Shown here: positions 1 through 64,000 of the stretch, piece after piece
Layout of the letters: the number at the start of each line of letters is the position of its first letter
Numbering within the stretch: the stretch's first letter is position 1
Source of the DNA: a virus
Taxonomy: Duplodnaviria; Heunggongvirae; Uroviricota; Caudoviricetes
Strand: one strand, 5' to 3'
IMG/VR virus record: IMGVR_UViG_3300033405_000012
Location: 14,142-78,141 of that record
DNA length: 64,000 nt
Position numbers and translations under genes: made by a program
Notes under the pieces: model-generated
What the model was told of the DNA's origin: nothing
Database searches by the model: none
What the model saw: the letters and a program-made list of their open reading frames with translations, nothing else

Positions 1-19
1 ACGTCGTGGAGTATGCTTC

Positions 20-721
20 TCACGGCAGCAAGCCTTTATAGTTGGCCACGCCAACGCCTAGCCGCGTGCAGCCCAGGCCCAAGTACAAGCAGGCGTCCTG
101 GTGGGTCTTGATGCCGCCGCTGGCCTTCACCTTGGCTGCCCCTTGGGCTGCCTCCAACATCAGCTCCACGGCCCAGGGCGTCGCGCCGCTTGGCCCGAAG
201 CCGGTGGACGTTTTCACGAAGTCCACACCGTAGTCCACGCACAGGCGCGTCGCCTCCAGGACTTGACGCGGTTGGTAGTAGCACGTCTCCAGGATCGCTT
301 TGACGAGCACCTTGCGGTCGTGTGCCGCCTTGACGATGCGGCCGAGTTCCTGGGCCACCACCACGATGCGGCCCTCCAGGAAGCGGCCGTAGTTAATCAC
401 CACGTCCACTTCCACCGCGCCGTCGTCGATGGCGCGCATGGTTTCCAGCAGCTTGACCTCCGGCGACGTGTTGCCGTGCGGAAAGCCGACCACGGAGCAG
501 ACTCGTGGTGTGACCTGTTTGGCGACGGCGACGTTGTAGCTGGCCACGCAGACGGACGCGGCCCCGATCTCTTCGACTTCGCGGGCAGCCCCACTCGCGT
601 CCTGTAGAGTGGCGTCCGGCCGCAACAGGGCGATGTCCAGGGCCTTGACGATCTGGTCTCGCGGCAAGGCCGGGATTTCGTGGGGTTGGGCGTTTTCGGG
701 GATTACGTCAGTCGGAGGCAT
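20..721 (-). CDS. deoC: deoxyribose-phosphate aldolase (DeoC)
   Basis: Translation matches DeoC along its length (VCVASYNV, VVGFPHG, EVDVVINYG, KAILETCYY, DFVKTSTGF, KASGGIKT). Start taken at the internal Met (MPPTDV); the ORF-track start at 784 is an alternative. ~233 aa. Confidence 0.85.
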   Translation of the reverse strand: MPPTDVIPENAQPHEIPALPRDQIVKALDIALLRPDATLQDASGAAREVEEIGAASVCVASYNVAVAKQVTPRVCSVVGFPHGNTSPEVKLLETMRAIDDGAVEVDVVINYGRFLEGRIVVVAQELGRIVKAAHDRKVLVKAILETCYYQPRQVLEATRLCVDYGVDFVKTSTGFGPSGATPWAVELMLEAAQGAAKVKASGGIKTHQDACLYLGLGCTRLGVGVANYKGLLP

Positions 722-726
722 GGTCG

Positions 727-1491
727 CTAGAAATTGGTGAACAGGACTTCGACCTTGTTGCTGCACTTGCCTCGGCGCTCGCAAGCGCCGCGGCGAGGCG
801 TATCACGCTCGATGCGGTTCCAGCCGGAGAAGAAGTTGTCGGCGGCCGGCGACTCGGAAACGACGACCCTTGCGGTGGCAGCCCTCAGCAGCTCGACCAT
901 CGCCGGATAGTCGATCCGGTAACGGTATTCCGCTTCGTGGCCAAAATACGGCGGGTCCACATAGATCAAGGTGTCCGGTCCGGTCCTGTAGACGCGCTCG
1001 ATGGCGGCGAGTCCATCTTCGTGCAAGAGCGCGACATTACGGACTCGATTGGCCGCCGGCAGCACCCGCAGGAACCAGTCGGCCCACACCTCGGACTTCG
1101 GCTTGTGCGGGGCCGGGCACTTATCCAGGGACCACGTTGAGGAGTTGCCATCACCGCAGTAGAACTGTGTGCCCTGCGCCATCAGCAATACGGCTTGCTC
1201 GATGTCGCCCACGGGCTGCTCCCGCCAATTGGCGGCCGAATAGGGCGTGGCCCAAAGCAAAGCGGCCAGTTGCTCCGGCTGCGACTTGATGGCCCGCCAC
1301 ATGCCCATGATTCGGTCATCCAGATCGTTGATGATCTCGACGAACGAGCGAGGCTTGGCCAGCAGCACGGCAGCCGAGGCGCAGCACGGCTCCATGTAGA
1401 CCCGGTGCTCCGGGAAGTGCGAGGCAATCCACTTGGCGATGGATGCCTTGCCACCGTACTGCCGATAGGTGATTTGGGGCGTGGCCGTCAC
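727..1491 (-). CDS. dam: Dam-family (alpha-class, D12) N6-adenine DNA methyltransferase
   Basis: N-terminal YGGK then EPCCASAAV (motif I, FxGxG-like), and C-terminal IYVDPPYFG (DPPY motif IV). 5-nt spacing to deoC. Confidence 0.8.
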   Translation of the reverse strand: MTATPQITYRQYGGKASIAKWIASHFPEHRVYMEPCCASAAVLLAKPRSFVEIINDLDDRIMGMWRAIKSQPEQLAALLWATPYSAANWREQPVGDIEQAVLLMAQGTQFYCGDGNSSTWSLDKCPAPHKPKSEVWADWFLRVLPAANRVRNVALLHEDGLAAIERVYRTGPDTLIYVDPPYFGHEAEYRYRIDYPAMVELLRAATARVVVSESPAADNFFSGWNRIERDTPRRGACERRGKCSNKVEVLFTNF

Positions 1492-1578
1492 AGTTGCTTC
1501 TCTGGGTGCTGTCCTACGCGATTGCCCCCTGCCGCCATTTCCGGGGTGTGGTCGGTCTGAAGGTTCATGCTTGCCCGT

Positions 1579-1725
1579 TCAGCCCTTCTTGGTGGCGAGG
1601 TAGGCCACGACACAAATGGTGGCAATGCCCAGGATCATGCAGACGGCGGCGGCCGGCGGGCTGGTGATCGTAATGACGATCCCGCCGAGCACGACGATGG
1701 TGATGGTGGCAAGGGTGCTGTCCAT
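1579..1725 (-). CDS. small two-TM hydrophobic protein (holin-like topology, function unknown)
   Basis: Internal Met of ORF 1579..1920: MDSTLATITIVVLGGIVITITSPPAAAVCMILGIATICVVAYLATKKG. Its start overlaps the stop of the upstream gene by 1 nt. Confidence 0.4.
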   Translation of the reverse strand: MDSTLATITIVVLGGIVITITSPPAAAVCMILGIATICVVAYLATKKG

Positions 1726-2471
1726 TACTCGCCTCGCAGTCGTTTTATGGCTTGGAGATAGTGGGTTTCGCAGTTGCGGCAGTTCCGGCAGTAGCTTGAT
1801 TCGATGCTGCTGCACATGGAGACCAGCCGGTTGTCTCGGTGGCGTGACATGACCCACCGCATGAATGCCTTGGTCGGGCACCAGTACGAGTTGATGTGGC
1901 GGACTCGCCACTCGTAGCACGGGCTGCCTACGGCCCGCTGCACCTCATCGGGGACGACCGGCTCATGGTCGTAGTAGGCCATGAAGGTGATGACCACGGG
2001 CACCTTGGCGGCCGTCCAAGCGGCCGTGGCCTTGTCCACCAGGGCCAGGTTGGTGGCCGACGTGCGAAGCCGCACGAACATCAGGTTCGAGGCCGGCGAG
2101 TACCAGTCGTCCCAGTGCCAAATTGGCCAGGCGTACCGGCCCTCGTCCTCTTCTCTCGGATTGGCCGTCAGGACGACCGGCCCGGGGAAATCAAACCGGG
2201 GCTTGGAGGTGTTGAAGAAGAACCGCTTGTACCTCTTGGCGGTCTCGATCACCAGGTCTCGCTGATTGTTGCTGTCGTTGCCGCAGTTCACTCGCACGAT
2301 GCCGTCGCCAACCTCCTCGGGCGTCGGGACGTGCGGCTTGTCGATGGGCACGTAGTAGGCCCCCGGCCGGTTGTAAAAGCACTGATTACAGCCGATGGGG
2401 CAAGGGCCGATCTGTGGGATGCAGTCCCAGAACGGCGTGCCCTCCTGCTTCGGGTTGCGGACGGTGCTCAT
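1725..2471 (-). CDS. radical-SAM-like CxxxCxxC protein (possibly phage Gp37/Gp68 / DUF5131-like), function unknown
   Basis: 248 aa. N-terminal CPIGCNQCFY = C-x3-C-x2-C 4Fe-4S/SAM signature. Extra C-terminal CRNCRNC cluster. No further motif assignment possible by eye. Confidence 0.5.
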   Translation of the reverse strand: MSTVRNPKQEGTPFWDCIPQIGPCPIGCNQCFYNRPGAYYVPIDKPHVPTPEEVGDGIVRVNCGNDSNNQRDLVIETAKRYKRFFFNTSKPRFDFPGPVVLTANPREEDEGRYAWPIWHWDDWYSPASNLMFVRLRTSATNLALVDKATAAWTAAKVPVVITFMAYYDHEPVVPDEVQRAVGSPCYEWRVRHINSYWCPTKAFMRWVMSRHRDNRLVSMCSSIESSYCRNCRNCETHYLQAIKRLRGE

Positions 2472-2484
2472 GGTTGGGCCCTAT

Positions 2485-2793
2485 TCATGCTTCTCCGCGC
2501 AGGGGATCGTCGTCGTGCTCGATGATCTCTTCGTTCCACTGGCCGGCTTGGCACCTCACGTCACAAAAGGCGTCAATGACTCTGGCCACCTCGGGGTGCG
2601 CTTCACGATGCCGCAAGATGACTCGCTGGTTGTTGAAGGCCACACGCTTCAAGCGGCAGCGGTACGTGACGCCGGCCGCTCGCAACGCGGCCCGCAGCTC
2701 GCGGTAAAGCTGGCAACTCTCTTCCAGGTCCGGTCCCATGAAGAAGAAGGACTGCCAGAGATCATTGATCTGTAGCTGAAGGTGATGGATCAT
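2485..2793 (-). CDS. hypothetical protein
   Basis: 102-aa ORF with normal amino-acid composition, co-oriented in the operon. Confidence 0.45.
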   Translation of the reverse strand: MIHHLQLQINDLWQSFFFMGPDLEESCQLYRELRAALRAAGVTYRCRLKRVAFNNQRVILRHREAHPEVARVIDAFCDVRCQAGQWNEEIIEHDDDPLRGEA

Positions 2794-2959
2794 CCTCTAG
2801 CTCACGACGGTCCTTCTGTTTCAGGCAGCCACGGAGCCGTTTGGCCCCCTGGCGTTTAGCCCGCCTCCCATGCCCGTCGTGCGTGTTGAAGCAGCGGGTG
2901 TCGTTGGTCTGGGTGCGGGCAATCGCCATGATCTCGGCGCGCTTGACCCTGGCGCTCAC
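2762..2959 (-). CDS. small basic Cys/His-containing ORF (possible)
   Basis: 65-aa ORF whose start overlaps the ligase stop. Arg/Lys-rich. Overlaps the start of 2485..2793, so uncertain. Confidence 0.25.
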   Translation of the reverse strand: MSARVKRAEIMAIARTQTNDTRCFNTHDGHGRRAKRQGAKRLRGCLKQKDRRELEDDPSPSATDQ

Positions 2960-4098
2960 TCCACGTCCCTCCGCCGCCAGTAGCGCGCTTCCTTGGGAAT
3001 GCCGTCATCGGTCAGTTCGCGGTACTTGAGGCTGACGGTCTGCCCCTTCTTGAACTGCTGCCCTTCGACCCAGTAGGGAGCGTCGATGCCAGGGTTGTTG
3101 GCAGCCCAGTCACGGGCCATCGGATCGGCGAATTCGCGCTCGGCGTCGGTCAGGCCGGCCAACTCCAGCCGCTTGCCCTGGTAGTCCACGATCAGGGCAC
3201 CGATCTTGCCCAGAAGCCGGTTGCCCTTGGCAGTCTCCCGGCCGCTGGTGAAGCCCACCACGCGGGCCTCGGCGTCCTGGAAGGGCTTGTACTTGAGGAT
3301 GGAGCGATGGCGTCGGGGCGTCCAAACCGCCTCGGGGTTGCGAATCACCACACCCTCGCCGCCCCGGTCCAAGACCCGTTGCAGGTAGGCTTCCACCTGG
3401 TCGCCGGCCTCCCGCGGAATGTCGATCAGCTTCGTCTGGGGGTGCAAGTAGCAGATCGAGGCCGGGGTGTTTTCCAGGGCCTTGTTCAGTACCGTCAGCT
3501 CTTTGCCGAAAGGCTGGCCAGGCTGGAGAAATCTGAAGTCATCGCCAAGACAGCGTTTCGGGACGGGAACGCCCTCGAAACGCTCTTCCCTGCCGTAGAG
3601 CCGTCGCCTGATCCACGCTTCGGCCGCGAGGTAATCGACGTTGCAGACCATGTTGGCGTTCTTGATCTGCCCGGTGCTGAAGATCGCGCCCAGCGGCGGC
3701 GTGGAGTAGACCGCGAAGACGATCTTGTCGAACCGCTCGTCGGGAACGTCGCCGCCGCAGATCGACCGGCAGAGCTGGAATTTGCCCCGCCCCGCCCACA
3801 ATTCGCCGTCCAGCGGGCAGCTCGGGAGCTGGTTGAGCCACCAGTCCGGGGCCATGATGGGGTTGCCGTAGCGGCTCCACAGGCCGGTCGCCACGGGCTT
3901 GATCTTGGCCTTCTTCCCGCCGGTCTTCGGGTCGATGACGCTGGCCCAGGGGACTTGTTCGGTGGGGAGCCCGCGGCTGAGCCCGCCGTCCCAGAAACAG
4001 CGGGTGCCGTCGAGTTTCTCCGAAATGAACCAGCCAGCCACATCATGCTTGGACGGGTCGTAATGGTCGGCTAGTTGCAGGAATTCACGTCTTGCCAT
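2956..4098 (-). CDS. ATP-dependent DNA ligase
   Basis: Adenylation motif I EKLDGTR (KxDG), motif IV EGVVIR, motif V LKYK. 380 aa, phage-type compact ligase. Confidence 0.9.
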   Translation of the reverse strand: MARREFLQLADHYDPSKHDVAGWFISEKLDGTRCFWDGGLSRGLPTEQVPWASVIDPKTGGKKAKIKPVATGLWSRYGNPIMAPDWWLNQLPSCPLDGELWAGRGKFQLCRSICGGDVPDERFDKIVFAVYSTPPLGAIFSTGQIKNANMVCNVDYLAAEAWIRRRLYGREERFEGVPVPKRCLGDDFRFLQPGQPFGKELTVLNKALENTPASICYLHPQTKLIDIPREAGDQVEAYLQRVLDRGGEGVVIRNPEAVWTPRRHRSILKYKPFQDAEARVVGFTSGRETAKGNRLLGKIGALIVDYQGKRLELAGLTDAEREFADPMARDWAANNPGIDAPYWVEGQQFKKGQTVSLKYRELTDDGIPKEARYWRRRDVE

Positions 4099-4140
4099 CT
4101 ATGCGGCCTTTAGCGGGAGCGGACTAGGATCAACGTTGTC

Positions 4141-4200
4141 CCCACACTTTCCACATCAACGAAACTGCCGCGGCCCATAGTGAATCCGCGCGGATTTCAG
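4141..4200 (-). promoter_or_regulatory. third copy of the promoter-like repeat, with an embedded 14-bp palindrome AATCCGCGCGGATT, upstream of the ligase gene
   Basis: The same TTCGTTGATGTGGAAAGTGTGGGGAC core lies ~35 nt upstream of the ligase ATG. Confidence 0.4.
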
Positions 4201-4769
4201 AAGAATTTCTCCAATTGCGATTCGACGGCCTCAAAGGGCTCGGCCTCCCGCAGCCGGTTCCAGGGTCGCGGGACCAAGATGCCGCACCCGCCCCGCTGCT
4301 CGAAGCGGCGGATGTTTTCTTCCAGGTCGTCGATCAGCAGCGCGCCGGGACGGCCGAAGAGATGCTTGCGGGGCGTGATGGCGTACTGCCGGTGCATCCA
4401 CGGCGGCATGTGCCGATGAATCCAATCCAGCTTGCCGGCCAGACTCTCCGGGCACTTCGTCGGGCTGGTGGCAAGGCAGACGTTCTCCCGCCCGACCAGC
4501 CGGGCCGCCCGATGAAGGACCCAGGGGAAGAGTTCAGACGTGGGGCATTCGAGCCAGGCGGTCCGCGTGATGGTCTTCCAAAACTGGGCCGGCCCGGTGA
4601 ACCTTGGTCGGCCGAGCAGGTAGTTGGCCGCCTTCTCGACCTCAAAGCCGCACTGCTCTGGATACTGCCTGTAATCACGAGGGCTCACCTCACAACCGAC
4701 GTAACGCAAGACGTGCATTGCCAGCGTGTTGCAGGTGTCGTCCAAGTCGAGGAAGACTTCCCGGATCAT
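4197..4769 (-). CDS. HAD-superfamily 5'(3')-deoxyribonucleotidase-like nucleotidase
   Basis: N-terminal FLDLDDTCNT (HAD motif I, DxDxT). ~190 aa, the size and layout of NT5C-family phage nucleotidases. Confidence 0.65.
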   Translation of the reverse strand: MIREVFLDLDDTCNTLAMHVLRYVGCEVSPRDYRQYPEQCGFEVEKAANYLLGRPRFTGPAQFWKTITRTAWLECPTSELFPWVLHRAARLVGRENVCLATSPTKCPESLAGKLDWIHRHMPPWMHRQYAITPRKHLFGRPGALLIDDLEENIRRFEQRGGCGILVPRPWNRLREAEPFEAVESQLEKFF

Positions 4770-5392
4770 TCGTCGCTCCAGTATTCGAGAATGCGGGCCT
4801 TGAGCTTGTGGAACATGCGGTTGGCGGTTGGAAGCGAGACACCGAGATATTCACCGATCTCCTTGAACGTGTACCCTTCCTCATGCAGCCGTAGGCACTC
4901 CCGCTCCGCATCCGAGCGACAGCACGCGGCCATGACATCGCGCAGTTCCACTAGGCGGAAATCAGAGCAGGCTTCCAGCGTCTCGGGGATCACGTTGAAG
5001 ACGCTCGGCGGCTCGCTCGGACGACTGTTGACCAGAAGCAATTTGCTCGGCGGGGGCACACGAATGGTCCGTTCGGATGGCAGCACCGTCCGCATCTCGC
5101 GCTCAATGAATCGGCCAAGCCAATGATTCACAGCGCCCCTGTGGACTTTCTGCGTGATCTTCTGAACGGCTTTCACCAATCCGACGTTGCCGGCGCTCAC
5201 CAAATCGTCGCGGAGGTACGCCGCCCCGGGTACTTGCCGAATCAGCGAATCCGCCTTGACCACCACCAGGCCCAGGTTGTTGAGGATCATGGCCTCTCGG
5301 GCTGCCGAGTCCCCGGCCACGACGGCGGGATACAACTCGTTGTTCCGCTGGATGTTCTCGCTCACGCGGCACCTCCGATCCTGTCCAAGCAC
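4766..5392 (-). CDS. sigma-70 family RNA polymerase sigma factor (phage-encoded)
   Basis: Region-2-like YLRDDLVSAGNVGLVKAV. Region-4 HTH ERECLRLHEEGYTFKEIGEYLGVSLPTANRMFHKLKARI. Start overlaps the nucleotidase stop (ATGA-type coupling). Confidence 0.8.
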   Translation of the reverse strand: MLGQDRRCRVSENIQRNNELYPAVVAGDSAAREAMILNNLGLVVVKADSLIRQVPGAAYLRDDLVSAGNVGLVKAVQKITQKVHRGAVNHWLGRFIEREMRTVLPSERTIRVPPPSKLLLVNSRPSEPPSVFNVIPETLEACSDFRLVELRDVMAACCRSDAERECLRLHEEGYTFKEIGEYLGVSLPTANRMFHKLKARILEYWSDE

Positions 5393-5859
5393 CAGAGGTG
5401 TTGGGCCATGAAAGACCGTTGGGCGCAGGCGTCCCGCGAGAAAGACAACTCGTGGCCGTCAGGGTCGAAGAGCCGACCGCGCTCGTAGGCGACGGCATGG
5501 TGCTTGCGCGGCAGCACGACGCCTTCGAGCACGCCCCGCGTGCTTTCAGTCACCCGAGTGAAGCGCGACCAGGCTTCGTCCTCAGTCAGCCAGCGGAACT
5601 CCGGGCCACGGCCGGCCGTTGCCATCAGGCCGGGACAGGCTTCGATGTTGGTGACGGCGTAGCCGCGGGCCCGGCACACGTCGATTAGCTCTTGCGGGTG
5701 AAACCCGCGACGGCACATGGGCTCAGGCAGCGCCGGCCAGAGTATCTGGCTGCCGTCATGGCCGATCTCGCGGATGATCTCGGCGACCGGGATGTCCAAG
5801 GCCATTGCGAAGGACGTGACGAGGCACATCCATCGCTCCGGCTTGCGTTGCAGGCGCAT
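5362..5859 (-). CDS. hypothetical protein (possible papain-like Cys peptidase)
   Basis: 165 aa. N-terminal WMCLVTSFAMAL Cys and downstream HHAVAYERGRLFDPDG His/Asp could form a catalytic triad. Weak. Confidence 0.45.
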   Translation of the reverse strand: MRLQRKPERWMCLVTSFAMALDIPVAEIIREIGHDGSQILWPALPEPMCRRGFHPQELIDVCRARGYAVTNIEACPGLMATAGRGPEFRWLTEDEAWSRFTRVTESTRGVLEGVVLPRKHHAVAYERGRLFDPDGHELSFSRDACAQRSFMAQHLWCLDRIGGAA

Positions 5860-5904
5860 AGTCTCTCCGCGGCTGAGGGGTAGGCGGGGTGCCGGCGCGG
5901 TAGA

Positions 5905-6318
5905 TCAGGCGGATTCGCCTTCGCGCACTAGCTCGTCGAGCATTCGGTCAATGTCCGCTTGGGTCGGAATCTGGCCCCAGGACGCTTTCCAATAGCTCTT
6001 CCAATTCGGCGGCTTGAACAGCTTGTTGTATTCGTCTTGCGTGGCGGCGGTAAGAATCCAGATGCCGATTCCGAAGGACTCCCACACCGGCCACTTGCGC
6101 TTCTGGTCGCGGGTGAAGCAGTATTTCTTCGGCTGCTTCACGTCGATCCAGCGTGTGCCCCACTTCGGATGCGCGGCATACAGATCGGGGAAACCGGTCT
6201 GGTAGAGGTTGCCATGCGTCCGTTCGACATGCCACCCGCGGGTCATCAGGTAGCGGATCACGTCTTTCTGAATGTGCCACTCCGGTCCGTGGATCGGCCG
6301 CTTAATGCGGGTGGTCAC
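5905..6318 (-). CDS. VRR-NUC domain nuclease (PD-(D/E)xK)
   Basis: GFPDLYAAHPKWGTRWIDVKQ gives a PD...D-x-K signature. 137 aa. It shares coordinate 6318 with the polymerase stop, consistent with tight coupling. Confidence 0.6.
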   Translation of the reverse strand: MTTRIKRPIHGPEWHIQKDVIRYLMTRGWHVERTHGNLYQTGFPDLYAAHPKWGTRWIDVKQPKKYCFTRDQKRKWPVWESFGIGIWILTAATQDEYNKLFKPPNWKSYWKASWGQIPTQADIDRMLDELVREGESA

Positions 6319-8891
6319 TACATCATCTCCGGGGCTCGAATCTTGACCGGAGCGGCACCACCCTTCTTCTCTGCCCAGTTGTCCATCCCCTCGAACCAGG
6401 TCATGCCAATCAGCGGCACCTTCGGGCGGTAGGACCCCACGACTTCGCGGACGTTGGCCGTGATGTCCGTTACGACCGCGTGCATGGCCACCACCATCAA
6501 CTCGTCATGGACATTCAACGGGGCCAGCCGCAACGGATGGACACCCGCAGGCTGCAAGTCCCATAGCCGCCGTTGTACGGCCTTCGTAATCTCCGCACCC
6601 GGCGACTGAATCTCATGGTTGGCGGCAGCCCGCATGTTGGCGGCCTGCATCTGAAAGGCGGCCCCGTAGAGGGCGCTGGCCACGGCACCGCTGACCGTCT
6701 GCACGCGATCGCGCCTGACGACCTTGATCTTGACATCGCGCCAATGCCTGGGCGTGTTGCGGGCCAGGTCGAAGAGGGCCTTGCAGATTTTGTTTTCCAG
6801 CGTGAAGTAGCGGCGGAAGCCGAGGAAGGTCTCGATGTACTCGGCGGGCGTGGCCCAGACCACGGCGCTGCCGATCCCTGCGGGTTGCCGCATGGAACAG
6901 AAGGCGTCGAAGGTCTTGTTACGGGCCTTGCCGATGCCCGGGTAACGCTTCACGAAGTCCGCGTAGGCGGCCTTGGCACGTTGCTCGGTCACGCCCAACT
7001 TCTGGACCAGCGTGTTCCAGTCTCCGCCGTACACCAGGGCAAACACGCCGCGCTTGCCCTTGTCGTACCAGTCGCTCTCTGTGCCCGACGAGTTGATGAC
7101 CTCGGCATAGGACAGACCGGACAGGGCCATGCCGAACAGGGCATGGAGCTTCTGCGGCGTCATGCCGGTCGTCTCACACTCGCCGCAGGGCTTCTTGCTC
7201 TTCCTGTCGATGCCGGTGCCGGCGCACTTCGGACATGGCCCCTTGGTGGTCAGGTCCTTGCGCAGGGCAGGGTCGTTGTACACGGCGTCGGCGATCGTCA
7301 CCTCGAACGAATCGAAGTCGCCGCCGCAGAGCAACATGCCCGGCCAATAGAGCGGGAACATCCTGCGCACGTCCTTGGCGTGCTTGATGCCTTGCGGGTT
7401 GAGGCCGTCGGCCCCGGCCATGCGGCTCGACAGCGTGCCGATCACCACGAAGCTGGCGTGAAACTTGCCGGCCAGCAGCAGCTTCTCGTACAACTCCTTC
7501 TCTTTGACCGCGAACTTGACGGCCAGCACCTCTTTGGATCGCTTCGCGGCCGGGTGCTTGCCGGGTTCCAGAAATCCAGTGCCGCCGCAGCGGGCGCAAC
7601 CCGGCTTGCCCTCGCACCGGCCGCAGGGCTCGCGGGCGGCGATCTCCCAATTGCAGACGGCCTCCAGGTTGCTCTTCTTGGTGGACTCCTCCAGGACAAT
7701 AGCCTCCGTGGCGTCCATCGCCGCCGTGACGTAGCTGCGGACCTCGCCCGGCTTGTTGACGTTGACCGGGCTCGTGGCGATTACCGCCTCGGCCTTGACA
7801 AGCAGTTCCGCCATGCCGGCTTTGTTGATCTCGAAGCCGTGCCAGCGGACCACGGGGACCATGCAGGCCAGCGTCGAGTCGTTGTCCCCCGGAGTGGGGT
7901 AGCCGAAATGTTTGTCCAGGGCCCGCGTGAAAACGATGTCATCGTTGGCATACTCGCGGGCATCCGCCCGGGTGGCCCAATGCTCAATGTGCTTGTCGAT
8001 CACGGCCGGCCAGGCGTAGCCAAGCAGCTTGTCCGCCGGGTCGAGCGGCTTGACCACGCGGGTCTCGTCATCGTGCTCGGTGTCCAGCAGGATGCCGGGA
8101 TCGGTCAAGACCTCCTCCACGGCCACGTTGACGGTGGGGCGGCCCTTCTTGCGGCCCCAGACCTCCCAGTTCCGCTCGGGGCTGGAAACGGCCAGTGCCG
8201 TAGGGGCATAGCCCAATTCATAGGGCCGCCAAGCTGCTGGCGGTTCCACGTCCTTGAAATGGAACTTGGGCTTGAAGCCCATCGCATGTTCGGCGAGGAA
8301 CTTCAGCCCGCCCGCCGGGTTGAACTTCAGGACGACATCCTTGAAGTCGGTGTCGATGTCGCCGTAGCGGTCCTTGCGGTCGAAGACCTGCCATCTGGGC
8401 GCGTCGGGATCAGCCGACCGGGCGAAGTAGATGTTGTCCAGTTGAACGCGGCCTTCCAACTCGGTAGCAAGAGCGTAGGCCAAGGAAGAAGGCACCCGTT
8501 TGATGCGGATGTCTTCGCGGGCCATGAGGGACTGGTACGGCCCCTTGCGAGAATGGAGCATCAGGTCCAGGGCGCAGACTGGCTTGACGCACGGCCCCTC
8601 TTGCCCTTTCGGCTCCAGCAGGGCGATTTCGTTGATGTGCTCCCGCGGAATCCAGTCGGGGTCGGCGAGGCGGAAGACGGTATACGTCTTGGCGATATGG
8701 AACCAGTCGAACGAGAGATTGAAGCCGACGACCGTGTGCTCGGTCAGCCATTCGAGCAGGCGCAGCGTCTCACGGACGGGACGCCGCCAGACCTCATGGA
8801 GGCTGATCGGGCCGTCTTCCACGGCGTACTGCAACAGCACCATCATACTGTGCAGCCCGCATGTCTCGCTGTCCAGATACACCTTGCTCAT
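6318..8891 (-). CDS. family A DNA polymerase with 3'-5' exonuclease domain and two inserted CxxC zinc-finger modules
   Basis: Exo I YLDSETCGL; motif A LCGGDFDSFEVTIADAVYNDPALR; motif B KRGVFALVYGG; motif C VHDELMV. Start set at MSKVYLDSE (ORF-track extension to 9026 rejected as Arg-rich). Confidence 0.9.
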   Translation of the reverse strand: MSKVYLDSETCGLHSMMVLLQYAVEDGPISLHEVWRRPVRETLRLLEWLTEHTVVGFNLSFDWFHIAKTYTVFRLADPDWIPREHINEIALLEPKGQEGPCVKPVCALDLMLHSRKGPYQSLMAREDIRIKRVPSSLAYALATELEGRVQLDNIYFARSADPDAPRWQVFDRKDRYGDIDTDFKDVVLKFNPAGGLKFLAEHAMGFKPKFHFKDVEPPAAWRPYELGYAPTALAVSSPERNWEVWGRKKGRPTVNVAVEEVLTDPGILLDTEHDDETRVVKPLDPADKLLGYAWPAVIDKHIEHWATRADAREYANDDIVFTRALDKHFGYPTPGDNDSTLACMVPVVRWHGFEINKAGMAELLVKAEAVIATSPVNVNKPGEVRSYVTAAMDATEAIVLEESTKKSNLEAVCNWEIAAREPCGRCEGKPGCARCGGTGFLEPGKHPAAKRSKEVLAVKFAVKEKELYEKLLLAGKFHASFVVIGTLSSRMAGADGLNPQGIKHAKDVRRMFPLYWPGMLLCGGDFDSFEVTIADAVYNDPALRKDLTTKGPCPKCAGTGIDRKSKKPCGECETTGMTPQKLHALFGMALSGLSYAEVINSSGTESDWYDKGKRGVFALVYGGDWNTLVQKLGVTEQRAKAAYADFVKRYPGIGKARNKTFDAFCSMRQPAGIGSAVVWATPAEYIETFLGFRRYFTLENKICKALFDLARNTPRHWRDVKIKVVRRDRVQTVSGAVASALYGAAFQMQAANMRAAANHEIQSPGAEITKAVQRRLWDLQPAGVHPLRLAPLNVHDELMVVAMHAVVTDITANVREVVGSYRPKVPLIGMTWFEGMDNWAEKKGGAAPVKIRAPEMM

Positions 8892-9226
8892 GCGTCGTAC
8901 TGGCCGAGGGCCTGGAGTCGGGCGCGGGCGGCGGCGATCTCGCTGCCGGCATTGAGGATGCCGGTCTGATCGCCGTCGTACACCGCCTCGCAGTAGACCT
9001 CGTAGCCGAGAGCGTAGGACGCCCACGCGACGCGGGCCAGGTCCATTCGCGCCATGTCCAAGCCCATGTCGCCGATGACTGTCAACAGGCGGTCAATCTG
9101 TTCGTCACGAACCTTGCAGGCTTTGGTCGTCAGCCGGCTCAAGGCATCGAACCTGCGCGTCGCCCGGTGGTACAACAGCACGAGAACCAAAGCCACAATC
9201 AGCAGCACAAGCACAACAGGGTCCAT
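8888..9226 (-). CDS. membrane-anchored hypothetical protein
   Basis: Internal Met MDPVVLVLLIVALVLVLLY gives one N-terminal TM helix then a ~90-aa soluble domain. Overlaps the polymerase start by 4 nt. Confidence 0.5.
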   Translation of the reverse strand: MDPVVLVLLIVALVLVLLYHRATRRFDALSRLTTKACKVRDEQIDRLLTVIGDMGLDMARMDLARVAWASYALGYEVYCEAVYDGDQTGILNAGSEIAAARARLQALGQYDA

Positions 9227-9410
9227 AAAATTCCTCTCAGGGGTGTTTGCCTCCGGGCTCCCGGCATCGTCGCATGACTCCCTGCCAGCCACGACAGCGG
9301 ATACCGTTACAGGTCAGGCTTTACCTACCCTCGTCCCCAGCCATGCGGTTAGAGGTTCAGCGCCAAGTGGTCCGATGGGCGCACGCTAGGAGCCCGGATG
9401 GTTGGTTGGG

Positions 9411-9752
9411 TTAGAACACGGCATAATGCCAATCGTCGCCGCTAACTTCGGCCGTCAGAACGGGAGACGACCGGTAGACGCCATTGCGGAAGCGGAGCAC
9501 CATGAAAAGGTCCTTGCCGATCCAGCCTTCCACTTCGCCACCGGAGGGGCCCAGGCTCCCGACGAGCTGCCCTACGGTCGGTCGTCGCAACACGGGGTCC
9601 GTGGAACTGATTTCCACGAGACCGGCACCGGACAGCACAACCTTCATTTCGTAGACGTGTTGGCCGGTTTCCACCAGGATGCGCGTGCCCGTCTTGAGCC
9701 GCCGCACGTCGATGCCAGGTTCCGCTCGCAGTTTCTCTGCCAAAGTCGTCAT
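9411..9752 (-). CDS. hypothetical protein
   Basis: 113 aa, normal composition. Stop overlaps the start of the next gene. Confidence 0.5.
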   Translation of the reverse strand: MTTLAEKLRAEPGIDVRRLKTGTRILVETGQHVYEMKVVLSGAGLVEISSTDPVLRRPTVGQLVGSLGPSGGEVEGWIGKDLFMVLRFRNGVYRSSPVLTAEVSGDDWHYAVF

Positions 9753-10630
9753 CCCGCCTCTCCCTCTGCCACATCAACGATTCCGCCGTCCGTTAGAGTA
9801 GCCCTCGCAATGTCGCGCTCGATTTCCGCGTCGCTGACGTACCCCGCACACCAAGCCGCGATCCGCGGGGCCAGTCCCGTGATGCCGTGCCCCAGCATCT
9901 TGGCGACCATGCGATTGATTTCCTCTTTACTCTTGCGGTAGCCGAACTTCCGGCGATACTTGGGGCTGAGGTGCCGCAGGGACGCCTGGGTTCCGTGCGC
10001 CCGTTTGGCCTCCACAATCTTCCGCGCCGCCTCGATCTGCTCGGCCGGCGTCTTCAGGTCAGCCAGGACCGGAACATGGCAAGCCGCCAGCAGGCCCGTG
10101 GCGGCAAGCTGCTGCACCTCCTCCGGCAAAGCCAGCAGTCGCAAGCGGTCATGGACCCATCGAGTCGGCCGCCTGATCTCCTTGGCAGCGATCCGCAGGG
10201 GCACGCCCTTCGGGTAAAGCCGGCCGAGGGCCAGGGCCTCCTCCAGCATGTTCAGGTCTTTGCGCTCCAGGTTCTCGACGAAATTGAGCATCCGGGCGTC
10301 GCGGTCGCTCAGCCCTCTGCGAATCATGGCGGGGATGCGAGGCCATTTCAGGAAGGTCTCGACCGCCTTGAATCGACGGTGGCCGGCGACCAGGCGATAG
10401 TCGAAACCCGCAGGCTTCTCGCCTGCAATGTCGGCCACCGGCTGGACCACAACCGGAAAGTCCAGCCCTTTCAACTCGTCGCCGCCGCCACGCTGCCGGA
10501 TGCTTTCCGCCAGGTCCGACACCGATTCCAGCGTGAACGGGCCCCGACAATTGAAGCTGGCGTCGTAGTAGATGCCGGCCATTGGCACGGGGTACGTGTC
10601 GTATTGCTCCAGCCGCGCGTCATGGTTCAT
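9749..10630 (-). CDS. ParB-like nuclease domain (ParB/Srx N-terminal) protein
   Basis: DYRLVAGHRRFKAV carries the ParB GxRR motif. Start chosen at MNHDARLEQ; the ORF-track start at 10735 is Arg-rich. Confidence 0.65.
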   Translation of the reverse strand: MNHDARLEQYDTYPVPMAGIYYDASFNCRGPFTLESVSDLAESIRQRGGGDELKGLDFPVVVQPVADIAGEKPAGFDYRLVAGHRRFKAVETFLKWPRIPAMIRRGLSDRDARMLNFVENLERKDLNMLEEALALGRLYPKGVPLRIAAKEIRRPTRWVHDRLRLLALPEEVQQLAATGLLAACHVPVLADLKTPAEQIEAARKIVEAKRAHGTQASLRHLSPKYRRKFGYRKSKEEINRMVAKMLGHGITGLAPRIAAWCAGYVSDAEIERDIARATLTDGGIVDVAEGEAG

Positions 10631-11478
10631 TGCAGGAAAGCAAGGTAGGGAACGGCCTTGTCGCCGAGCCACTCCCAGACCGAAGCCTGGCCGTTGTCGC
10701 TGATGACGACGTAGGTGTCGTGTTGCCGAGCCCACGAGCCGCTGTTGAAGTGGTAGTCGCCGATGCGGCCGGGCTCATGCGTGTGGCCGTAGACCACCAC
10801 GTCGCACTGCTTCTCCTGGCGGTACTTCTCGACGCCGGCCACCATCTCGGCTTGGCGGCCATGCTGGAAGGTCAGCGTCCGCCAGAGGGTGAGAGCGCGT
10901 TCCAGCGTGCCGACAAACTCGTCCTCAACAGCATGGCCCCTGCGGGTCATTGGCCCCTTGTTCCGGTCTTCCAACATGCCGGAGATGATGGCCGTGATCT
11001 CGCCCGTGCCCGGGTTCAGGTCGCAGCAGTAGGGGTCTGCCTCATGGCCGTGGAGAAAGGCGAACTTTCGGCCGCCGATGGTCTCCTCGAACGGACGGCG
11101 CGACCGCCGGAACATCGGATGGTCGATCATCAGCGGCGTGCCAATCAGGGGCTCCAGGGCGTTGTCGTGGTTGCCGACGATCCATTCCGCCCCGAGCGCA
11201 TCGAGGCGATCCAAGAGCGGCCTGTAGGCGTTGAGGGTAGCACCCAGGTTGGCCTGCCACCAATCGAACAAATCCCCGATGACCAGCAGCCGGCCGTGGG
11301 ACTCTTCCACGAAGTCCAGGAAGCGGTAAAACCGCTCTTCGCGGCCGTTGTAGGCGAAATTGTCCCGGTAGCCACGCTCGCAAGCGTGCAGGTCGCTTAC
11401 GCAGAAGGTAGGCACGGGGTCTTCTCCAAGGGTGTTGTGGGGAGTAGCGCTACCGGCACTTGGCCCGCAATTCGGCAA
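10627..11478 (-). CDS. calcineurin-like metallophosphoesterase
   Basis: VSDLHA, VIGDLFDWW, VGNHDN, FLHGHEAD, VVVYGHTHEPG. Full motif set of a binuclear metallophosphatase. Confidence 0.8.
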   Translation of the reverse strand: MPNCGPSAGSATPHNTLGEDPVPTFCVSDLHACERGYRDNFAYNGREERFYRFLDFVEESHGRLLVIGDLFDWWQANLGATLNAYRPLLDRLDALGAEWIVGNHDNALEPLIGTPLMIDHPMFRRSRRPFEETIGGRKFAFLHGHEADPYCCDLNPGTGEITAIISGMLEDRNKGPMTRRGHAVEDEFVGTLERALTLWRTLTFQHGRQAEMVAGVEKYRQEKQCDVVVYGHTHEPGRIGDYHFNSGSWARQHDTYVVISDNGQASVWEWLGDKAVPYLAFLQ

Positions 11479-11716
11479 TCACTTCATCGAGCCGCCGGTA
11501 CTCGCCGCGTTCTATGGCAGCGATAGACCGGCGCTCCATTTCGGCGTCATACTTCACCACCACGTCGTCCACGGCATAGCAGCGGCCGAGCCACTGTCGC
11601 CAGACGCAGAAATGAAGCTCATGCCCGGCATCCCAGTAGCGGGTGCGATAGCTGAGCGGAAGAAGCTGCTTGAGCAGGTACAGGATGCGCTGCACGGATT
11701 TCAGGAGGCACCGCAT
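11450..11716 (-). CDS. hypothetical protein
   Basis: 88-aa ORF, co-oriented. Confidence 0.4.
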   Translation of the reverse strand: MRCLLKSVQRILYLLKQLLPLSYRTRYWDAGHELHFCVWRQWLGRCYAVDDVVVKYDAEMERRSIAAIERGEYRRLDEVIAELRAKCR

Positions 11717-12054
11717 GGCGAGTCGATCTCCAGCTTGTTGAAGGCGATGGTCCGCATGTCGGCCAGGTGCCGCTCGACGGCCTCCAACTGCCCGATGCTC
11801 TGCTTGCTCTGCGTCGGCCGCAACCCGCAGTTCCAGAGCATGTCCATGAGTTCCTGGGCCTCCGGGCCGAGAAGCCGAAAGGTCGGCTGCATCAAGGCAC
11901 CTTCAGGGACCTCAGAGAACAGCAGCGAAGTGGCGACCCGGTTGGGCTTGCCGCTGACCCGATGAACTAGCATGAACTCCACCTTGTCGCTCCACGGGTC
12001 TTGCCGCGCGATCGCGCGCAGGAAGTCGTAATACTCCGGCAACTCACGCATCAC
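11701..12054 (-). CDS. hypothetical protein
   Basis: 117-aa ORF with normal composition. Confidence 0.45.
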   Translation of the reverse strand: MMRELPEYYDFLRAIARQDPWSDKVEFMLVHRVSGKPNRVATSLLFSEVPEGALMQPTFRLLGPEAQELMDMLWNCGLRPTQSKQSIGQLEAVERHLADMRTIAFNKLEIDSPCGAS

Positions 12055-12262
12055 CGTCTCCGATGCAGTAGTAGTCCACGAGCAGGTCCATGACCTGATA
12101 CAGGGAAAGGCCGTGGGCGTAGATCAACGTGTCGCCGTAACGCAAGAGCAATCCGTACCGGACGACCTCGCCACTTTGCAGCCGCACGTCCCAAAAGCGC
12201 CGGTCGCTGTTGACGACCCGTTCCTGCGCGTCACATAATCCACCCAAGAAGATCGCTCTCAT
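12044..12262 (-). CDS. hypothetical small protein
   Basis: Internal Met MRAIFLGGLCDAQERVV... (~72 aa) within ORF 12044..12475. The upstream part of that ORF is low-complexity. Confidence 0.4.
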   Translation of the reverse strand: MRAIFLGGLCDAQERVVNSDRRFWDVRLQSGEVVRYGLLLRYGDTLIYAHGLSLYQVMDLLVDYYCIGDGDA

Positions 12263-12269
12263 GCGCGTC

Positions 12270-12554
12270 TCACCAAGGACGGTACGGGTAAGGATACGGG
12301 CGGGGATACGGCCAGTAGCCGTGGGGCCACTCGCCCCACGTTTCCAAGACGTGAAGATGATCCGAACCGTTCCGATAGTAGCTGTCCCGATAGCCCCACT
12401 GATGATAGGTGTCGCTGTCCGGGACATAAGCCGGCTCCGGCTGGGCGTACTGGTAGACGCGCCGCCCGCTGGCATCGTGGGTGTAGTAACTCGGCCGGAA
12501 CATCCAGTCGCTACCGTAGGCCGGCACGCAAACCAGCATCAGAAACATCTTCAT
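12270..12554 (-). CDS. secreted small Tyr/Pro/Trp-rich protein
   Basis: Signal-peptide-like MKMFLMLVCVPAYG, then an aromatic-rich mature region ending PYPRPYPYPYRPW. Confidence 0.5.
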   Translation of the reverse strand: MKMFLMLVCVPAYGSDWMFRPSYYTHDASGRRVYQYAQPEPAYVPDSDTYHQWGYRDSYYRNGSDHLHVLETWGEWPHGYWPYPRPYPYPYRPW

Positions 12555-12772
12555 GGCGTGCCATCCAGGAGATCCGTGAGCCGATCAATCAGGCCGTTTG
12601 GATCAAAGTGCAGCTCGTCGCCCGTATTGAGCGTGATGGTTCCGGGTGGAAACGTCACCCGGCAGGTCCCATCCGCGCTTCGCTCGATCGTCTTCTTCGT
12701 GACTTCGATCTGGCGGATACACTCTCCATCCCGCCAGTGTTCGACGGTGAAACGTCCGATTCGTTTGGGCAT
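12551..12772 (-). CDS. hypothetical protein
   Basis: 73 aa. Contains a GRFTVEHWRDGE motif that also occurs in the tail-region ORF 44243..44860. Confidence 0.45.
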   Translation of the reverse strand: MPKRIGRFTVEHWRDGECIRQIEVTKKTIERSADGTCRVTFPPGTITLNTGDELHFDPNGLIDRLTDLLDGTP

Positions 12773-12814
12773 GTTCGGCCTCCCGCAGCGGTCGGCACGG
12801 TGCCGGCCAGCCTA

Positions 12815-12985
12815 GAGTTCCGGTTTGGTGCCAGTCCGGCGTGCGACCGCCAACCCCTGGGCGACGGCACGCTTCCTGGCGGTTTCCATGCTGGCTCTGT
12901 TGCCGGGCGTGTAGGCGTATTTCGCGCCATGCGTGCCCCACTGGTAGGCAGGCTTCCCGTTCTTCGTCGTGCGGTGTACCGGCAT
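12815..12985 (-). CDS. small basic protein (hand-called, below ORF-track size cut-off)
   Basis: Minus-strand ORF MPVHRTTKNGKPAYQWGTHGAKYAYTPGNRASMETARKRAVAQGLAVARRTGTKPEL. Coordinates approximate. Confidence 0.3.
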
Positions 12986-12991
12986 GGCGGC

Positions 12992-13285
12992 TCAGATAAA
13001 GAGGTGAATGAGGTAGCCGACCGCCAGCGCCGCAAACCCGTGGCCGAAGATCGCCAAGTAGCCGATCTTCTCTTTCGCAGTCGGCAAGAAGTAATTGAGC
13101 ACCAGCGCCACACCGAGGGCCTGGGCGATCGACAGGTTGGGCAAGTTGAACACCGGGACGATCAGCCAGGCCCAAAGGACCGACAGGCAGAAGCCGCGGA
13201 CCAACAGGGCCACCAGGAATATCACGATCCCGCCGGTCAACAGGGCCAGGATCGCCAGAACGAGGTTGCGGGGATGCGTTCTCAT
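12992..13285 (-). CDS. small polytopic membrane protein (3 TM)
   Basis: 97 aa, hydrophobic throughout (LVLAILALLTGGIVIFLVALLV...). Confidence 0.55.
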   Translation of the reverse strand: MRTHPRNLVLAILALLTGGIVIFLVALLVRGFCLSVLWAWLIVPVFNLPNLSIAQALGVALVLNYFLPTAKEKIGYLAIFGHGFAALAVGYLIHLFI

Positions 13286-13297
13286 AGGTCTCTCGGG

Positions 13298-14614
13298 TTA
13301 GGTGCGGAGCGGACCGACATCTCGGCCGCCGTCGATCAGGTAACGTCGCGGGCCTTGCTTTTCCCGCTCATGGCGCAACTTGACGTTCATCCGCCAAGTG
13401 ATGCCGTGCTTGGGGTTGACGCCGTGAATCCACTGGGCGGGCTCACGGTAGCCGGACAACGAGTTGTAGGCGAAGGCGTCGGTGCCGACCCACGAGCCGT
13501 TGACCAGCAGTTCACCGTCCACGTCGGACAGGACGCTGGCCGCATGGTGGTGGCCGACGCAGAAGTAGCGACAGCGCTGCGCGCCGGCCGCGGCCCCCAG
13601 GGCGATCAAGCCCTTCTGCCGGCGGACCATGCCGTACCAAGGAATGCCGCCATTGGAGCGCACGTCGTCGCCGTGACTGACGTTGAAGCCAACACCGTTG
13701 ATGTTGACGTTGGCGCTCCACGCATCGGGGATGGTGAAGTGGACGTTGCCCAGCTCGCGGCAGTGCAGCCGGGCGACCTCGGCCACCAGGTAATCCCAGT
13801 TGTCATTCGCGCCGAGGTAATCCTTCTTCGGCGTCCGCCGGCCGTGGTTGCCCGCCAGGTACAGGACGTGGACCTGCTCGAAATGGGCGGCCAGGTCACG
13901 GTACATCAGGGCGTGCAGTTGCCCGATGGCCAGGCAATTCTTGAACTGGTTGCGGTAGTAGGACCGCTCGCAGGCTTTGTGGATTTCGCCGCTGGTGTAG
14001 TCGCCGTAGGCCAGCACCCACAGCACGGGGAAATGGAACTTCGGTGCCAGGGTGTCCTGGGTCCACTCGACCACGCTGTCCACGTAGCGCTCCGCGCGGG
14101 CGCACGAGACCGGGAAGCTGTAGTCTTCCAGGCCGCCGACTTCCTCGGGCCGCACGACCTGATCGTGGTGGCCGTCGCTCAGGTGCATCACACAATGCTC
14201 GACGATCTCGGCCTTGCGGCGGAAGTCCAGGGCCGGCGGAAGAGCCACAAACGGCTTCACCCGCTGATCCATTTCCGCCACGACAGCCTTGAACAGCCCG
14301 GCGCTCTTGGCGCTGGCCTTGACCTTGGCCCGCTCACGGTTTCGCTCTTCCGTGAGGTGGACGACCTCCGCTTCCAGTTCGAGCACCTTCTTGTCGGTCG
14401 GGTCGTAATCCGGGATGCTCTTGTGCTGACCGCCAGCCGGCCTCGGCTGCGGTGGCTCACCGCCCGGCCACGGCACGTCCTTATGCACGCGGCCCGTGGC
14501 GATGTCCGAGACGAGGGAGCGACTGACGCCGAACTTCCTGGCAATCTCGGGCTGCTTCGCGCCATCGGCGATGGCCGCCTTGATCTTCTCAACCTTCTTT
14601 CGGGACAAACGCAT
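13298..14614 (-). CDS. N-terminal HTH domain fused to calcineurin-like metallophosphoesterase (SbcD/Mre11-like nuclease candidate)
   Basis: HTH: EIARKFGVSRSLVSDIATGR. Coiled region follows. MPE motifs HLSDGHHD, AYGDYTSGEIH, LAGNHG, VSHGDD, CVGHHH. Confidence 0.7.
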   Translation of the reverse strand: MRLSRKKVEKIKAAIADGAKQPEIARKFGVSRSLVSDIATGRVHKDVPWPGGEPPQPRPAGGQHKSIPDYDPTDKKVLELEAEVVHLTEERNRERAKVKASAKSAGLFKAVVAEMDQRVKPFVALPPALDFRRKAEIVEHCVMHLSDGHHDQVVRPEEVGGLEDYSFPVSCARAERYVDSVVEWTQDTLAPKFHFPVLWVLAYGDYTSGEIHKACERSYYRNQFKNCLAIGQLHALMYRDLAAHFEQVHVLYLAGNHGRRTPKKDYLGANDNWDYLVAEVARLHCRELGNVHFTIPDAWSANVNINGVGFNVSHGDDVRSNGGIPWYGMVRRQKGLIALGAAAGAQRCRYFCVGHHHAASVLSDVDGELLVNGSWVGTDAFAYNSLSGYREPAQWIHGVNPKHGITWRMNVKLRHEREKQGPRRYLIDGGRDVGPLRT

Positions 14615-14644
14615 GGTTACTCCGTCTCGCCTCGCCGCTAAAGG

Positions 14645-14690
14645 TGCTCAAGAGGAAGATGCCGGGCGGCCAGGCTGCCAGCCGCCCGGC
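14645..14690 (-). terminator. putative intrinsic terminator downstream of the protease gene
   Basis: 10-bp perfect GC stem GCCGGGCGGC...GCCGCCCGGC, followed on the minus strand by AUCUUCCUCUUG. Confidence 0.4.
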
Positions 14691-14715
14691 GCTGAACAAT
14701 CGCCGCAGATGCCGG

Positions 14716-15654
14716 CTACTTTGCCACGCCGGTGAAGAGCCCCTCGACCCAGGTGCGCACGGCGCTGAAATCGAAGCCGTGCTGGCACGGTTGCAACAGG
14801 TCGGGCTCGCCGCCGCTGCCGGCGACCGAGGCGGCGTCCTCCACGGGGATCGCTTCGATCTCTTTGAGCGTGGGCATTTCCACACTGGGGTCGATGGCCC
14901 ACTCGATCTTGCTGGCCTTCGCCCAGGCATGGATGCGCCGCACCGGGACGATGAAGTTGAAGCCTTGCAGTTTCATCACGCCCTGCGTGAGCATCCCGAT
15001 GTAGACGCCATCGGCCTTGAGATACATGCCGCCGCCGGAACTGCCGGGAAACGCCACCGCCGTCACCTGGTCAAAGACCTTGACGTTGGCACCCTTCATC
15101 GGAAGCGTGCGGCCGGTCTGGCTCAGCACGCCGGTCGTGTAGCTGTTGGCTCCGAACTGCCCGAGCAAGCTGCCGCAATGCGCCAGTTCGATCCCGATGG
15201 CCGGGATGTAGTCGGCTTCCAGATGGAACCTCGTGGAGACCGTCAGCGGGTAGGCGTTCTTGCAGCGGACCATCAAGAGGGCCAAATCCTCGCCGTAATC
15301 GGCATCCGACACCTTGACAACCTTGGCGTCGAACTTCACTTCGCCCACCCGCCGCCCGCCTTGCTGCCGTTCCTGGACGATCTCGGCGTCCTTGTACTCG
15401 ATCAACGTCTTCTTGGCACCGCTGGCTGTCACGACCGTGCGCGTCGTGCGGAGATTGTCAACGACGTGGGCCGCCGTCCACACGAAGGTCAGGGTGTCGT
15501 CCCCGACCTTCCGGGTCACGAGGTTGCCGGAGCCCTGCGCTTCGCCGGACTTGATTGTCACGCTGATCTGCTGCAAATCGTCGGGAACGCCCGCCAGGGC
15601 CGTGCCGCCAGCCAATGCGGCCACGAGAACCAACACCATCGCCAGGAACTTCAT
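14716..15654 (-). CDS. secreted trypsin-like (S1 family) serine protease
   Basis: Signal peptide MKFLAMVLVLVAALAGGTALA. Catalytic context TAAHV (His), DLALL (Asp), GSSGGG (Ser). Confidence 0.75.
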   Translation of the reverse strand: MKFLAMVLVLVAALAGGTALAGVPDDLQQISVTIKSGEAQGSGNLVTRKVGDDTLTFVWTAAHVVDNLRTTRTVVTASGAKKTLIEYKDAEIVQERQQGGRRVGEVKFDAKVVKVSDADYGEDLALLMVRCKNAYPLTVSTRFHLEADYIPAIGIELAHCGSLLGQFGANSYTTGVLSQTGRTLPMKGANVKVFDQVTAVAFPGSSGGGMYLKADGVYIGMLTQGVMKLQGFNFIVPVRRIHAWAKASKIEWAIDPSVEMPTLKEIEAIPVEDAASVAGSGGEPDLLQPCQHGFDFSAVRTWVEGLFTGVAK

Positions 15655-15702
15655 TGCTGCAACTCCGAAGGGGTGAAAGAAGAGAAATCGCACAACGGGC
15701 AC

Positions 15703-16098
15703 TCAGATGTCGAGCAAGGTGTCCTCCGTGTCAGCGTCGTCCATGATCTCAACCGCGATCTGGCTCTCGAATTCTGGTTTCAAGCGCACGACGAGTCGTT
15801 CATGCAGCCGCGCGGCGAATGAATCACGGCCGCCGCGCCACCAGTTCACCAACACCACCACCGTTACGGCCAAGCCGGCCTTGTTGGGCGCAGTGCCGAT
15901 GAAATCCACGTCCCAGAGCGCACCGTCACGAGCGACGGCCTCGCGGACCGCGGCACAAAGGCATTTGCCCCAGCTACGACCATAATCGCGCGTGTCCCAG
16001 CGACCGGCGTACACCGAGATGCGGTATTGAATGCAATTCACGACACGGCCTCCACGATTTGGAGAGTTCCGTCCACTCCGTCGCAACTGGTTTCCCAC
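15703..16098 (-). CDS. hypothetical protein
   Basis: 131-aa ORF. Its 5' end overlaps the SNF2 stop; true start is probably an internal GTG. Confidence 0.4.
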   Translation of the reverse strand: MGNQLRRSGRNSPNRGGRVVNCIQYRISVYAGRWDTRDYGRSWGKCLCAAVREAVARDGALWDVDFIGTAPNKAGLAVTVVVLVNWWRGGRDSFAARLHERLVVRLKPEFESQIAVEIMDDADTEDTLLDI

Positions 16099-18014
16099 TG
16101 GACGCCGGCCATCAACTCGCCCATCGTCATCAGCTCCAACTTCCGGTTCTCACGAATTACGTCCAGGACGCGCTCGTCGCTGGGAAGATGGATCAAGTCA
16201 ACGATCAGGCAGCCCTTGTTTAGGTCCATGCCGATCCGGTGGATGCGGTCTTCCGACTGGATGCGGTATTCCGGCTTCCACGAATTGGACCAGTAGACCG
16301 CCGTGCGGGCCTCCACGAGCGTCAGGCTCATGCCGCCCGACTCCGGGTTGGCGACGAAGGCCACTCGCGGTACGTCCATGTTCGCCCAGTAATCAAGCGG
16401 CTCCTCCTTGACCTCGGCCCCGTCGTGCGTGCGCACCTGGAACGCGCCTTGGTCGCAGCGCACAACGTTCCATTTCTCCTTGAGGCAGAGGCTTACCACG
16501 CGATCCACGGAGCCCGTGAAGCCGGCAAACACGACCAGGCGGCCGGTCTCCTCGTTCTCGTCCAAGAGCATCCGCAGGGCGGTCTCCTTGGGGCAGGGAA
16601 TCTCGCGGGCCACGCGGACCAGCTTGGGAACTTGCTGCGTGCCGCCGCAGGCCGGACACCTCGCCGTCTGCTCGACCAGCCGCGCAACGACCTCGGGCGG
16701 CAACATGCCGATGTCACGGTAGACCCGCCCCGTGTCCTCCAGGTCCGTCCATTCGCTCACGCGGCCGTCCGTGCAATGACGGCACCCGGTCATGCCGTCT
16801 TCCACCTCGCGGTACTGGAAGCCGTCGCTCAACTCGCGGAGCAGCGTCATGCCGCTGACAGCAGTCGGGGCCGCCGCGACGATAGCTTCGGCCGCACGGA
16901 GCAGGCTGGCGGTCGGCTTGCAGATGATCTTGCGATAGCGCTTGTCCGGCAGGTTCAAGCAGTCCTTCTTGTGCTTGATCGTCACCAGGCCCTTGAGCCG
17001 CTTGTTCAGATAGGCAACCTCGTTCTTGCTCGGCACGAACTCGTGGAAGTCCGCCGCGTCCGTGTCACCGTCCAACTCGTGCGGGCCGGCCTCGCGGAAT
17101 TCGCCGCAGACCGCACACTTCCGTTCGTCGTCCTTCCAACCGATCCGCTTCTTGAAGCTGCCCTCGTCGAACTGCTGGAGCACCATGAAGGCCATCCGCT
17201 CTTCCATCGCCTTCATGCTTCCTTCACGCAGGAACCCCGGCCACGCGATCTCGCACTGGCTCCACCAATCGACCGGGCTCTTCGGCGACGGGGTGCCGGA
17301 CATCTCGATGACGTAGCCGCGTTCCAGGCCGAATTGCTCGCGGATCAAGTCCGCAAGGCGCTGGCAGGCTTGCGAGCGCTGCGAACCGGAGTTCTTGCAG
17401 CGGCTCGATTCGTCACAAATGAGTCCCTGGGGAATCGGCTGACCAGGCTTCCACTGGTCCGCCCACGTTTTGAGGCCCTCGTAGGTGAAGAACTCGACGT
17501 TGAACTTCTCGAACGGGAAGGACCACTTGCGAAACTCCCGCTTGATGTTCGGCAGGGAAGTCTTGGGCCCGACCCAGAACCACCAGTCCACGCCTGCCCG
17601 CTCAATCACCTCTTGGGCCGCGAGGGTCTTCCCCGTGCCCATTTCGGCCGCGAAGATGTGGTAGTGGTAGGTCAAGCCGCCATCGGCCAAGTCCTTCTGA
17701 TGCTCCTTCAACGGCCGGCCGTACTCGTGACGCACGAGCGGCCGGTCGAACCAGGCATACGCCTTCTCCCCCATGAGGAAGGAAAGCTGGAAGCGGTTGC
17801 GTTGGCAGTCCTCCACCGACCAAATCTTCCGCGGGTTCTCCTCCTCGTACCCGTGCCAACGCGCGCCGCGCATCGCCCTGATCTCATCCTTGAGGCTGTA
17901 AGGGCTCTTGAGGAACCAGATGCGGCCGTCCCTGTACTCCAGGGTCGCGGAGAGGAGGATCGGGGTGCCGGCGCTAGTCGTCGTGCGCAGCTTAGTCTGA
18001 ACGACCGGCATCAA
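16038..18014 (-). CDS. SNF2-family (SF2) helicase with CxxC zinc-ribbon insertions
   Basis: Walker A AAEMGTGKT; motif II LICDESS; motif VI QSEDRIHRIGM. CAVCGEF, CRHCTDG, CPACGG. Confidence 0.9.
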   Translation of the reverse strand: MMPVVQTKLRTTTSAGTPILLSATLEYRDGRIWFLKSPYSLKDEIRAMRGARWHGYEEENPRKIWSVEDCQRNRFQLSFLMGEKAYAWFDRPLVRHEYGRPLKEHQKDLADGGLTYHYHIFAAEMGTGKTLAAQEVIERAGVDWWFWVGPKTSLPNIKREFRKWSFPFEKFNVEFFTYEGLKTWADQWKPGQPIPQGLICDESSRCKNSGSQRSQACQRLADLIREQFGLERGYVIEMSGTPSPKSPVDWWSQCEIAWPGFLREGSMKAMEERMAFMVLQQFDEGSFKKRIGWKDDERKCAVCGEFREAGPHELDGDTDAADFHEFVPSKNEVAYLNKRLKGLVTIKHKKDCLNLPDKRYRKIICKPTASLLRAAEAIVAAAPTAVSGMTLLRELSDGFQYREVEDGMTGCRHCTDGRVSEWTDLEDTGRVYRDIGMLPPEVVARLVEQTARCPACGGTQQVPKLVRVAREIPCPKETALRMLLDENEETGRLVVFAGFTGSVDRVVSLCLKEKWNVVRCDQGAFQVRTHDGAEVKEEPLDYWANMDVPRVAFVANPESGGMSLTLVEARTAVYWSNSWKPEYRIQSEDRIHRIGMDLNKGCLIVDLIHLPSDERVLDVIRENRKLELMTMGELMAGVQWETSCDGVDGTLQIVEAVS

Positions 18015-18205
18015 AGGGCCCCCTCTTCAATCAGGGCGGCAACCTGACGCAACGTGGCGGCCTCCTGGACCGCTGCCTTGGCAGCCGGAACCTGCCTGGG
18101 CACGGACGCCAGGCGGCCGGCCTCGCCAAAGGTGGCCGCGGCCCGCCGCCGCAAGGCGGTCACCAGCCGCTTTCGCTCGTTTACACGCACTTCGTTCTCG
18201 CTCAT
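18011..18205 (-). CDS. small Arg-rich hypothetical protein
   Basis: 64-aa ORF that overlaps the SNF2 start by 4 nt. Confidence 0.35.
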   Translation of the reverse strand: MSENEVRVNERKRLVTALRRRAAATFGEAGRLASVPRQVPAAKAAVQEAATLRQVAALIEEGAL

Positions 18206-18230
18206 GGCGGTTCAGACCGGGGAAATGTCG

Positions 18231-18375
18231 GCCCCACACTTTCCATATCAACGAATTCCGGCAGGGCCATAGTGATTTCAGACGCGCGCCGGCAATTTTG
18301 TGTTGTGTGACGGGCTGACGCTTTCCACATCAACGAATCCCGGCAACGTCAGAGTGATTCCAGACGAGCGGCGGC
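18231..18375 (-). promoter_or_regulatory. two tandem copies of a ~55-bp promoter-like repeat upstream of the SNF2 operon
   Basis: Core on the coding strand: GGAATTCGTTGAT[G/A]TGGAAAG[T/C]GT...CACT[A/C]TG...CTG[A/G]AAT. A third copy lies at 4141-4200. Confidence 0.4.
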
Positions 18376-19545
18376 GATCTCGCAGTTGTGCTCGGTCAAC
18401 TCGACGCCGATGCACGGGCGGCCCAGCGCCTTGGCGGCCAGCAACGTCGTGCCGCTGCCGGCGAACGGGTCCAAGACAATCCCGCCGGTCGGTGTGGACG
18501 CAAGCGTCAGGAGGTATTCCATCAGCTTGAGGGGTTTGACGGTGGGGTGATCGTTCTTCGGCCCCTGGGCCGGATTGCGTTCCTTCCGACCGGCCTTCGC
18601 CACGTAGAAGAACCGACTGGCCCCGCCGGAGTCGCCGTAGGTGCCGGCCGCCGTAGCGGTAGGCGGGAAGCCGTGGTGATAGCCGCCGTCCTTGCCCTCC
18701 GAGCGCTGCTGCCCGGCCTGCATCATCCCGCTCTTCAAAGTGCCGGTCTGCTGGTCGAGCGCGGCCGCCGCTTCCTCGTCCAGGAGCAGGTTCGCCGGCC
18801 ACCGCCCGGACTCCGAGCCGCCGACCGGCGACCGGTTGACCGAGACCCAGCCGCCGTCCGACTCGGACCGCGGGTTTCGCGTGCGGACCGTGCTGTCGGT
18901 GCCGATCCTGCTGCCGTTGACGTTCAGACCCGCGACACCCCACGTCTCGGCGTTGTGGGCCAGCGTCCCGTCCAGTGGCTTCATCGCCAGCGTGATGGGC
19001 TCCCAGGCCGGCTTGAGCGAGTTGGCCCAGCCGGTCCACAGTTTCGCCAGATCGGTGGCCGGGGCCGTGATCGCGCACTCGGCCGCCGGATTGTGCAGGT
19101 CGCCATAGACCTCGTTGGTGCGGCCGTTGTCGGCCAGCGAATAGCCGGGCTGACCCAGCTTCGTGCCGACGACCTTGCGGTTCGCCCCCTTCGCCTTGTC
19201 GATCAAGAGGCCAATGTCGGGGGCTTTGGGAAAGCCTTGACCATAGAGCCACATCAAGCAGTCCCGCACGTCCCAACCAGCGTCCTCGATCGCGGAGATC
19301 AGCCGGTGGAAAGTACGGGTCCCGCCGAACGCCAGCATCAGCGCGCCCGGCTTCGAGACCCGTCGAAACGCCTCCCAGAACTGGACGCCCGGGACGCCGT
19401 GGTCCCACTCGTGCCCCATGAAAGAGAGGCCGTAGGGAGGGTCAGTGCAGATGGTGTCGATGCTGTTGTCGGCAAACGACGCCAGCACTTCGCGGTTGTC
19501 GCCGCAGTAGAGCGTGATGCCGTCTTTCTGGTAGTAGGGAGTCAT
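18349..19545 (-). CDS. beta-class amino (N6-adenine or N4-cytosine) DNA methyltransferase
   Basis: N-terminal DPPY (ICTDPPYG). C-terminal SAM motif I VLDPFAGSGTT. Start at MTPYYQKD overlaps the stop of the upstream gene. Confidence 0.85.
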   Translation of the reverse strand: MTPYYQKDGITLYCGDNREVLASFADNSIDTICTDPPYGLSFMGHEWDHGVPGVQFWEAFRRVSKPGALMLAFGGTRTFHRLISAIEDAGWDVRDCLMWLYGQGFPKAPDIGLLIDKAKGANRKVVGTKLGQPGYSLADNGRTNEVYGDLHNPAAECAITAPATDLAKLWTGWANSLKPAWEPITLAMKPLDGTLAHNAETWGVAGLNVNGSRIGTDSTVRTRNPRSESDGGWVSVNRSPVGGSESGRWPANLLLDEEAAAALDQQTGTLKSGMMQAGQQRSEGKDGGYHHGFPPTATAAGTYGDSGGASRFFYVAKAGRKERNPAQGPKNDHPTVKPLKLMEYLLTLASTPTGGIVLDPFAGSGTTLLAAKALGRPCIGVELTEHNCEIAAARLESL

Positions 19546-20066
19546 CGCGGCTTGTATTCCAGGAGCAAGGTGTGATCGGCCGCCTCCCGCGCGCGATAGT
19601 CGCCCCACACGTCGAGCCCCGCGCCTCGGAAAAGGCTGTAGATTCGGTTGAAGCCGGCACGGACGGGACTCTCGACGTTGCGCCCCGAGCCGGCGGCTAC
19701 GGCGTCCCGCCACTGCGCCAACGTGCCGCTGATGACTGCCGCCATGACCGCGCGGACGAGCGTGTCCGCGGTAATGAACGACATGCCCGAGCAGTATTCG
19801 AGGATGTCGCGCATGTCCCGGTCGTCAGCGACCAGGAAGACGCTGAATGAGGCGTGCGACAGCAGGTGCGGGGCGAAGCCCGCCGCGGCCTTCTGGTTGC
19901 GAAACGCGGCCAAGCCGCTCAGGAACTTTTCGGTGTCCGACATCTGACGCGGCGACGCATCCACGGCGCGCAGCGGCGAATAGCCCAGCACTTGCCGGCA
20001 CGCGGCGGGAAACGCGCGGAAGTTGAAGGCCGGCGTTGAAAGCAGGATGACTTCGGGTGTTGCCAT
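19542..20066 (-). CDS. hypothetical protein translationally coupled to the MTase
   Basis: 174-aa ORF. No recognisable motifs. Confidence 0.5.
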   Translation of the reverse strand: MATPEVILLSTPAFNFRAFPAACRQVLGYSPLRAVDASPRQMSDTEKFLSGLAAFRNQKAAAGFAPHLLSHASFSVFLVADDRDMRDILEYCSGMSFITADTLVRAVMAAVISGTLAQWRDAVAAGSGRNVESPVRAGFNRIYSLFRGAGLDVWGDYRAREAADHTLLLEYKPR

Positions 20067-20258
20067 CGTCGGGCAGAAAGGCGATTGAGAAGTGCCTGCC
20101 TACGGCGAGGACGCTCCCGCCGCAGGACAGGCCGGTAGAACCCGCCCATGATGCACGTCACCAAGAGTCCGGGAGCGGTGCAGCGGGTGTGTTTGATAAC
20201 CCCGCGGGGGCCTTGCGGCAGGTCCGGCGGGGAGCAAATGAAACGGCGAGTGATGGAC

Positions 20259-20999
20259 CTACCGGGCGCGGTCGTCCTCGGCGACGGGGGCGCGCTGGAT
20301 GCCGTTGTCTTTGACCGCCAGGAAGGCCGTCATCTCCTTCACGATCCGCTCCATCTTGGGCAGATTCGTGAAGGGATCGCTGCACTTCACCACGACGGGA
20401 ACGTGCCAGGAATACGTGCCCTTCTCCACCAGCCGGCTCTTCAGGGTCAGCGGCAGCGGGCCGTGCGGCTCCAGACCGCTCACGTCCTGGCCGGCCGCCG
20501 CCTTGGCGTCGATGTCGGCCTGGGTCAGCGGCAGGAAGGGGTAAATCTTCTTGGCCTCGCGGCGACTCGACTGGTTGCCGCAGAAGAATTCCAGGAAGCT
20601 GCCGGTCGAGCGCTCGAAGACGAGGAACGACGGGCCGTACATGCAGTGGCTTTCCTTCTCCAACGACGCCGCGGCGATCCGCTTGAACTCGTCGCTGTCC
20701 GGGTCGTAGTTGACGATGATGGCCTCGTTGTCGGTCATGTCGATGGCCTTCGGCCGGCGGGCCAACGGAACGATGTCGATGGTGTCGCCCAGGTCGTTCA
20801 CTTCCTCGTCGCTGATCGGAATGCCATAGTTGCCCAGTCCGACCAGCTTGCGGTTGATCGCCTTGCCCTTGGTGAAGAGTTGCAGGCGGGCGAGGAAGTC
20901 GGCGCTCTTGGCGAGATCGGCGAAATGATCGTCGCTGCCGATCTGTGTGGAGGGGAGTTGCTCCGGGCCAATGGGGACCAGGTTCGTGTTGTGGGACAT
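20259..20999 (-). CDS. hypothetical protein
   Basis: Internal Met MSHNTNLVPIG (246 aa). The ORF-track extension to 21527 overlaps the ParB-like gene and is Arg/Gly/Pro-rich. Confidence 0.55.
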   Translation of the reverse strand: MSHNTNLVPIGPEQLPSTQIGSDDHFADLAKSADFLARLQLFTKGKAINRKLVGLGNYGIPISDEEVNDLGDTIDIVPLARRPKAIDMTDNEAIIVNYDPDSDEFKRIAAASLEKESHCMYGPSFLVFERSTGSFLEFFCGNQSSRREAKKIYPFLPLTQADIDAKAAAGQDVSGLEPHGPLPLTLKSRLVEKGTYSWHVPVVVKCSDPFTNLPKMERIVKEMTAFLAVKDNGIQRAPVAEDDRAR

Positions 21000-21049
21000 G
21001 GTGCTTGCCTCAAAACGGGTGAATGACAAAGGGCATACAACAGGCGGGA

Positions 21050-21940
21050 CTAGGGTTCCTTGTCGGGCGGCTCCTTTCGTTTGCGATCTCGGTTCAACAC
21101 GGCTTGGCGCTGGACCTCGACGCTCTCGCGGTCCAGGTGCAGCACCCAGGCGAGCGCTGCCCGCCAGGCGTCGGTCAGGGTCTTGCACCGCTCCGCCACC
21201 AGGACCAGAGCGGCGCGAGACGGTTTCTCGTACTCGGCGATCACTTCCTTCCACGGCCGGCCGTGCGCGACCGGCTTGAACTCCGCCGTGAAGAAGGCGT
21301 CCAGCTTCCCTTGCCTGACGCCCTCCTGGAACTGCTTCAGGAAGGCTTGGGCGGTGGCCCTGAATTCGGTGACGGGCATCGTGCGGGCGGCATCGTAGAA
21401 CTGCGGCTGGAATTTGTACGGGATGCGGGCCAGCTCGTAGGCCGAGCCCAACAGTATCTCGCCACGGTCCACCGCAGGCTGGAAGTCCTTTCGCAGGTTC
21501 AGCAGCCCCAAGGTCTCGCTCACCCACCTGGGGCTTTTGTGCAGAACGCGGGCGCTCAGTTCTGCCAGCGTGACTTCCGGGCGCGCCTCCATGATCCTCT
21601 TGATCTGCCGGGCGAAATCGGTGGGGGTGGTTTCCGGCCGGAGGGCATTCGCCTGTATCTGGATCGCCAACAGGTCGTTGTCCGTCAACTCCTTCACCAG
21701 GGCCGGCACCGGGGACCGTCCTGTCTCGCGGCAGGCGGTGGCCCGATAAAGGCCGTCTGCCACGTCATACTTCCCGGGAAACCGGGCCGAGGGCCGCACC
21801 AGGATCGGATTGAGGAGGCCATGAGCCGACACCGAATCTCGCAGCTCCAAGTAGGCCACGGACCCGCGGGCCACCAATCGGAGCACCACGGGCGGGTCCA
21901 CAAGCTGCTCGGTCGGAATCCACTTCAACTCGTCGTTCAC
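21050..21940 (-). CDS. ParB-like nuclease domain protein, first gene of the leftward operon
   Basis: N-terminal ParB-N-like segment LLNPILVRP...YDVADGLYRATAC. 296 aa. Confidence 0.6.
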   Translation of the reverse strand: MNDELKWIPTEQLVDPPVVLRLVARGSVAYLELRDSVSAHGLLNPILVRPSARFPGKYDVADGLYRATACRETGRSPVPALVKELTDNDLLAIQIQANALRPETTPTDFARQIKRIMEARPEVTLAELSARVLHKSPRWVSETLGLLNLRKDFQPAVDRGEILLGSAYELARIPYKFQPQFYDAARTMPVTEFRATAQAFLKQFQEGVRQGKLDAFFTAEFKPVAHGRPWKEVIAEYEKPSRAALVLVAERCKTLTDAWRAALAWVLHLDRESVEVQRQAVLNRDRKRKEPPDKEP

Positions 21941-22084
21941 ACCCTAACCAATGTCCGAAAACCCGCGGTTTTCTCAGTCGTCTGAGAAATCTTCCGAATT
22001 TCGGCCATTGGTTAGGATGGCCACGCAACCAGTGCCGAATGACGCAGGCTGGATGCCGCGTGTAAACGCGCTAAGACGGAGACC
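21941..22084. promoter_or_regulatory. divergent promoter/operator region with nested palindromes
   Basis: Outer 11-bp inverted repeat CCTAACCAATG (21944-54) / CATTGGTTAGG (22007-17). Inner palindromes GAAAACC-CGC-GGTTTTC (21958-74), CTCAG-TCGT-CTGAG (21974-87), GAAAT-N7-ATTTC (21987-22003). Confidence 0.55.
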
Positions 22085-24763
22085 GTGATGCCCACCGTCC
22101 GTGAAGCACTCGACAAGTTCCTCCGTGCCCGGCAGACGCCGGCCAACGCCGATCTGGTCGGCCGCTGGGGCGTCCAGATGGAGACCCAGGTGAACGTGGC
22201 GGTGGGCAACGGGGAGCCTGTGGCGGGCAAGCGGTCCACGTTCACGAACGGCACCGACACATGGCATTCGATCCGGGTGCCCAAGGATGCCGACTCCGAG
22301 CCGAACTGGGAAGATTACGAGCTTCGGTACTCCTTCACGGAGCACGCCGAGGGGATTGGCTGTACGGGCTGGGACTGGCAGGCCCGCTGCTCCCGCTGGG
22401 TTGCCTTCGACTTCGACGCCTTGACCGGCCACGCCAAGGGCGTTGGCATCGAGAAAGACGCACTGGAAGCAGTCAGGCAGGCGGCTACGCAGCTTCCCTA
22501 TGTGGAGGTGCGCAAGAGCACCGGCGGGGGCGGCATCCACCTCTACGTCTATCTGGACAGCATCCCGTGCGAGAACCATACGGTCCACGCCGCCCTGGCC
22601 CGCTGCATCCTCGGCATGATGTCCAGCGAGTGCAACTTCGACTTCGCCTCAAAGATCGACTGTTGCGGCGGCGTCATGTGGATATGGCATCGCAAGATGA
22701 CCGCCGAGAACGGCGGCCTGAGCGTGATGAAGCCGGCCGCCAAAATGCTCACGGCGGCCGACCTGCCGGCCAACTGGCGAGACCACATCGAGGTGGTCAC
22801 GCGCAAAAGGAACAAGGTGCGGATCAACGAGGTGTCGGACGACGACCTCGACCCGTTCGAGGCCCTCGCTGCCGCGCAAAAGATCATCCCCCTGGACGCC
22901 AGCCACAAGGCCCAAATCGAAGCCCTGCAACGATCCAGTTGTACGACGCTCTGGAATCCCGACCACCACCTGCTGCAAACGCACACCTGCGCCCTGCAAG
23001 CGCTGATGGACGGGCCGGAGGCGAAGGAACTGGGGCTCGTCGGCGCGTTCAAGACCAGCTCCCAGGGCCGGAATCCCGGCAACCCAAACTGTTTCCTCTT
23101 TCCGCTGCCAAACGGTGCCTGGCGTGTGTTCCGTTTCTCCCCGGGCGTCTCGGAAGCCGAAACCTGGAGCCAGGACGGCCAAAGCTGGACAACCTGCTAC
23201 TTCAACCGCCGGCCGGACCTGGCAATCGCCGCGAAGGCGCATGGCGGGATGGAAGACCCGGACAAGAAAGGCTACGTCTTCCAAAGTCCCGACGACGCCA
23301 TGAAGGCCGCCAAGGTCTTGGGCCAGCCCGACACGGCCATCGACCCGATGTTCGAGGGCCGCAAGACATTGCTGAAACCGCACAAGGACGGCCGCTTGGT
23401 GGTGGAGATCGAGCGTGCCAAAGGGGACGCCGACCAGCCGGAGCCCAAAGGCTGGCTCGCCAAGAAGAGCAAGTGGGTCCGCGTCTTCGAGACCACCGTC
23501 CGGGAGCAAACGGACAACGCGGACGGCGAGACCGCGAAGTACGACAACCTCCTTCGCGCCGTCAAGACACCAGCCAAACAATTCGTCGGCTGGTCGCTCT
23601 TTGAGAAGAACGCGAAGGAATGGGTCTATCACCCCGGCGGCAACATCAAGATGCGATTGCAGAGCCTTGGCCATGCCAAGGATGAAGCCGAGTGCATCAT
23701 GGGCACCGCGCTGGGGGAGAGTTGGAAACTCGTCAACCTGCCCTTCCGCGAAGAGTACCCAGGCGGCCGGCAATGGAACCGGGATGCTGCGCAATTCAAG
23801 CACCAGCCCGCCGTGCTGGGCCCCGACGAGAAGCCGCGCCATCCGTATTGGGACATGATCTTCGACCACATCGGGCTGGAATTGACGCCCGTGCTCCGGG
23901 CCCTCCCGTGGGCACAGAAGGCCGGCATCAAGACGGGAGCCGATTATCTGCGCGCCTGGGTCGCCTGCGCCTTCCGCGACCCCTTCGAGCCGACGCCGTA
24001 CCTCTTTCTCTTTGGCAACGAGGACAACGGCAAGAGCATCTTCCACGAGGCGCTGATGACCTTGGTGACAAAAGGCGTCATCAAGGCCGACAAGGTGCTC
24101 AAGACGCGGGGCGATTTCAACGGAGAACTGGCGGGGGCCGTCATCTGCGCCATTGAAGAGACGGATATGTCCAGGGTGCCCGAGGCCCTGCCCCGCATCA
24201 AGGAATACGTCACGGCTCGCACGCTGGCCATCCGCGAGATGCGGATGAACACCTACCAAATTCCCAACACGACACACTGGGTCCAAACGGCCAACTTCCA
24301 GAGCCACTGTCCCGTCTTTCCTGGCGACACGCGAATCACCGTCATCGCGGTGTGTGACCTCCTGGAAGAACGGAAGATCGCCAAGCCGCTCCTGCTCGCC
24401 AAGCTGGACGAAGAAGCCCCGCACTTCCTGTATACGCTGATGACCCTGCAACTGCCGCCGATCATCGGTCGGCTGCGGCTGCCGGTGGTCGCCACGCCGA
24501 GCAAGTTCCGAACCCAGGAACAGAACAAGAGCCCCTTGCAGCATTTCCTCGACGACTTCTGCCTTGTCAAGAAGGACGCCCGCATTCGCTTCGGCGAGTT
24601 CTACGACGCCTTCCAGAAGACGCTCGACGCCAGCGAAAAGGGCGAATGGTCCCGTAAGCAGGTCAGCCGGAATCTCCCAAACCTTCACCAGGTTGTGAAG
24701 AGCAACGGCGAGCGATTCGTTCCCAACCTGGCCTTCAAGGCACCGGAGACGGGCCAATGTTGA
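22085..24763 (+). CDS. bifunctional primase-polymerase (Prim-Pol) fused to D5/P4-like SF3 helicase
   Basis: Prim-Pol motifs VAFDFDA and STGGGGIHLYVY. C-terminal Walker A FLFGNEDNGKS. 892 aa. Confidence 0.85.
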   Translation: MMPTVREALDKFLRARQTPANADLVGRWGVQMETQVNVAVGNGEPVAGKRSTFTNGTDTWHSIRVPKDADSEPNWEDYELRYSFTEHAEGIGCTGWDWQARCSRWVAFDFDALTGHAKGVGIEKDALEAVRQAATQLPYVEVRKSTGGGGIHLYVYLDSIPCENHTVHAALARCILGMMSSECNFDFASKIDCCGGVMWIWHRKMTAENGGLSVMKPAAKMLTAADLPANWRDHIEVVTRKRNKVRINEVSDDDLDPFEALAAAQKIIPLDASHKAQIEALQRSSCTTLWNPDHHLLQTHTCALQALMDGPEAKELGLVGAFKTSSQGRNPGNPNCFLFPLPNGAWRVFRFSPGVSEAETWSQDGQSWTTCYFNRRPDLAIAAKAHGGMEDPDKKGYVFQSPDDAMKAAKVLGQPDTAIDPMFEGRKTLLKPHKDGRLVVEIERAKGDADQPEPKGWLAKKSKWVRVFETTVREQTDNADGETAKYDNLLRAVKTPAKQFVGWSLFEKNAKEWVYHPGGNIKMRLQSLGHAKDEAECIMGTALGESWKLVNLPFREEYPGGRQWNRDAAQFKHQPAVLGPDEKPRHPYWDMIFDHIGLELTPVLRALPWAQKAGIKTGADYLRAWVACAFRDPFEPTPYLFLFGNEDNGKSIFHEALMTLVTKGVIKADKVLKTRGDFNGELAGAVICAIEETDMSRVPEALPRIKEYVTARTLAIREMRMNTYQIPNTTHWVQTANFQSHCPVFPGDTRITVIAVCDLLEERKIAKPLLLAKLDEEAPHFLYTLMTLQLPPIIGRLRLPVVATPSKFRTQEQNKSPLQHFLDDFCLVKKDARIRFGEFYDAFQKTLDASEKGEWSRKQVSRNLPNLHQVVKSNGERFVPNLAFKAPETGQC

Positions 24764-24924
24764 TCCGTGTTTACGCGCACACCCGTCACGTCACCCGATC
24801 CATCCTCCGCGGGCGGCTCGTCGCGGAGGTGGAAGTGGACCAGGAGCCCGAAGACCCCCAAGACTTCGCCGATCGGTACGGCGGCGACACCATCGAGATT
24901 TCACCTGAAGAGGCACAACCATGA
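24760..24924 (+). CDS. small coupled ORF (54 aa, hand-called)
   Basis: Its ATG overlaps the primase stop (aATGttga) and its TGA overlaps the next ATG. Acidic C-terminus. Below ORF-track cut-off; coordinates approximate. Confidence 0.3.
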   Translation: MIRVYAHTRHVTRSILRGRLVAEVEVDQEPEDPQDFADRYGGDTIEISPEEAQP

Positions 24925-25376
24925 GCAGGTACGGCATGACGGACAGTGGCAAGCGACAATCCTTCGGCAAGGGCATGGCGATCCGCGACACTGCGGACGA
25001 CAAGCCGCGGCCCGACTTGATCTCCCCCTTCGCCGAAGAGCGGCAGGGGCACTGGCTCCGCATGGGGGCCGCCAAGTACGCCGAACGCAACTGGGAGCGC
25101 GGGATGCCGTTTTCGCGCTGCGTGGCCTCGCTCAAGCGGCACGTCATGTGTTACCAGCAGGGCAAACGAGACGAGGACCACCTGGCCGCCATCATGTTCA
25201 ACGCGATGGCCCTGATCCACTACGAGGAGATGATCGAGCGCGGAGTGCTGCCGGCCAGCTTGAACGACATGCCGGTCTATTGCAAGGTCGAGGTCAGGAA
25301 GCAGACCCGGAGGACCCGCAGGAGCCGGCAATCACGGCAGCAGAAGGCAGGGCGTCCGAAGTCCCGCCGCAAGTGA
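24921..25376 (+). CDS. dATP/dGTP diphosphohydrolase N-terminal-domain-like protein (DUF5664-like)
   Basis: MTDSGKRQSF...KPRPDLISP...GAAKYAERNWERGMPFSR...LKRH...DEDHLAAIMFNAMAL matches my recollection of this phage domain's motif pattern. Basic C-terminal tail. Confidence 0.55.
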   Translation: MSRYGMTDSGKRQSFGKGMAIRDTADDKPRPDLISPFAEERQGHWLRMGAAKYAERNWERGMPFSRCVASLKRHVMCYQQGKRDEDHLAAIMFNAMALIHYEEMIERGVLPASLNDMPVYCKVEVRKQTRRTRRSRQSRQQKAGRPKSRRK

Positions 25377-25387
25377 CCTTCCCCGGG

Positions 25388-25420
25388 CCTCCGGCCCCGC
25401 GCAGTCGCAGGGCCGGAGGC
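25388..25420 (+). other. 11-bp GC stem-loop between plus-strand genes
   Basis: GCCTCCGGCCC-N11-GGGCCGGAGGC. No U tract. Confidence 0.3.
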
Positions 25421-25438
25421 AAACTGACCGAGCACGCC

Positions 25439-26050
25439 ATGCAAACCTATCCTGGCCTTCTACACCTCAACGGCAACTTGCTCGTCTCCGTAGACCTGGA
25501 AACGACCGGCCGCCAGCCCGGCTACCACGAGATCATTCAGATTGCCTGCGTGCCGTTGGGGCCCGATCTCAAGCCGGCACTCAGCCTACGGCCCTTCTAC
25601 ACCGAGATCAGGCCGGACTTCCCGGAGCGGGCCGAAAAGCAGGCCATGTGCAAGCACGGCGTCCCGATGGAGCAACTGCTCCTCCACGCCCCGAGCCAAG
25701 ACAAGGTGCGCGACCTGTTCGTCGAATGGTTCGAGTGCCTGGACCTGCCCTTCAAAAAGAGCCTCGTGCCGATGGCCCACAATTGGGCCTTCGAGGCGTC
25801 GTTCCTAAAGGCTTGGCTGGGCGTTGAACTCTTCGAGAACCTCTGGTACAGCCACGCCCGCGACGGAATGCTGCTGGCCATTGCCATCAACGACAAGGCG
25901 GCCATGCGGGGAGAGGCGATTCCTTTCAATCGAGTCGGCCTGGGCTCGCTCTGCAACAAGTTCCACGTCGTCAACGTCAACGCCCATGACGCGCTGGCCG
26001 ACGCCCTGGCTGAGGCGGAAGTGTATCGGGCACTCTTGCAAATGTATTGA
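25439..26050 (+). CDS. DnaQ-like DEDDh 3'-5' exonuclease
   Basis: Exo I VSVDLETTG. Exo II HNWAFEASFL. Exo III HDALADA. 203 aa. Confidence 0.85.
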   Translation: MQTYPGLLHLNGNLLVSVDLETTGRQPGYHEIIQIACVPLGPDLKPALSLRPFYTEIRPDFPERAEKQAMCKHGVPMEQLLLHAPSQDKVRDLFVEWFECLDLPFKKSLVPMAHNWAFEASFLKAWLGVELFENLWYSHARDGMLLAIAINDKAAMRGEAIPFNRVGLGSLCNKFHVVNVNAHDALADALAEAEVYRALLQMY

Positions 26051-26058
26051 GGTGCGCT

Positions 26059-27054
26059 ATGGGCTCGGTTCTGACGCTCGACAACTGGAACCAGATCATC
26101 CGGCAGATCAACAACCTTGCGCAGAACCCACCGGCCGGCTGCAACGGCGTGGCGACCCTCCAGCCCGTGACCGCCCCGCACCGCTGGTCGAAGACCGACA
26201 TCCAGCAAGTCCAGCAGGCGCTTCAGGGCATTTGCCCTTCGGACACGTTCGCCAGCCCAATCCCGGACCTGTGGAAGCAGAAGACCATCGACGACATCAA
26301 TGCGGCCATTGCCAACGGCTGGTGCAACTGCCAGCAACAGACGCAGGTGGCCTACAAGGTCATCAAGATTCACGGCTGCGAGAATTACCCGCAGTGCGGC
26401 GATCCCAGCCTCTTTCCACCGGACCCGCCATCCTACGCGACGCTAGTGCAGACGATGAACCTGGGCAGCCAGGCCCTCAACGCCAGCAACCTCTACTACC
26501 AGGCCCATGATGCCTACTGTGCTGCCTCAGCCGCGCTGCTGGCCGCCCAAAATGCCATGCCGCCTAATCCCACCCTCATCACCTCGCTGCAATCGACCGT
26601 CAACACACTAAAGACGAAGATGACCACGCAGGCGCAGTTGGCTGACAACTACGCCAACCAGTCGAACGCAATATGGCTTGCCTACCCGGTTTGGCCAGCC
26701 GTCCTGGGCATGGGCGTCAATATGTGGTTCATGGTAATGAACATCACGCCACAACCCTGGATCAACCAGCCTTGCGGTTCGCAAATCGGCCCCCTTAGCA
26801 ATAGCTGGACGCTCTCCTTCCAGTGGAACGGCGCGGGCCTCTACACGAACTGCTGCTACGGACTCTTCACGCCGAACGGCATCCCGTACATGAACATCAT
26901 GGGTTCGATTACACCTGTTGCCCCGACGGCTGCCGTCTTCTGCTGCGGCGGCTGCCTGAGCGGCGGCAGCCAAATGTGCTGGGACGCCATCAATACCACC
27001 AAGTACGACGGCTTCACCACCTGGCAGACCGTTAAGCGCTACTACGCGAACTAG
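26059..27054 (+). CDS. Cys/Asn/Gln/Trp/Thr-rich protein of unknown function
   Basis: 332 aa with >16 Cys (CCYG, CCGGC), many N/Q/W/T. Composition unlike all neighbours. No signal peptide, no recognisable motifs. Confidence 0.55.
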   Translation: MGSVLTLDNWNQIIRQINNLAQNPPAGCNGVATLQPVTAPHRWSKTDIQQVQQALQGICPSDTFASPIPDLWKQKTIDDINAAIANGWCNCQQQTQVAYKVIKIHGCENYPQCGDPSLFPPDPPSYATLVQTMNLGSQALNASNLYYQAHDAYCAASAALLAAQNAMPPNPTLITSLQSTVNTLKTKMTTQAQLADNYANQSNAIWLAYPVWPAVLGMGVNMWFMVMNITPQPWINQPCGSQIGPLSNSWTLSFQWNGAGLYTNCCYGLFTPNGIPYMNIMGSITPVAPTAAVFCCGGCLSGGSQMCWDAINTTKYDGFTTWQTVKRYYAN

Positions 27055-27064
27055 GAGGCGAACC

Positions 27065-27844
27065 ATGCGGCCAGTCATCGAACCGGACGGGACCATCCGC
27101 TACAGCGAGCCGGCAACCAAGGTGCCTGCTGGTTGGACGCCGAGCCCGGACAACCCGCAAGTCTACTTGCCGCCGTGGCAGCACTGCGCCCACCGGCTGC
27201 TGGGCTTCGACAACAGCACGATGGAGCTTACTCCGACGTGTCTGCTCGTCGGGGAGCCCGTCGCCATTTCTGCCTGCGTCGGCTGTGCCAATCGCAAGGA
27301 CCCTGGGCCGGACCACTACCGGAACCTGGACCCCAACAACATCGTGCAGGTGGAATACCCGCGTCCAGGGCTTGGCCCCGCGTGGCAGTATGAGGTCGTC
27401 GCAGAGCTAGGGAAACCAGAACAAATCACCAAGCGGCAAGGCACCGTCACGCCACGACTCATACCGCCGCCGCCAGCAACCTTGCAGCCCGTCCCGCCGG
27501 CACCCGAGTCGCAGCTTTCGGAGCTTGGGCTCACCCTGCCACCGGCCCAGCCAACCGATCGGCGCGTTCACTTCGAGCCGGACGGCAGCATCGTCTACGA
27601 CAAGCGGGAAGGCGAATGGGAGCCGCCGCGGAACATCGACGGTTACGCACGCGACCCCGACAACCCACTGCGGTTCACCCCGCTCTGGCCGGAGTGCCAT
27701 TTGCGCTACCAGATGGCGGTCCGGTATCCCAACTGCGGCTGCATCAACGTCATCATGCGATGCAACAACCCGGCGGCCCCGGAGTTCGCCGAACGGCTGG
27801 CCTACACGACCTGCGAGAAGTGTCCCCACCGGAGCGCCACATGA
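27065..27844 (+). CDS. protein with two tandem copies of a novel Cys-containing ~90-aa domain
   Basis: Repeat 1 IEPDGTIRY...PDNPQVYLPPWQHCAHR...C..C. Repeat 2 FEPDGSIVY...PDNPLRFTPLWPECHLR...C.C...C...CEKCPHR. Confidence 0.6.
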   Translation: MRPVIEPDGTIRYSEPATKVPAGWTPSPDNPQVYLPPWQHCAHRLLGFDNSTMELTPTCLLVGEPVAISACVGCANRKDPGPDHYRNLDPNNIVQVEYPRPGLGPAWQYEVVAELGKPEQITKRQGTVTPRLIPPPPATLQPVPPAPESQLSELGLTLPPAQPTDRRVHFEPDGSIVYDKREGEWEPPRNIDGYARDPDNPLRFTPLWPECHLRYQMAVRYPNCGCINVIMRCNNPAAPEFAERLAYTTCEKCPHRSAT

Positions 27845-28398
27845 GCACGCCAAAGCTGCTCTGCGATACCTGCCCCGAGGGCCAAGGCACCCTCATTCCG
27901 ATGCCGACGACAGCCGGGCCGTCCGTCGCTCCTCCCGTGGCTTACATCGTCTACACGGGTGGCCCATACAGCTATCTCTACCGCATGGTCGAGGCCGCCA
28001 TTCCGCCGGACGCGGACCTCAAGCACGGCCGCCCTAAGTTCGCGGACGATGGCTCGTTTGAGTACCCGCCCGGTGACGCCGAGGTGGAAGATCTCCAGGG
28101 CTACCGGCGGAATGCCGAGAATCCGCGAAGGTTCCATCCCGCGTGGCCAGACTGCCTCTGTCGGCAGCTAAGCGTCTCGGTCAGCAACCGAATGCTCGTC
28201 ATTGCCGGCAAATGCTTTCAGCCGACGGCCGGACGGCTCAATCGCACCACGACCTTGGACGAGTGCCAGAAATGCCCATACCGGTACGCTTCGCGGCCAA
28301 TCGCCCCTCCGGGAGCGGCCGAGACAGCCATCAAGGCTACTGGCAAGACGGACGAGCCGGTGTCCCCGCCTTGTTCTGCCCAAGAGCGAACAGCTTGA
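27841..28398 (+). CDS. protein with a third copy of the same Cys domain
   Basis: FADDGSFEY...ENPRRFHPAWPDCLCR...C...CQKCPYR. ATGA overlap with the previous gene. Confidence 0.6.
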   Translation: MSTPKLLCDTCPEGQGTLIPMPTTAGPSVAPPVAYIVYTGGPYSYLYRMVEAAIPPDADLKHGRPKFADDGSFEYPPGDAEVEDLQGYRRNAENPRRFHPAWPDCLCRQLSVSVSNRMLVIAGKCFQPTAGRLNRTTTLDECQKCPYRYASRPIAPPGAAETAIKATGKTDEPVSPPCSAQERTA

Positions 28399-28440
28399 AA
28401 ACCTTGCACTCGGCACCAGCTTGCTGCCAACCTCCTTGGC
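28386..28440 (-). pseudogene. degenerate duplicate of the 3' end of the SPFH gene (31701..32276)
   Basis: Minus-strand translation ...AECKVFKLFALGQNKAG matches the SPFH C-terminus FAECKVFKLLTSQADKAG. The DNA repeat recurs at 31741-31790. Confidence 0.45.
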
Positions 28441-29133
28441 CGGCGGCGGGCCGCCGGGCTGTGACGCGATGCGACGCCTCGGCGCGTCGAACATCACGAT
28501 AAGCAACAACTCGTCGAGAGCCCGCGGGGCACGCCGACCCAAAGGCACTTTGGCGACACTCCACCGCGAGATCGACCAGCCAGGGACCGCACTATGTTCT
28601 GCCAAAGAGCTACGGTGGCGTATGGGGCACCGATGGCAATGCTGTTCTGAACTACTGCGGACGCCCCCAACGCTCGTGCTAACCCATTGGCAGACAATAC
28701 TTTGCGAATCACCCAGTACACTTCCAGGTTGGAACCGCCAGCACTCTCGATTCCCGCGGCTTGACCCGTAAGTGGGACCGGCTAAAATTGCGGCGTTTAT
28801 GCCCCGGAGTAGGTTGGCACATGATGCGGGCTCCTGGAAGGATTTGGGACGCTGCGGCCTTGGAACTACGGAGCCTGGAGGTTTGCCCCGCCAGCAGTTT
28901 GACCGCCCTTGAACTGGCTGTTGGCGGTGTTCGGAGCGCGCGATTATCGCCACTTGTGGCAAGACTTGCCGCCGGGAGGAGTTGCTCCACGGGGGTACTT
29001 GTCCGCATGGGGTAAAGTAAAATGGTATCCGTGCTGTCTGAACTCCCCGGCGCGCGCCAGAGATTGAACGGCTATCGCACTTGTCGCGTAAGCCTCATCC
29101 CTGTCGGCACGCTTCAAACTCTGGAGGTGCGTC

Positions 29134-30570
29134 ATGGCTCGGCGACGTTCTATTCTCGCGGTGATTCTTGCGGGCGCGTCGTTCTGCGTCGTGCTCCCCG
29201 GTTGCCAACGACTGGACATCGAGCCGCCTGAGCCGGAAATATCCGACTCGAAAGGATTCGACGTTTCAGGCAAGTCACCGTCAACCTTTTCGCTCCCTGT
29301 CCAACTATCAATCAGCGAGGCTCAACAAATCTGCAATCAGAAGGCACCGGCTCATTTTCAGCAGACGATAACTCAGGGGGTTCAGGTCACTGGATTCGAC
29401 CATGAACATGTGGACCTTTCTGTGGATCGCAAGCCAATCACACTAGCGGCGGCTGCTGGCAATCGCGTTTCCTTTTCGATTCCGTTTTCTGGCGGCGCGA
29501 GTTGGCATGGGCAAACCCATGTTGGGCCCATTCATGGACCTTGGGTTCAAGAGGACGTTAATTTCTCCGGGAATATGCATGGAACTATTGGGTTCAGAAT
29601 CAACCCAGACTGGTCCATTACCCCGGATGCGCACGTTGAGGTAACAATAGATCAAGCTAAACTGGGCTTTCTTCACATCCTTAGTTTCGACGTGCGAGGG
29701 AAAGTTCAGGACATCGTTAATCACTCTGCGGTTGGACCGGCAAACCAAGCATTACATGCTGTTCTTGAGAAACTTCCAATCCGGTCGCAGGCTGAGAGCG
29801 CATGGAAGCAAATGCACCTTTCGAGGCGGCTGCTTGAATCGCCCAGTATTTGGCTGAATGTGCAACCGAAAGAGGTGCGCGTGAGCCCGGTGACCGTAGA
29901 AGGTGGTCTAGTCAAGGTGGCAGTCGGAGTCGCTGCGGCTACCACAGTCTACGTTGACAAATCGGCTCCGTCTGTTCCTCCGACTGCCCTCCCCGGACTC
30001 GTTATTGATCCAAATCTCTCTAACAGGTTCCTCATTACTTTGCCCGTTGTGGCTTCGCTCGACGAACTTCTCGTCAAAGCCAGAGAGGCGGTCAACGGAA
30101 AAGAGTTCACGGCGGAAGGGGTCAGTATAAGAGTGTCGAATGCCGCGGCGGAAGCTAGGGGTGCTTGGATTGTCCTGAGTTTCGACTTTTCTGCGTCGCA
30201 TGGACGAGTTCGGGCGAAGGGGAGGTTATTTGCTGTCGGGAGGCTACAGTACGATACCAAGTCCGAAACCGTCAGCGTTTCGGAGCTTGACTACGACATC
30301 GGAACTAAGAACGTTCTGCTGAAAGTAGCGAACTGGGTGCTCAAACCCCGCGTCTTGGAATCGGCCTCGAAGGACGCAAAGTTAAAGGCTCCACCGTTGC
30401 TCGCTCAGGCGAAAGACAAGGCTAATCAGTATTTCGCCGCGCTAAAAGCCCCAGCCGGAATAAAGCCAACGCTACAGGTGGACAAGCTCATTTTGGAAGA
30501 CGTTCGTCTGAGCAGTGGCGAAATGTTCCTTCTGCTGAGGGCCGAGGGCACAAGCCTGCTTAAGCTTTGA
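29134..30570 (+). CDS. lipoprotein (possibly DUF4403-like)
   Basis: Signal peptide with lipobox MARRRSILAVILAGASFCVVLPGC. 478 aa. Lower GC than the rest of the phage. Confidence 0.65.
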   Translation: MARRRSILAVILAGASFCVVLPGCQRLDIEPPEPEISDSKGFDVSGKSPSTFSLPVQLSISEAQQICNQKAPAHFQQTITQGVQVTGFDHEHVDLSVDRKPITLAAAAGNRVSFSIPFSGGASWHGQTHVGPIHGPWVQEDVNFSGNMHGTIGFRINPDWSITPDAHVEVTIDQAKLGFLHILSFDVRGKVQDIVNHSAVGPANQALHAVLEKLPIRSQAESAWKQMHLSRRLLESPSIWLNVQPKEVRVSPVTVEGGLVKVAVGVAAATTVYVDKSAPSVPPTALPGLVIDPNLSNRFLITLPVVASLDELLVKAREAVNGKEFTAEGVSIRVSNAAAEARGAWIVLSFDFSASHGRVRAKGRLFAVGRLQYDTKSETVSVSELDYDIGTKNVLLKVANWVLKPRVLESASKDAKLKAPPLLAQAKDKANQYFAALKAPAGIKPTLQVDKLILEDVRLSSGEMFLLLRAEGTSLLKL

Positions 30571-30780
30571 AGACACACCGCGATAGATGTCTCACTCGAA
30601 CGGGAAGGGGGACACTCCTATTGCTCGGCATCGTCCTTGGCCACGAGCCCAAAGTATTAGCATGTAGGCAGGGCCGGCGTTGGTTCCTAATCCAGAAGGG
30701 CCAGTTCGACCCATGATCGGCAATTCACCCAGGAACGTGAATCATCGTAACCCTCCAGAATGTTGAGCGGAGAGTAGAGT

Positions 30781-31509
30781 ATGGCCAGCCAATCCGAAGG
30801 GTCAAACCGCGCTGGCAAGGAGCCGGCGCGTGTTACAGACTTACTTGACAAGTACGGCAGCTATCGCCGGGCCGCGCAGAAGAGCGCAATCCTTGTGTTG
30901 GTCGTCAGCATTACGCTCGCTGCACTGAGCCGCAGCCCGACGTGGACACTGGACCCCCCGGGGCTCGGCCCGGTGAAGGTCGCATCACCCCCTGTGGGCA
31001 CTGCGAGCCAACTCATGCCCGTCTACGGCCCGTTAGTTGTCTGGCTTGTCTGTGTCCACTTCTACTGCGTTCTTTCGGCTGCACTTGGGTTGCGAAAGGC
31101 CATTCGGCGGGACCGGGGTGAGACGGAATCCAATCGGGGCGAGGACGCGATTCAAGAACTACTTAGCCCACCGTTGCTGGCGCTCTCAGCGAGGCAGAAT
31201 AGCTGCCTGTCGCGCCTGACCGCATACTTAGCCGTTTGCATTTGGTGCATCACGCCGTTGATCTGTTACATCTTCCTGTTTTCCGACTTTTGCTTGCTTC
31301 GGTTTGACGGCAAGGTGATTACTCGGGGCTACGAGTTGTTCTACACGTTCCGGGGCTGGACGGGCATTTGGCCGACCCAGCACCACGGAGTTTCTGGAGG
31401 CATACCTCCCGTTTTCCCTATTTGGCAGCCCTGGTTTTACGCTGCATTTCTTCTCCATACACTTTTCCTCACGTTGGATGCCATCCGTCGCATCCTCACC
31501 GCGACTTGA
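30781..31509 (+). CDS. polytopic membrane protein
   Basis: 242 aa with four or more hydrophobic helices (ILVLVVSITLAAL, LVVWLVCVHFYCVL, LAVCIWCITPLICYIFLF, FYAAFLLHTLFL). Confidence 0.6.
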   Translation: MASQSEGSNRAGKEPARVTDLLDKYGSYRRAAQKSAILVLVVSITLAALSRSPTWTLDPPGLGPVKVASPPVGTASQLMPVYGPLVVWLVCVHFYCVLSAALGLRKAIRRDRGETESNRGEDAIQELLSPPLLALSARQNSCLSRLTAYLAVCIWCITPLICYIFLFSDFCLLRFDGKVITRGYELFYTFRGWTGIWPTQHHGVSGGIPPVFPIWQPWFYAAFLLHTLFLTLDAIRRILTAT

Positions 31510-31620
31510 CTGAGTGGATGAAGACCATCTGAATGTTGCAGGGTCAGGCGGCAAGACGCTCGTGGCCGGCTGGCCCGGCCCCTGGATGCCCTCGACCCGA
31601 TTGGCGGGTCAGCGTTACGG

Positions 31621-31700
31621 AATCGCGGAACCGGGCAGTCGGGGTCAGGCCCCAGGGCTGCCACGCGCTCCTGGCGAATGGCCTCGGCCCTCGCCCACGA
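31621..31700 (-). pseudogene. remnant of the 3' end of a small-acidic-paralog gene
   Basis: Minus-strand translation ...EAIRQERVAALGPDPDCPVPRF, preceded by a stop. Near-identical DNA to 32688-32730 (MQTIG copy 1 C-terminus). Confidence 0.4.
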
Positions 31701-32276
31701 CTACTGGTAAAACTGGTGAGACGACATCCCCGCCTTGTCCGCCTGGGAAGTCAACAGCTTGAAGACCTTGCACTCGGCGAAATCCACCAGCTTGCTGCGG
31801 ACGACGTGGACGCCGAACTGCCGCAGTTCCTTGCGGACCTCTCTGGTCAGCGTCGTCGTCAGGCTGTCATCCGCAATCCCGTTCATTATCTCGTCGTAGG
31901 TGTGCGTGGCCACCACGCGAACCACCGCGGATTGCGTCAGATCGTTGATCGTCACGTCCACGTCCCAATTCACGCGACCGATGGCGTGGACGACATCCCT
32001 GATCTTGTAGACCACGAGGGTCTTGACCACCACCTTGCGACCGTCCTTCGTGGCAAGCACCTGGTCGGGAATGGCGATGGTCTGCCGGGCGGTCACGATC
32101 ACCTCCACCTCGGTCGTCAAAGGCCAATAGAGATGGAGGCCGGGATTCAAGGGCTTGATTTTCCTGCCCCGCACCCACTTCACCCCGCCGTGGGTTGCCC
32201 GCACGATCAGGATGTGCGGGACGAACCGGTAGATCGTCTCGACTAGCTGACTGAGCCAAGCAAAAGCGGATTCCAT
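31701..32276 (-). CDS. SPFH/band-7 domain protein
   Basis: PGLHLYWP...VEVIVTARQ...TKDGRKVVVKTLVVYKIRD...TINDLTQSAVVRVVATHTYDEIMNG fits the SPFH core pattern. Confidence 0.6.
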   Translation of the reverse strand: MESAFAWLSQLVETIYRFVPHILIVRATHGGVKWVRGRKIKPLNPGLHLYWPLTTEVEVIVTARQTIAIPDQVLATKDGRKVVVKTLVVYKIRDVVHAIGRVNWDVDVTINDLTQSAVVRVVATHTYDEIMNGIADDSLTTTLTREVRKELRQFGVHVVRSKLVDFAECKVFKLLTSQADKAGMSSHQFYQ

Positions 32277-32297
32277 AGTTGCCTCCCACCGAGGTGC

Positions 32298-32594
32298 TTA
32301 CCGCGTCTCGCCATTCGTAATGAACCCATGCCAGTGACCGCGCTTGCTGGCGTCGATCGACGGAGTGATCGACAGGACCGCGAAGTCCTCGTCAGAGCAG
32401 ATGGTCCAAACGAAGTCCTCTCGCCCGTTGGCATGGGCTCGGATGTACGTGTCGTCAATCGCCTCGTGCCCCTTGTGATGGAACGCGATACCCAGCCGCT
32501 CTATCCGGCAGTGCGGGCACAAGAAGGTGAGGCCGACATGCGGCCCTCCCTTCTCGAACGCGAACCAGCGCGGGTCTAGGGCAAGGAGCTTCAT
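32298..32594 (-). CDS. zinc-ribbon protein (DUF6527-like signature)
   Basis: CPHC, then SITPSIDAS...HWHGFITNGE resembles the PSI...HxHGFIxNG pattern of a conserved prophage family. 98 aa. Confidence 0.5.
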   Translation of the reverse strand: MKLLALDPRWFAFEKGGPHVGLTFLCPHCRIERLGIAFHHKGHEAIDDTYIRAHANGREDFVWTICSDEDFAVLSITPSIDASKRGHWHGFITNGETR

Positions 32595-32607
32595 GGCGCA
32601 TCCATCA

Positions 32608-32662
32608 GGGCAAAGAAAAGGGCATCCGGGCGCTGGTCGCCCGGATGCCCTTTCTCACTTCT
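32608..32662. terminator. strong bidirectional intrinsic terminator
   Basis: 13-bp perfect stem GGGCATCCGGGCG-CTGGT-CGCCCGGATGCCC. TTTCTCACTTCT follows on the plus strand and CUUUUCUUUG on the minus strand. Confidence 0.6.
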
Positions 32663-32676
32663 GAAACACCTCCACG

Positions 32677-32859
32677 TTACGGGATTGGAACCGGGCAGTC
32701 GGGGTCGGGCCCCAGGGCTGCCACGCGCTCGGCGCGAATGGCCTCGGCCGCCGCCCGCGCCTGGCGAATGTCCTGGTGGACATCCTCCGGGTCGCGGCCT
32801 TGGGCCTCGATCAGGGCCATGTCGCTATGGGTTGGCTTGGGAGCGCCAATCGTCTGCAT
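32677..32859 (-). CDS. small acidic protein, tandem paralog 1
   Basis: MQTIGAPKPTHSDMALIEAQGRDPEDV... 60 aa. Separated from the next copy by TAA-GCC-ATG. Confidence 0.5.
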   Translation of the reverse strand: MQTIGAPKPTHSDMALIEAQGRDPEDVHQDIRQARAAAEAIRAERVAALGPDPDCPVPIP

Positions 32860-32862
32860 GGC

Positions 32863-33045
32863 TTACTCCTTCTGGTTCTCGTAGACCCACCGCGGGCCCT
32901 CGGGCGGCATTGCCGCCCGGCGGACTTGCTCCGCAGCCCGCGCATCTTGGACATCCTGCTCCACGGTCGCCGGATCGCGGCCCTGCGCCGGGATCAGCGC
33001 CATGTCGTCGTGGGTCGGATGGGGATTGCTGCCGATTCCCTGCAT
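32863..33045 (-). CDS. small acidic protein, tandem paralog 2
   Basis: MQGIGSNPHPTHDDMALIPAQGRDPATV... 60 aa. Confidence 0.5.
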   Translation of the reverse strand: MQGIGSNPHPTHDDMALIPAQGRDPATVEQDVQDARAAEQVRRAAMPPEGPRWVYENQKE

Positions 33046-33048
33046 GGC

Positions 33049-33243
33049 CTAGAGTCCCTTCCACCCCTGGCCGTCGTAGACGGACGCCTTGTTGCACTCG
33101 GGGGCCTTCACGTCGCCCGACTCCGAGAGCGACTCGTTGAGGTCGGTCCGACGATCGGTGTGGTCGCCCGTGTCCCCTTCCGCCTGGACGAGGATCGTGT
33201 CGAGCGTACCGTTGCCCTGTTTCGGGGGTCCGATGGTCTGCAT
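33049..33243 (-). CDS. small acidic protein, tandem paralog 3 (diverged C-terminus)
   Basis: MQTIGPPKQGNGTLDTILVQAEGDTGD... 64 aa. Confidence 0.45.
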   Translation of the reverse strand: MQTIGPPKQGNGTLDTILVQAEGDTGDHTDRRTDLNESLSESGDVKAPECNKASVYDGQGWKGL

Positions 33244-33329
33244 TGCAATGCACCTTTCGTTGTTGTGAACTCAAAGACTGAAACGCAACTCACGCACTCA
33301 CACCCGCGGCATTCGACCGCCGGATGGCG

Positions 33330-33512
33330 CTACTTGCCCTTGCGGTGGTGGGCAAACTCACGCAGACGCCGAGCCAACGCGACCTGACGATTGGTTGTCG
33401 GGTCCTTGTGCTTCTCCCGCATGAACTGCGACAGGCTCTCGCCTGCTCGCTTGGCCTTGGCAGTCAAGGCCCCGGGGTGCTTGATCGCACCCTGAATCCA
33501 CTTCTCGGCCAT
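33330..33512 (-). CDS. small basic protein (DUF3008-like)
   Basis: MAEKWIQGAIKHPGALTAKAKRAGESLSQFMREKHKD... 60 aa. Confidence 0.4.
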   Translation of the reverse strand: MAEKWIQGAIKHPGALTAKAKRAGESLSQFMREKHKDPTTNRQVALARRLREFAHHRKGK

Positions 33513-33546
33513 GTTGTCACTCTTTCTGGTTGACGTTACGGGTTCG

Positions 33547-36500
33547 TTACGGGCTCTGCAAGAACGCCGTCCCGGCACCCACCTTCTGTCCGTTCGTGTC
33601 GTACTTGAAATCGAACACCGCGCCGTCGGTCTTGTCCGCCGTGACGACTTTCGCCTTCGTGCCATCGACCATCAGCGTGCCGCTCACGACCTTCATCAGG
33701 TCGCTCAGCATACCGGGGCCCGAGCCAGTTGAACCGCCCGAGCCGGAGCCCGAGCCGCTGCCACTGGACCCGCCACTGCTGCCTCCTTGCGTCGAGTCCT
33801 GGACCTTGCACCTGGAAATGTCGATCTGCACGTCCTGGTTGTTGCCCAAGGCCAGCATCGACCGCAGGTAGCCAAACTGCGGCGGCTGCTGGTTGGGGCT
33901 GCTCGAATCCGTGAACTTGGTCTTGGCCAAGTCGATCACCAACTCGGTTGGGTCCGGCGTAACGGTCATAGGGTCCGACTCCGGCAACCGATACGCCTGG
34001 AGATTTGCGATTGGCCGGAGCACCGCCCACACAGCCTGAAACTGCTCGGCCGTCGCAAGCTGCTGGAACTGGAACTCCAAGTCCGTTGGAGTCCGGTCGC
34101 CCCAGTCACTCCGCCCGCGGAACACCACGTTCGGGCCGCCGACAAAGACGGTGCTAGTGGACGTAATCCCCGACGTATCGCCCACGGGCAAATTGCCGCC
34201 CACGCCAATTCCGATCCCGCCGCCCCCAGCATTGTTGCTGTCGATGTCCGTTTGGGGCGGCCAAGTGGTCGTGACCGGTAACGCCGCAGGCCAGTAGAAG
34301 GGGTCCTGCGCCATCGCACCCGCCCTGATCGGCGTCGCGCACTCAAACTCGATGCAGTTCTCGGCCGAATTGTAGGCCGCCCGCTCAATGACCACCGGCA
34401 CCGGCCCGGAGGCGATGTAGCCCGGGGCATTGAACGTCACGCAGTCGAACGCCTCCAAGTTCAACTTCGTCAAGTACGAACGGAACTTCACGCGCTTCCA
34501 TGGGTTCGAGAAGCGGATCAGCCAGAACGTCGCCATCTTCAAGACGACATCCGGCTGGTTGAAGATGTACCAGTCGTAATCCTTCTCGTAGAGACCGTAT
34601 TTCGCTACGTTGTGGCGCAGGATCATGTACTGCGTCGAATCGGCTTGCGTGCCCGCGAACTGGCCGCCGGGAACGTAGCCCAGGTTCCAGCGGACGTTCA
34701 TCTTCGTCACGATGTCTTCGGTTCTGGTGTACTCGATCTCCATGCCGTGCTCGGCGTCGATGTCGCTGACCGTGATCGCATCCACCGGGGTCGGCTGCTC
34801 TGGCAGGTACTTCAGGTAGAGGACGTTATCCTCGACCCAAAGCGCACACCGCGACTGGAAGCAAATCTCCTTGAGAAGCTGAAGGACGTTCTTCCGCGAC
34901 AAGAGCGGGAAGTTCGCCGGGAAGGGGGCCATCTTCGTCTTCACGTAGTTGAAGCTCGTCGGGTCCCAGGTCAACTCGGTGTAGTTGTCGATGATGTAGG
35001 TCAGGATGTCCACGACGTTCGGGCCGACGCTCGACTGGAAGGTGACGTACAGCTCGTCCGACCAGCCTTGAATCTGCATCCCGTTGCCGTCTGTGTACCA
35101 AATGGTGCTCAAGGGCTGCGCGAGCTTGATCTGGACCGCCGTGATGCTGCCGTAGTTCTGCGTCTCGATGGTGTAGTAGTTGTTCGGCACCACCGTCAAG
35201 CGCCGCACGCCGTCGATCATCTGGTAGGCTTTCACGGCCAGAACCGTGCCCGGCGTGATCGAGGCGATGTACGTCACGCTCGGATCGGTGTAGAGCCGCA
35301 CCTTCGAGCCGGCGTCGGCCCAGAACTGCTTGACGATCGGCCGGGTATCGACCCAGGCAGGCGCTTCCGGGTACGTGTAAATGTCCCATCCCTGCCAGGT
35401 CATGTTGCAGGGGTCGTTGAAGTCCCCGCAGCCGGACCCGCACGGCACGGGCGCGTGATAGTAGAACGGCTCCGGCGGCATCGGCGGCGGCAGACAGACG
35501 CGCGGAGTCGCGTAGGGGTACGGCCCGTAGCCCGCCTGCTCCTGCGCCGCCAAGACCTCGTTCTCGACCTGCGCGTTCACCAACGCTTGGAGGTAAGGAT
35601 TCTCGCGGCTGGTGCAGTAGAACTCTTCACCCTTGAAGTAGCCCGTAAAGAGCCCGTCCTTGATCTGAATGGTCACGGTCTTGTTCTGCGGAAAATCCTC
35701 GCCGCCAAGAATCTGGATCGGGTTGGGGCCCTCCCCAAGCAGGTTGGCAAGGGTGATCTGCTCCTGCCGGCGCGCAAGGGCGCATTCCTCTTGTGCCTGC
35801 ATCCGCGCAAGCTCAGCCCCGATCTTGTCATAGATCGCGTTGGCCTGGTCGAGGTATTGCTTGGACTTTACCGCATCAACCAGCGACCAACATTCCGACA
35901 CAACCAGCAGGAAGTTCGCGTGGCGCGACTCGCGGGCGATGGTCCGCAGCTTCTTGCGGTCCACGTTCGTGCCGTTCTCATAAAGTGGGCTACCCAGGTA
36001 CTCTTCCTGGCCCGCCAGGATGCCGCACCCCGTCAGCGTCGTCCCTTCGACCGCCATGTTGATCTTCAGCGCCGGGTAGTCGTAGACCAGCCCGAAGATC
36101 GCCGGCCATGCCTTGCCCACCATGTCGGATGGGATGTAGGGGAAGTTTCCCTCTTCCGCCGAGAACCCGAACTCCTTGTCCTCGATATGCGACAGCACCG
36201 TGACCTTGACCGTCCGGTCGCGCTCATTCCAACTGACCGGCGTGTTGATGAGGCCCGCGAACACCAGGAACTTGTCGTCCAGGTCCAGGCCGTTGAACCA
36301 CTGATACAGCCGCACGGGTTGCTTGTGGAGATCGTACTTGTCGAAGATCGCCTTGATCGCCCCGTCCGTGTCGTCCAGCGTGAGGCTGATCTGCTGCGAC
36401 GGGCTGTTCTGCATCGTAACGTCAATGGCGTCGTCCAGATCACCGAGTTCCACAATGGCACCCCGGATCACTCCGCCGCCCGGGATGGGAATGTCGCGGT

Positions 36501-36615
36501 CGGCGTACAGCATGGGCGTCGCGCCGGCGTACCACTCGATCTCGACAATGTTGATCGGCTCGGTGCCGGTCTGCTGGGCCAGCTTTGCCAGGGCGTCGGC
36601 GGAAATGCTACGCAT
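33547..36615 (-). CDS. large tail protein (gpJ / baseplate-hub-like), C-terminal Gly/Ser linker plus small domain
   Basis: ~1020 aa, beta-rich. Lies downstream of TMP and the fibre genes in the tail operon. Start set at MRSISADALAKL (ORF-track N-extension is Arg-rich). Confidence 0.65.
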   Translation of the reverse strand: MRSISADALAKLAQQTGTEPINIVEIEWYAGATPMLYADRDIPIPGGGVIRGAIVELGDLDDAIDVTMQNSPSQQISLTLDDTDGAIKAIFDKYDLHKQPVRLYQWFNGLDLDDKFLVFAGLINTPVSWNERDRTVKVTVLSHIEDKEFGFSAEEGNFPYIPSDMVGKAWPAIFGLVYDYPALKINMAVEGTTLTGCGILAGQEEYLGSPLYENGTNVDRKKLRTIARESRHANFLLVVSECWSLVDAVKSKQYLDQANAIYDKIGAELARMQAQEECALARRQEQITLANLLGEGPNPIQILGGEDFPQNKTVTIQIKDGLFTGYFKGEEFYCTSRENPYLQALVNAQVENEVLAAQEQAGYGPYPYATPRVCLPPPMPPEPFYYHAPVPCGSGCGDFNDPCNMTWQGWDIYTYPEAPAWVDTRPIVKQFWADAGSKVRLYTDPSVTYIASITPGTVLAVKAYQMIDGVRRLTVVPNNYYTIETQNYGSITAVQIKLAQPLSTIWYTDGNGMQIQGWSDELYVTFQSSVGPNVVDILTYIIDNYTELTWDPTSFNYVKTKMAPFPANFPLLSRKNVLQLLKEICFQSRCALWVEDNVLYLKYLPEQPTPVDAITVSDIDAEHGMEIEYTRTEDIVTKMNVRWNLGYVPGGQFAGTQADSTQYMILRHNVAKYGLYEKDYDWYIFNQPDVVLKMATFWLIRFSNPWKRVKFRSYLTKLNLEAFDCVTFNAPGYIASGPVPVVIERAAYNSAENCIEFECATPIRAGAMAQDPFYWPAALPVTTTWPPQTDIDSNNAGGGGIGIGVGGNLPVGDTSGITSTSTVFVGGPNVVFRGRSDWGDRTPTDLEFQFQQLATAEQFQAVWAVLRPIANLQAYRLPESDPMTVTPDPTELVIDLAKTKFTDSSSPNQQPPQFGYLRSMLALGNNQDVQIDISRCKVQDSTQGGSSGGSSGSGSGSGSGGSTGSGPGMLSDLMKVVSGTLMVDGTKAKVVTADKTDGAVFDFKYDTNGQKVGAGTAFLQSP

Positions 36616-37009
36616 AGGAGATCCCCTCGAATTCCAGGTCGATGGCCTGCAACGCGCCGCGGGGCATCGGAGCGATCGGCGGCCCCGCGCAGTCCGTCGT
36701 GTCAAACTCGAACGGGTTGCTGGTGAAGTTCCCCATCCACACCCGCCCGCGGTGGTCCGTCACCACGATGCGGGACGCGAAGTAGGACTGGATGAAGGCT
36801 CGAAGCTCCAGTGCCTTGTTGCGGCTCAACAGGAACGCCCACTTGAACTTCCGCCGGCCTCCCTTGGTCTTGACGTAGGTGTAGCGCGTGCCGTCCATCG
36901 CCCGCTTCACCACCACCGTGTCCGTGACGTTCATGGAATCCCCGAACTGTGGACTCGGCAGGATGGTTGTGGTCTGCAACGTCGGATACGGGGCCTGCAA
37001 CTGGAACAT
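36608..37009 (-). CDS. tail-associated hypothetical protein
   Basis: 133 aa. 8-nt overlap with the downstream tail gene. Confidence 0.5.
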   Translation of the reverse strand: MFQLQAPYPTLQTTTILPSPQFGDSMNVTDTVVVKRAMDGTRYTYVKTKGGRRKFKWAFLLSRNKALELRAFIQSYFASRIVVTDHRGRVWMGNFTSNPFEFDTTDCAGPPIAPMPRGALQAIDLEFEGISYA

Positions 37010-37020
37010 GACGCCGCTCC

Positions 37021-40000
37021 TTACGCCGAGACCAACTCACCCTCGAACTCGAAACTGCCGGTGAACTGGTTGCGGTCGTCTTCGACCACCGGCTCGTTCG
37101 GCTGGGTGATGATGCCCGTCCAGCGCCGCCGTTCCCAGTCCCAAATGCCGATCTCCTGCCCGATGTGGTTCCTGATGAAATCCAGCAGGGCTTCCGCCTG
37201 CATGGGAGACAGGCCGGAGAACGTCAGCGCCAGGGTCTCGATCTTCGGCCACATCGGGTCTGCGTAGACGATCAACGTGCCGCCCCGCGTCTCACGGCTG
37301 ATGCGGTTGAATTGCAGCCGGTTCTTGTCGCCGAACTCCGGGTTCCGCAGCGTTACGTAATCCTGGACCGGACCCGCGGCCGGGTAGACGAGCGTGAAGT
37401 CGCCCGGGGCCGAGGGACTGGGCAAGCTGGCACCGCTCAGGGTCCGCGGCGGCGGTGCCGGATTGCCGGTGGCCCCTGCGCCCACAAACGGCGTGTAGTT
37501 CGCCTGCATCTGGTCCGCCGTCTTCAACGGCAGGATGTAGACGAACGCCTGATCCACCTGGACGGCATCCGTGGCACCCAAGAGGCGCACCACAGCCACG
37601 ACCGCCTGGTCGCCCACCGTCAACGGGTCCGTCGTCGGCTGGTTGGCGTGCGTTACCGCGATCAACTCGCCGAGTGGAATCGCGTCGGTCTGCGAGCCGA
37701 CCTTGTTCTCGATCGCCTCGTCCCCCAGGGACAAGGCATCCGTGGCCCCGGCCGCTTTCGCCGTCGCCCGCAAGATGGCGACCTGCGCCAACTCGCCGAA
37801 GGACAAGCGGTTCCCGGCCCCCGAGGTGCCATGCTGGATGACGGCGCTCGCCGAGTCTTGCAACCCGGTGAAAACTAGCTCGAAATCGCCGGTCCATCCG
37901 CCGGCACCCAGGCCGGCATACGGATTGTACTGCTGCTGAGAGGACTGAACCGGATCAATCGCCGACACGTAGATCGGCTGGATGACGATGTTCCAATCGG
38001 CCAGCGCCAGGGCATCCACGCTGCCGACTTGCCAATGCTTCGTCTGCTCGACCGCGTTCGTATCGTTCGGCCAGATGTGGTCCATCCCCAGCAAACGTGC
38101 CGGCGACTGATGCAGACCAACTTCATCGGCAAAACCGACTTGTTCCGTGGCGTCCGCGCGGAAAGTCGCATCGCGTCCGGTGCCCCCGTCCGAGAGACTG
38201 AGCGTGTCCCACGCCAAAAGATGGAACGTGCTATCGCGCGCGGCCGGCGTATCGGCCACCGGAATCGCATCGACAACCGGTAGGTGGAACGTCGCGTTGC
38301 GGCCGTTGGCCACGTCCGCCACGGGCACCTCATCGGTCGCCTGCGGCCGGGTGAGCTTATGCACCAGGGCCGCTTGCGTGAACGACAGGGGTTGGACAAC
38401 GTACTTGCAACGGGTCAGAATGCTGTTCTGACTGAGCGCCAACGCGCTCGTCGCCGCTGCCGAGCGGACGTGCCGGGCATGGGCCGTATCCCCAAGCTCA
38501 AGGCCGTCCTGGGCCGCCACGGGATACGCCGCCATCCAGTGCGTCTGGTCGTTGACCGCGAGGTAAGTTGTCGTTGCCGATGTAAAGGGCCGCCCGTAAT
38601 ACGGCAGATCGGTCAAGACCACCGTGTCCAGCGCACTGGGGCAATGGGACACCTGCGCGCTGGCCTGATGGTCCAGCGCCAAGGCATCGAGCCCATCCGC
38701 CAGCACGGCGGGAACGCGCACCGGCATCAGCGCCAACTCGCCGAAGGCACAAGCCGTCGCGCTACCGTTGTTCGCCGTGACCAGCAGCCGATAGTAGGTG
38801 TACGAGCCGGTCGTCGCCAGTGGATAGTGCCGGTATTCGCCGGCCGCCCACCCGGTTTCCGAGGGAATGGCGCTGGACAAGGTAGTCCAGGTCGCACCGT
38901 CCGCCGAACCTTGCAGCGCGAACGCCTTCGGCATCTGGCCGTCCGGGTCGCCGGCAAAAGGAGCCCACAGGGCGAAGGAATCCACCTCGGTGGGTGCGGC
39001 GAACTGGTACTGCCACCAGCACGGGAAGCTCGCGGCCTGGGATGCGATACCCGTCTTGTAGTCGTTGTCGAACGCCTGATACGCGGTCGCCGACGAATCC
39101 GACGAGCTTGCCACGCCGCTCGGCGTCGTGTTGCTCGTCATGGTCGGGACCAGCGTGGCCGGTCCGTACAGGAACAATTCGCCCAGCGACACAGCATCCG
39201 GGCTGCCGTTGTTGGCCGTCACCCGCAGGCGGTAGTAGGTATACCAACCGGGGGTGCCCACCTCGAAGATGCGCTTCTGCCCGACCTGCCAGTTGATCTC
39301 GCCGGTGACAGTCGCCAGGACGGTCCAATTCGTGCCGTCCGCCGAGCCTTCCAGCCAGAAGTCGCACGGCATTTCCGAGGAGTAGCCGTCCGCGCGGCCC
39401 CACAGCGCGAAGGCCGTGACCATCTGCTGTTCCGGGAACTGGTACTGCCACCAACACGGAAACTGCGCCGCCAGCACGCTCATGTGGTCGGCGTCGTTGC
39501 CGCCGTCGAACACGCGGTAGGCCGGGAAGCTCCCCGCACCGAACAGGGCCGAAGAACTCACCGCACCCAGGGGCGTGGTGGCATCGGACATGATCGGCGT
39601 CAACGGAAGCCGGATGCGATTGATCGCCAGGCTGTTGGTGTCCGACACTGCCAGCGGGTCGAGCGCAGGGCGCAGGGCGCTGGCGACCCAACCCACGGCG
39701 CTGTCGCCCAGCGTCAAAGCGCTGGTGGCGGGGTGGGCGAAGCCGTACTCCGTCGTCGCCAACTCGATGCACGCCATGCAGGCATCAGCCGTGCCAAGGC
39801 GCGCAGTGAAGGCAGCCGCACTCGAAGTGCTGGGAATTACGTGTTGTGTGCCGGCCGTATCGCCAAGCGAAAGGGTGTCCGTAGCCGCAGCACTGGCGGA
39901 AACAACCGGTGTCGGCGCGCCGACCGTCACCAGAGCGCTGCTCGCCTGCATGGCGTAGTCCGTGGCGACATAATTCGCCGAACGTGCCACGGTGGCAACA

Positions 40001-41070
40001 CGCGCCTCGTCCAACGATCCACTGAACGCATCGCCGGTCGGATTGGCCTCTTCGCGGGTGCCGATGGTCAAGCGCGCGGAATTCGCAAGACTGCCCAGCC
40101 CCCCGGCCTGGGCCGGGCTGCCGGCGTCGTTCACGCCGTCAACGTAAATCTTCAAGCCCGCGAGGGTGTTGGACCCGTCGTAGGTGAACGTGACCAGGTG
40201 CCACGCATTGTCGCCGACGTTGATCGTCCCGTACTGGTACTTGTAGGTCGAGTCGGACGACTGAAGCTGGCCGTAGACGAAGGCGTGCCCGGCACCGTCG
40301 CCGTGCGACGAGAGGAAGTAGCCGTTGACCCCTTGCGCGTACTTCCCGAGGATGCCGCCCACCGCATTGAAGGTGGCATTCGTCTTGATCCAGGCTTGCA
40401 GCGTGAAGGGCGTGCTGGTGGTGAAGGCGAAATCGGTATTCGCCCCAAGGGCAATGTAATTGTTCGCAAAACTCTGCCCCTCGCCAATCCGCCCCGTCGC
40501 TTGCGTCGGATACGTGCCAGCCGTGCTGTTCTTGGCATTGACGGTGGCGTCCGCATACGGAGCACCGAACTCTTCCAGGTGCCACACCCCGGCGAGGTTC
40601 TGCGTCCCGTTTTCCTGCCACGCGGCCTGGCTGCCGGAACTGCCGCTGGCAGCCGGTTGCGCCAGAACGCCGGCCTTGGACTGATACCAGACGTAGATCG
40701 TGGCCGCCGTGCTCGCCGTCAGCGGGACGGCCACCCAGATTTCCGCCGTCTTCGCGCTGGGATTGATGCTGACAAGCTGGCAGGGAAGCTGCACGGTGCC
40801 GTTGGCGTCCGACGTGAAACACACGTCGCCGCCATCGGCCTGGCACAGGGAAAACAATTCGTCCGGCAGGCGCGTCCCGAGCCACGCATTGTCGCCCGAA
40901 CCGCTCAGGAGGACCGCATACGTGCCGCTTTCCTTGACCAACGTGCCGCTGAGAGTCAGTGCGCAACGGCGTGCGCAGAGGCCGGGCGCAACCACCATCC
41001 GCCAGCCAAGGCCGCCAGGGGCGGTCGGCGCGGTGAGCGGCAGTGCGGAGATAGGCGAGCGCCCGAGCAT
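37021..41070 (-). CDS. giant tail fibre/adhesin with LamG-like jelly-roll and two discoidin (F5/8 type C)-like domains
   Basis: LamG-like TLQAWIK...WHLVTFTYDG...LKIYVDG. Two paralogous modules FPCWWQYQF...GSADG(T/A)(N/T)W...YYRL(R/L)VTANNGS. 1349 aa. Confidence 0.75.
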   Translation of the reverse strand: MLGRSPISALPLTAPTAPGGLGWRMVVAPGLCARRCALTLSGTLVKESGTYAVLLSGSGDNAWLGTRLPDELFSLCQADGGDVCFTSDANGTVQLPCQLVSINPSAKTAEIWVAVPLTASTAATIYVWYQSKAGVLAQPAASGSSGSQAAWQENGTQNLAGVWHLEEFGAPYADATVNAKNSTAGTYPTQATGRIGEGQSFANNYIALGANTDFAFTTSTPFTLQAWIKTNATFNAVGGILGKYAQGVNGYFLSSHGDGAGHAFVYGQLQSSDSTYKYQYGTINVGDNAWHLVTFTYDGSNTLAGLKIYVDGVNDAGSPAQAGGLGSLANSARLTIGTREEANPTGDAFSGSLDEARVATVARSANYVATDYAMQASSALVTVGAPTPVVSASAAATDTLSLGDTAGTQHVIPSTSSAAAFTARLGTADACMACIELATTEYGFAHPATSALTLGDSAVGWVASALRPALDPLAVSDTNSLAINRIRLPLTPIMSDATTPLGAVSSSALFGAGSFPAYRVFDGGNDADHMSVLAAQFPCWWQYQFPEQQMVTAFALWGRADGYSSEMPCDFWLEGSADGTNWTVLATVTGEINWQVGQKRIFEVGTPGWYTYYRLRVTANNGSPDAVSLGELFLYGPATLVPTMTSNTTPSGVASSSDSSATAYQAFDNDYKTGIASQAASFPCWWQYQFAAPTEVDSFALWAPFAGDPDGQMPKAFALQGSADGATWTTLSSAIPSETGWAAGEYRHYPLATTGSYTYYRLLVTANNGSATACAFGELALMPVRVPAVLADGLDALALDHQASAQVSHCPSALDTVVLTDLPYYGRPFTSATTTYLAVNDQTHWMAAYPVAAQDGLELGDTAHARHVRSAAATSALALSQNSILTRCKYVVQPLSFTQAALVHKLTRPQATDEVPVADVANGRNATFHLPVVDAIPVADTPAARDSTFHLLAWDTLSLSDGGTGRDATFRADATEQVGFADEVGLHQSPARLLGMDHIWPNDTNAVEQTKHWQVGSVDALALADWNIVIQPIYVSAIDPVQSSQQQYNPYAGLGAGGWTGDFELVFTGLQDSASAVIQHGTSGAGNRLSFGELAQVAILRATAKAAGATDALSLGDEAIENKVGSQTDAIPLGELIAVTHANQPTTDPLTVGDQAVVAVVRLLGATDAVQVDQAFVYILPLKTADQMQANYTPFVGAGATGNPAPPPRTLSGASLPSPSAPGDFTLVYPAAGPVQDYVTLRNPEFGDKNRLQFNRISRETRGGTLIVYADPMWPKIETLALTFSGLSPMQAEALLDFIRNHIGQEIGIWDWERRRWTGIITQPNEPVVEDDRNQFTGSFEFEGELVSA

Positions 41071-41072
41071 GG

Positions 41073-42332
41073 TTAGTACGACTGGTTAAACTGCTGAATC
41101 GTTCCGGTGCCGCTGTCGGAGACAGTCTGGCTCCCCAAGTCGCAAAAGCCCACGGTGCAGTTGTTGCAACCGCTGTCGATCTGGACCGAGTGCGTGTTGT
41201 TCGTCTGGAAGCGGCAGCCCATGATCGTGACGGCCGAGGCCGTCTTGCCGCCGTTGTTGGAAATCCAAATGCCGACCCCGCCATTGGCGACCAGGGTGCA
41301 ACCGGCGATATTCACACCCGACATAGAGCCGAGATTGTTCTGGAACTTGATGCCGGGCAAACTGCTGCCGGTCGCCTGGATGATGCAATTGACGATCCGC
41401 GCCAGGTCGCCTTGGTCGATGCCAATGCCGCCCACGCCGCCCGTCTGGCAATTCGCATTCAGGTTGCAGTTGGAAATCAGGCAGCGGTACGATTGGTTGT
41501 CAATCGTGATGCCTTCCAGGCCGTTGGAGTCCGAATGGCAGTCCGAGATAATCGAATCGTAGACCCGGTTCTGCGAAATCCCAATCGAGCTATTGTTGTG
41601 CGAATAGCAGGCGTGAATCTGGTTGAACTGGCAGGTCGAACTCTGGCCGTCGAGGCAGATGCCGTGCCCGGCGTTACCGTAGGCTTCCACGCCGTCGATG
41701 TAATTGCACGCACCGTGAATGACCAGACCGCTGCCGCCGCTTTGACTGTTGCCATTGACAGCGAGACCGAGAATCTGATTGTTGTTGCCCGTGACCGTGA
41801 GGCCGTCCACGCCGGCTATCTTCTTGAGAATGGCTCCCTTGGGACCGGTCAGCGATTGCCCGCTGTTGGCCAGCGTCAGGCCGCTGCCCACCGCATAGGA
41901 CCCGGCCGGGAAGTACACCGGCAGACCGGTATTGATCGCGGCCTGGATCGCCGCGGAATCGTCCGTCGCGCCGTCCGCCACCGCGCCGTACAGCATGACG
42001 TTGGCGACCGCACGGACCGCTTGCATCAGCAGGATGGCCGGGGCGTCCACCCAGACGTTCTTCGTGCCCGCGGCGAAGTTCACCAGGCCGCCGCTGTTGC
42101 TGCTGGCGAAGACCTTATCGCGGCTGAGCGTCGTGCCCGACAGCGTGTAGGTGCCTTGACCAACTTCCCAATGCCCCGCGCCGTCGTCGATGGCGTAGAA
42201 GCAGGAGTTCGCGTCGCCGATGACCGAAAAGGCCCGGTAGCCGGACACCGCGCCCGCAAGCGTCAAGGTGCCGGTGCCGGTCGTGGTCGTGGTTTCCTGG
42301 ATGCGGTCCGCGAGTAACAGCGTCATGGTCAA
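41073..42332 (-). CDS. tailspike with right-handed beta-helix (pectate-lyase/GH28-like depolymerase fold)
   Basis: YGAVADGATDDSAAIQAAI plus many G/N/S-rich parallel beta-helix rungs. 419 aa. Confidence 0.7.
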   Translation of the reverse strand: MTMTLLLADRIQETTTTTGTGTLTLAGAVSGYRAFSVIGDANSCFYAIDDGAGHWEVGQGTYTLSGTTLSRDKVFASSNSGGLVNFAAGTKNVWVDAPAILLMQAVRAVANVMLYGAVADGATDDSAAIQAAINTGLPVYFPAGSYAVGSGLTLANSGQSLTGPKGAILKKIAGVDGLTVTGNNNQILGLAVNGNSQSGGSGLVIHGACNYIDGVEAYGNAGHGICLDGQSSTCQFNQIHACYSHNNSSIGISQNRVYDSIISDCHSDSNGLEGITIDNQSYRCLISNCNLNANCQTGGVGGIGIDQGDLARIVNCIIQATGSSLPGIKFQNNLGSMSGVNIAGCTLVANGGVGIWISNNGGKTASAVTIMGCRFQTNNTHSVQIDSGCNNCTVGFCDLGSQTVSDSGTGTIQQFNQSY

Positions 42333-42338
42333 TCTCCC

Positions 42339-43250
42339 CTAGCCCAGGATGCCCGCCCCGTCGTCCCACGCCGCAAGGGTCGCCCAGCCGGCCGCAGCCG
42401 GATTGATCGACCCGAAGAAGAAGCGGTTGTAGGGGCCCATCGTAAAGCCGCCCGGCTGCCACCCGTAGCCCCACTCGCCAAGCTCCAGCCAGTTGTGCCC
42501 GTTGTCGGAAACGCAAAAGTGGACGTTGCCGCTGCCCGAGTACCAGATTCGCAGCCACATCCAATCGAGCCAGGGCACGTCGCAAGGCGAAAGCGTGTCG
42601 TTGGGGTGGTAGTTCGCGCCCCCGTCCCACCAGTTGATATGGCAGGAGTGCTCGAACTGGCGGTAATTGAAGGCCCATGCCTGGTTGTTGGCGTCCATCA
42701 GGCCAATCGAGGCCCCGGCCCACACCAAGGCGTTCTGCGTCGTCACGCCGCGAACCGCCGTCGTCAAGGTCCAGGACGAGGTGGTGATCGGCCGGGTCAG
42801 GAGCGAATTGACGAGCCCGGTCTGTTGCAGCAGGATGGAACCGCCGTCGTCCATCGCTATCGCGTTGTTGCTGCCGAAGGTGAAGAGCGTGAAATCGGCG
42901 GCGTGCAAAAGGTTCTGGTTCGCGTCGATGATGCGGAACGGCGGCCGGAGGCTGTCGAACAAGGGGTCGTTGTCCCGCATGTACTGCTGGAAACCGCCCT
43001 CCGTCAACACTTGCGTCACGGTGGCACCGCCGGCATGGTAAGCCGCCGTCGTGCCCTCTTGTCCGCGCACCACGGTCAAGGTGTTCGCCGTGCGCGCGGT
43101 GCAGAGCATGATCTCGTCGTCAACCCGCACGCGGAAGTTCCCCGAGGCCGCGAAGACCGTCCCGGCCACGACCGCCAGCGTCGTGGCGGCCGTCGCCGCC
43201 GACGTGGCGAGCGTGGTCTGGGCCGTGTTACTGAACAATTCGCGGTTCAT
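42339..43250 (-). CDS. tail fibre protein, paralog A
   Basis: 303 aa. Shares N-terminal (AQTTL...LCT...LTV.R.QEGTTAA) and C-terminal (WMWLRI...TLAAWDDGAGILG) blocks with 43262..44152. Confidence 0.6.
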   Translation of the reverse strand: MNRELFSNTAQTTLATSAATAATTLAVVAGTVFAASGNFRVRVDDEIMLCTARTANTLTVVRGQEGTTAAYHAGGATVTQVLTEGGFQQYMRDNDPLFDSLRPPFRIIDANQNLLHAADFTLFTFGSNNAIAMDDGGSILLQQTGLVNSLLTRPITTSSWTLTTAVRGVTTQNALVWAGASIGLMDANNQAWAFNYRQFEHSCHINWWDGGANYHPNDTLSPCDVPWLDWMWLRIWYSGSGNVHFCVSDNGHNWLELGEWGYGWQPGGFTMGPYNRFFFGSINPAAAGWATLAAWDDGAGILG

Positions 43251-43261
43251 AGTCGGCTCCG

Positions 43262-44152
43262 CTAACTGCCCAAGAGGCCCGCGCCGTCATCCCACGCCGC
43301 CAACGTCACCCAGCCGCCGCTGGCCGGATTCATGGTGCCCCAGAAAAGGCGGTTCGGCGTACCCAGATAGGCACCCTTGCCAAAGCTGCCGACTTCCAGG
43401 AAGTTCCGGCCGTTGTCCGAAATCTGGAAATGCCAGTTGCCGTCGTTCGGATCGGTGATCCGCAGCCACATCCAGTCCCCGCAGCAGGCGTCGAAGGGCG
43501 AGACAATATCCGGCGCGACGTAGGCCCCGTTGTTCCACTTGTTGCAGTGGATCGACTTTTCGTGGGCTCGGTAATTGATCGCGCAGTAGCAGTTGTTGGT
43601 GTCCGCCACGCCGACAGAGAACGTGGACCACAGCCCGGCGTTGTTGGTAGAGACGCTGCGACCCGCGGCCGTCAGGGTCCAGGGTGAGGAACTTGGAATC
43701 GGCCGGGTCAAGTTGGCCCCCACCGGCGAGGCCATGACGATGCTGCCGCCGCAATCCACCACCGACGTGCCGGTCCCAAAATCCCACAGCGTAAAGTCCG
43801 CAGCGTGCAGGAAATTGCCGCTGGCATTGACAATCCGGTAGGGGGCTCGCAGGCTGTCGAACAACGGATCGTTGTCGCGGAGGTAGCGCTGCAAACCGCC
43901 CTGGGTGACAACCTGAGAGACATTCGTGCCGGTGCTATGGGTCGCCGCCGTCGTGCCCTCCTGGGCCCGCTGCACTGTCAAGGTGTTGCTGGAATTGAGC
44001 GTGCAAAGCACAAGCTCATGGTCGATCAGCAGCCGGAAATCACCCCCACTCGGAAACACGGAACCATCCGTGACCGTCAACGACGTGTCGCTGACTCCGG
44101 CGTCGGCGCTAAGCGTCGTCTGCGCGTCGTTCTGGAAGCACTCGCGGCGCAT
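43262..44152 (-). CDS. tail fibre protein, paralog B
   Basis: 296 aa. Collinear with paralog A, ~45% identity. Confidence 0.6.
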   Translation of the reverse strand: MRRECFQNDAQTTLSADAGVSDTSLTVTDGSVFPSGGDFRLLIDHELVLCTLNSSNTLTVQRAQEGTTAATHSTGTNVSQVVTQGGLQRYLRDNDPLFDSLRAPYRIVNASGNFLHAADFTLWDFGTGTSVVDCGGSIVMASPVGANLTRPIPSSSPWTLTAAGRSVSTNNAGLWSTFSVGVADTNNCYCAINYRAHEKSIHCNKWNNGAYVAPDIVSPFDACCGDWMWLRITDPNDGNWHFQISDNGRNFLEVGSFGKGAYLGTPNRLFWGTMNPASGGWVTLAAWDDGAGLLGS

Positions 44153-44188
44153 CGGTCGTCTCCGATCCCAAGGTCAACGAAGGAAGAT

Positions 44189-44222
44189 CGGGTTGGACCG
44201 GGCGGCGAACCACCCGGTCCAA
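44189..44222 (-). terminator. stem-loop (possible attenuator/terminator) between tail genes
   Basis: GTTGGACCGGG-N10-CCCGGTCCAAC, followed on the minus strand by CCGAUCUUCCUUCGUU. Confidence 0.35.
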
Positions 44223-44242
44223 CCCACGCGAGGGAGAATCCG

Positions 44243-44860
44243 TTAGGCCGTGACGGTGTACGTGACCTTCAACTGGTCGCCGTTCTGGACGGTCACGTTG
44301 CCGGCCGTGAAGGCAGCCGCCGACCACAGGACGCCGCCCGAGGCCACATGGTCGCCCTTCGTCTGGCAGCCCGTGGCCCCGCCCACGATGAACAGGCCGG
44401 CGATAGTGCCGCTGTTGGTGATGTCGAACACGGCCGTGGTGGCATTCGTGACCTGGGCCACGTTCGTGTTGACCGTGGGGGCACCCGCGCCCCAGACCGG
44501 CCGCGTGGTAGAACTGCCGCTGTTCAGGTCGTCGGTGTAGGCGGTGTTCTCCTTCCAGCCGTTGGTGCCGCCGATCTGGGCGTAGCAGTCGGTCTGGTTG
44601 TAGGCCGAGAAGTTGGCGTTGTCCACCAGGCCCATCCACCAGGCGGTGATCGGCGTGGCGGAATTGAACATCACCCCCAGGAGCCGCGACCGGCCTTCGT
44701 TGGTGATGAAGTTCGGCACCTGGTACTCGGCGATCTTCCTGCCGCCGCGCCAGTGCTCGACCACGAACCGGCCGCGGGGAGCGATGTTGTCGGCACCGGG
44801 CCGCGGGGCCCGGCACACCTGGACGCTCGCCGCCTGGCCTACGTGCAACTTGCTAATCAT
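44243..44860 (-). CDS. tail-region hypothetical protein
   Basis: Start set at MISKLHVG. The ORF-track N-extension lies inside the tandem duplication at 44888-45025. Contains GRFVVEHWRGGRK. Confidence 0.5.
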   Translation of the reverse strand: MISKLHVGQAASVQVCRAPRPGADNIAPRGRFVVEHWRGGRKIAEYQVPNFITNEGRSRLLGVMFNSATPITAWWMGLVDNANFSAYNQTDCYAQIGGTNGWKENTAYTDDLNSGSSTTRPVWGAGAPTVNTNVAQVTNATTAVFDITNSGTIAGLFIVGGATGCQTKGDHVASGGVLWSAAAFTAGNVTVQNGDQLKVTYTVTA

Positions 44861-44887
44861 TGGGTCAACCCTTTCACGAGTTAAAGG

Positions 44888-45025
44888 AGAGGTGCCACGC
44901 CGCAACTCACGTCGCAGTTCCGTGGCAATGGACCCGGCCGTCTGGCAACGGGTTAGAGAACCGAGGTGCCACGCCGCAACTCACGTCGCAGTTCCGTGGC
45001 GATGGACCTGGCCGTCTGGCGGCCG
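44888..45025. repeat. tandem duplication (~75-bp period, two copies) at the tape-measure gene 3' end
   Basis: GAGGTGCCACGCCGCAACTCACGTCGCAGTTCCGTGGC[A/G]ATGGACC[C/T]GGCCGTCTGGC occurs twice. Confidence 0.6.
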
Positions 45026-48000
45026 GTGCCGCCGCCTTGGACCGTCACGTTGATGTCGCCAATGTTGGTGGTGTGGCCGCCTTGGCTGTGATACGAGGGC
45101 TTCACACCGGCGTTCATCGCGGTAAGCTGGGAAGCGAACCGGCGCGTCGTCGCCGCGCTCATTACCATTTCCCCCGGCGAGAGCATCGCCGGGATCACGT
45201 CCGTGCCGCGCGGGCGTCCACCGCCCGCCAAGAAGGCCATCCCGCCGTGGGCGGCCGTCATCGGGCCTTCCTCGGCCTGCGGCGGCTGGACAGTGGCCGC
45301 CGCCGCAGCCAACTCCGACATGGCATCCGCAGCCGACTCGATGGCCGATTGGAACGTGGCCATCGCGCTGTTGGCCTGGTTGATGGCCCCGGTGGTCTCG
45401 GAAAACTGATTGGTAATGTCCTGGACCTGCTTGCCGGAATCGGGAAACGCCTGCTTCAGGCGGTCGATGCCCTCGGTGGCCCCCTTCATCTGCTGATCCA
45501 GGTTGGGATATTTCGACTGGACGCCTCGAATCCGTTCCGCGTAGTCGAACATCTCCTTGAGGGTCTTGAGGTTCGCTTCCGTGCGGTCGAAGTTCAAGTC
45601 GAGGGACCAGGGCAGGTTCTTCTTCAACTCCTGGGTCTTCGCCACCAGGTCGTCGAGCGCCTTGGGCTCGATCTTCAGAGGATGCTTCTGCATCTCCAGG
45701 ATCGCTTCATTGATCTCGCGGAAGCTCGTGACCGCCGCCTGCAAGTCCGCCCTGCCCGTGGTGCCGAACACGCCCGTGAGCATATTCAAGCCGACCTTCG
45801 TGGCCTGCCACGCGCCGACGGAGCCCTCCTGCTGGACGGCCATGTTGGCGGTGATCTGCCGCTGCCGGCTTTCGATCTGCGCCAAGGCGTCGCGCTGCTG
45901 GTCGTAGGCTTCCTGGACCGCCCGGGCCGCTTGTGCCTGCTGCCGCGGATAGTTCTCGGCGGCCTTGAACTGCTCCTCGATGGTCTTGCCGATCAGCTTG
46001 GCGTGGTCGCCACCCACGAAGACATCCAAGTTGATCCGGCCCAGGCCCGTGGTGATCCGTTCATTCAGCTTGGCCAGAGACTCGGGGGCGACAAGCAGGT
46101 CGCGGACCTCGGCCTTCGTGACGGCTCCCTCCATCGTCTCACGCATCTTGCGTTTCATGGCGTCGAAGTTCAGCCAGTCGGACATCTCCCACTTCTTGCT
46201 GGCGAACATCAGACCTTGGAACTCCTGGATGGCCGCCTTCGTCTTCGCAATGGCCTGCTCGCGGTCCGGTCCGGCAAGAGGCTGATTCTTCTTGTCGAAC
46301 AGGTCCATGTCCTTGGAGATTTCCTTGGCCAGCTCACGCATCCGCGTGACAGTCCGCTCCTCGTCGGCCGCGGCGTCCGCCGCCGCCTTGGCCTGCTTTT
46401 GCTTGGAGGCCCGCAAGCCTTCGTTGGCGGCAAGCTCGCTTTCCAGGACACGCTCGATCGCCGCCTCGGCATCCTGTTGCCCGAGGGTGTCATGCCGGCG
46501 CTGGGCAATCTGCATCGACTCCTGCGCGTAGGCTTGGGCCCGCTTGTAGATGCTCTGGGCCACGTCGATGTCCTGCGGCGTCTTGGCCTTGGACATCATC
46601 TCCTCGGCCTGGCTCGCCAGCGTGAAAGCCTGGCCGGCGAAATCCTTCTGCTGTTCCCAGGTGCTCTTCCACTGGCTCTCGTACCAGCGGAAGCGGGTGT
46701 CCGCCAGGGTGCCGGCAATCTCCGTGCCCCGCTTCATCGAATCCGAAATGGCGCGGTCGGCTTCATTGGCCAGGTTGCGGAGGACGTGGACCTCCTTCTC
46801 GGCTTCGTCCACGATCTTCAACATGGTGGCGTGCGAGTCGTCCGTCAGGCGCTTGTTGTCCACCTGGGTCTCGTCCACCATCTTGAAGTAGTCTCTGCGG
46901 CGCTCGGTCAGGGCTTGCTCGGCCCGCTGCACGACGGCCTGGTTGGCACGGTCCTCCTCCTCGATGCGCCGCTGGTTGACCTGCTGAATCGCGCTCAGCC
47001 GGTCGGATTCCGCCTTGCGGAACTCCTCTTCGGCCTGCCGGATGCCCTGAATGATCCGCGTGTTGGCGAAGTCGAAGGCACCGTATGCCAACATTGCCAC
47101 CATGAGACCGTTGATCGCCAAGCCCAGTGGACCAAGCCCCAAAGTGGCCAAGCGAGCCGACATGGCCATCGAACCCAGGGCGACTGCAAAGCCGCCGAAC
47201 GCCGTCACGCCAAGCCCCAGAACGGGGATCAAGGCTTTCACGGCCGCGCCGACCGCATCCGCGCCTCCGACGACGCCCAGAAACTTGTCCGTGGCCTCGA
47301 CAATCGCCGCGCCCAGGTCCGTGGTGAGGAACGTCTTGAACTTGTTCAACTCCGCGAGCGTTTTCTGGGCGTCGCTCTCGATGAACAGCTTGTACTTCTC
47401 ATTGAAGGTGGCAACGCTCATTTCGCGGAGGTGCTGAACGGCGTCCGCCGTCCGCTTTCCGCTGTCGTCCGTCTCGCGCAAGGCCCCGCTGATCGCCCGC
47501 ACGTTGGGGATCAGGCGGGCGAAAGCCGCCATGTTCTCGTCGGTGCTCTGTCGCAGCTTGACCAAGGCCCCTTCGAGCCCCAGGGCCGCGATCATCTGCG
47601 GGCCGGACTCGTAGCCCAGATCGTGCAATTCCTTCTTCAAGTCCTGCGAAGGTTTTATGAGGGCCATCATGGCGGAACGCAGCGCCGTGGCGGCTTCGGC
47701 CGGCTTGACGCCGGAGACGGTCAGCGTGACCATCATGGCGTTCAGCTCGTCGAGGCTTACGCCCAGCTCACTCGACACGGCCGTCACGCGGCCCAGCACC
47801 GAGGCCAACTCCTCGCCCCGCACCCGGCCAATCTGGATTGTGGCAAAGAACTTCGCGGCCACCTGCTCGGCTTGGCTGGACTGCATGTGGTAGGCGTTGA
47901 GAGTGCCCGCAATCAGGTTGACCGCCTGCCCGGCATCCATGACGGCCACTTTCGACAGCTTGAAGGCCGCCGTCAGCACGTCCGTCTGTTGCGCGGCGGA

Positions 48001-48657
48001 CGCGAATTGGTTGGAAATGGCCTGATACTGTGCCTCGGCCACCTGCGCCAGCGGGATGTTGAACTCCCGGGACAGATTGGCCACACTATGCGAAATCATG
48101 TCCAGGCTGTTGCTGACGCCGGGGGAGATCGACTGGATTTCAGCGATCCGCGTCATAAATTGCAGATTGCTGTCGAACGCCTCGTGCATCATGTCGCGCA
48201 GGGCGCTCATGGCCCGCACGATGGCCTGCGTCATCACGACCCGGCTCAGCGTTTCCCAGGACACGACGAACTTGGCCGCCGCCCGGTCGGCCTCTTCGAT
48301 CGAGGAGGCATCGACTTCGGGCTTGATCTTCTTGCCCTTGGCGGCCCCGCCGGGCGTCTGCTCGCCGGCCCCGGGGCCGGCCGCGACTTGGCCGGCAGCC
48401 CCGGACGCCTGTTGCTGCTGTTGGGCGGAGAAGGCCGCTTGGAGCTTCGACATGGCGGCGGCAGCCGAAGCCGCGCCGGAGGCAATGTCCTTGAGGACCT
48501 GGACCGTCTCGCGGCCGTGCTCGTTCCACACGGACATGGACTCGGCCACGCGGCTCAACTGCGCGTCGAAGCCGCTCAAGGCTTGGTCCATCTTGGCCAG
48601 CGCCTCAAGGCCGGCGGAGGCGTCGAAGCCTAGCTGTTGAACGATTTCATCAGCCAT
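44953..48657 (-). CDS. tail tape measure protein
   Basis: ~1230 aa, alpha-helical, Ala/Gln/Glu-rich, with central hydrophobic Gly-rich segment LGLGVTAFGGFAVALGSMAMSARLATLGLGPLGLAINGLMVAML. Confidence 0.85.
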   Translation of the reverse strand: MADEIVQQLGFDASAGLEALAKMDQALSGFDAQLSRVAESMSVWNEHGRETVQVLKDIASGAASAAAAMSKLQAAFSAQQQQQASGAAGQVAAGPGAGEQTPGGAAKGKKIKPEVDASSIEEADRAAAKFVVSWETLSRVVMTQAIVRAMSALRDMMHEAFDSNLQFMTRIAEIQSISPGVSNSLDMISHSVANLSREFNIPLAQVAEAQYQAISNQFASAAQQTDVLTAAFKLSKVAVMDAGQAVNLIAGTLNAYHMQSSQAEQVAAKFFATIQIGRVRGEELASVLGRVTAVSSELGVSLDELNAMMVTLTVSGVKPAEAATALRSAMMALIKPSQDLKKELHDLGYESGPQMIAALGLEGALVKLRQSTDENMAAFARLIPNVRAISGALRETDDSGKRTADAVQHLREMSVATFNEKYKLFIESDAQKTLAELNKFKTFLTTDLGAAIVEATDKFLGVVGGADAVGAAVKALIPVLGLGVTAFGGFAVALGSMAMSARLATLGLGPLGLAINGLMVAMLAYGAFDFANTRIIQGIRQAEEEFRKAESDRLSAIQQVNQRRIEEEDRANQAVVQRAEQALTERRRDYFKMVDETQVDNKRLTDDSHATMLKIVDEAEKEVHVLRNLANEADRAISDSMKRGTEIAGTLADTRFRWYESQWKSTWEQQKDFAGQAFTLASQAEEMMSKAKTPQDIDVAQSIYKRAQAYAQESMQIAQRRHDTLGQQDAEAAIERVLESELAANEGLRASKQKQAKAAADAAADEERTVTRMRELAKEISKDMDLFDKKNQPLAGPDREQAIAKTKAAIQEFQGLMFASKKWEMSDWLNFDAMKRKMRETMEGAVTKAEVRDLLVAPESLAKLNERITTGLGRINLDVFVGGDHAKLIGKTIEEQFKAAENYPRQQAQAARAVQEAYDQQRDALAQIESRQRQITANMAVQQEGSVGAWQATKVGLNMLTGVFGTTGRADLQAAVTSFREINEAILEMQKHPLKIEPKALDDLVAKTQELKKNLPWSLDLNFDRTEANLKTLKEMFDYAERIRGVQSKYPNLDQQMKGATEGIDRLKQAFPDSGKQVQDITNQFSETTGAINQANSAMATFQSAIESAADAMSELAAAAATVQPPQAEEGPMTAAHGGMAFLAGGGRPRGTDVIPAMLSPGEMVMSAATTRRFASQLTAMNAGVKPSYHSQGGHTTNIGDINVTVQGGGTGRQTARSIATELRRELRRGTSVL

Positions 48658-49148
48658 TACCGCACCTTGATCTTCATGGACTTCAAGCACTCGAACGGAT
48701 TCGGCAGCCGCACCCCCTCAGCAAACTTGCGGAACGCCGCTTTCCCTTTTCCCTGGAAGTCGTAGGGGCCGGGCTTCTTGAGGTGGAAGCCCCATTGCGT
48801 GGCGTCGAAATACTCGTTGATAATCAGCCAGGGCAGCGTCGTCTGGTACTGGAAGACGTACCGCCCCCTCGCCTCGTCGGTCTCCAGGGAACCACTGCTT
48901 TCCGCGATGCCGCGGCCAATGCGGCTCGGGGCCACGGGGAAAATCGGGATGTTGTACTCGACGTTGCGGGCCAGCGCCAGAAAAGTCGCCCGCGATGCAC
49001 CGCTCCACACCGGCACCTCCGCGAGCACGGTCGCTTCCAACCACTGCACGATCGCCTGGGCCAGGGCCTCGCGCAGATGCTTGTCCAGCGTCCGGCGGTA
49101 CTTCTCCATGTCGATGCTCAGCGCGGTGAACGTGCCGGTGAACTTCAT
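48657..49148 (-). CDS. hypothetical protein between chaperone and TMP
   Basis: 163 aa. Overlaps the TMP start. Confidence 0.5.
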   Translation of the reverse strand: MKFTGTFTALSIDMEKYRRTLDKHLREALAQAIVQWLEATVLAEVPVWSGASRATFLALARNVEYNIPIFPVAPSRIGRGIAESSGSLETDEARGRYVFQYQTTLPWLIINEYFDATQWGFHLKKPGPYDFQGKGKAAFRKFAEGVRLPNPFECLKSMKIKVR

Positions 49149-49150
49149 GG

Positions 49151-49935
49151 TCAGGACCCTCCGCCGTCTTCCGCACGGGGCCTCCTTGCCCCCATCAAGA
49201 GAGCTTCCCGCTCAGCCTCGTCGTAAGCGCGCGTCTGGTCGAAGGCCACGATCAGGGCTTGCGTCTGAACGTCGCAATCGTCCCAGGCCCGCTTGACGCC
49301 GGGCGGAAGAACGCCTAGGCGCTCGCAGGAGCACCAGACGGCGTACTCTGCGGTCCGGTGGGGAGGCCAGAGGATGCGGGCTTCGGTTCCTGACCAGCAA
49401 GAAAAACCTCGCGGGCCTTCTTCAGCTTGGTCTCGTCGAGGCAGTTGGCCTCCAGGACGAGATTCATCACCCGCTGGCACTCGATGTCGCTCAGGCCGCC
49501 CTCGCGCAGGTCCGTGGACCAGTTCTTCCAAGTGCTGGGGTCGGCCACGTTGACCGTATCCCATTCGACTTGGCTCGGTTCCAGCGATTTGACGATCATG
49601 TAGCCGAGCCGGGTCCGGCCCCATTCGACCATGACCTGCTGATAGGTCGGGTCGTCGGGCATCGGCACCCAGCCATCGCGGGTCATCTTGCCCGGAGGGG
49701 TCGGCCGCGGGCACAGGGCCTCGAACTCGTCCATGCTGGGAACGGGTTGGGCGCGGAAGACGATCTGCTGGTCGCCGCGGGGCAGGACCAGGAACACTTC
49801 GGTAGGCAGGCTCTTGGGATCGACGCCGCCGATCTTCATTGGATCTTCTCCCTCGTTAAAGAACACAGGAATCGGCAGCGCCGGCACCAGTGCCGGCGCT
49901 GGAAAGCCAATCGGCTGATTGGCAAAACCGGCCAT
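49151..49935 (-). CDS. putative G-T fusion chaperone produced by -1 programmed frameshift
   Basis: G-frame reads ...KKAREVFLAGQ...ASA*. The -1 frame continues ...FSCWSGTEARILWPP... to 49151. Slip candidate GGTTTTTC (plus strand GAAAAACC at 49401-49408). Confidence 0.4.
49315..49935 (-). CDS. tail assembly chaperone (gpG-like)
   Basis: Sits between the major tail gene and TMP. Acidic. Alternate frame extends downstream (see the GT product). Confidence 0.5.
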   Translation of the reverse strand: MAGFANQPIGFPAPALVPALPIPVFFNEGEDPMKIGGVDPKSLPTEVFLVLPRGDQQIVFRAQPVPSMDEFEALCPRPTPPGKMTRDGWVPMPDDPTYQQVMVEWGRTRLGYMIVKSLEPSQVEWDTVNVADPSTWKNWSTDLREGGLSDIECQRVMNLVLEANCLDETKLKKAREVFLAGQEPKPASSGLPTGPQSTPSGAPASA

Positions 49936-49959
49936 TTCAGAAAGGCGGCCGGGGAGTCG

Positions 49960-51360
49960 TTACACGTTGTCGCAGTCCGTGCCGCGGTAGGTGGTCGGCT
50001 CCTTGGCCAAGCACTTGCCGGTGAGCACGATGGTCGCCGCGTTGTAGTTGATCTCGCGGGTCTCGGCACGGAACATCGGGAACACGTTCGTCTCCCGGTT
50101 GACCGGAGCGCACGGCGGGTTGTACTCGCAGAGCACGTCCACGCAGTAGGGCTCGCAGGCGTCGGGCGAGGAACTGACCCACTCGGCGGCACTGTTGACG
50201 CCCTTCAAGGCGTCCATCGGGCACACCGCCTCGCCGGTGCCGTTGGTGATGTGCTCGTACACGGCGTCCACCTTCACGTCCATCGGCACGTCCTTGGACT
50301 CGCGCACCGTGTCCAGCCAGCCGCGGTCCAACAGGTAGGTGTAGTCGCGGTGCTCGGTGTAGGTCAGGTTGCCCTCGCCGATCTTGACGTAGACCTCCTG
50401 CGACTTGAAGGTGATCGCGGCGCTGGCGGCATACGTGCCCGCGCCCAGGGGCGGCGAGAACGTGATGCTCGTGGTGCTTCCGCCGCCGGCCGTCACTGCC
50501 GCACCCGCCGCCACTTCGGCCACGGCAACCGCAGCGCCGCTGCCGGTCAGCGCCGACGTGACCGGAACCAGAAGCGGTTGCGGTGCGTGAGCCAGCGTGC
50601 CCTGGAACGTCACGGTGTAGCTGCCGGCCGTCCCGGTCACGGCGACATTTCCCGCCCCGATGCTCGCCATCGCGGTCAAGGCCGTCGCCACGGCATCCGC
50701 GGCGGCGTTGTAGGCGATGCCCGCCGTCTCGCAGCCGCCCCAAACCAGGCTGAACGTGCCGCCCGAGGCATTCTGCACCGTCACCGACTGCACCTCGTTC
50801 TGGCCGCTGCCGGTGGGTGGCGCGCCGGCCGTCGTCTCGGCGATGGCGACCGTGGCGCTGGTGCCGATCAATTCCGAGGTGTCGGCGATCAAGAGCGGCT
50901 GCGGCGCGTTGGCCAGCGAGCCTTGGAACGTCACGGTGTAGCTGCCGGGCGTCCCGGTCACGGCGATGTTCCCGGAAGCCCCCACCAGCGGAGCCAACGC
51001 TGCGGCGATGTCCGTGGGAGCGGCGTCGTAGGCCAGCTCGGTGGTCTGGCCGCTGCCCCAGAACAGCTTGAACGTGCCGCCCGTGGCGTTCTGGACCGTC
51101 ACCGACTGCACTTCGTTCGCGCCGCCGGTGCCGGAGCCTTGCGTGCGGCCCGTGACTGTGTGGTTGAGCGGACTCGTTTCGCCCGCGATGTTGAAGCGAG
51201 CGCCGATCGGGACGAGTCCGGGGTTGAGGCTGTTCAGCGCCACCGTGCCAATCGACAGGGTGGTGGCACCGGCGACCGGTGCCGTCGCGGGCCCGACCGC
51301 GGACCCCTTCAGACCATCCCTCATGCGGATGGTGCAGTATTTCAGTTCGATGCGAGCCAT
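49960..51360 (-). CDS. major tail protein with two internal ~95-aa tandem (Ig-like) repeats
   Basis: Repeats NEVQSVTVQNA(T/S)GGTF...VTGT(P/A)GSYTVTFQG(S/T)LA(N/H)APQPLL. Position immediately upstream of the chaperone-TMP. Confidence 0.6.
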   Translation of the reverse strand: MARIELKYCTIRMRDGLKGSAVGPATAPVAGATTLSIGTVALNSLNPGLVPIGARFNIAGETSPLNHTVTGRTQGSGTGGANEVQSVTVQNATGGTFKLFWGSGQTTELAYDAAPTDIAAALAPLVGASGNIAVTGTPGSYTVTFQGSLANAPQPLLIADTSELIGTSATVAIAETTAGAPPTGSGQNEVQSVTVQNASGGTFSLVWGGCETAGIAYNAAADAVATALTAMASIGAGNVAVTGTAGSYTVTFQGTLAHAPQPLLVPVTSALTGSGAAVAVAEVAAGAAVTAGGGSTTSITFSPPLGAGTYAASAAITFKSQEVYVKIGEGNLTYTEHRDYTYLLDRGWLDTVRESKDVPMDVKVDAVYEHITNGTGEAVCPMDALKGVNSAAEWVSSSPDACEPYCVDVLCEYNPPCAPVNRETNVFPMFRAETREINYNAATIVLTGKCLAKEPTTYRGTDCDNV

Positions 51361-51388
51361 GTCGATGGCCTCCTGTTGGTCCAACTGT

Positions 51389-51874
51389 TCACGGTATGTA
51401 CATCACGTAGCGGGAGTCGATCATCACCTGCTTCTGCCGGTCCGTTTGATCGGTCTGCCCGAAATGAAACACGCGCACGGCGTCGTTGCGCCCGGTACGA
51501 GTCAAGAAGCAGCCCACGAGGCTGGCGTCGTCGCCTTCCTCCTTGCCCAGCCGGAGCATCGGCATCGGGTCATCCAGCCGCTCGTGGAACTTGCCGACGA
51601 CCGTGATGATGTCGTACTGGTTCGCGTTGTTCTCGTACCGGCTTGTAAAGAGCAGGTTGATGTCGAGACTCACCTCGTAGTAGTCGTTGCTCAACTCCTT
51701 CGTGAAGGGGCCCGACATCCGAATCTCGACTCGCCGCGGCGCTTGCTCAAAATCCGTTGTCCGCTCGTCCAGCCCCTCCACCAATGCCGGAATCTTCAAG
51801 TCCTCGGCGAGCCGTTTCAGCACGGTCGCCACGGACGCGAAGGTCCAGCGCGCCCAATTCGGATTCACGGCCAT
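51389..51874 (-). CDS. head-tail joining region hypothetical protein
   Basis: Start at MAVNPNW. Position between the head and tail genes. Confidence 0.45.
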   Translation of the reverse strand: MAVNPNWARWTFASVATVLKRLAEDLKIPALVEGLDERTTDFEQAPRRVEIRMSGPFTKELSNDYYEVSLDINLLFTSRYENNANQYDIITVVGKFHERLDDPMPMLRLGKEEGDDASLVGCFLTRTGRNDAVRVFHFGQTDQTDRQKQVMIDSRYVMYIP

Positions 51875-51882
51875 TGGGACAC

Positions 51883-52389
51883 CTATTTCGTTGCAGTGGG
51901 GGCGGAACACAGGGCAAGCCCGTCAGCCGCCGAGACTCGAAACTCGCTGGCGCTCTCGATGCGGCCTTTCAACTCCTTCGCAATCACGAGCCAAGCCGTG
52001 TCGTACTCGTACTCGGTGATGCTCTCGATGTCGTAGTGCCGGTCGTTGAAGACGATCCAATCGTCCTTGGCCAGCACCAGGTCGGGCGGAACATCGTGCC
52101 GGTCGATCAGGAAATGCCGGCCGCTGGTGTCGAAGCTGCTCCCCTGGATGATCGCCCGGTTCGCCGTCATCGCGCCGGCGTTCTGCCGCACCTCCCGCTG
52201 CGTCTTTGCGGGCAGCACGACCACGCGCTTGATCTTCCACTGCTTGATCTGCCAATACGTCTCGCCGGTCCGCGGGTCCGTCTGGACCTGGGCCTTGCGG
52301 CGTACAACCACGGTCGCGCCGTGCTGGCGCTTGTGGATGTACAGCGAAAGCCGCATGAAGCGGTCGTGGATCGGATTGGCCTTGCTCAT
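51883..52389 (-). CDS. head-tail joining region hypothetical protein
   Basis: 168-aa ORF with normal composition. Confidence 0.5.
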   Translation of the reverse strand: MSKANPIHDRFMRLSLYIHKRQHGATVVVRRKAQVQTDPRTGETYWQIKQWKIKRVVVLPAKTQREVRQNAGAMTANRAIIQGSSFDTSGRHFLIDRHDVPPDLVLAKDDWIVFNDRHYDIESITEYEYDTAWLVIAKELKGRIESASEFRVSAADGLALCSAPTATK

Positions 52390-52393
52390 GGCA

Positions 52394-52663
52394 TCAGCCG
52401 CCTTCGGCGCATTGACGGCGCAGAGGGCATTCGCGGCCTTCCAGGACCTTTTCCACGCGCTCCATCATGGCTGTGTTCTGCGCGATCACGTCCGTGCAGC
52501 GCTCGACCATCGGCAACAGCACTTGACGCTGTTCGTCTTCCAGCTTCGAGATGCGCTTGCTCATGCGCAGTTCGCGGAGCCAGTTCTGCCAGAGGAAGAA
52601 GCCCACCACCAGCACCAGCGGCCCGTACTGCTTGAGCAGCAGCAAAAGGTCAGAGAGTTCCAT
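52394..52663 (-). CDS. small membrane protein
   Basis: MELSDLLLLLKQYGPLVLVVGFFLW forms an N-terminal TM helix, followed by a charged coiled region. Confidence 0.4.
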   Translation of the reverse strand: MELSDLLLLLKQYGPLVLVVGFFLWQNWLRELRMSKRISKLEDEQRQVLLPMVERCTDVIAQNTAMMERVEKVLEGRECPLRRQCAEGG

Positions 52664-52755
52664 GCCAGGGCCTCCGCTCGGAATCAAAAGTGAGAAAGTC
52701 CGCCTGGCCCGGATCGTTCCGGGCCAGGCGGCTCGTTACCTTGCAACAGCAGGGC

Positions 52756-54189
52756 TTAGCCCTGGAGGACACAGCACAGGTTGGTGTCCAGGATGGCGAC
52801 CCCGGCCAGGATGTCGAGGTTGACCACCGTTCCGCCGCCCGTGATGCTGTACTGCATCGAGACCCTCATGGCGATGTCGTTGTAGACACCGACGTGAGCC
52901 AACACGCCCATCGCGTTGTTGGGGATGGCCAGCGGACGAGTGACCAGGGCGATGGCGTTGCGGTGGAACGCCATGTTCAGCGCGCCGGACGGGCCCGGAT
53001 AGCACGGGTCGGCGTTGTTCAGGGCCAGTTCCAGCGGACGATCCAGGTAGACGGCCTGGTAGCCGCCGACCGGGTTCGGGTTCCCGGAGGCATCCGAGGC
53101 GTAGGACTCGATCACCGTGTAGTTCCGGCGGTTGCTGCCGGTGCCGAAGGCGACCAACTGGCCGATGGACGGCGCGTTGGTGTAGCCCTGCAACTGCACG
53201 GAGGCGACCCAACCGGCGGCGTAGCTGCCGGCCACGGAGCACGCCTTGTAGCAGGCGTACTGGGCACCGGCCTGCGTGGCGTACTTGTTCGCCTCGTTGA
53301 GGGTCACGGTGCTGTGGTCGGTGGCGACCGCGGTGACGTAGGTCGGCTGGTCGTTGCCGGCCACGACGAGGAACTCGCCGACCGCCGGGTTGTGGGCCGT
53401 GTCCACGGTCACGGCCTGCGCGCCGCTGCCCGCAGCGGCCAGGGCGTTGGTGACGGTGCCGAACGACACGTCGCAACTGGTCTGCTGAACGGCATTGACG
53501 TTCTGGTCCATGTACGTGTCGAAACCGAGGATGCGACCGAGGGTGGCGCTTTCCAACGCCGTCCCGAAGTCGCCGCGCTGCTGGGCCGCGATGAACAGCT
53601 CGTTCTTCAACAGGGCCGTCTCGCTGATCGGGGCCAACACGAGGTTGCGCCCTTCCAGCGGGGCCTTGTTGACGTTGAGCTGCTCGCGGGCCTCCAGCAC
53701 GAAGTCCTTGCTGTTGTCCGCGGCCAGGTTGTTCAGCCGGCCGACCCGCTGGGTCGGGCTGCCCAGGAACCCGTGGACGCGGCCCAGGACGGCCCGGTCC
53801 ACCGAACGGGCAATCGTCATCATGCCCGGCCGGAGGTAGATGTCCACCAGGTCTTGGAACGACTTGCTGGCCTCGCCGTCCTTGATGGTGAAGCTGGTGT
53901 AGAACCACTGGTCCAAGGGCACCTGGACGTTCGTGGCCGAAGCGTCCTGGTTCTGGAGCGTGGTGCCGTCCTGCTTGCGGCGAATCTGGAACGTGCCGGG
54001 CCGGCGGGTGTTCACCACGTCGCCGAACTGCCGGATTTCGTTCTCGAAGTCGCGGTGGACCAGGTTGGCGATGACCATGTTCTCCTGGAGGATCGCCAAG
54101 CCTTCCGCGGCCCACAGCTCGGGAACGAAGGCGGTGTTGTCGTTGTCGTAGCAAGCGACCACCGCGGGGGAGAGGTACAACGGATTCAT
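52756..54189 (-). CDS. major capsid protein (T7 gp10-like HK97 fold)
   Basis: Pattern similar to T7 gp10 (NLVLAPISETALLKNELF...LGRILGFDTYMDQNV). Lies directly after the scaffold gene. 477 aa. Confidence 0.65.
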   Translation of the reverse strand: MNPLYLSPAVVACYDNDNTAFVPELWAAEGLAILQENMVIANLVHRDFENEIRQFGDVVNTRRPGTFQIRRKQDGTTLQNQDASATNVQVPLDQWFYTSFTIKDGEASKSFQDLVDIYLRPGMMTIARSVDRAVLGRVHGFLGSPTQRVGRLNNLAADNSKDFVLEAREQLNVNKAPLEGRNLVLAPISETALLKNELFIAAQQRGDFGTALESATLGRILGFDTYMDQNVNAVQQTSCDVSFGTVTNALAAAGSGAQAVTVDTAHNPAVGEFLVVAGNDQPTYVTAVATDHSTVTLNEANKYATQAGAQYACYKACSVAGSYAAGWVASVQLQGYTNAPSIGQLVAFGTGSNRRNYTVIESYASDASGNPNPVGGYQAVYLDRPLELALNNADPCYPGPSGALNMAFHRNAIALVTRPLAIPNNAMGVLAHVGVYNDIAMRVSMQYSITGGGTVVNLDILAGVAILDTNLCCVLQG

Positions 54190-54277
54190 CGTTGAAACTC
54201 CATGTTGGTGTCAATCAGAGAAGCGCAAGACACCGCGACGTGCGGCGTCCCGAACGACGAACCCCTGACGGAACGCG

Positions 54278-55180
54278 CTAGCGGCGCGACCCTTTCTGCG
54301 GACGGAGCCCGAGCAACTCAGGGTTCTTTGCCCGAAGCTCCATGTACTGCTGTTGGGTCAGCTTCCGCGGATCGACTTTGCCGCCGCCTCCCGACGCAAG
54401 GCCGCCGGTTGCCGCACTCGACCCGATGCCGCTGACGACGCCGGACTTGAAGAGGTTGCCGTAGGTCTGCGGCAACTCCTTCATCCGCTTCACAGCGCTC
54501 TCGGGCGTGTGCAGGGTCACGGTCGGCTCCCCGGTGTTCGGATCGGTGTCCGGGAAGTCCACCACGACCTTGAATTTCCCCGTGCCCTTGCCCGTCTTCT
54601 CGTCCGTGATCTCGGTCAAGCGGGTCATGGGGCGCAACACGGACATGACCGTGTTGGTGTTGAACGCATCGCCGCCGACGGCCGCATCCATCAAGGCCCG
54701 CTCGACCGTGCCCTCACGGTAGCGCTGTTCCCACACCTCGCGGGCCTTCTTCTCGTCCGTCAACTGCTTCGTGTACTGCTCTTCGAGCTGCTTCCGCTCG
54801 TGGGCCAACTGCTGTTCCTTCGTCCGCGTCTCCTTCCGCATGTCTTCCAACTGCTGGGCCAACTGCTCGCGCTCTTGGATGGTCAGGTTCTTCGACGCCG
54901 ACACCTCCTCAAGCATCTTCTCGACCCGCTGAAGCTGCGCCTGGTGCTTCCGCTTGTCCTCCGCGAGGTAGCGGTTCAGGTCGTCCTGGGTGAAGCGGGT
55001 CTCGCCCGCACCGGCACCCGCGCCTCCGCTTGCGCCGGCCGCGGCACCGGCCCCGGTCCCGGCACCTGCGCCGGCTGCCGCGCCCGCGCCTGCGCCCGCA
55101 CCGGCTCCCGCGCCGGCACCGTCGCCACCCTCGCCGTCGAAACAAGCCACCACCGCACGCGACAAATAGAGAGACTGCAT
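54278..55180 (-). CDS. scaffolding protein
   Basis: Start at MQSLYLSRAVVACFDGEGG, then a (GA)n linker, then a long charged coiled-coil (QQLEDMRKETRTKEQQLAHERKQLEEQY). Confidence 0.65.
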   Translation of the reverse strand: MQSLYLSRAVVACFDGEGGDGAGAGAGAGAGAGAAAGAGAGTGAGAAAGASGGAGAGAGETRFTQDDLNRYLAEDKRKHQAQLQRVEKMLEEVSASKNLTIQEREQLAQQLEDMRKETRTKEQQLAHERKQLEEQYTKQLTDEKKAREVWEQRYREGTVERALMDAAVGGDAFNTNTVMSVLRPMTRLTEITDEKTGKGTGKFKVVVDFPDTDPNTGEPTVTLHTPESAVKRMKELPQTYGNLFKSGVVSGIGSSAATGGLASGGGGKVDPRKLTQQQYMELRAKNPELLGLRPQKGSRR

Positions 55181-55304
55181 CGCTGTTCTCACACCCACGA
55201 TTGAGGTGCAGACGCCGAACGTCGTGGTCCGCAGGCGTCTCAAAGCCACGGCCTTAGAATGGGTCGCCGTGTTGGCCCAGCATTGGAGCCCGGCACACGC
55301 CAGG

Positions 55305-55874
55305 CTACGAAACTCGGGACAATCGCACGGCCTGGTCGTCGCGCAGAAACGGCTTCAAGAGCGACCAGGCCAAGGGATTCGGCACCAGGTTAATCAGGTG
55401 CTCGATCGGCACCATGCTCCGCTCGTAGTGCGTCCGCACCTCGGCGTAGCCTTGGGCCGTCACCGTCAAGTTCTCCAACTCCATTTGCGGGTCCACGCCA
55501 TCCAACAGACTGTAGGCCAATTCGTACTCGGCCATGCGGATGGCGTCCGGGATCGTCGTGTCCGAGCCGCGCGGGAACTCCAACGGCTGACTCGCTTCGG
55601 CGGCGCGTTCCCCCTGCCGATATTGCTGTTCGCTGCGCCAGTCAACCGCATCATCGGTCGGATCGCGCCACGGAGGGGGCGTTTGCTGGCGGTACACCCA
55701 GACCGCGTGCTTGTCCCCCTTGAACGCAAGGTTGTCGATCAGCCGGCGGGCCGACAACAGGGCCTTGTTCTGTTCCGTGGGGCACGCATCGTCCCAGGCG
55801 TCCGAATGCAGGCGGCCGGCGAAGTAGGCGTTGGCCTCGTCGAGGCTGCCGTAGATGTCCGCGTTGATCGCCAT
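55305..55874 (-). CDS. gp6-like head-tail connector domain protein
   Basis: YGSLDEANAYFAGRLHSDAWDDA...KALLSARRLIDNLAFKG matches the N-terminal signature of the gp6-like connector family. Confidence 0.5.
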   Translation of the reverse strand: MAINADIYGSLDEANAYFAGRLHSDAWDDACPTEQNKALLSARRLIDNLAFKGDKHAVWVYRQQTPPPWRDPTDDAVDWRSEQQYRQGERAAEASQPLEFPRGSDTTIPDAIRMAEYELAYSLLDGVDPQMELENLTVTAQGYAEVRTHYERSMVPIEHLINLVPNPLAWSLLKPFLRDDQAVRLSRVS

Positions 55875-55932
55875 TGCTACGCCTGCCCTAAAGCCCTCGA
55901 CCCTACCTCGTGACAGCCACACACCAGCGCCG

Positions 55933-56253
55933 CTACACCCCTATCCACGCAAGGTCCTGATTGGCACTCCTGGAGACCACATACACCTGCGTGGGGTCGT
56001 CCACCGGCAAATCAATCGCATGTCCGGGCAAAAGCGGCATCCCACCGGTAGCTGCCGAATCCGCCGTGACACTGCGCCTTCCGACATAGATCACGTCCGT
56101 GTTCGGCACCGGATCATTGGGACCCGGAGCCCGAAGGAGAACGCCGCGAACGAACTTGAAAGTCAGTGTTGTCAACGGCATCGGCGTGGTGCCAACCACG
56201 GTATGCCCGTGCGCCAGCCTGTTGGACGGCGATGTTTCTTTGACTTCCCACAT
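55933..56253 (-). CDS. hypothetical virion-module protein
   Basis: 106-aa ORF. Confidence 0.45.
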   Translation of the reverse strand: MWEVKETSPSNRLAHGHTVVGTTPMPLTTLTFKFVRGVLLRAPGPNDPVPNTDVIYVGRRSVTADSAATGGMPLLPGHAIDLPVDDPTQVYVVSRSANQDLAWIGV

Positions 56254-56255
56254 GG

Positions 56256-58157
56256 CTACTCGCCCTCTTGCTGATTGTGCTTGCCCTTGCCACGGACAGG
56301 CGGCTTTGTCGTGTCTTTCAGCGTGGTATCGCGGCTGGCCGCCTTCTCTTCCTTGCCCGCGCTGGAATTCGCCGAAAGATCACGGACGCCGCGGGCCCCG
56401 GCATCACTGTTCATGTCCCCGGCGACCTCGTTCAGGGCCGTCGATTCGGAGCCGGCCCACTTCTCCGTGGCCGGATCGCGGCTTGTGGCCCCGGTGGTCT
56501 GCGAACCCAATTGGCCGCCCTTCTGCTGGGCTTGCAGAATCCGAATCGCCCTCGCGGCATGGTCGGCCCGGGCCTGGATGTGCTCGTCGTCGTTGAAGCC
56601 CAGGGCCATCGAGCCGGTCTTCTCGCCGCACAGGCCGGCCTCGACCGCCGCAATGATGGTCGTTGGGTCGCTGGTGGCGTAGGGGGCCTTGTCGATCTCG
56701 TCGAAGATAGCCTGAATGTCGCCGACGCTGATCTTGCCGCCCAACAGGGCCAACACGATGTTCTTGGCCAACTCGCGCTTGACCTTCTGCCCCGGCACGG
56801 CGTACATCAGCTTGACCAGGCTTTGGGCCTCCGCAATCCGGTCGGAATCCGTCTTGAGGCTGTAGCGGTCGGGATACTTGATGGTGGCGACGTTCCGTTT
56901 GGCCGCATCACGCTCTTCGTAGGCCGCCCAAAACTCGGCGACCTGCCGCTCGGCGGCCTCCAACACCAAGCCGATGTAGGACAGCCCCGCTTCGAGCCCC
57001 TGGTTGTCCATCGACTTCGATTCCGCCGTGGCCCGGTTCGCCGTGTCGGCCACCGCCAGATGAATCAGCTTGCGGATGTCGTCTTCCAGCTTGGCTTGCA
57101 GGTCCATCGAAGCCTTCAAGGGCTCGCTCGACGGATTGATGAACGCGGGCTGATTCGCCTTCAAGTCGTAGGTCCGGCCTTGCGTGACGCCGACCTTGAT
57201 GTCGCTGTCGGCGGCTGCCTGGCCGCCCGTCGTCGCCGTGCCGTCCTCGCCCACCGCGTTCTTCAAGTGGCTGCCGGTGGCGCGCTGGTCCCTCTGCTCG
57301 ACATAGAAGGGGAAGTTGGCCTTCAGGGCGTAGTTGATGTCGCTGGACCCCAGGTTCAGCAAGGCGATCTGGTGGTTCACCACGTCCTTAATCATGCTGT
57401 CGCCGATGTCCAACAGCACGAAGGGGATGCGGGTCAACTCCAACTCCACGGCCCCGGCCGGATTCCCCTCGCGGTCGATGGGATTGCCGGCGGTGTCCAG
57501 GAATTGCAGGTTGACCTTGCCCGTGTCACGGTCGATCCACAACATGCGGAACCGCTCGACGGTGGTGGTCGGCAGGTAGGTCCGCTGGTCGAAGTTGAGC
57601 ACCACGTCGCGGAGCAAGAGCGCCTGGAACGTGGACGGTTCATCCGGCTTGGCGCAGGTCCAGCTCAGGATGTCTTCGATGGGATAGAAGTACAGGTACG
57701 GCCGGTAGTTCTGCACGTCCGCCAAGGTGGCGTTGCCGGGGACCAGCGGGGAATCCACGTAGACGCCCACGCGGCCCATAATGAGCAGCTCGGTCAGCAC
57801 CTTGATGCCCAGGAAGCCGTTCATCGTGTTGCCGCGAAGATCGACGCCCAGGTCCAGGCCGTTGACGGCACGCTGGTAGGCCGCCGTGCCGCCGCGCCGG
57901 GTCGTGTCCTTGAGCCGCTGGAAAATGGCGTTGCGCACGTCGTCGATCGCCACGCGGGCATAGGTGGGGATCGGCGTCATGTTCAGGCGGCTCTGGAACT
58001 CCGGCTCGCTTTCCCGCCCGGAGAACTTCTGGAGGAACAGCTTGCGGAAGTATTCGCCGCCGTTGTAGCAGATGCGCCACTTCCGCCAGTCCAGCAGGCT
58101 GCTGAGGTAGCTCGGGTGTCTGACTTCGACGATGTTGGTGATGTACTGGACAACCAC
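56256..58157 (-). CDS. portal protein
   Basis: 633 aa, acidic C-terminus. Lies between the terminase-side genes and scaffold/capsid. Confidence 0.65.
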   Translation of the reverse strand: MVVQYITNIVEVRHPSYLSSLLDWRKWRICYNGGEYFRKLFLQKFSGRESEPEFQSRLNMTPIPTYARVAIDDVRNAIFQRLKDTTRRGGTAAYQRAVNGLDLGVDLRGNTMNGFLGIKVLTELLIMGRVGVYVDSPLVPGNATLADVQNYRPYLYFYPIEDILSWTCAKPDEPSTFQALLLRDVVLNFDQRTYLPTTTVERFRMLWIDRDTGKVNLQFLDTAGNPIDREGNPAGAVELELTRIPFVLLDIGDSMIKDVVNHQIALLNLGSSDINYALKANFPFYVEQRDQRATGSHLKNAVGEDGTATTGGQAAADSDIKVGVTQGRTYDLKANQPAFINPSSEPLKASMDLQAKLEDDIRKLIHLAVADTANRATAESKSMDNQGLEAGLSYIGLVLEAAERQVAEFWAAYEERDAAKRNVATIKYPDRYSLKTDSDRIAEAQSLVKLMYAVPGQKVKRELAKNIVLALLGGKISVGDIQAIFDEIDKAPYATSDPTTIIAAVEAGLCGEKTGSMALGFNDDEHIQARADHAARAIRILQAQQKGGQLGSQTTGATSRDPATEKWAGSESTALNEVAGDMNSDAGARGVRDLSANSSAGKEEKAASRDTTLKDTTKPPVRGKGKHNQQEGE

Positions 58158-58206
58158 GAGCGTATCTCCCCGTCAACCGAGCAATGCTAAAGCACACTGA
58201 GCCGGG

Positions 58207-58443
58207 CTAATCACACCAGAGACCGCCCAAGGCGAGATTGACCACTGAGAGAGTGGCGTCACCGCCCACAACGAGAATCCCCGTTGTCGCGCCGACCGGT
58301 ACGCCGCTGCGCACGTCGCTTGCCCCGGGCACATGGCAGCTACCCGCCAAAGTGTCCGCGACCCCGTACAACGTGCCGAACCGCACGTCGGCCGCAGCAG
58401 GAACAACGATCTGTGGCCCGGGAAAATAATTGATCGGAAACAT
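58207..58443 (-). CDS. small hypothetical protein resembling C-terminus of the 876-aa BNR protein
   Basis: DVRFGTLYG...ASDVRSGVPVGATTG versus DVRHGTQYG...AGDVRVGVNVDATVG. Confidence 0.35.
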   Translation of the reverse strand: MFPINYFPGPQIVVPAAADVRFGTLYGVADTLAGSCHVPGASDVRSGVPVGATTGILVVGGDATLSVVNLALGGLWCD

Positions 58444-58447
58444 GGCG

Positions 58448-60571
58448 CTAGCTCCCGATTGCGCTGGCCGTCCGTGCGCCGGTCGCCTTGTTGAAAGTGA
58501 CGCTCAGCGCCAACGTCGTTCCGTCCTGCGCGAGGAAATTGGCGGTGCAGGTTCCGTCGCCGTTGTCGGTGACTGTCAGTTTTCCTCCGGCCACGGCCAG
58601 CAATGCTCGCGTGAAACGCGACCAGGAAACACCGTCCAGGGTGAGGCCCGTCACGGCATCCGTCACGGCGTCCGCGACCTGCGACTGATTGAGCGGGTCG
58701 ATCACCAGGTCGCAGATGTACAGAGCGAGGCTGCTCGGCGACGGATACGAGGCGTAAATGGCCGACACCGTGCTGTCGTCGATCAAGACAAGCTCGCCAT
58801 ACTGATCTCCATTCGGCGGAGTGAGCCACTGCACGGCATACCAGGTCTGCTGCTCGTCCCAACTGACTGCCAGCAATGTACTCGTGGTCTGGCTCGGGCC
58901 CGCCAGCGGCAGCATCGCACGGGTCAGGAGAAGCGAGACGCCGCTGGGAGTGCGCACGACCGCGGGTTTCCCGCCATGCCCGACATAGAACGCACGCCGG
59001 GGGCCGACCCAGGTGGCCCCGAGATCGGGGCTGGATGCCCGCCAAATCGTCCCGCTGCTGTCACTGCGGATCAGCGCGACAATCTCGCCACCCGGCAGCA
59101 AGGTAAGCTCCGTCTCACTCATCTCCTGCCCCATCGCTGGGCCGTTTGCAACCGTCGCCCCAAGCGTCCAGGTGGTGTAGGGGGCGACAGCGTGTATTAC
59201 GCACACGCTATCGGTTGCGTCGGTCCCGGCCGCAGTCAGGCCGCCGTTGATTGCCAACAGCAGCGACCCATCCGGCAACTGGAGAGCACGGTTGTTCGCC
59301 GACACGGCGTTGGAGCCACTGGCGAGTGGGTAAAGCGCGATCTGACTGCCACTCTGAGGAACCCAAGTCGGAGCCGCGGGCGGCGTGGCAGTGTTCATCG
59401 CGTGGTAGATCGTCACCAGCGTGCCCAAGGAAAGCGTGTTCGTGCTCGCATTCCATGTTGCCACGCAGCCGAGGATGGCGGTGTGTGCATACGTGGGCAG
59501 GGCGTCGTATGCCTTCCAATGCAACCAAATCTGACCGGTCAGATTCCCGTTCGTGTCACGTAGCGGAGTGGCTTCCACGTCGGACGCCACGCCGAACGGG
59601 CTCGACGGCGTGTAGAAGCACACCGGGCCGCTCCATGTCCCATCAAGCCCGCGCCGCTGATAGTACAGGGAGCCGAAGCCCTCGTTGTTCATGGTCGTGT
59701 TCGACGAGTACAACACCAGGCGCGAACCATCGGGCAGAAGGCAGTACGTCGGCTCACTGTTCCAATTCGTTCCCAAGGCCGGCTGGCTGGGCACTTGACT
59801 CGGAGCGCTGATCGTCAGCGGCGAAGCGCCGTTGGGCAACCAGGCGGATTCAATGCAGATCGCGTCGAGCGGCTGGGTCTGAGTCACGCCGCCGACCGCG
59901 TAAGTGGCCACCGGGAAAACCATGTCGCCCGGCAAGTAACTCTGCGGATACGGCCTCGTGGCCGAGGCATACGGCGCAGTCGCCGTGATGCGGTAGATGC
60001 CGGTCGCCAAATGCTGCACGGAGAAGTTGCCGTTGCTCAGCGCCAGCGCGTCAACCGCCCCATCGTGCCAGACCGCGATGGTCACACCGCCGTCTACGTC
60101 GCACAAGGCGTTCGTAGCCGGATCATAGACCCAAAGCGTGTAGTCGTACTGGTCGCCAATGCGCAAGCTCTGGATCGCCCGGCTGCCTGCGCCTCCCGCC
60201 GCACCCGTGGGAATCGGATTCCCATTGCGGTTGTCCGCCCCTTGGAGGGTGAAATGCGTGCCATCCCAATGCCCGAAGTACGAGGCGACCAACACATCGG
60301 ACACGGCAGCCGTTTCGCCAGCCTGGGCGTAGAGGTCCACCCAGTACCAGCCGGCAACCATCACGCCGCCAATCGCCGGCAGCGAGCCGATGTAGAAGTA
60401 TCCGCCAGCCGGCGTCTCTGCCAGGGGCAGGCCGTAATTCGCCCAGTTTGCGACCGTCAGTGTCTCGAAGGCGAGCGTGCTGGCATTCCAGCGCTGGCCG
60501 CTGACCTGGCGCATCACGGCGTACAGGGTCGCCCCGGTTGCCCGATAAGGATGGTTGATCTCGTTCGCCAT
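58448..60571 (-). CDS. BNR/Asp-box repeat (sialidase-like beta-propeller) protein
   Basis: SSPDLGATW and SWDEQQTW Asp-box (SxDxGxTW) motifs. 707 aa, beta-rich. Confidence 0.6.
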   Translation of the reverse strand: MANEINHPYRATGATLYAVMRQVSGQRWNASTLAFETLTVANWANYGLPLAETPAGGYFYIGSLPAIGGVMVAGWYWVDLYAQAGETAAVSDVLVASYFGHWDGTHFTLQGADNRNGNPIPTGAAGGAGSRAIQSLRIGDQYDYTLWVYDPATNALCDVDGGVTIAVWHDGAVDALALSNGNFSVQHLATGIYRITATAPYASATRPYPQSYLPGDMVFPVATYAVGGVTQTQPLDAICIESAWLPNGASPLTISAPSQVPSQPALGTNWNSEPTYCLLPDGSRLVLYSSNTTMNNEGFGSLYYQRRGLDGTWSGPVCFYTPSSPFGVASDVEATPLRDTNGNLTGQIWLHWKAYDALPTYAHTAILGCVATWNASTNTLSLGTLVTIYHAMNTATPPAAPTWVPQSGSQIALYPLASGSNAVSANNRALQLPDGSLLLAINGGLTAAGTDATDSVCVIHAVAPYTTWTLGATVANGPAMGQEMSETELTLLPGGEIVALIRSDSSGTIWRASSPDLGATWVGPRRAFYVGHGGKPAVVRTPSGVSLLLTRAMLPLAGPSQTTSTLLAVSWDEQQTWYAVQWLTPPNGDQYGELVLIDDSTVSAIYASYPSPSSLALYICDLVIDPLNQSQVADAVTDAVTGLTLDGVSWSRFTRALLAVAGGKLTVTDNGDGTCTANFLAQDGTTLALSVTFNKATGARTASAIGS

Positions 60572-60572
60572 A

Positions 60573-63203
60573 TCAGTAAGTCCCCGTGCGGACGCCGAAG
60601 GTTGGATGGACGAAGTACACGCCTACGGTGGCATCGACGTTGACGCCGACGCGCACGTCACCGGCGGCTGGAATGTAAGCCGATCCGGTGTGAGCCGTGC
60701 CGCCCGCGCCGTATTGCGTACCGTGCCGCACGTCGGTCGTGGCGGCCTCTGTCACGGTCCCAGTCGTTGGGCTGGCTGGATCGCCGTAAGAAGCAGTCGT
60801 CAAGGCTTCACTGGCCGGGCAGTCGGCACGGGTGCCCAGCACGCCGTCACCCCGATCAACGCCGGAAAGCACTTCATTCGCCGGGGGCAGCGATGCGATC
60901 ACTGTCTGACCGAAGAAGTTCGGATCGTAGAAAAGCCTCTTCGGGCTGGCGTTGCTGTAGACAATCAGGGCGGCCGCGCCGTCTGAATTCCACTTGGGGA
61001 ACGCAATGTTCGTGCCGCCGGCCGTTGTCCCTATCAAAGTGCCCGGTAATACCGGGTCTACCAGCAAGCCCGTGGCCAACGTGGAAGCGTTGATCGGCGT
61101 CTTACTCCGATAGAAGCGGAGCGAGTTGCGGAACCCGGAGGGCTCGGCCGTCGGATTCGGCCCGAGAATCCAAAGATAGCCGCCCACCACCTGGAGGTTC
61201 AAAGGCGTGTTCGAGGACCACACCGGGCTCCGTATCTGCACGCCGCTGGAATACGACCCGTCTAGCTGAGTGAAGGCACTCCAGGTCGCACCGCCATCCG
61301 TTGAATACGAATAGGGGGCAAACAAGTAGTTGCCTGCCTCCGTCACTACCAGCAACGTGCCATCGTCGGCCTCGGCCAGCGTCAACTCGTAAAGGGTACT
61401 CACGCCGGAGCCGTAAGACGGCGTAACCAACGTCAGGCTCCAATCGCTGGCGAGCACCGGCTGGCTCTTGTCGGCCGCATTTCCATTGCTGCTGATCGAC
61501 TTGTAGATGCACATTTGGAACGATGATCCCGTACCATACGTGCCGACGGCGATCCAGCATTGCTGGTGCGCACTCCAGATCACATCCGTGATGACTACGC
61601 TGCCCACGACCTGGCCGGATATGGTGGCCTCTGCCGACCACGTTACGCCACCATCCGTAGACAAGGTTTGTACGAGATCGCTGACGACCGTGGGTGTGGT
61701 CTGCCACACTCGCTCAGCCAACACGAGCAGCGTGTTGCCGCGCCCGATCAGTCGGCCGGCCTGCAACGCCCACTGTACCGGAATGAGCACACCGCTCGCT
61801 GGCACGACCGTCGCCGTCAGTTGCTCCACAAGTCCCCACGCCGACGCATTCCCGCCGCCATACGTCCCCGCCGCGGGATCAATGATCGCGGACCAGCCCG
61901 CGTAGCCGCCAATGGTGGTCAACAGGGTCGTCAGCGTCGTCGAAGTTCCAAGTGTGATCTGTGCTACGCGATGGCCAGTGTCAGTCCCGTCCACGAAGAG
62001 ATTCAGGTAGCGCGTCGCCGCCACCGCGCTGTTGGTGATCGTGTAATAGCCGGTATGTCCCGCGCTGTTGTAGCTAAGCTGAATACCCGGCTGCGTCTTC
62101 AACGGGAACACCAGCGCCGGCGGACTCCAGGCACTACATGCCGGATTCAGCGCGCGATACAGATTCACCCGGGCGTCGCCCAGTTGGGACGTGAGCCCCT
62201 CGCAACACGCGACCACAACCGTGCCCGAGGCTGTCCGCGCCGCACCCATCATGCGATTCGCACCGCTGACCCAATACGGAATGGGTGTGTTCGCTGCCGA
62301 ATGATAGAGCGAGGTAATCGGGCTAAGAACCTTGTGGCGCGATAAGATCGCCGGATCAAACGGGGGCTCCGTTTGTCCCTGACCATTCGGCTGATAGGTC
62401 GTGTCCTGGCCCCACAACTGGTCCACGACATGGACGTAGCAGGCAGCTTCCGCCGAACTCGCCACCAGGAAGGCCGTAATCGGCACCGTGCCGCCGGGCA
62501 ACGAGCACTGGCCGACACCCATGCAGAACCAATCCGGGCTGTCCACGTCGCAAAGCCATTGCGACTGGACCCATGCCTCGCACCACCACAAGTCCGCAAC
62601 CGGGCTGCCGCTATCGTTCAGTACCGGACCGCGAATGACCAATGCCACCCCCACTTCCTCCTTGAAAGTGGCACCACTCACGGCTAGAAGCGGATTGACC
62701 AACTCACCGGGAAGTGCCGTGCCACTCGTGTCCGCAGTCGTGACGGCCATCGCCATCGCAACCGCGGTCCCCGAGGAATTGGTTTGGAGCGAGGTGGCAG
62801 CACCGCCAATGCACACTGAGAACAGCCCGGCTCCCGTGCTGCCGGGGTTCGTGCCCAGCGCGGCGTAACCCGTCGAGTTTGCCAAAACGACGTTCACGCC
62901 AACCGGCATTTCCTGCCAGTAGAGCGTCCGAAGACTCACGTAAGGGCCGTTCGTCGTATCAATGGCCTGGTAGGTCGGTGTCCCCGCCGAGGCCCCAGGA
63001 TACGCGCAGCCCCCAATCGAAAGCGTGCCGCCGGCCGCCGTCTGGCCGATCTTGAGGGAGTAGTTGTCCAAGGCGCGCGACGGGTTGGAAGAGCCCAAGG
63101 CGTCCATCTGCAAGGTGCCAATCAAGCCTGCCTTGGTGGCAGCCGCCCCGGCGGCTCCACTCAGGCTGCCGGCTAGGTATGTGTCTTGATACCAGACGGA
63201 CAT
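60573..63203 (-). CDS. BNR/Asp-box repeat large protein
   Basis: STDGGVTWS and STDGGATWS Asp-boxes. 876 aa. Confidence 0.6.
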   Translation of the reverse strand: MSVWYQDTYLAGSLSGAAGAAATKAGLIGTLQMDALGSSNPSRALDNYSLKIGQTAAGGTLSIGGCAYPGASAGTPTYQAIDTTNGPYVSLRTLYWQEMPVGVNVVLANSTGYAALGTNPGSTGAGLFSVCIGGAATSLQTNSSGTAVAMAMAVTTADTSGTALPGELVNPLLAVSGATFKEEVGVALVIRGPVLNDSGSPVADLWWCEAWVQSQWLCDVDSPDWFCMGVGQCSLPGGTVPITAFLVASSAEAACYVHVVDQLWGQDTTYQPNGQGQTEPPFDPAILSRHKVLSPITSLYHSAANTPIPYWVSGANRMMGAARTASGTVVVACCEGLTSQLGDARVNLYRALNPACSAWSPPALVFPLKTQPGIQLSYNSAGHTGYYTITNSAVAATRYLNLFVDGTDTGHRVAQITLGTSTTLTTLLTTIGGYAGWSAIIDPAAGTYGGGNASAWGLVEQLTATVVPASGVLIPVQWALQAGRLIGRGNTLLVLAERVWQTTPTVVSDLVQTLSTDGGVTWSAEATISGQVVGSVVITDVIWSAHQQCWIAVGTYGTGSSFQMCIYKSISSNGNAADKSQPVLASDWSLTLVTPSYGSGVSTLYELTLAEADDGTLLVVTEAGNYLFAPYSYSTDGGATWSAFTQLDGSYSSGVQIRSPVWSSNTPLNLQVVGGYLWILGPNPTAEPSGFRNSLRFYRSKTPINASTLATGLLVDPVLPGTLIGTTAGGTNIAFPKWNSDGAAALIVYSNASPKRLFYDPNFFGQTVIASLPPANEVLSGVDRGDGVLGTRADCPASEALTTASYGDPASPTTGTVTEAATTDVRHGTQYGAGGTAHTGSAYIPAAGDVRVGVNVDATVGVYFVHPTFGVRTGTY

Positions 63204-63215
63204 TGGCTCGACTCC

Positions 63216-64000
63216 CTATAAGACTCCGCTGATGTTCGTGCCGCCGCCCATGACCGCCGCAAACGTCAACGCGATGTCGGCGTAGACCAGCGAATGGGCG
63301 TAGTGGTCGGGGCCGGTCTCGACGTAGACCGCCTCGGGATTGCCGTGTTCATCCTTCTCGTAGGTCCGCACCAGGTTCTTCAGGTGCTCGCGGTACTCCA
63401 CGGAAACGTCGCACGGCAGTTGGATTCGCGTGGGATTCGCCTTGAAGCGGCCGAGCGTGCAGCTCAGCCAGTTCGTGCGATCCACGGTCGCCATCGGCGC
63501 ACCCGTGTCCTCCTCCGTGACGGCAATTTCCTTCGCCGTAATGCCCCGGCGGTAGCGGCACAGCCAAACGAAGCCATGAAACTTGCGGGCAAACCGCCGG
63601 GCGTCATTGATGTTCGGGTCGGCGTCGATCACACAGGCCAGGACTTGCCACTCCCGCATCAACTGGCCGAGGTAAGTGAAGTCGTCTTCCCGAAACCTGC
63701 CGAACCACAGCAGCTTGCCAAGAGCGGCTAGGTTGATGTCCACACGCTTGTCGCCGTCAAAGAACCACTCCACGACCGAGATGTAGCCGGTCTTGCCCTG
63801 GTCCACGCCCATCGTGATGCAGCGCCGGCCGCCGACGAGCGGCCGTAGATCGGCGATGCTGTGCTTCCGCACGGCGTTGTCGATCATCGCATCCGTGACC
63901 TGGGCGTTCTCGCCGATGAACGGCACACCCAGCTTGGAGTTGTGAAACTCCTTGTTCGCTACCTCGTCGCCCTGCCCGCGAAAGTAAGCGATGGCAATCT
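63216..64000 (-). CDS. terminase large subunit, C-terminal nuclease part (gene continues beyond window)
   Basis: RNaseH-like nuclease motifs ITMGVDQGKTGY, VIDADPNIND, DHYAHSLVYADIA. No stop between 63926 and 64000 in frame. Confidence 0.55.
   Translation of the reverse strand, partial: IAIAYFRGQGDEVANKEFHNSKLGVPFIGENAQVTDAMIDNAVRKHSIADLRPLVGGRRCITMGVDQGKTGYISVVEWFFDGDKRVDINLAALGKLLWFGRFREDDFTYLGQLMREWQVLACVIDADPNINDARRFARKFHGFVWLCRYRRGITAKEIAVTEEDTGAPMATVDRTNWLSCTLGRFKANPTRIQLPCDVSVEYREHLKNLVRTYEKDEHGNPEAVYVETGPDHYAHSLVYADIALTFAAVMGGGTNISGVL

Follow-up and report, generated by a model that had tools for sequence, protein, structure and literature searches.

The window analysed here is the whole stretch of 64,000 nucleotides (64 kb) of Caudoviricetes DNA, which carries a phage backbone with genes for a DNA polymerase, helicase, primase, portal, major head protein, tape measure and tail protein; none of the ORFs tested was identified as an integrase. 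An early plus-strand block running from the primase to the Cys genes (22.1–28.4 kb) and a late minus-strand structural block meet where the Cys genes and an SPFH/Band-7 gene converge, and at this point lies ~3.27 kb of compositionally foreign DNA, referred to below as the island, which contains a stretch without detectable coding signal followed by genes for a DUF4403 protein and a membrane protein (Table 1). On the left, the last 62 nt of the Cys2 gene overlap a remnant of the SPFH gene on the opposite strand. On the right, beyond the intact SPFH gene, the DUF6527 gene has no tblastn match in about 90 related loci and is a second, separate small insertion outside the island, while the hairpin which follows the acidic gene has the look of an intrinsic terminator.

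Table 1. Features at and around the SPFH/Cys convergence point (positions are those of the window).
Feature	Position	Strand	Basis
Cys2 gene, 185 aa, CxxC-rich	27841..28398	+	tblastn to relatives
Left repeat, SPFH 3'-end remnant: stop codon and about 30 codons, 7-nt deletion	28337..28427	-	Aligns with 31701-31798
Stretch without detectable coding signal, 706 nt; left end of the foreign DNA	28428..29133
Sigma-70-like promoter match, TTGACC-16-TAAAAT, 10/12 positions	28761..28788	+	Consensus match only
DUF4403 protein gene, 478 aa	29134..30570	+	Pfam PF14356, E 1.5e-66
Four-helix membrane protein gene, 242 aa, small unnamed family	30781..31509	+	AF2 model, conserved DUF4403 partner
Right repeat, small acidic gene 3'-end remnant: 28 codons and stop, 2-nt insertion	31613..31702	-	Aligns with 32675-32762
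Intact SPFH/Band-7 gene, 191 aa; intact left-repeat copy at its 3' end (31701-31798)	31701..32276	-	Pfam Band_7, E 1.7e-20
DUF6527 gene, 98 aa	32298..32594	-	Pfam PF20137, E 2.1e-5
Perfect 16-bp GC-rich hairpin, then UUUUCUUU	32617..32653	-	Inverted-repeat search; fold z-score -5.8
Small acidic gene 'acid60a' (three tandem paralogs in all), 60 aa; intact right-repeat copy at 32675-32762	32677..32859	-

An initial annotation had described a low-GC island at the convergence point, and both the dip and the convergence of the two blocks were confirmed. In 1-kb windows across the 64 kb, GC is 0.529–0.582 for those starting at 28501–30501, compared with a mean of 0.639 (sd 0.016, minimum 0.597) for all others, and the dip spans about 28.5–31.5 kb. 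The codon statistics also set the island apart from the backbone, with a third-position GC of 0.56 in the DUF4403 gene and 0.69 in the membrane protein gene compared with 0.74–0.89 in 17 backbone genes, and both island genes have the lowest likelihood under backbone codon usage among correctly framed genes. Given the composition dip and the deviant codon usage, the segment is clearly foreign. The non-coding stretch of ~700 bp that had also been noted is likewise present, as 706 nt in which GC does not vary with codon phase, with no Pfam match for seven ORFs, no Rfam match, no meaningful similarity to any locus by tblastx or blastn, and folding z-scores of -0.7 on the plus and -2.8 on the minus strand (20 shuffles each). 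The promoter match within it, 345 nt ahead of the start codon of the DUF4403 gene, was one of three sites found in the region, compared with 1.3 ± 1.3 in shuffles, by a scan whose rules do not cover planctomycete promoters. No terminator-like structure was found by terminator scan and folding after 31509, 3' of the membrane protein gene.

The island is flanked by partial copies of two neighbouring genes. The left repeat shares 75% identity, with a 7-nt gap, with the SPFH stop codon and last ~32 codons (31701–31798), and its alignment score is 73, while 300 shuffles gave at most 27. The right repeat shares 87–89% identity with the last 28 codons, stop and 2 nt of the acidic gene (score 119 compared with a maximum of 33 in shuffles) and abuts the SPFH stop codon. 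Both copies had been recognised earlier and are real; the coordinates then given for the SPFH copy (28390–28440 and 31741–31790) lie inside the longer repeat identified here, and the acidic-paralog copy at the right edge extends over 31613–31702 and corresponds to 32675–32762. The novel joints are at stop codons or a few bases from them, one at 31701/31702 and the other 2 nt after the acidic-gene stop (31613–31615). Sequence homologous to the right repeat sits upstream of SPFH in four relatives (L046, L095, L096 and L097). The acidic-gene remnant is 88.6% identical to the window's own gene and 87.5–89.8% identical to those of three relatives (L046, L095 and L096), and shares bases with these phages which are missing from the window's own copy.

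An empty version of the site is found in L094, a contig of only 1.1 kb recovered from the same metagenome as the window, in which the SPFH and Cys genes converge and overlap with no insert. L094rc 1–1099 aligns with window 27330–28427 at 80% identity (the left arm, of 1.1 kb), with homology ending at 28427, and L094rc 996–1126 aligns with window 31695–31825 at 96.9% nucleotide identity, with homology resuming at 31695 (this right arm shares only 131 nt with the window). These two segments overlap in L094, and thus 104 nt which are single-copy there are present twice in the window. Identity to L094 runs through 100, 96, 90, 85 and 88% across Cys1, is 61–76% in Cys2, and is 97% from the SPFH stop. 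The Cys2 proteins are only 62% identical (61–76% at the nucleotide level), and the window holds a diverged Cys2 allele that was probably imported together with the island.

The expectation from the initial annotation that the SPFH and Cys genes would be direct neighbours in relatives was borne out by alignment, as L094 and 36 other loci have direct junctions (37 in total), with an overlap of about 60 nt between the two genes and nothing between them, and this arrangement is found even where SPFH is only 65–82% identical to that of the window. A further 13 related loci have inserts of 0.4–4.4 kb and nine have >1 kb of unrecognised DNA; the DUF4403, membrane protein and DUF6527 genes are absent from all of the surveyed loci (about 90). 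In L003 the cargo at this site is FmdE plus DUF1559, flanked by a 281-nt duplicate of the SPFH 3' end with 77% identity, and elsewhere it includes an IS110 transposase (L022), an AAA ATPase with an S8 subtilase (L007), and an ORC/CDC6-like ATPase (L009). The SPFH/Cys junction is a recurrent cargo site in this phage family, and what it carries in relatives includes defence-like genes, with most cargo having no recognised defence function. As relatives are embedded in contigs of 0.70 and 1.07 Mb from Pirellulales and Planctomycetaceae MAGs, and L003 encodes a DUF1559 protein, the hosts are probably Pirellulales or Planctomycetaceae (Planctomycetota).

The PF14356 match of the DUF4403 protein is full-length (profile positions 2–424 of 425; 225.3 bits compared with a gathering cut-off of 28.3), and its gene has a GGAGG ribosome-binding site 8 nt upstream. 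The N-terminus has RRR and a clear hydrophobic signal or anchor, followed by a short linker. It had been annotated as a lipoprotein with an LPGC lipobox, and the lipobox did not hold up: the PROSITE-type rule requires [LIVMFWSTAG](2)-[LIVMFYSTAGCQ]-[AGS]-C after the signal peptide, and with Pro at -2 in VVLPGC and Phe at -1 in GASFC, the canonical pattern is unmatched. Lipidation may still be possible, though the canonical rule lends it no support. DUF4403 is a widespread bacterial family, predicted to be an envelope-anchored, BPI/TULIP-like lipid-binding pseudodimer which may need a partner (Levine 2019, PMC6791001); the TULIP fold with its lipid-binding cavity is predicted there for the family as a whole rather than for the island protein. 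The island protein is like the family in its full-length HMM match, similar size (478 aa), and N-terminal hydrophobic signal with a short linker. It differs in being phage-borne and very diverged (≤27% identity to five other DUF4403 proteins compared, and only two non-self matches in a word-indexed search of 5.8 billion proteins), in falling outside the canonical lipobox rule, and in being paired with a specific four-helix membrane partner, of a kind not described in the passages of PMC6791001 consulted.

Of the 4–5 TM membrane protein annotated earlier, the membrane assignment stands and the helix count is now four, as the AF2 model has four long helices (pLDDT 86.4, pTM 0.82, from a 19-sequence alignment). 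It belongs to a family with 22 cluster representatives among 1.84 billion proteins (best identity 46%). A DUF4403 gene adjoins the membrane protein gene in seven of the nine assessable contexts outside the window (L040, L041, L043, the contig of P0009, L102 and a second contig, and L044 where the genes are convergent), and in the other two (L042 and L103) the protein encoded upstream is not recognisably DUF4403. This shows that the DUF4403 and four-helix membrane proteins form a conserved two-gene cassette which is also found in bacterial contigs. Cassette neighbours elsewhere include genes of mobile-element or defence type (AbiE, DDE transposases, integrase, TrwC, HEPN and DUF4365), and some contexts are metabolic or metal-resistance related (P450 and DyP in L102; ArsP and cation efflux in L044). 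Neither island protein has a PADLOC, PHROG or NCBIfam match, and no homologue was found in 50,697 GenBank phages, PLSDB plasmids or IMG/VR. The superinfection-exclusion or abortive-infection moron suggested in the initial annotation draws no direct support from these profile searches, from the non-canonical lipobox or from the placing of the first protein in a widespread bacterial family predicted to bind lipid; its support is indirect, from the defence-like cargo of relatives at this site and from the AbiE, HEPN, integrase and transposase genes near cassette copies elsewhere.

We favour, with somewhat better than even confidence, a reading in which the cargo was horizontally acquired by the import of a patch from a diverged relative, and is an envelope-altering cassette with superinfection exclusion as the leading guess for its role. 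The identity to L094, which drops from 100 to 85% in Cys1 and is 61–76% in Cys2 before reaching 97% from the SPFH stop, is in keeping with such a patch, of ~4 kb. An L094-like recipient genome would have received a Cys2 allele unlike its own, the final ~30 codons of the donor SPFH, the cargo, and the last 28 codons of the donor acidic gene, the rest of that SPFH having been displaced by the cargo. The left crossover would have been homologous, inside Cys1, and the right one illegitimate, joining the 3' end of the donor acidic gene to the base after the recipient SPFH stop, which would leave the 3' ends of both genes as diverged direct repeats, in two pairs. None of the collections searched yielded the donor arrangement (acidic gene, cargo and SPFH remnant), and the order of events is therefore one that we infer. 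Acquisition by sloppy recombination with a relative would be an ordinary kind of event, which is unusually well documented here.

The duplicated 3' ends had been taken earlier as the footprint of an insertion or illegitimate recombination. This structural reading is upheld by the empty site in L094 and the 36 other direct junctions. Duplication of the target in place is very unlikely, because the copies of each pair differ by as much as separate phage lineages do (SPFH 75%, acidic gene 87–89%) and the neighbouring Cys2 allele appears to have been imported as well. For the same reasons we regard as quite improbable the in-place insertion of a transposon, IS or integrative element, as a mobile element with a target-site duplication whose repeats have since decayed. 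Direct repeats do flank the foreign DNA and an IS110 transposase occupies the same site in L022, but Pfam and ORF searches of the island found no transposase, integrase or recombinase, a repeat search found no inverted repeat pairing its ends, and the repeats, at 91–104 nt, far exceed typical target duplications and are not short exact ones. Furthermore, Cys2 is as diverged from L094 (61–76%) as the SPFH copies are from each other, which argues that a whole diverged patch was imported, and simple insertion leaves unexplained why the right end is a fragment of a different gene. An acidic-gene 3' end beside the SPFH stop, and two direct-repeat pairs in the right order, could also be produced by tandem duplication of a 1062-bp unit (from the SPFH stop to acidic-gene codon -29) and replacement of the left-copy interior by foreign DNA. 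We think this unlikely, as the left acidic-gene copy matches the genes of the three other phages as well as it matches the window's own and shares bases with them that the own copy lacks, the diverged Cys2 allele is unexplained, and three separate illegitimate events would be needed in one lineage.

Deletions are common in phage genomes, and remnants can in principle be read as scars either way, so that the segment might be ancestral in the family and lost from relatives. This is very improbable given the foreign third-position GC and codon usage, the absence of both genes from about 90 related loci, the persistence of the direct overlapping junction in relatives with highly diverged SPFH, and the partial gene copies on either side. 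Least probable of all is an assembly chimera of co-occurring strains, despite the presence of the closely related L094 strain in the same sample: contigs from four assemblies (JGI 3300033402, ENA ERZ27256877, Logan SRR9711195 and SRR9711196), which may share reads, are 99.9–100% identical to the window over 26528–31939 and 29509–32722 and cover all of the joints, and the flanking repeats are too diverged to produce a mis-join.

Returning to patch import of an envelope-altering cassette, the membrane protein would sit in the inner membrane with both ends cytoplasmic and two conserved loops facing the periplasm; there these loops could contact the DUF4403 protein, a predicted lipid binder anchored in the envelope. 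Both proteins together would alter the host envelope, and the leading guess is that this change would keep competing phages from adsorbing or delivering their DNA. Superinfection exclusion is a plausible role; an alternative with the same history, to which we give a smaller though appreciable chance, is that the cassette serves in the handling of envelope lipids or hydrophobic molecules to the benefit of the infected cell, as an auxiliary or host-fitness function with no anti-phage role. This would fit the predicted lipid-binding TULIP pseudodimer and its possible need for a partner (PMC6791001), the cassette copies beside P450 and DyP-type enzymes and beside metal-resistance genes, and the lack of any match to known defence models. 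Against it, though not decisively, several cassette copies are found among mobile-element or defence-type genes (AbiE, HEPN, DUF4365, integrase, transposase and TrwC), and defence-like cargo occupies the same phage site in relatives.

Envelope proteins of phages which act in superinfection exclusion include T5 Llp, phi80/N15 Cor, P22 SieA and T4 Imm/Sp. The cassette resembles these in being a small accessory gene set with predicted envelope-located products, placed outside the core modules and dispensable in relatives. It differs in that no sequence or profile similarity to them was detected and the DUF4403 protein is much larger than exclusion lipoproteins, with a lipid-transfer fold predicted for its family. 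Temperate phages and satellites have cargo or defence hot spots, such as those of P2/P4, and the island site is comparable in its fixed position between conserved genes, in holding unrelated cargo in each relative, and in having defence-like genes among this cargo, but no integrase was seen among the window ORFs tested and most of the cargo has no recognised defence function. In structure the island also resembles phage morons and mosaic junctions, which arise by illegitimate recombination at gene boundaries in lambdoid phages and mycobacteriophages (the Hendrix and Hatfull literature). Like morons, the island consists of extra genes of foreign composition and codon usage between conserved genes and is absent from syntenic close relatives, and like mosaic junctions it has joints at or near stop codons, partial gene copies as scars, and a homologous exchange on one side. 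Classical morons come with a promoter and a terminator of their own; in the island, scans whose rules do not cover planctomycete promoters gave one weak promoter match, and no terminator was seen. In addition, the patch appears to have swapped in another allele of Cys2, which is a backbone gene, and the site is a hot spot used across the phage family for many unrelated cargoes.

The low-GC segment at ~28.4–31.7 kb is foreign cargo at a hot spot and carries a conserved two-gene cassette, consisting of a DUF4403 gene and the gene for a 242-aa four-helix membrane protein, both of whose products are membrane or envelope proteins. The window around it is a tailed-phage genome with a GC content of about 64%, in which a + strand block at 22.1–28.4 kb comprises the primase gene, an exonuclease-like gene, a gene for a 335-aa protein and two Cys-rich paralogs, Cys1 and Cys2, and in which all genes from 31.7 kb to the window end are on the − strand, with the island at the convergence point of the two blocks.

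Coordinates of phage genes in the window
Feature	Position	Strand	Basis
DNA polymerase	6318–9026		PHROG profile
Helicase	16038–18014		PHROG profile
Primase	22085–24763	+	PHROG profile
Cys1	27065–27844	+	Cys-rich paralog of Cys2
Cys2	27841–28398	+	Cys-rich paralog of Cys1
Tail protein	37021–41070	−	PHROG profile
Tape-measure protein	44953–48690	−	PHROG profile
Major head protein	52756–54189	−	PHROG profile
Portal	56256–58157	−	PHROG profile

No integrase was found among ten window ORFs tested, among which a ligase domain was present, and a tRNA is absent from the window. Two DNA methyltransferase-like proteins (D12 and N6_N4 classes) and two ParB-like proteins are encoded as well (727–1491, 18349–19713, 9749–10735 and 21050–21940). 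The first ~95 residues (26047–26340) of the 335-aa protein (26047–27054) are 45–54% identical to a gene just after the 1052-aa tail gene in several relatives (L006–L018), and this N-terminal domain therefore occupies two different genome positions across the phage family.

The initial annotation had described a segment less GC-rich than the backbone and flanked by duplicated gene 3' ends, and this is borne out by GC windows, codon usage and shuffle-tested repeat scores. The 1-kb windows at 28.5–31.5 kb have a GC content of 0.529–0.582, against a mean of 0.639 for the rest of the window (sd 0.016, minimum 0.597), and at third codon positions GC is 0.56 in the DUF4403 gene (478 aa) and 0.69 in the membrane-protein gene (242 aa) compared with 0.74–0.89 in backbone genes; among correctly framed genes, these two fit the backbone codon usage worst. 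On the left, 28337–28427 pairs with 31701–31798, the stop codon and last ~32 codons of the Band-7 gene SPFH, at 75% identity with one 7-nt gap (alignment score 73, no more than 27 in shuffles). On the right, 31613–31702 pairs at 87–89% identity with 32675–32762, which covers the last 28 codons, the stop codon and 2 nt of a small 60-aa acidic gene (32677–32859; score 119, no more than 33 in shuffles). Both repeat pairs are far above chance, and the right-hand remnant joins the resident gene at the SPFH stop codon (31701–31703). Between the left repeat and the DUF4403 gene, 28428–29133 has no codon-phase signal, no Pfam match for its ORFs, no Rfam match and no similarity to any related locus; folding gave no convincing structure, and ORFs within it and antisense ORFs were rejected as genes in view of the absence of Pfam matches.

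An empty version of the site is found in L094, a 1126-nt contig from JGI sample 3300033402, which also yielded L031, a contig with 100% identity to the window. On L094, Cys1 and a Cys2 homologue are followed by the SPFH 3' end with no insert, and the two convergent genes, Cys2 and SPFH, share ~60 nt on opposite strands (L094 positions 67–125, corresponding to 28337–28398 and 31701–31762 in the window). In window orientation, L094 1–1099 aligns to 27330–28427 and L094 996–1126 aligns to 31695–31825 with 96.9% identity; therefore 104 nt that are single-copy in L094 are present twice in the window, and the alignment bounds the foreign DNA at 28427 and about 31700. The window does not match L094 evenly: identity is 100% over 27330–27429, then 96, 90, 85 and 88% over the remaining Cys1, dropping to 61–76% over the entire Cys2 and left repeat and returning to 97% from the SPFH stop onward. 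The right repeat copy in the window (31701–31762) encodes an in-frame Cys2-like tail, TTGKTGETTSPPCPPGKSTA, followed by a stop, which is nearly identical to that of L094.

Related loci were retrieved with the SPFH protein (30 from IMG/VR, 57 from metagenomes and five in genomes) and the window proteins mapped onto them. A direct junction, with the convergent Cys gene or, where absent, the exonuclease gene no more than 150 nt after SPFH, was seen in 37 loci, L094 among them, and these junctions show that the initial annotation was right to read the repeats as the footprint of an insertion or illegitimate recombination event. A further 13 loci have 0.4–4.4 kb of other DNA between SPFH and the Cys or exonuclease gene, nine have more than 1 kb of unrecognised DNA after SPFH, and the DUF4403, 242-aa and DUF6527 genes of the window are in none of the about 90 related loci. 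The cargo at this site varies among relatives. In L003 (the same contig as L052) it lies at 8577–10710 and encodes two proteins, one FmdE-like and one of the DUF1559 prepilin type. Flanking this cargo, the final 281 nt of SPFH occur a second time, in a copy that keeps its reading frame intact but has only 77% identity to the resident gene; the window has the same architecture. The cargo in L022 is an IS110 transposase. Two relatives have large cargoes after SPFH, which include in L007 (8898–16447) an AAA ATPase, an S8 subtilase and, after them, several more ORFs, and in L009 (1224–7695) an ORC/CDC6-like ATPase (Pfam tests at these two loci covered these three proteins). Further ORFs in L009 resemble, by eye, a C5 DNA methyltransferase and a Vsr-type endonuclease. 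SPFH ends after codon 32 in the metagenome contigs L096 (546–641) and L097 (613–708) and is followed by at least 5–6 kb of lower-GC DNA with unrelated ORFs; cargo can therefore also disrupt SPFH in this phage family. Compared across the family, the SPFH/Cys junction is a hot spot at which many kinds of cargo are found, and the window segment is an insertion there.

The acidic gene belongs to a set of three tandem small paralogs on the − strand (32677–33243; 60, 60 and 64 aa), all beginning MQ(T/G)IG, of which the two 60-aa genes have a 95-nt repeat in common (72% identity), and copy number differs among relatives with 0–3 matches per locus. Between the acidic gene and SPFH, 32298–32660 (− strand) carries a gene for a 98-aa DUF6527 protein together with a perfectly paired terminator hairpin of 16 bp (32617–32653; fold z-score −5.8). 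This stretch seems to be another small insertion, independent of the island, and its third-position GC (0.81) resembles that of the backbone. A weak match on this hairpin was the sole result of an Rfam search of 27.5–33.5 kb at a permissive threshold. The acidic gene is upstream of SPFH with a spacing of only 66–87 nt in L046, L095, L096 and L097. At 88.6% identity, the left-hand acidic-gene remnant is no nearer to the window's own gene than to those of L046, L095 and L096 (87.5–89.8%), with which it shares bases that the window's own copy is without.

The simplest account would be that a recipient resembling L094 swapped a patch with a diverged relative in which the acidic gene was followed directly by cargo that had displaced all but the last ~30 SPFH codons. 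The left crossover would have been homologous and inside Cys1, and the right crossover illegitimate, joining donor acidic-gene codon −29 to the base after the recipient SPFH stop. Of the three novel joints, two lie no more than 3 nt from a stop codon, and surviving mosaic joints are usually near stop codons. The presumed donor arrangement of acidic gene, cargo and SPFH remnant was not found in any collection searched. An assembly chimera can be rejected since contigs of four assemblies, 99.9–100% identical to the window over 26528–31939, 27316–31865, 29509–32722 and 30416–31804, together span all joints. We also considered and rejected a transposon insertion, and the possibility that an ancestral segment had been deleted in the relatives.

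The hosts of this phage family are probably planctomycetes. Relatives occur near the ends of a 698,710-bp Pirellulales MAG contig and a 1,068,209-bp Planctomycetaceae MAG contig, a placement that points to prophages or to phage contigs fused with host DNA, and three more planctomycete MAGs hold relatives on small contigs. L003 encodes a DUF1559 protein, a family that is greatly expanded in Planctomycetota.

The product of 29134–30570 is a full-length DUF4403 match (E 1.5e-66). What has been published on the family includes predictions of a pseudodimeric BPI/TULIP-like lipid-binding fold and of periplasmic secretion, mostly with acylation anchoring and probably at the outer membrane, possibly requiring a partner (Levine, PMC6791001). 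The N-terminus of the window protein, MARRRSILAVILAGASFCVVLPGC, is a clear signal or anchor, and with Pro at −2 it is not recognised by a PROSITE-type lipobox rule. This protein is very diverged, as a word-indexed search of 5.8 billion proteins returned itself and two others at 21–25% identity. The membrane protein was likewise a near-orphan by word-indexed search and its homologues emerged in an exhaustive HMMER search; the family motifs are SRSP after helix 1, and GY-L-Y and P-YP-WQ-W before helix 4. By the positive-inside rule both termini and the 105–145 loop would be cytoplasmic, a placement by which the two conserved-motif loops would face the periplasm.

The pairing recurs on other contigs. 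A DUF4403 gene directly precedes the membrane gene in L040, L041, L043, the P0009 contig, L102 and a second contig, and in L044 the two are adjacent and convergent; for L042 and L103, even a custom HMM did not recognise the upstream protein as DUF4403. The DUF4403 gene associated with P0002 is followed by an amino-acid permease gene and not by a gene for the four-helix partner, and the pairing therefore marks a subfamily. Compared with L040, the membrane partner is better conserved (45% identity) than DUF4403 (23%). L040, with a GC content of 54% similar to that of the island, has AbiEi/AbiEii, a DDE transposase and a tyrosine integrase with phage-type nucleotide-metabolism genes as neighbours; elsewhere the neighbours are TrwC relaxase fragments (L041), a DDE transposase (L043), DUF4365 and HEPN (P0009 contig), P450 and DyP (L102), and ArsP and a cation-efflux protein (L044). 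No match was obtained by blastn of 26500–34000 (7.5 kb) against 50,697 GenBank phage records, by tblastn of DUF4403, the membrane protein and SPFH against GenBank phages, or by tblastn of the two island proteins against PLSDB plasmids, and nothing was found by IMG/VR scans with DUF4403, Cys2 and the membrane-family alignment or by a metagenome scan with Cys2.

Together the two proteins may modify the envelope, in which case the DUF4403 protein, anchored there and predicted to bind lipid, would be met in the periplasm by the conserved loops of the inner-membrane protein. Superinfection exclusion or receptor masking is the putative role we rank first because the site holds defence-like cargo in relatives and several cassette copies are in mobile or defence-type neighbourhoods; the island proteins themselves have no matches to known defence or exclusion families. 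The handling of lipids or other hydrophobic molecules with no anti-phage role would be a close second. A bolder version of the exclusion reading, which we consider unlikely, is that DUF4403 and its partner constitute an unrecognised mobile two-component envelope system carried by phages and other mobile elements of planctomycetes and other diderm bacteria, in which the TULIP/BPI-like protein alters the outer envelope such that competing phages cannot adsorb or inject. If true, DUF4403 would have its first assigned function, and superinfection exclusion or defence would work here by a mechanism of a new class.

To our knowledge, phages of Planctomycetota are almost unstudied, and the locus offers a clean worked example of cargo gain in them with joints defined to the base, comprising a same-sample empty-site relative, a probable recombination patch whose two ends arose by homologous and illegitimate exchange, respectively, and a site used for cargo throughout the family. 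DUF4403, which is widespread and known only as a predicted lipid-transfer fold, is now tied to a conserved membrane partner and to mobile elements, and the two are a concrete gene pair for function tests. As an event, this is ordinary mosaic cargo acquisition, unusually cleanly documented and in a poorly known phage group; what is new here is the cassette of DUF4403 with its membrane partner and its carriage by a phage.

Follow-up and report, generated by a model that had tools for sequence, protein, structure and literature searches.

A late-operon array of three small acidic paralogues in an uncultured peat phage belongs to a lineage-restricted protein family with a shared N-terminal block

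The internal proteins of bacteriophage T4, IPI, IPII and IPIII, carry an N-terminal capsid targeting sequence, which the prohead protease removes at a defined cleavage motif, in front of differing payloads, and the main members of this group are basic. Other very small phage proteins assist in the construction of the tail: T4 gp57A is a small helical tail-fibre chaperone encoded beside the fibre genes, and the genes for chaperones of the Tfa type immediately follow large tail or fibre genes.

Here we describe an array of three small genes in a 64,000-nucleotide stretch of phage DNA (the window), which form the end of the late, virion-structure operon in an uncultured phage from peat or bog. 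By analogy, the nearest functional counterpart appears to be the internal-protein and capsid-targeting system of T4. In both cases several small late proteins share a short N-terminal block followed by unrelated remainders, the genes are produced alongside virion components, and the block of the array, judging by the chimeras described below, is an exchangeable module. The two systems differ in that they have no sequence similarity and no T4-type prohead protease or cleavage motif was found in the array phage; the array proteins are acidic where those of T4 are basic, and their C-termini are conserved between phages whereas the T4 loci are hypervariable. The T4 proteins lie within the capsid and are ejected with the DNA; the array proteins may likewise be ejected or internal proteins, as had been suggested from the sequence. 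As with the gp57A-type chaperones, the array proteins are very small, acidic and helix-containing, with no globular fold, and like the Tfa-type genes the array lies directly behind large tail genes; however, there is no homology to the gp57A type, and the array comprises three paralogues with distinct conserved termini and a helix that is not amphipathic. Small size and acidity are also shared with Ocr, ArdA and the small acidic anti-CRISPRs, from which the array differs in having no predicted stable fold, a modest charge density, late core-like genes and no family match. The features of holins and spanins are absent, as none of the three proteins has a hydrophobic stretch or an N-terminal signal. 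The three genes, in the order of transcription, are:

33049-33243, minus strand: g1, the type C member, 64 aa, pI 4.5
32863-33045, minus strand: g2, the type B member, 60 aa, pI 4.9, with its ATG 3 nt past the g1 stop
32677-32859, minus strand: g3, the type A member, 60 aa, pI 4.8, with its ATG 3 nt past the g2 stop

Each product is hydrophilic (GRAVY -0.5 to -1.05) and has a computed net charge of -4 to -5. The N-terminal block of g1 reads MQTIGPPK..GTLDTILVQAEGDTGD and its C-terminal motif VYDGQGWKGL; that of g2 is MQGIGSNPHPTHDDMALIPAQGRDP, with the C-terminal motif GPRWVYE followed by an acidic tail; g3 combines a B-like N-terminal block with a C-terminal tail, LGPDPDCPVPIP, that is nearly invariant. 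Over their first 31 residues g2 and g3 are 71% identical (BLASTP E = 7e-12), and the type C and type A profiles align over their first 40 columns with an hhalign probability of 95.9% (E = 6.5e-9). These comparisons and the isoelectric points bear out the proposal, made from the sequence alone, of three paralogous acidic genes with a common N-terminal block and differing acidic C-termini. All elements of that proposal are found where it placed them, on the minus strand. The base composition of the codons (GC3 0.80-0.89 against GC2 0.45-0.51) fits the annotated frame, other gene callers agree with it, and the same arrangement was found again in five independent assemblies from several samples.

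The junctions between the genes had been described as identical. The window does contain the stop-GCC-ATG arrangement, as TAG-GCC-ATG and TAA-GCC-ATG, but the exact GCC spacer is local to this genome. In related phages the spacer is ACC, ACG or CCT, or is replaced by a TAATG overlap or by 2-14 nt; a stop codon, 3 nt and an ATG is the usual junction of family genes across the high-GC clade, and distant relatives have far longer spacers (51 nt measured in L020; loci are given here by L numbers). Purine-rich, Shine-Dalgarno-like AAGGGA or AAGGAG sequences lie within the last codons of the upstream gene at the array junctions. The 3-nt gaps and the placement of these putative ribosome-binding sites in upstream coding sequence suggest that g1, g2 and g3 are translationally coupled. 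As the three genes share one frame in the window, a read-through polyprotein was considered; spacers of -1, 2, 5 or 14 nt in relatives led us to abandon it.

The surroundings of the array, from the virion genes on the minus strand to the replication genes on the plus strand, are as follows.

64 kb to 33.5 kb, minus strand: BNR-repeat proteins, a beta-helix protein, a 1349-aa lectin-domain protein and a 1022-aa tail protein
52756-54189, minus strand: P22-type coat protein
44953-48690, minus strand: tape-measure protein
33330-33512, minus strand: ORF for a basic 60-aa protein, pI 11.4, charge +10, matching phrog_20603 (E = 1e-9)
32612-32656, minus strand: intrinsic terminator, GC-rich stem GGGCAUCCGGGCG / CGCCCGGAUGCCC, then UUUUCUUU
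22085-24763, plus strand: DUF5906 primase-like gene of the replication module that converges on the array end
plus strand, same replication module: RNase_T exonuclease
left of this module: methylases, ParB, family A DNA polymerase and ligase

The array is collinear with the genes for the tape-measure protein, the beta-helix, lectin and 1022-aa tail proteins and the P22-type coat protein, and on the minus strand of the late operon no terminator-like site was found before the end of g3. The terminator that follows g3 folds with -42.1 kcal/mol over an 85-nt stretch (z = -4.7; none of 200 shuffles was as good), and an equivalent hairpin and U-tract follows the type A gene in L001, L007, L013, L014 and L020. 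An Rfam search of the region returned a single sub-threshold match, which is accounted for by the terminator hairpin. Since minus-strand virion genes and their terminator here meet a convergent plus-strand replication module, the array closes the late operon at a module boundary, in agreement with the boundary position that had been suggested from the sequence. The basic 60-aa protein is the first gene of the conserved small-gene block and precedes the array wherever related loci reach that far. As a clue to function it was set aside: its unannotated family is widespread in unrelated phages and occurs in head or tail modules that have no acidic array (L046, L048, L049). The wider unannotated family of this basic protein gave 95 matches.

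The window is phage-like along its whole length. Its first 28,400 positions encode a family A DNA polymerase, an ATP-dependent ligase, Dam-type and N6/N4 methylases, two ParB-like proteins, a sigma-70 region 4 protein, the DUF5906 primase-like and RNase_T proteins, a DeoC-like aldolase and an NT5C nucleotidase. Neither an integrase nor a tRNA was found in the window and ParB is present, which suggests a plasmid-like or strictly lytic lifestyle. Other duplications occur in the tail module: tandem paralogous genes for 303 and 296 aa at 42339-44152 (minus strand) have 64% nucleotide identity, and L001 has three such genes; a 474-aa ORF at 49960-51384 contains an internal tandem repeat of about 320 bp (50497-51153); and the 3' end of the tape-measure gene carries a 72-bp tandem duplicate that is 90% identical (44876-45020).

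We took 55 loci from collections of viruses and metagenomes, the first 45 of which were scanned with a family HMM. Conservation of the family frames extends over about 45 related loci of metagenomic or viral origin. Within the high-GC clade the genes run in the order tail protein, basic 60-aa protein, type C, type B, type A and hairpin terminator, and it is kept although the neighbouring tail protein is just 40-62% identical across loci. A profile search of 5.8 billion proteins gave 48 homologues, all of about 60 aa, metagenomic and unannotated, and an exhaustive HMM search of 1.84 billion cluster representatives gave only 32 clusters, all of 42-131 aa. Searches with g3 and the tail protein found no match in 185,579 species-representative genomes, so no host can be named, nor did tblastn searches with the same two proteins against the cultured phages of INPHARED. 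Pfam, PHROGs, NCBIfam, PADLOC and the PDB, searched with single proteins and with a 38-member alignment, gave chance-level matches only, such as a TALE repeat (E = 0.007) and PriA_C (E = 0.03). The sequence-only reading had named two outcomes that would count against it, frames that did not recur in related phages and assignment to a characterised family; the frames recur in those related loci, and none of the five libraries supplies an assignment. The array genes belong to a small, lineage-restricted and previously undescribed family of acidic proteins of 55-95 aa.

All members have three parts: a shared N-terminal block of 25-40 residues, a poorly conserved linker that is helical or disordered, and a short, strongly conserved C-terminal motif specific to each type. 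The consensus of the block is MQxIG-PKPTHxDMxLIPAQGRD, with the variant ..DTILVQAEGxTGD in type C. The three types are distinguished by their C-terminal ends.

Type A: conserved C-terminal end ..AAEAIRAERVAALGPDPDCPVPIP, with the motif LGPDPDCPVPIP-COOH; 21 distinct nucleotide sequences, pooled pN/pS 0.32
Type B: conserved end GPQWV[YH]D and a variable acidic tail, often Cys-bearing; 17 distinct nucleotide sequences, pooled pN/pS 0.45
Type C: conserved end [KV]YDGxxWKG[LVA]-COOH; 22 distinct nucleotide sequences, pooled pN/pS 0.59

The pooled ratios indicate that all three types are under purifying selection. Over the final 10 codons of type A, pN falls to 0.009 while pS is 0.39, and synonymous divergence is 0.36-0.63 even across the conserved motifs. 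Because the synonymous sites vary, what is being conserved is the protein rather than the DNA; a constraint at the DNA or RNA level on the type A 3' end is ruled out by a pS of 0.36-0.39 where pN is 0.009-0.08. The linkers are close to neutral, with pN and pS both 0.56 in type B columns 41-50 and pN/pS of 0.85-0.97 in type C columns 31-50. Short conserved motifs set between free linkers are a pattern that, at the level of sequence, is typical of linear-motif proteins. Structure prediction is in keeping with this: AlphaFold models g3 as a single helix (residues 24-48) with extended ends and a pLDDT of 77, and g1 as mostly unstructured, with a short helix at residues 31-44 and a pLDDT of 58. The array proteins are therefore predicted to have no globular fold. 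A coiled-coil heterotrimer was considered and rejected, as the g3 helix has the same hydrophobic moment as its shuffled sequences and is not significantly amphipathic.

The array varies in copy number among the relatives, where it holds two, three or four genes. L025-L029 and L037 have two, a type C gene and a type A gene with a B-type N-terminus (MEGICSNPKPTH..); this fusion is the product expected from unequal crossing-over between the 5' blocks of B and A. The reciprocal kind of chimera, a type A N-terminus with a type B C-terminus, occurs in L044. Four members occur in L016 and two each in L018 and L020, with A-like forms of about 90 aa. The variation in copy number and the occurrence of both B/A and A/B chimeras suggest that the shared 5' block has undergone unequal or homologous recombination. 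Type A N-termini fall into two classes, one of their own type, 41-59% identical to the B blocks of the same loci, and one B-like, 67-81% identical to same-locus B blocks and up to 85% to the best B block anywhere. The g3 gene of the window belongs to the B-like class, so part of the similarity among the window genes arises because paralogues have exchanged sequence. In L020 the basic 60-aa gene, C, A, the terminator and the SPFH gene described below form a block on the strand opposite the tail gene, where it again follows large genes with no assigned function; the block can therefore move as a unit.

A decayed copy lies downstream of the array:

31613-31702, minus strand: type A 3'-end fossil, abutting the SPFH stop codon

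The fossil is 86.7% identical over 90 bp to 32675-32762 (E = 5e-23) and 88.5% identical to the type A gene of L013, and a 2-nt insertion shifts its frame. A fourth 3'-end remnant, placed at 31621-31700 on first reading, is therefore real, with slightly wider limits. A second fossil, at 28337-28427, is a copy of the 3' end of the SPFH gene (75% identical), and the two bracket a DUF4403 gene (29134-30570, plus strand) and a 242-aa ORF (30781-31509). They look like nested recombination scars that would mark a hot spot of insertion where the late and replication modules converge. Another contig (L027 and L045) has a comparable degenerate copy of type A, some 6.4 kb downstream of its array.

Between the terminator and the replication module, the gap from 28.4 to 32.6 kb is occupied by accessory genes for a DUF6527 protein, an SPFH protein, the 242-aa protein, which has no family match, and the DUF4403 protein. 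The first two are:

32298-32594, minus strand: DUF6527 (BubE-family) protein, 98 aa (PF20137, E = 2e-5, above the gathering score)
31701-32276, minus strand: SPFH/Band_7 protein, 191 aa (Pfam PF01145, E = 1.7e-20)

The SPFH protein is well conserved and weakly resembles HflK and HflC. Full or partial copies of its gene lie downstream of type A in L007, L008, L014, L016, L018, L020, L032 and L040, and short overlapping partial matches occur in L021, L035, L036 and L039; the gene was not found in the flanks examined of the L001 clade. It is a frequent downstream neighbour associated with the array, past the terminator. A literature search on phage SPFH proteins turned up genome announcements only. 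The DUF6527 protein is a neighbouring moron between the terminator and the SPFH gene, outside the array, and homologues occur in the related phages L007, L008 and L014. BubE is a peptidase with a Ser-His dyad, encoded in bacterial ubiquitination-like (Bub) operons, that cleaves Ubl conjugates (bioRxiv 10.1101/2024.11.21.623953). Residues S79 and H89 of the phage protein are 10 residues apart, which is the spacing of the catalytic S92 and H102 of BubE, and this copy beside tail genes could be a counter-defence deconjugase. The DUF6527 protein may surpass the array in interest.

Several functions have been suggested by the small size and acidity of the array proteins or by their neighbours. They could be soluble effectors directed at the host, either anti-defence proteins or inhibitors of host enzymes, that fold on a host target outside the virion. 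Many phage inhibitor proteins are small, acidic, and disordered or helical in isolation, as the array proteins are predicted to be on their own; the array adjoins the accessory zone of the DUF6527, SPFH and DUF4403 genes, and its copy number differs between phages. Nevertheless, we consider this reading unlikely. The genes are the last cistrons of a late structural operon rather than part of an early or accessory island, and in the related loci that reach far enough past the tail gene they are core-like, with order and motifs conserved; no HTH (Aca-like) gene is adjacent. The particular case of a DNA-mimic anti-restriction protein, raised from the sequence, finds little in its favour: the isoelectric points of 4.5-4.9 are acidic as anticipated, but the predicted structure is one helix with extended tails in place of a DNA-mimicking globular fold, the charge is only -4 to -5, Pfam and PADLOC give no match, and the operon is late. 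A role as diversifying decoys is not supported either: purifying selection is seen among the orthologues of every type, and the type A tail hardly varies. The SPFH neighbour raises another possibility, a membrane-directed module formed with the array and acting in lysis timing, modulation of an FtsH-type protease or superinfection exclusion. The SPFH gene follows the array in many loci and stays with it in L020, its product has the weak likeness to HflK and HflC noted above, and the late operon shows no recognisable canonical lysis genes towards its end. Against such a module, a strong terminator separates the two in every locus examined, the L001 clade keeps the array and its invariant type A tail with no SPFH gene in the flanks examined, and the three hydrophilic proteins have no hydrophobic segment; this makes it rather improbable in our view.

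Two further readings concern the nature of the genes themselves, and both are very improbable. A conserved N-terminus followed by differing C-termini, with Cys in many C-terminal tails, recalls RiPP-type precursor peptides, in which a variable core is modified and released from a conserved leader, and the locus had been likened to precursor peptides on this account. However, neither the neighbourhood of the array nor the Pfam tables of the related loci contained a maturase, protease or exporter domain; a double-glycine or other known leader motif is absent, the genes lie in the late operon of a phage, and the supposed variable core of type A, with its Pro-rich end, is the most conserved part of the protein. 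The genes might alternatively be spurious ORFs of a high-GC sequence, or decaying duplicates with no function: high GC content yields many long overlapping ORFs on both strands of this region, and one copy, at 31613-31702, has truly decayed. This reading is refuted by pN/pS ratios well below 1 under saturating synonymous change, by the fit of GC3 to the frame, and by the conservation of length, order and start contexts in dozens of loci, where only the family frames recur and the overlapping frames do not.

We tentatively favour an explanation in which the array proteins are linear-motif adaptors or cargo, produced together late in infection, with N-terminal docking and paralogue-specific C-terminal partners, although we place only limited confidence in it. 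The common N-terminal block would dock all three proteins onto one phage partner or site, and each type-specific C-terminal motif would engage a different partner. Docking would take place during late infection, probably in the setting of virion assembly or of the virion itself, because the array sits directly behind the tail-tip genes. The type motifs persist in L020, which is more AT-rich on reading (judged by eye) and whose host may differ from that of the window phage; if the host does differ, the persistence of the motifs slightly favours a phage-encoded partner. The acidity of the proteins, the non-amphipathic g3 helix and C-terminal parts that are conserved between phages, unlike those of the T4 loci, are points against the adaptor or cargo model. 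A scan with the family HMM found no other ORF in the window that carries the N-terminal block, and the head-module ORFs (52.7-58.2 kb) yielded no prohead protease domain, so the analogy to T4 comes without its mechanistic parts.

A more specific form of this explanation, which we regard as improbable, is that the N-terminal block is a new virion 'address' that loads interchangeable short C-terminal payload peptides into the particle for delivery to the host, in a phage whose coat is of the P22 type and in which no prohead protease was recognised. The payloads could then act as effectors, or as decoys for host defences directed at tail proteins, for example by Ubl conjugation. If so, the neighbouring BubE-like peptidase would belong to the same counter-defence theme.

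The practical impact of these observations is limited, because the family is uncharacterised, lineage-specific and has no cultured representative. It is a new family of small size, restricted to one lineage, whose evolutionary dynamics are clear. The array provides a clean natural example of multigene-family evolution among very small phage proteins, in which unequal crossing-over in the shared 5' block would yield deletion fusions, chimeras and expansions, and the recombination scars would mark an adjacent hot spot of gene insertion. If the N-terminal block is a docking or targeting signal, the family would represent a second, independently evolved design of common address and different payload besides that of T4, and would offer a compact tag of about 25 residues for loading peptides onto or into the virions of an unrelated phage group.

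Follow-up and report, generated by a model that had tools for sequence, protein, structure and literature searches.

In this study we found that the major capsid protein and the scaffolding protein of a planctomycete phage begin with the same short peptide, and that across hundreds of related phages the two copies of this peptide (hereafter the tags) differ from phage to phage and stay matched to each other within each phage. We interpret the tag pair as co-evolving recognition peptides that couple the cognate capsid and scaffold in procapsid assembly, and we assign this reading a probability of about one half. A phage-specific handshake in assembly appears most likely because the peptide changes fast, remains matched in each phage and disappears from the two proteins jointly.

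The two genes are located on the minus strand of the 64-kb stretch of DNA analysed here (the window). The major capsid protein gene (52756-54189, minus) encodes 477 amino acids and matches Pfam PF11651 P22_CoatProtein (E 5e-23) and phrog_283 (E 2e-50). Directly upstream of it sits a separate scaffolding protein gene (54278-55180, minus), which encodes 300 amino acids from the ATG at 55180, matches phrog_206 (E 9e-10) and has 219 homologues. Relatives (e.g., L020 and L051) have a stop codon immediately 5' of the tag, which supports this ATG as the genuine start of the scaffold. The capsid tag (residues 1-14, MNPLYLSPAVVACY; 54148-54189, minus) is followed by DNDN, and the scaffold tag (residues 1-14, MQSLYLSRAVVACF; 55139-55180, minus), which was recognised by the motif search and by the capsid-tag profile described below, is followed by DGEGG. 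The two N-termini are identical at 11 of 15 residues and 30 of 45 bases, with different codons at 6 of the 11 identical residues. The peptides that the initial annotation had described as shared, MNPLYLSPAVVACYDNDN and MQSLYLSRAVVACFDGEGG, are present as given there. The extent of the motif had to be corrected slightly: both proteins share the block M-x2-LYLS-x-AVVAC-[FY]-D, in which the aromatic residue occupies position 14. On its C-terminal side both also have the looser pattern [ADE]-[NG]-[DE]-[NG].

When all six frames of the entire window were translated and searched for the motif with up to four substitutions allowed, only the capsid and scaffold sites were recovered. When a profile was made from capsid tags only, using 90 N-termini from other phages, it detected the window scaffold with E=1.3e-6, the next open reading frame having E=2.2. 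Loci of the head module (~1.1 Mb) and of the replication module (~0.9 Mb) contained the tag only on capsids, scaffolds and a scaffold paralogue. It is conserved in 120 capsid homologues, and in 96 of 114 capsids the aromatic residue occupies position 14; the tag can be written as M-x2-LYLS-x-A-x3-C-[FY], then [DEA]-[NG]-[DE]. Absence of the motif in close relatives, which the initial annotation had named as a refutation, was not observed: it was present on all 114 anchorable full-length capsids and on essentially all full-length scaffolds. Its conservation spans more than 1300 capsid clusters, and the profile search extended to thousands of capsid clusters, many of them being prophages of genomes classified as Planctomycetota. 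Genomes that carry the prophage include OY762224.2, OY969698.1 and CAWJKP01. The tag was not seen in the distant P22-coat relatives that were checked (phiCP39-O, Keanu, VP06, VanLee and MaAM05), and, judged from these comparisons, it is an addition peculiar to this large family of environmental phages. The information content of the tag is ~25 bits, which does not suffice for searching libraries of a billion sequences.

The cysteine of the tag was considered separately. In the scaffold it is confined to the tag, which is the sole cysteine-bearing stretch of the protein, and cysteine is enriched in the tags of the window phage's subfamily. Thiol chemistry (metal binding, disulfide formation or self-cleavage by a Cys nucleophile) was rejected as a general mechanism, the wider family having mostly Val, Ala, Ser or Thr at that position. 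A reading of 'VVAC' as a lipoprotein or signal peptide was discarded as well: the segment is too short and lacks a basic n-region, the proteins are cytoplasmic, and Cys becomes Ser, Ala or Val in relatives.

The matching of the two tags was assessed in 52 unique close phages and in 80 more distant ones. In the close phages, capsid and scaffold tags were identical at 7.21 of 14 positions within a phage and at 5.19 of 14 between phages, and none of 20000 permutations was as extreme as the within-phage match. The choice between F and Y at the aromatic position agreed in 83% of these phages, compared to 49% expected. Concerted changes were also detected: Cys is replaced by Ser in both proteins of L035, L037 and L040, both proteins of L010 carry 'INTFYD', and 'RARLVCFD' likewise occurs in both proteins. 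The tags of the distant phages look entirely different from those of the close ones and are still matched within the phage, as illustrated by YQIKWVG, KYWKPVY and LYSNPVLACY, each present in both proteins, by FIVADARPIAHD paired with FVIADARPIAHD, and by a pair in which both tags end in VH. Over the best 8-residue window, the 80 distant phages had on average 4.62 identities in own pairs versus 3.21 in cross pairs; at least 5 of 8 were reached by 51% of own and 4% of cross pairs, and the own scaffold was the best partner in 37 of the 80, while 15 of the 80 own pairs reached only 2-3 of 8. Even within a phage the tags are only ~50% identical. At a capsid body identity of 64%, the capsid tags of different phages were 45% and their scaffold tags 37% identical, and the identity between the two proteins' tags within a phage was 51%. 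By these identities, the tags evolve faster than the capsid body.

Such a match might have arisen by chance, or it might be a functionless relic left when the 5' ends were recently duplicated or underwent gene conversion, and a few pairs are indeed almost identical in DNA (17 of 18 nt in L010, 19 of 21 nt in both L205 and L307), which indicates that occasional short gene conversion contributes. However, the profile match of E=1.3e-6 and the conservation across the capsid clusters speak against this explanation, as do the differing codons and the joint absence of both tags from four lineages (see below). The same codon was used for 154 of 336 identical tag residues (132.6 expected) and for 47 of 108, and the most identical bases in any capsid-scaffold tag pair were 30 of 42. 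Because codons differ and no more than 30 of 42 bases are identical, recent gene conversion does not explain the match. On these sequence comparisons, we regard chance or a leftover as already refuted, its probability being close to nil.

Four capsids (L248, L255, L317 and L332) lack the tag and start at M-AN(D/L/N), and the scaffolds of all four are also tagless. In these loci no more than ~30 nt separate the scaffold stop from the capsid ATG, leaving no room for a hidden exon. In a further capsid (P0070), the apparent lack of a tag was caused by a group I intron. Since whole lineages are without the tag on both proteins at once, it is a separable module. Tagless homologues begin exactly one residue past the aromatic (M-ANDN..., M-ADE...), and a removable propeptide would likewise produce such a sharp module boundary at the aromatic residue. 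The view of the initial annotation that the peptide is kept by selection and not by recent DNA duplication, and that it serves both procapsid components as a shared recognition element, is strongly supported by the family-wide conservation, the within-phage co-variation, the differing codons and the joint absence.

The AlphaFold model of the capsid (mean pLDDT 80) shows a P22/Sf6-like HK97 fold with an insertion domain, and Foldseek matched it to the coat proteins of Sf6, CUS-3 and P22 with E values of 1e-13 to 1e-12. The capsid tag, whose pLDDT is 42-49, is separated from the N-arm (FVPELW...) by an acidic/Asn spacer, DNDNTA (residues 15-20; 54130-54147, minus), with an invariant N16 and with conservation of at least 90% at D17 and N18. 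The scaffold tag continues into a low-complexity acidic/Gly/Ala linker (residues 15-59, DGEGGDGAGAG...; 55004-55138, minus), which differs in length and composition among homologues; residues 13-59 have pLDDT below 50. Both tags are thus predicted to be flexible, disordered termini, and the low confidence of tags and linker is as expected for a peptide acting in trans. According to the model and the family consensus, the linker is followed by long helices (coiled coil; residues 65-169, starting from the conserved FTQDDLNRYLAEDKRKH; 54674-54988, minus), by a compact alpha/beta domain (residues 175-243; 54452-54658, minus; pLDDT ~90) and by a basic C-terminal helix-turn-helix (residues 276-290, KLTQQQYMELRAKNPELLGL; 54311-54355, minus; modelled helices 276-285 and 287-290). 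The latter is presumed, by analogy with P22, to be the binding site for the conserved capsid N-arm.

An alternative is that the scaffold N-terminus is a decoy, imitating the capsid N-arm for the scaffold's own C-terminus and leading to auto-inhibition, head-to-tail oligomers or competitive release. The resemblance of the two proteins does run into the acidic stretch after the tag (DNDN in the capsid, DGEG in the scaffold), as a decoy would have it. On the other hand, the scaffold C-terminus is near-invariant in the family (G-K-x-D-V-R-K-L-T-x-Q-Q-Y-x-E-I-R-x-K-N-P-E-L-L-G-L) and the tags are widely variable, so the tags do not co-vary with it, and the mutual-information scan revealed no signal between tag and C-terminus. 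We consequently rejected the scaffold C-terminus as the reader of the tag and consider a decoy highly improbable.

The reading that we prefer, recognition between cognate capsid and scaffold, could operate as follows. Each tag would be a flexible, hydrophobic, strand-prone terminus that ends in an aromatic residue and leads into an acidic hinge rich in Asn/Gly. As the procapsid assembles, the scaffold tag on its disordered linker (~45 residues) would either pair with the capsid tag or fill the same phage-specific docking site, and this contact would add a lineage-specific link to the conserved contact between the scaffold helix-turn-helix and the capsid N-arm. We infer that the tags act in assembly and that the benefit is cognate capsid-scaffold specificity; the contact would be direct from tag to tag, probably by in-register strand pairing, a contact in trans that a monomer AlphaFold model cannot show. 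Among the mechanisms listed in the initial annotation, a docking or recognition peptide is the best-fitting candidate, and an encapsulin-like targeting signal fits poorly, as the shell protein itself bears the peptide. Mutual information between the tag columns and the scaffold and capsid bodies did not rise above phylogenetic noise (the best pair, tag position 9 and capsid Y363, had a MIp of 0.239, the 99.9th percentile being 0.218), and consequently no docking groove could be located.

Co-variation at the same positions would fit a single shared binding site as well as direct pairing, and both tags might instead bind one separate co-evolving protein (a chaperone, the portal or another phage head protein) that coordinates folding or delivery of capsid and scaffold. 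A common chaperone was proposed by the authors of the 80alpha study, as it could explain why the scaffold tag there is essential even when uncleaved (PMC5744158). However, no head-module gene tracks the presence of the tag. The small hydrophobic gene 3' of the capsid gene, which was tried as a partner, is missing from ~70 of 233 tagged loci, the 106-aa gene beside the portal is poorly conserved and without catalytic-looking residues, and the portal is present in 12 copies as opposed to hundreds of capsid subunits. Moreover, three-way co-evolution at the observed speed is less parsimonious than two-way. A third partner therefore seems unlikely to us.

P22-like coat systems normally mature without proteolysis. 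As in the initial annotation, no maturation protease was identified in the window: the comparison of ~55 open reading frames with Pfam or PHROGs revealed no cytoplasmic protease, and no peptidase family in the head module. The sole protease in the window is a DegQ/trypsin-like S1 enzyme (14716-15702, minus). Its Sec-type signal peptide (MKYVLL...AVA, then SVPDD) is found in the window copy and in all ~17 readable homologue N-termini, and the enzyme was rejected as a head protease because a signal peptide means export. The 106-aa open reading frame, considered as a Prp-sized protease, has no cysteine and no conserved catalytic residues. These results leave room for the suggestion that the tags are propeptides for a protease acting in trans and encoded outside the head module, likely a host enzyme whose substrate they mimic, with both tags cut after the aromatic (...C[YF], then [DE]); the tag would then matter only until its removal. 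The closest precedent is phage 80alpha, which lacks a prohead protease and whose capsid and scaffold share a 13-14-residue N-terminal motif that is cut after Phe by the host protease Prp, the scaffold tag being needed for assembly (PMC5744158, PMC9405229). The geometry here is the same: in both proteins the aromatic at position 14 is preceded by a small residue and followed by [ADE]-[NG]-[DE], and the tagless homologues start at the would-be P1' residue. Nevertheless, a fixed cleavage specificity leaves unexplained why residues 2-12 are matched in each phage and almost wholly different between phages. The terminal residue of the tag is sometimes His, Gly, Ser or Met, and cleavage would run against the protease-free maturation usual for this type of coat. 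Furthermore, the motif is unlike the consensus of the L27 N-extension and Prp site, MLxx(D/N)LQ(F/L)F, then A(S/H)KK, and Planctomycetes are not among the phyla reported to have Prp or a long L27 (PMC9405229). A propeptide is thus a real but doubtful possibility.

A mobile element carries a tagged scaffold copy of its own. Such satellite-like elements encode a D5-like primase, a serine recombinase and the tagged scaffold, and are inserted in the portal gene. In L038, the element's scaffold tag is identical to the neighbouring capsid tag at 12 of 14 positions, compared to 10 of 14 for the resident scaffold tag; in L101 the element's tag does not match the tags of the resident phage. Returning to recognition by paired tags, it is possible, although we put this forward tentatively, that the tags constitute a lineage-specific self-recognition code, in which short in-register pairing of N-terminal strands would let a scaffold build only its own capsid. 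Pressure from related co-resident prophages and satellite-like elements may have diversified the code, and as part of it the element's tag would imitate the capsid tag of the helper.

Scaffold-coat recognition is understood mainly from P22, phi29 and 80alpha, and the role of the shared N-terminal tag of 80alpha is poorly understood. The very large uncultured phage family described here offers a natural experiment, with dozens of divergent, internally matched tag versions and lineages that have lost both tags, so the function is directly testable by deletion and swapping of tags. For the engineering of capsid-scaffold pairs and virus-like particles, the tag suggests itself as a simple, portable handle on specificity, and its sequence signature can be used to find satellites that come with a scaffold of their own.

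The system resembles the P22/Sf6 type in its coat fold and in the lack of a prohead protease gene, and the scaffold, as predicted here, is also similar in having a flexible N-terminus, long helices and a basic C-terminal helix-turn-helix. It differs in the shared N-terminal tag; to our knowledge, P22 itself carries no shared N-terminal peptide on coat and scaffold. In T4, the capsid targeting sequence marks cargo and not the shell protein, and is removed by the phage protease gp21, whereas here the tag occurs on capsid and scaffold and not on cargo, the shell protein bears it, and neither a phage prohead protease nor an LxE junction (the T4-type cut being L/I-x-E) is present. The T4 sequence is a short N-terminal peptide found on several proteins, which it directs into the core of the assembling prohead (PMC3012670). 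The cargo-loading peptide of encapsulins occurs on the cargo alone and attaches to the inner face of a shell that lacks it, in contrast to the tagged shell described here.

A similar signature, although a likeness of signature only, is known from adjacent NLR and effector genes with amyloid-signalling motifs (fungal HET-s type, bacterial BASS): in two neighbouring genes, short terminal motifs resemble each other more within a gene pair than across pairs, a match that has been read as templated beta-sheet pairing (bioRxiv 10.1101/2020.01.06.895854). Those motifs are ~20-25 residues long and G/N/Q-rich, whereas the tags of capsid and scaffold comprise 8-14 hydrophobic and aromatic residues, and the proteins and the biology differ as well. 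Phage 80alpha, whose capsid (gp47) and scaffold (gp46) have in common an N-terminal motif of ~13-14 residues ending in an aromatic, and which likewise has no prohead protease, is comparable in layout. Its capsid and scaffold belong to PF05065 and PF14265, respectively, and the window capsid to PF11651; no homology was found between the two scaffolds (hhalign probability 1.2%). In addition, the motif of our phages is unrelated to the L27/Prp consensus, no host L27-like model substrate is known for it, and its cleavage is putative. Finally, the 80alpha tag is fixed by the host consensus, whereas the tag described here is lineage-specific and matched in each phage.

The major capsid protein of the window (52756-54189, -) begins with MNPLYLSPAVVACY-DNDNTAFVPELW and the scaffold (54278-55180, -) with MQSLYLSRAVVACF-DGEGGDGAG; the first 15 residues agree at 11 positions, 6 of which are specified by different codons (30/45 bases identical). 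A profile built only from the capsid N-termini of other phages retrieved the window scaffold with E=1.3e-6, the next ORF having E=2.2, and six-frame translation of the window with up to 4 substitutions allowed revealed no third site of the motif beyond capsid and scaffold. The initial annotation was correct as to both the shared N-terminal motif and the argument from its codons. The alignment of N-termini across relatives proposed there revealed the motif in every full-length capsid of a set of 120 homologues (60-97% identity), and its absence from close relatives, named there as a refutation, was not observed: these capsids start M-N-x-L-Y-L-S-x-A-x-V-A-C-[FY]-[AD]-N-D-N, and the aromatic residue falls at position 14 in 96 of 114. 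Full-length scaffold homologues were likewise tagged, an acidic Gly/Ala-rich stretch following the tag, and the pattern [ADE]-[NG]-[DE]-[NG] occurs after the aromatic residue in both proteins. No shared peptide was found in the distant P22-coat phages checked (Clostridium phiCP39-O, Streptomyces Keanu, Vibrio VP06, Gordonia VanLee and Microcystis MaAM05), the capsids of which begin directly at the N-arm, i.e., the conserved stretch that otherwise follows the tag and its acidic/Asn spacer. The tag is real, widespread and under selection.

The source, a siphovirus-type phage or prophage, has a G+C content of 63%, and both genes lie in its head module; relatives were found as prophages in genomes assembled from metagenomes and classified as Pirellulales, Thermoguttaceae and Planctomycetaceae. 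The module also contains the terminase large subunit (63216 to the window end, -), the portal (56256-58157, -), a 106-aa ORF (-), an Ad1-like adaptor (55305-55922, -), small ORFs (-), a tail protein gene (-) and the tape measure gene (44953-48690, -). The genes of two large BNR/Asp-box repeat proteins (707 and 876 aa; 58448-63203, -) separate the terminase large-subunit gene from the portal gene, an odd location for non-head genes. The remaining window carries replication genes (PolA, D5-like primase/helicase, ligase, methylases and ParB). One ORF (24921-25376, +) has a dATP/dGTP diphosphohydrolase N-terminal domain (PF18909, E 6e-19) and adjoins an RNase T-like exonuclease, possibly a sign that the phage manipulates nucleotide pools or modifies DNA.

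When tags were compared in 52 unique phages, the capsid/scaffold identity was 7.21/14 for own pairs and 5.19/14 for pairs from different phages, and none of 20000 permutations was as extreme. The choice between F and Y agreed in 83% of phages, whereas 49% was expected. Concerted changes in both proteins were also seen by eye: Cys to Ser in the loci L035, L037 and L040, Leu to Trp in L005, L012 and L066, 'RARLVCFD' in L001, L033 and L044, 'RP[FW]..C[FY]E' in L006, L013 and L097, and 'INTFYD' in L010. Among the close phages, identical tag residues used the same codon in 154/336 cases (132.6 expected from codon usage) and every pair had at most 30/42 identical bases. Hence, the match is maintained at the level of the peptide.

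The wider capsid family makes the case for within-phage matching much stronger. A profile search over 1.84 billion cluster representatives (E<=1e-3) yielded 4026 capsid relatives. Most of those at about 40-55% identity retain an N-terminal extension, which is wholly unlike that of the window in sequence and typically ends in [VACST]-[YF] before [AD]-N-[DS]. In each of the fetched tagged loci the scaffold starts with its own phage's version of the tag: YQIKWVG in both proteins of L205, KYWKPVY in L307, LYSNPVLACY in L327, PEITVY in L416, and tags ending in VH in L188 and L211, while L280 pairs the capsid tag FIVADARPIAHD with the scaffold tag FVIADARPIAHD and L290 pairs KTLYTIQQPLF with KTLYTLQRPLF. 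In 80 unique wider-family phages the best 8-residue window contained on average 4.62 identities in own pairs and 3.21 in cross pairs; 5 or more were reached by 51% of own and 4% of cross pairs, and the own scaffold was the best partner in 37/80. Tag divergence outpaces that of the capsid body: where the bodies were 64% identical, the tag identity between phages was 45% for the capsid and 37% for the scaffold. Identical peptides in the wider family used the same codon in 47/108 cases, and 7/10 codons differ in each of L280 and L327. In L010, a low-G+C relative (41% capsid identity), 'INTFYD' is encoded at 1327-1344 and 2115-2132 with 17/18 bases identical between the scaffold and capsid genes, and in L205 and L307 19/21 tag bases are identical. 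This near-identical tag DNA suggests occasional short gene conversion between the 5' ends of the scaffold and capsid genes.

Four capsids (L248, L255, L317 and L332) are tagless and start at the residue following the aromatic one of tagged relatives (MANDLDAFVPELW, MANLLDAYIPEIW, MANDNTALIAQVW and MANNNDALIPEIW, respectively), and their scaffolds (MADENVD..., MADDINN..., MTDVKPI... and MADEIQAPETFTKEQ) are without the hydrophobic N-terminal peptide. In these loci no more than about 30 nt separate the scaffold stop from the capsid ATG, which excludes a hidden upstream exon. A fifth candidate, the related capsid P0070, was rejected as a mis-called gene, its tag being in a short first exon from which a group I intron with a homing-endonuclease-like ORF splits off the rest. 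Group I introns (Rfam RF00028, 50-56 bits) were found in the capsid genes of L058 (8065-8725), L075 (8065-8713), L072 (7330-7966) and L110 (1-930), at a single site right after exon 1, which consists of the tag and NDNDAF only; some hold an HNH or zinc-finger-like ORF. Because the intron follows the tag exon, gene callers produce false 'tagless' capsids such as P0070. With this case explained, the four loci imply that the tag is a module that both proteins have or both lack.

A tagged scaffold is also carried by a mobile element first seen in L037 (1685-4937), L038 and L097 and located at one conserved portal-gene site (LLNLGS...) in four viral contigs (L103, 1351-11517; L101; L102; L104). Besides the scaffold homologue, its cargo comprises a D5-like primase/helicase (DUF5906) or AAA_25 protein, a 218-aa ORF and a large serine recombinase. 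The same element (scaffold copy 96-100% identical) adjoins resident phages with different capsids. In L038 the element tag matches the neighbouring capsid tag at 12/14 positions, better than the resident scaffold tag does (10/14), whereas in L101 the element tag does not match the resident phage; the match is anecdotal support for tag recognition. P4 and PICI-type satellites redirect helper capsid assembly, and the architecture of the element, known here without its left end, is like theirs.

AlphaFold models of both proteins were built with family alignments. The capsid body was confidently predicted as P22/Sf6-like, with residues 1-40 at pLDDT 42-49. In the scaffold model, the tag is of low confidence (pLDDT about 53) and residues 13-59 form a disordered linker; long helices (65-169) lead to a compact alpha/beta domain (175-243), beyond which another disordered linker precedes a C-terminal helix-turn-helix (276-290). 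The alpha/beta domain (window 54452-54658, -; pLDDT about 90), placed between coiled coil and helix-turn-helix, is unusual for phage scaffolds. The low pLDDT of the tags and the disordered linker suggest flexible terminal peptides suited to acting in trans. The scaffold C-terminus is almost invariant across the family, the capsid N-arm is equally conserved, and by analogy with P22 the former presumably binds the latter.

No other tagged protein was found, be it in the window, in head-module loci (about 1.1 Mb) or in replication-module loci (about 0.9 Mb), and mutual-information scans of the tags against scaffold and capsid revealed no co-varying region above noise. None of the roughly 55 window ORFs scanned encodes a cytoplasmic protease. 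The sole protease is a DegQ/trypsin-like S1 enzyme of the replication module (14716-15702, -; motifs TAAHVV, DLALL and GSSGGG), kept in 68 viral contigs at 64-82% identity. A Sec-type signal peptide starts this protein and all roughly 17 readable homologue N-termini; the enzyme is therefore predicted to be exported and unable to reach procapsids, which rules it out as head protease. As tag readers, the 106-aa ORF was rejected for having no conserved catalytic residues and the small gene directly after that of the capsid for being missing from many tagged phages. The latter encodes a 97-aa protein (52394-52687, -) whose N-terminal helix is hydrophobic (Q-x-GP...W) and which also has a charged coiled-coil segment and a single conserved Cys; it was detected in most of roughly 98 close loci, and in about two thirds of tagged loci the capsid gene is followed by a similar-sized gap, often with a hydrophobic ORF in it, before the next gene. 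The presence of this gene or gap did not correlate with the tag.

The tag is restricted to two co-assembling proteins, matches position by position within phages, diverges rapidly from phage to phage, is under selection as a peptide and is lost jointly; together, these properties point to mutual recognition of capsid and scaffold by their tags. The tags could pair directly or both compete for one phage-specific site; direct, probably in-register, strand pairing is favoured, with moderate confidence in it as the mechanism. The tag contact would be a lineage-specific supplement to the conserved one that the scaffold helix-turn-helix presumably makes with the capsid N-arm. Alternatively, a host protease of fixed specificity could cut both tags, as Prp does in the staphylococcal phage 80alpha (PMC5744158, PMC9405229). 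Such cleavage accounts for the tag geometry and the sharp boundary but leaves unexplained why residues 2-12 match within phages across such different tag versions; moreover, the motif departs from the Prp/L27 consensus, and Planctomycetes are not among the phyla reported with Prp (PMC9405229). We estimate the probability that the tags are coupled assembly-recognition elements at about 0.75, in support of the common recognition element suggested initially for the procapsid components, and cleavage after Tyr14/Phe14 is possible as a later step. The combined statement, a co-evolving tag pair coupling cognate capsid and scaffold, has an even chance of being right as a whole. In the literature searched, we found no description of either the within-phage matching of a fast-evolving tag or its joint loss from both proteins. 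The arrangement is like that of 80alpha in form, but neither the motif nor the window scaffold and capsid, which have no homology to their 80alpha counterparts, place it in that family.
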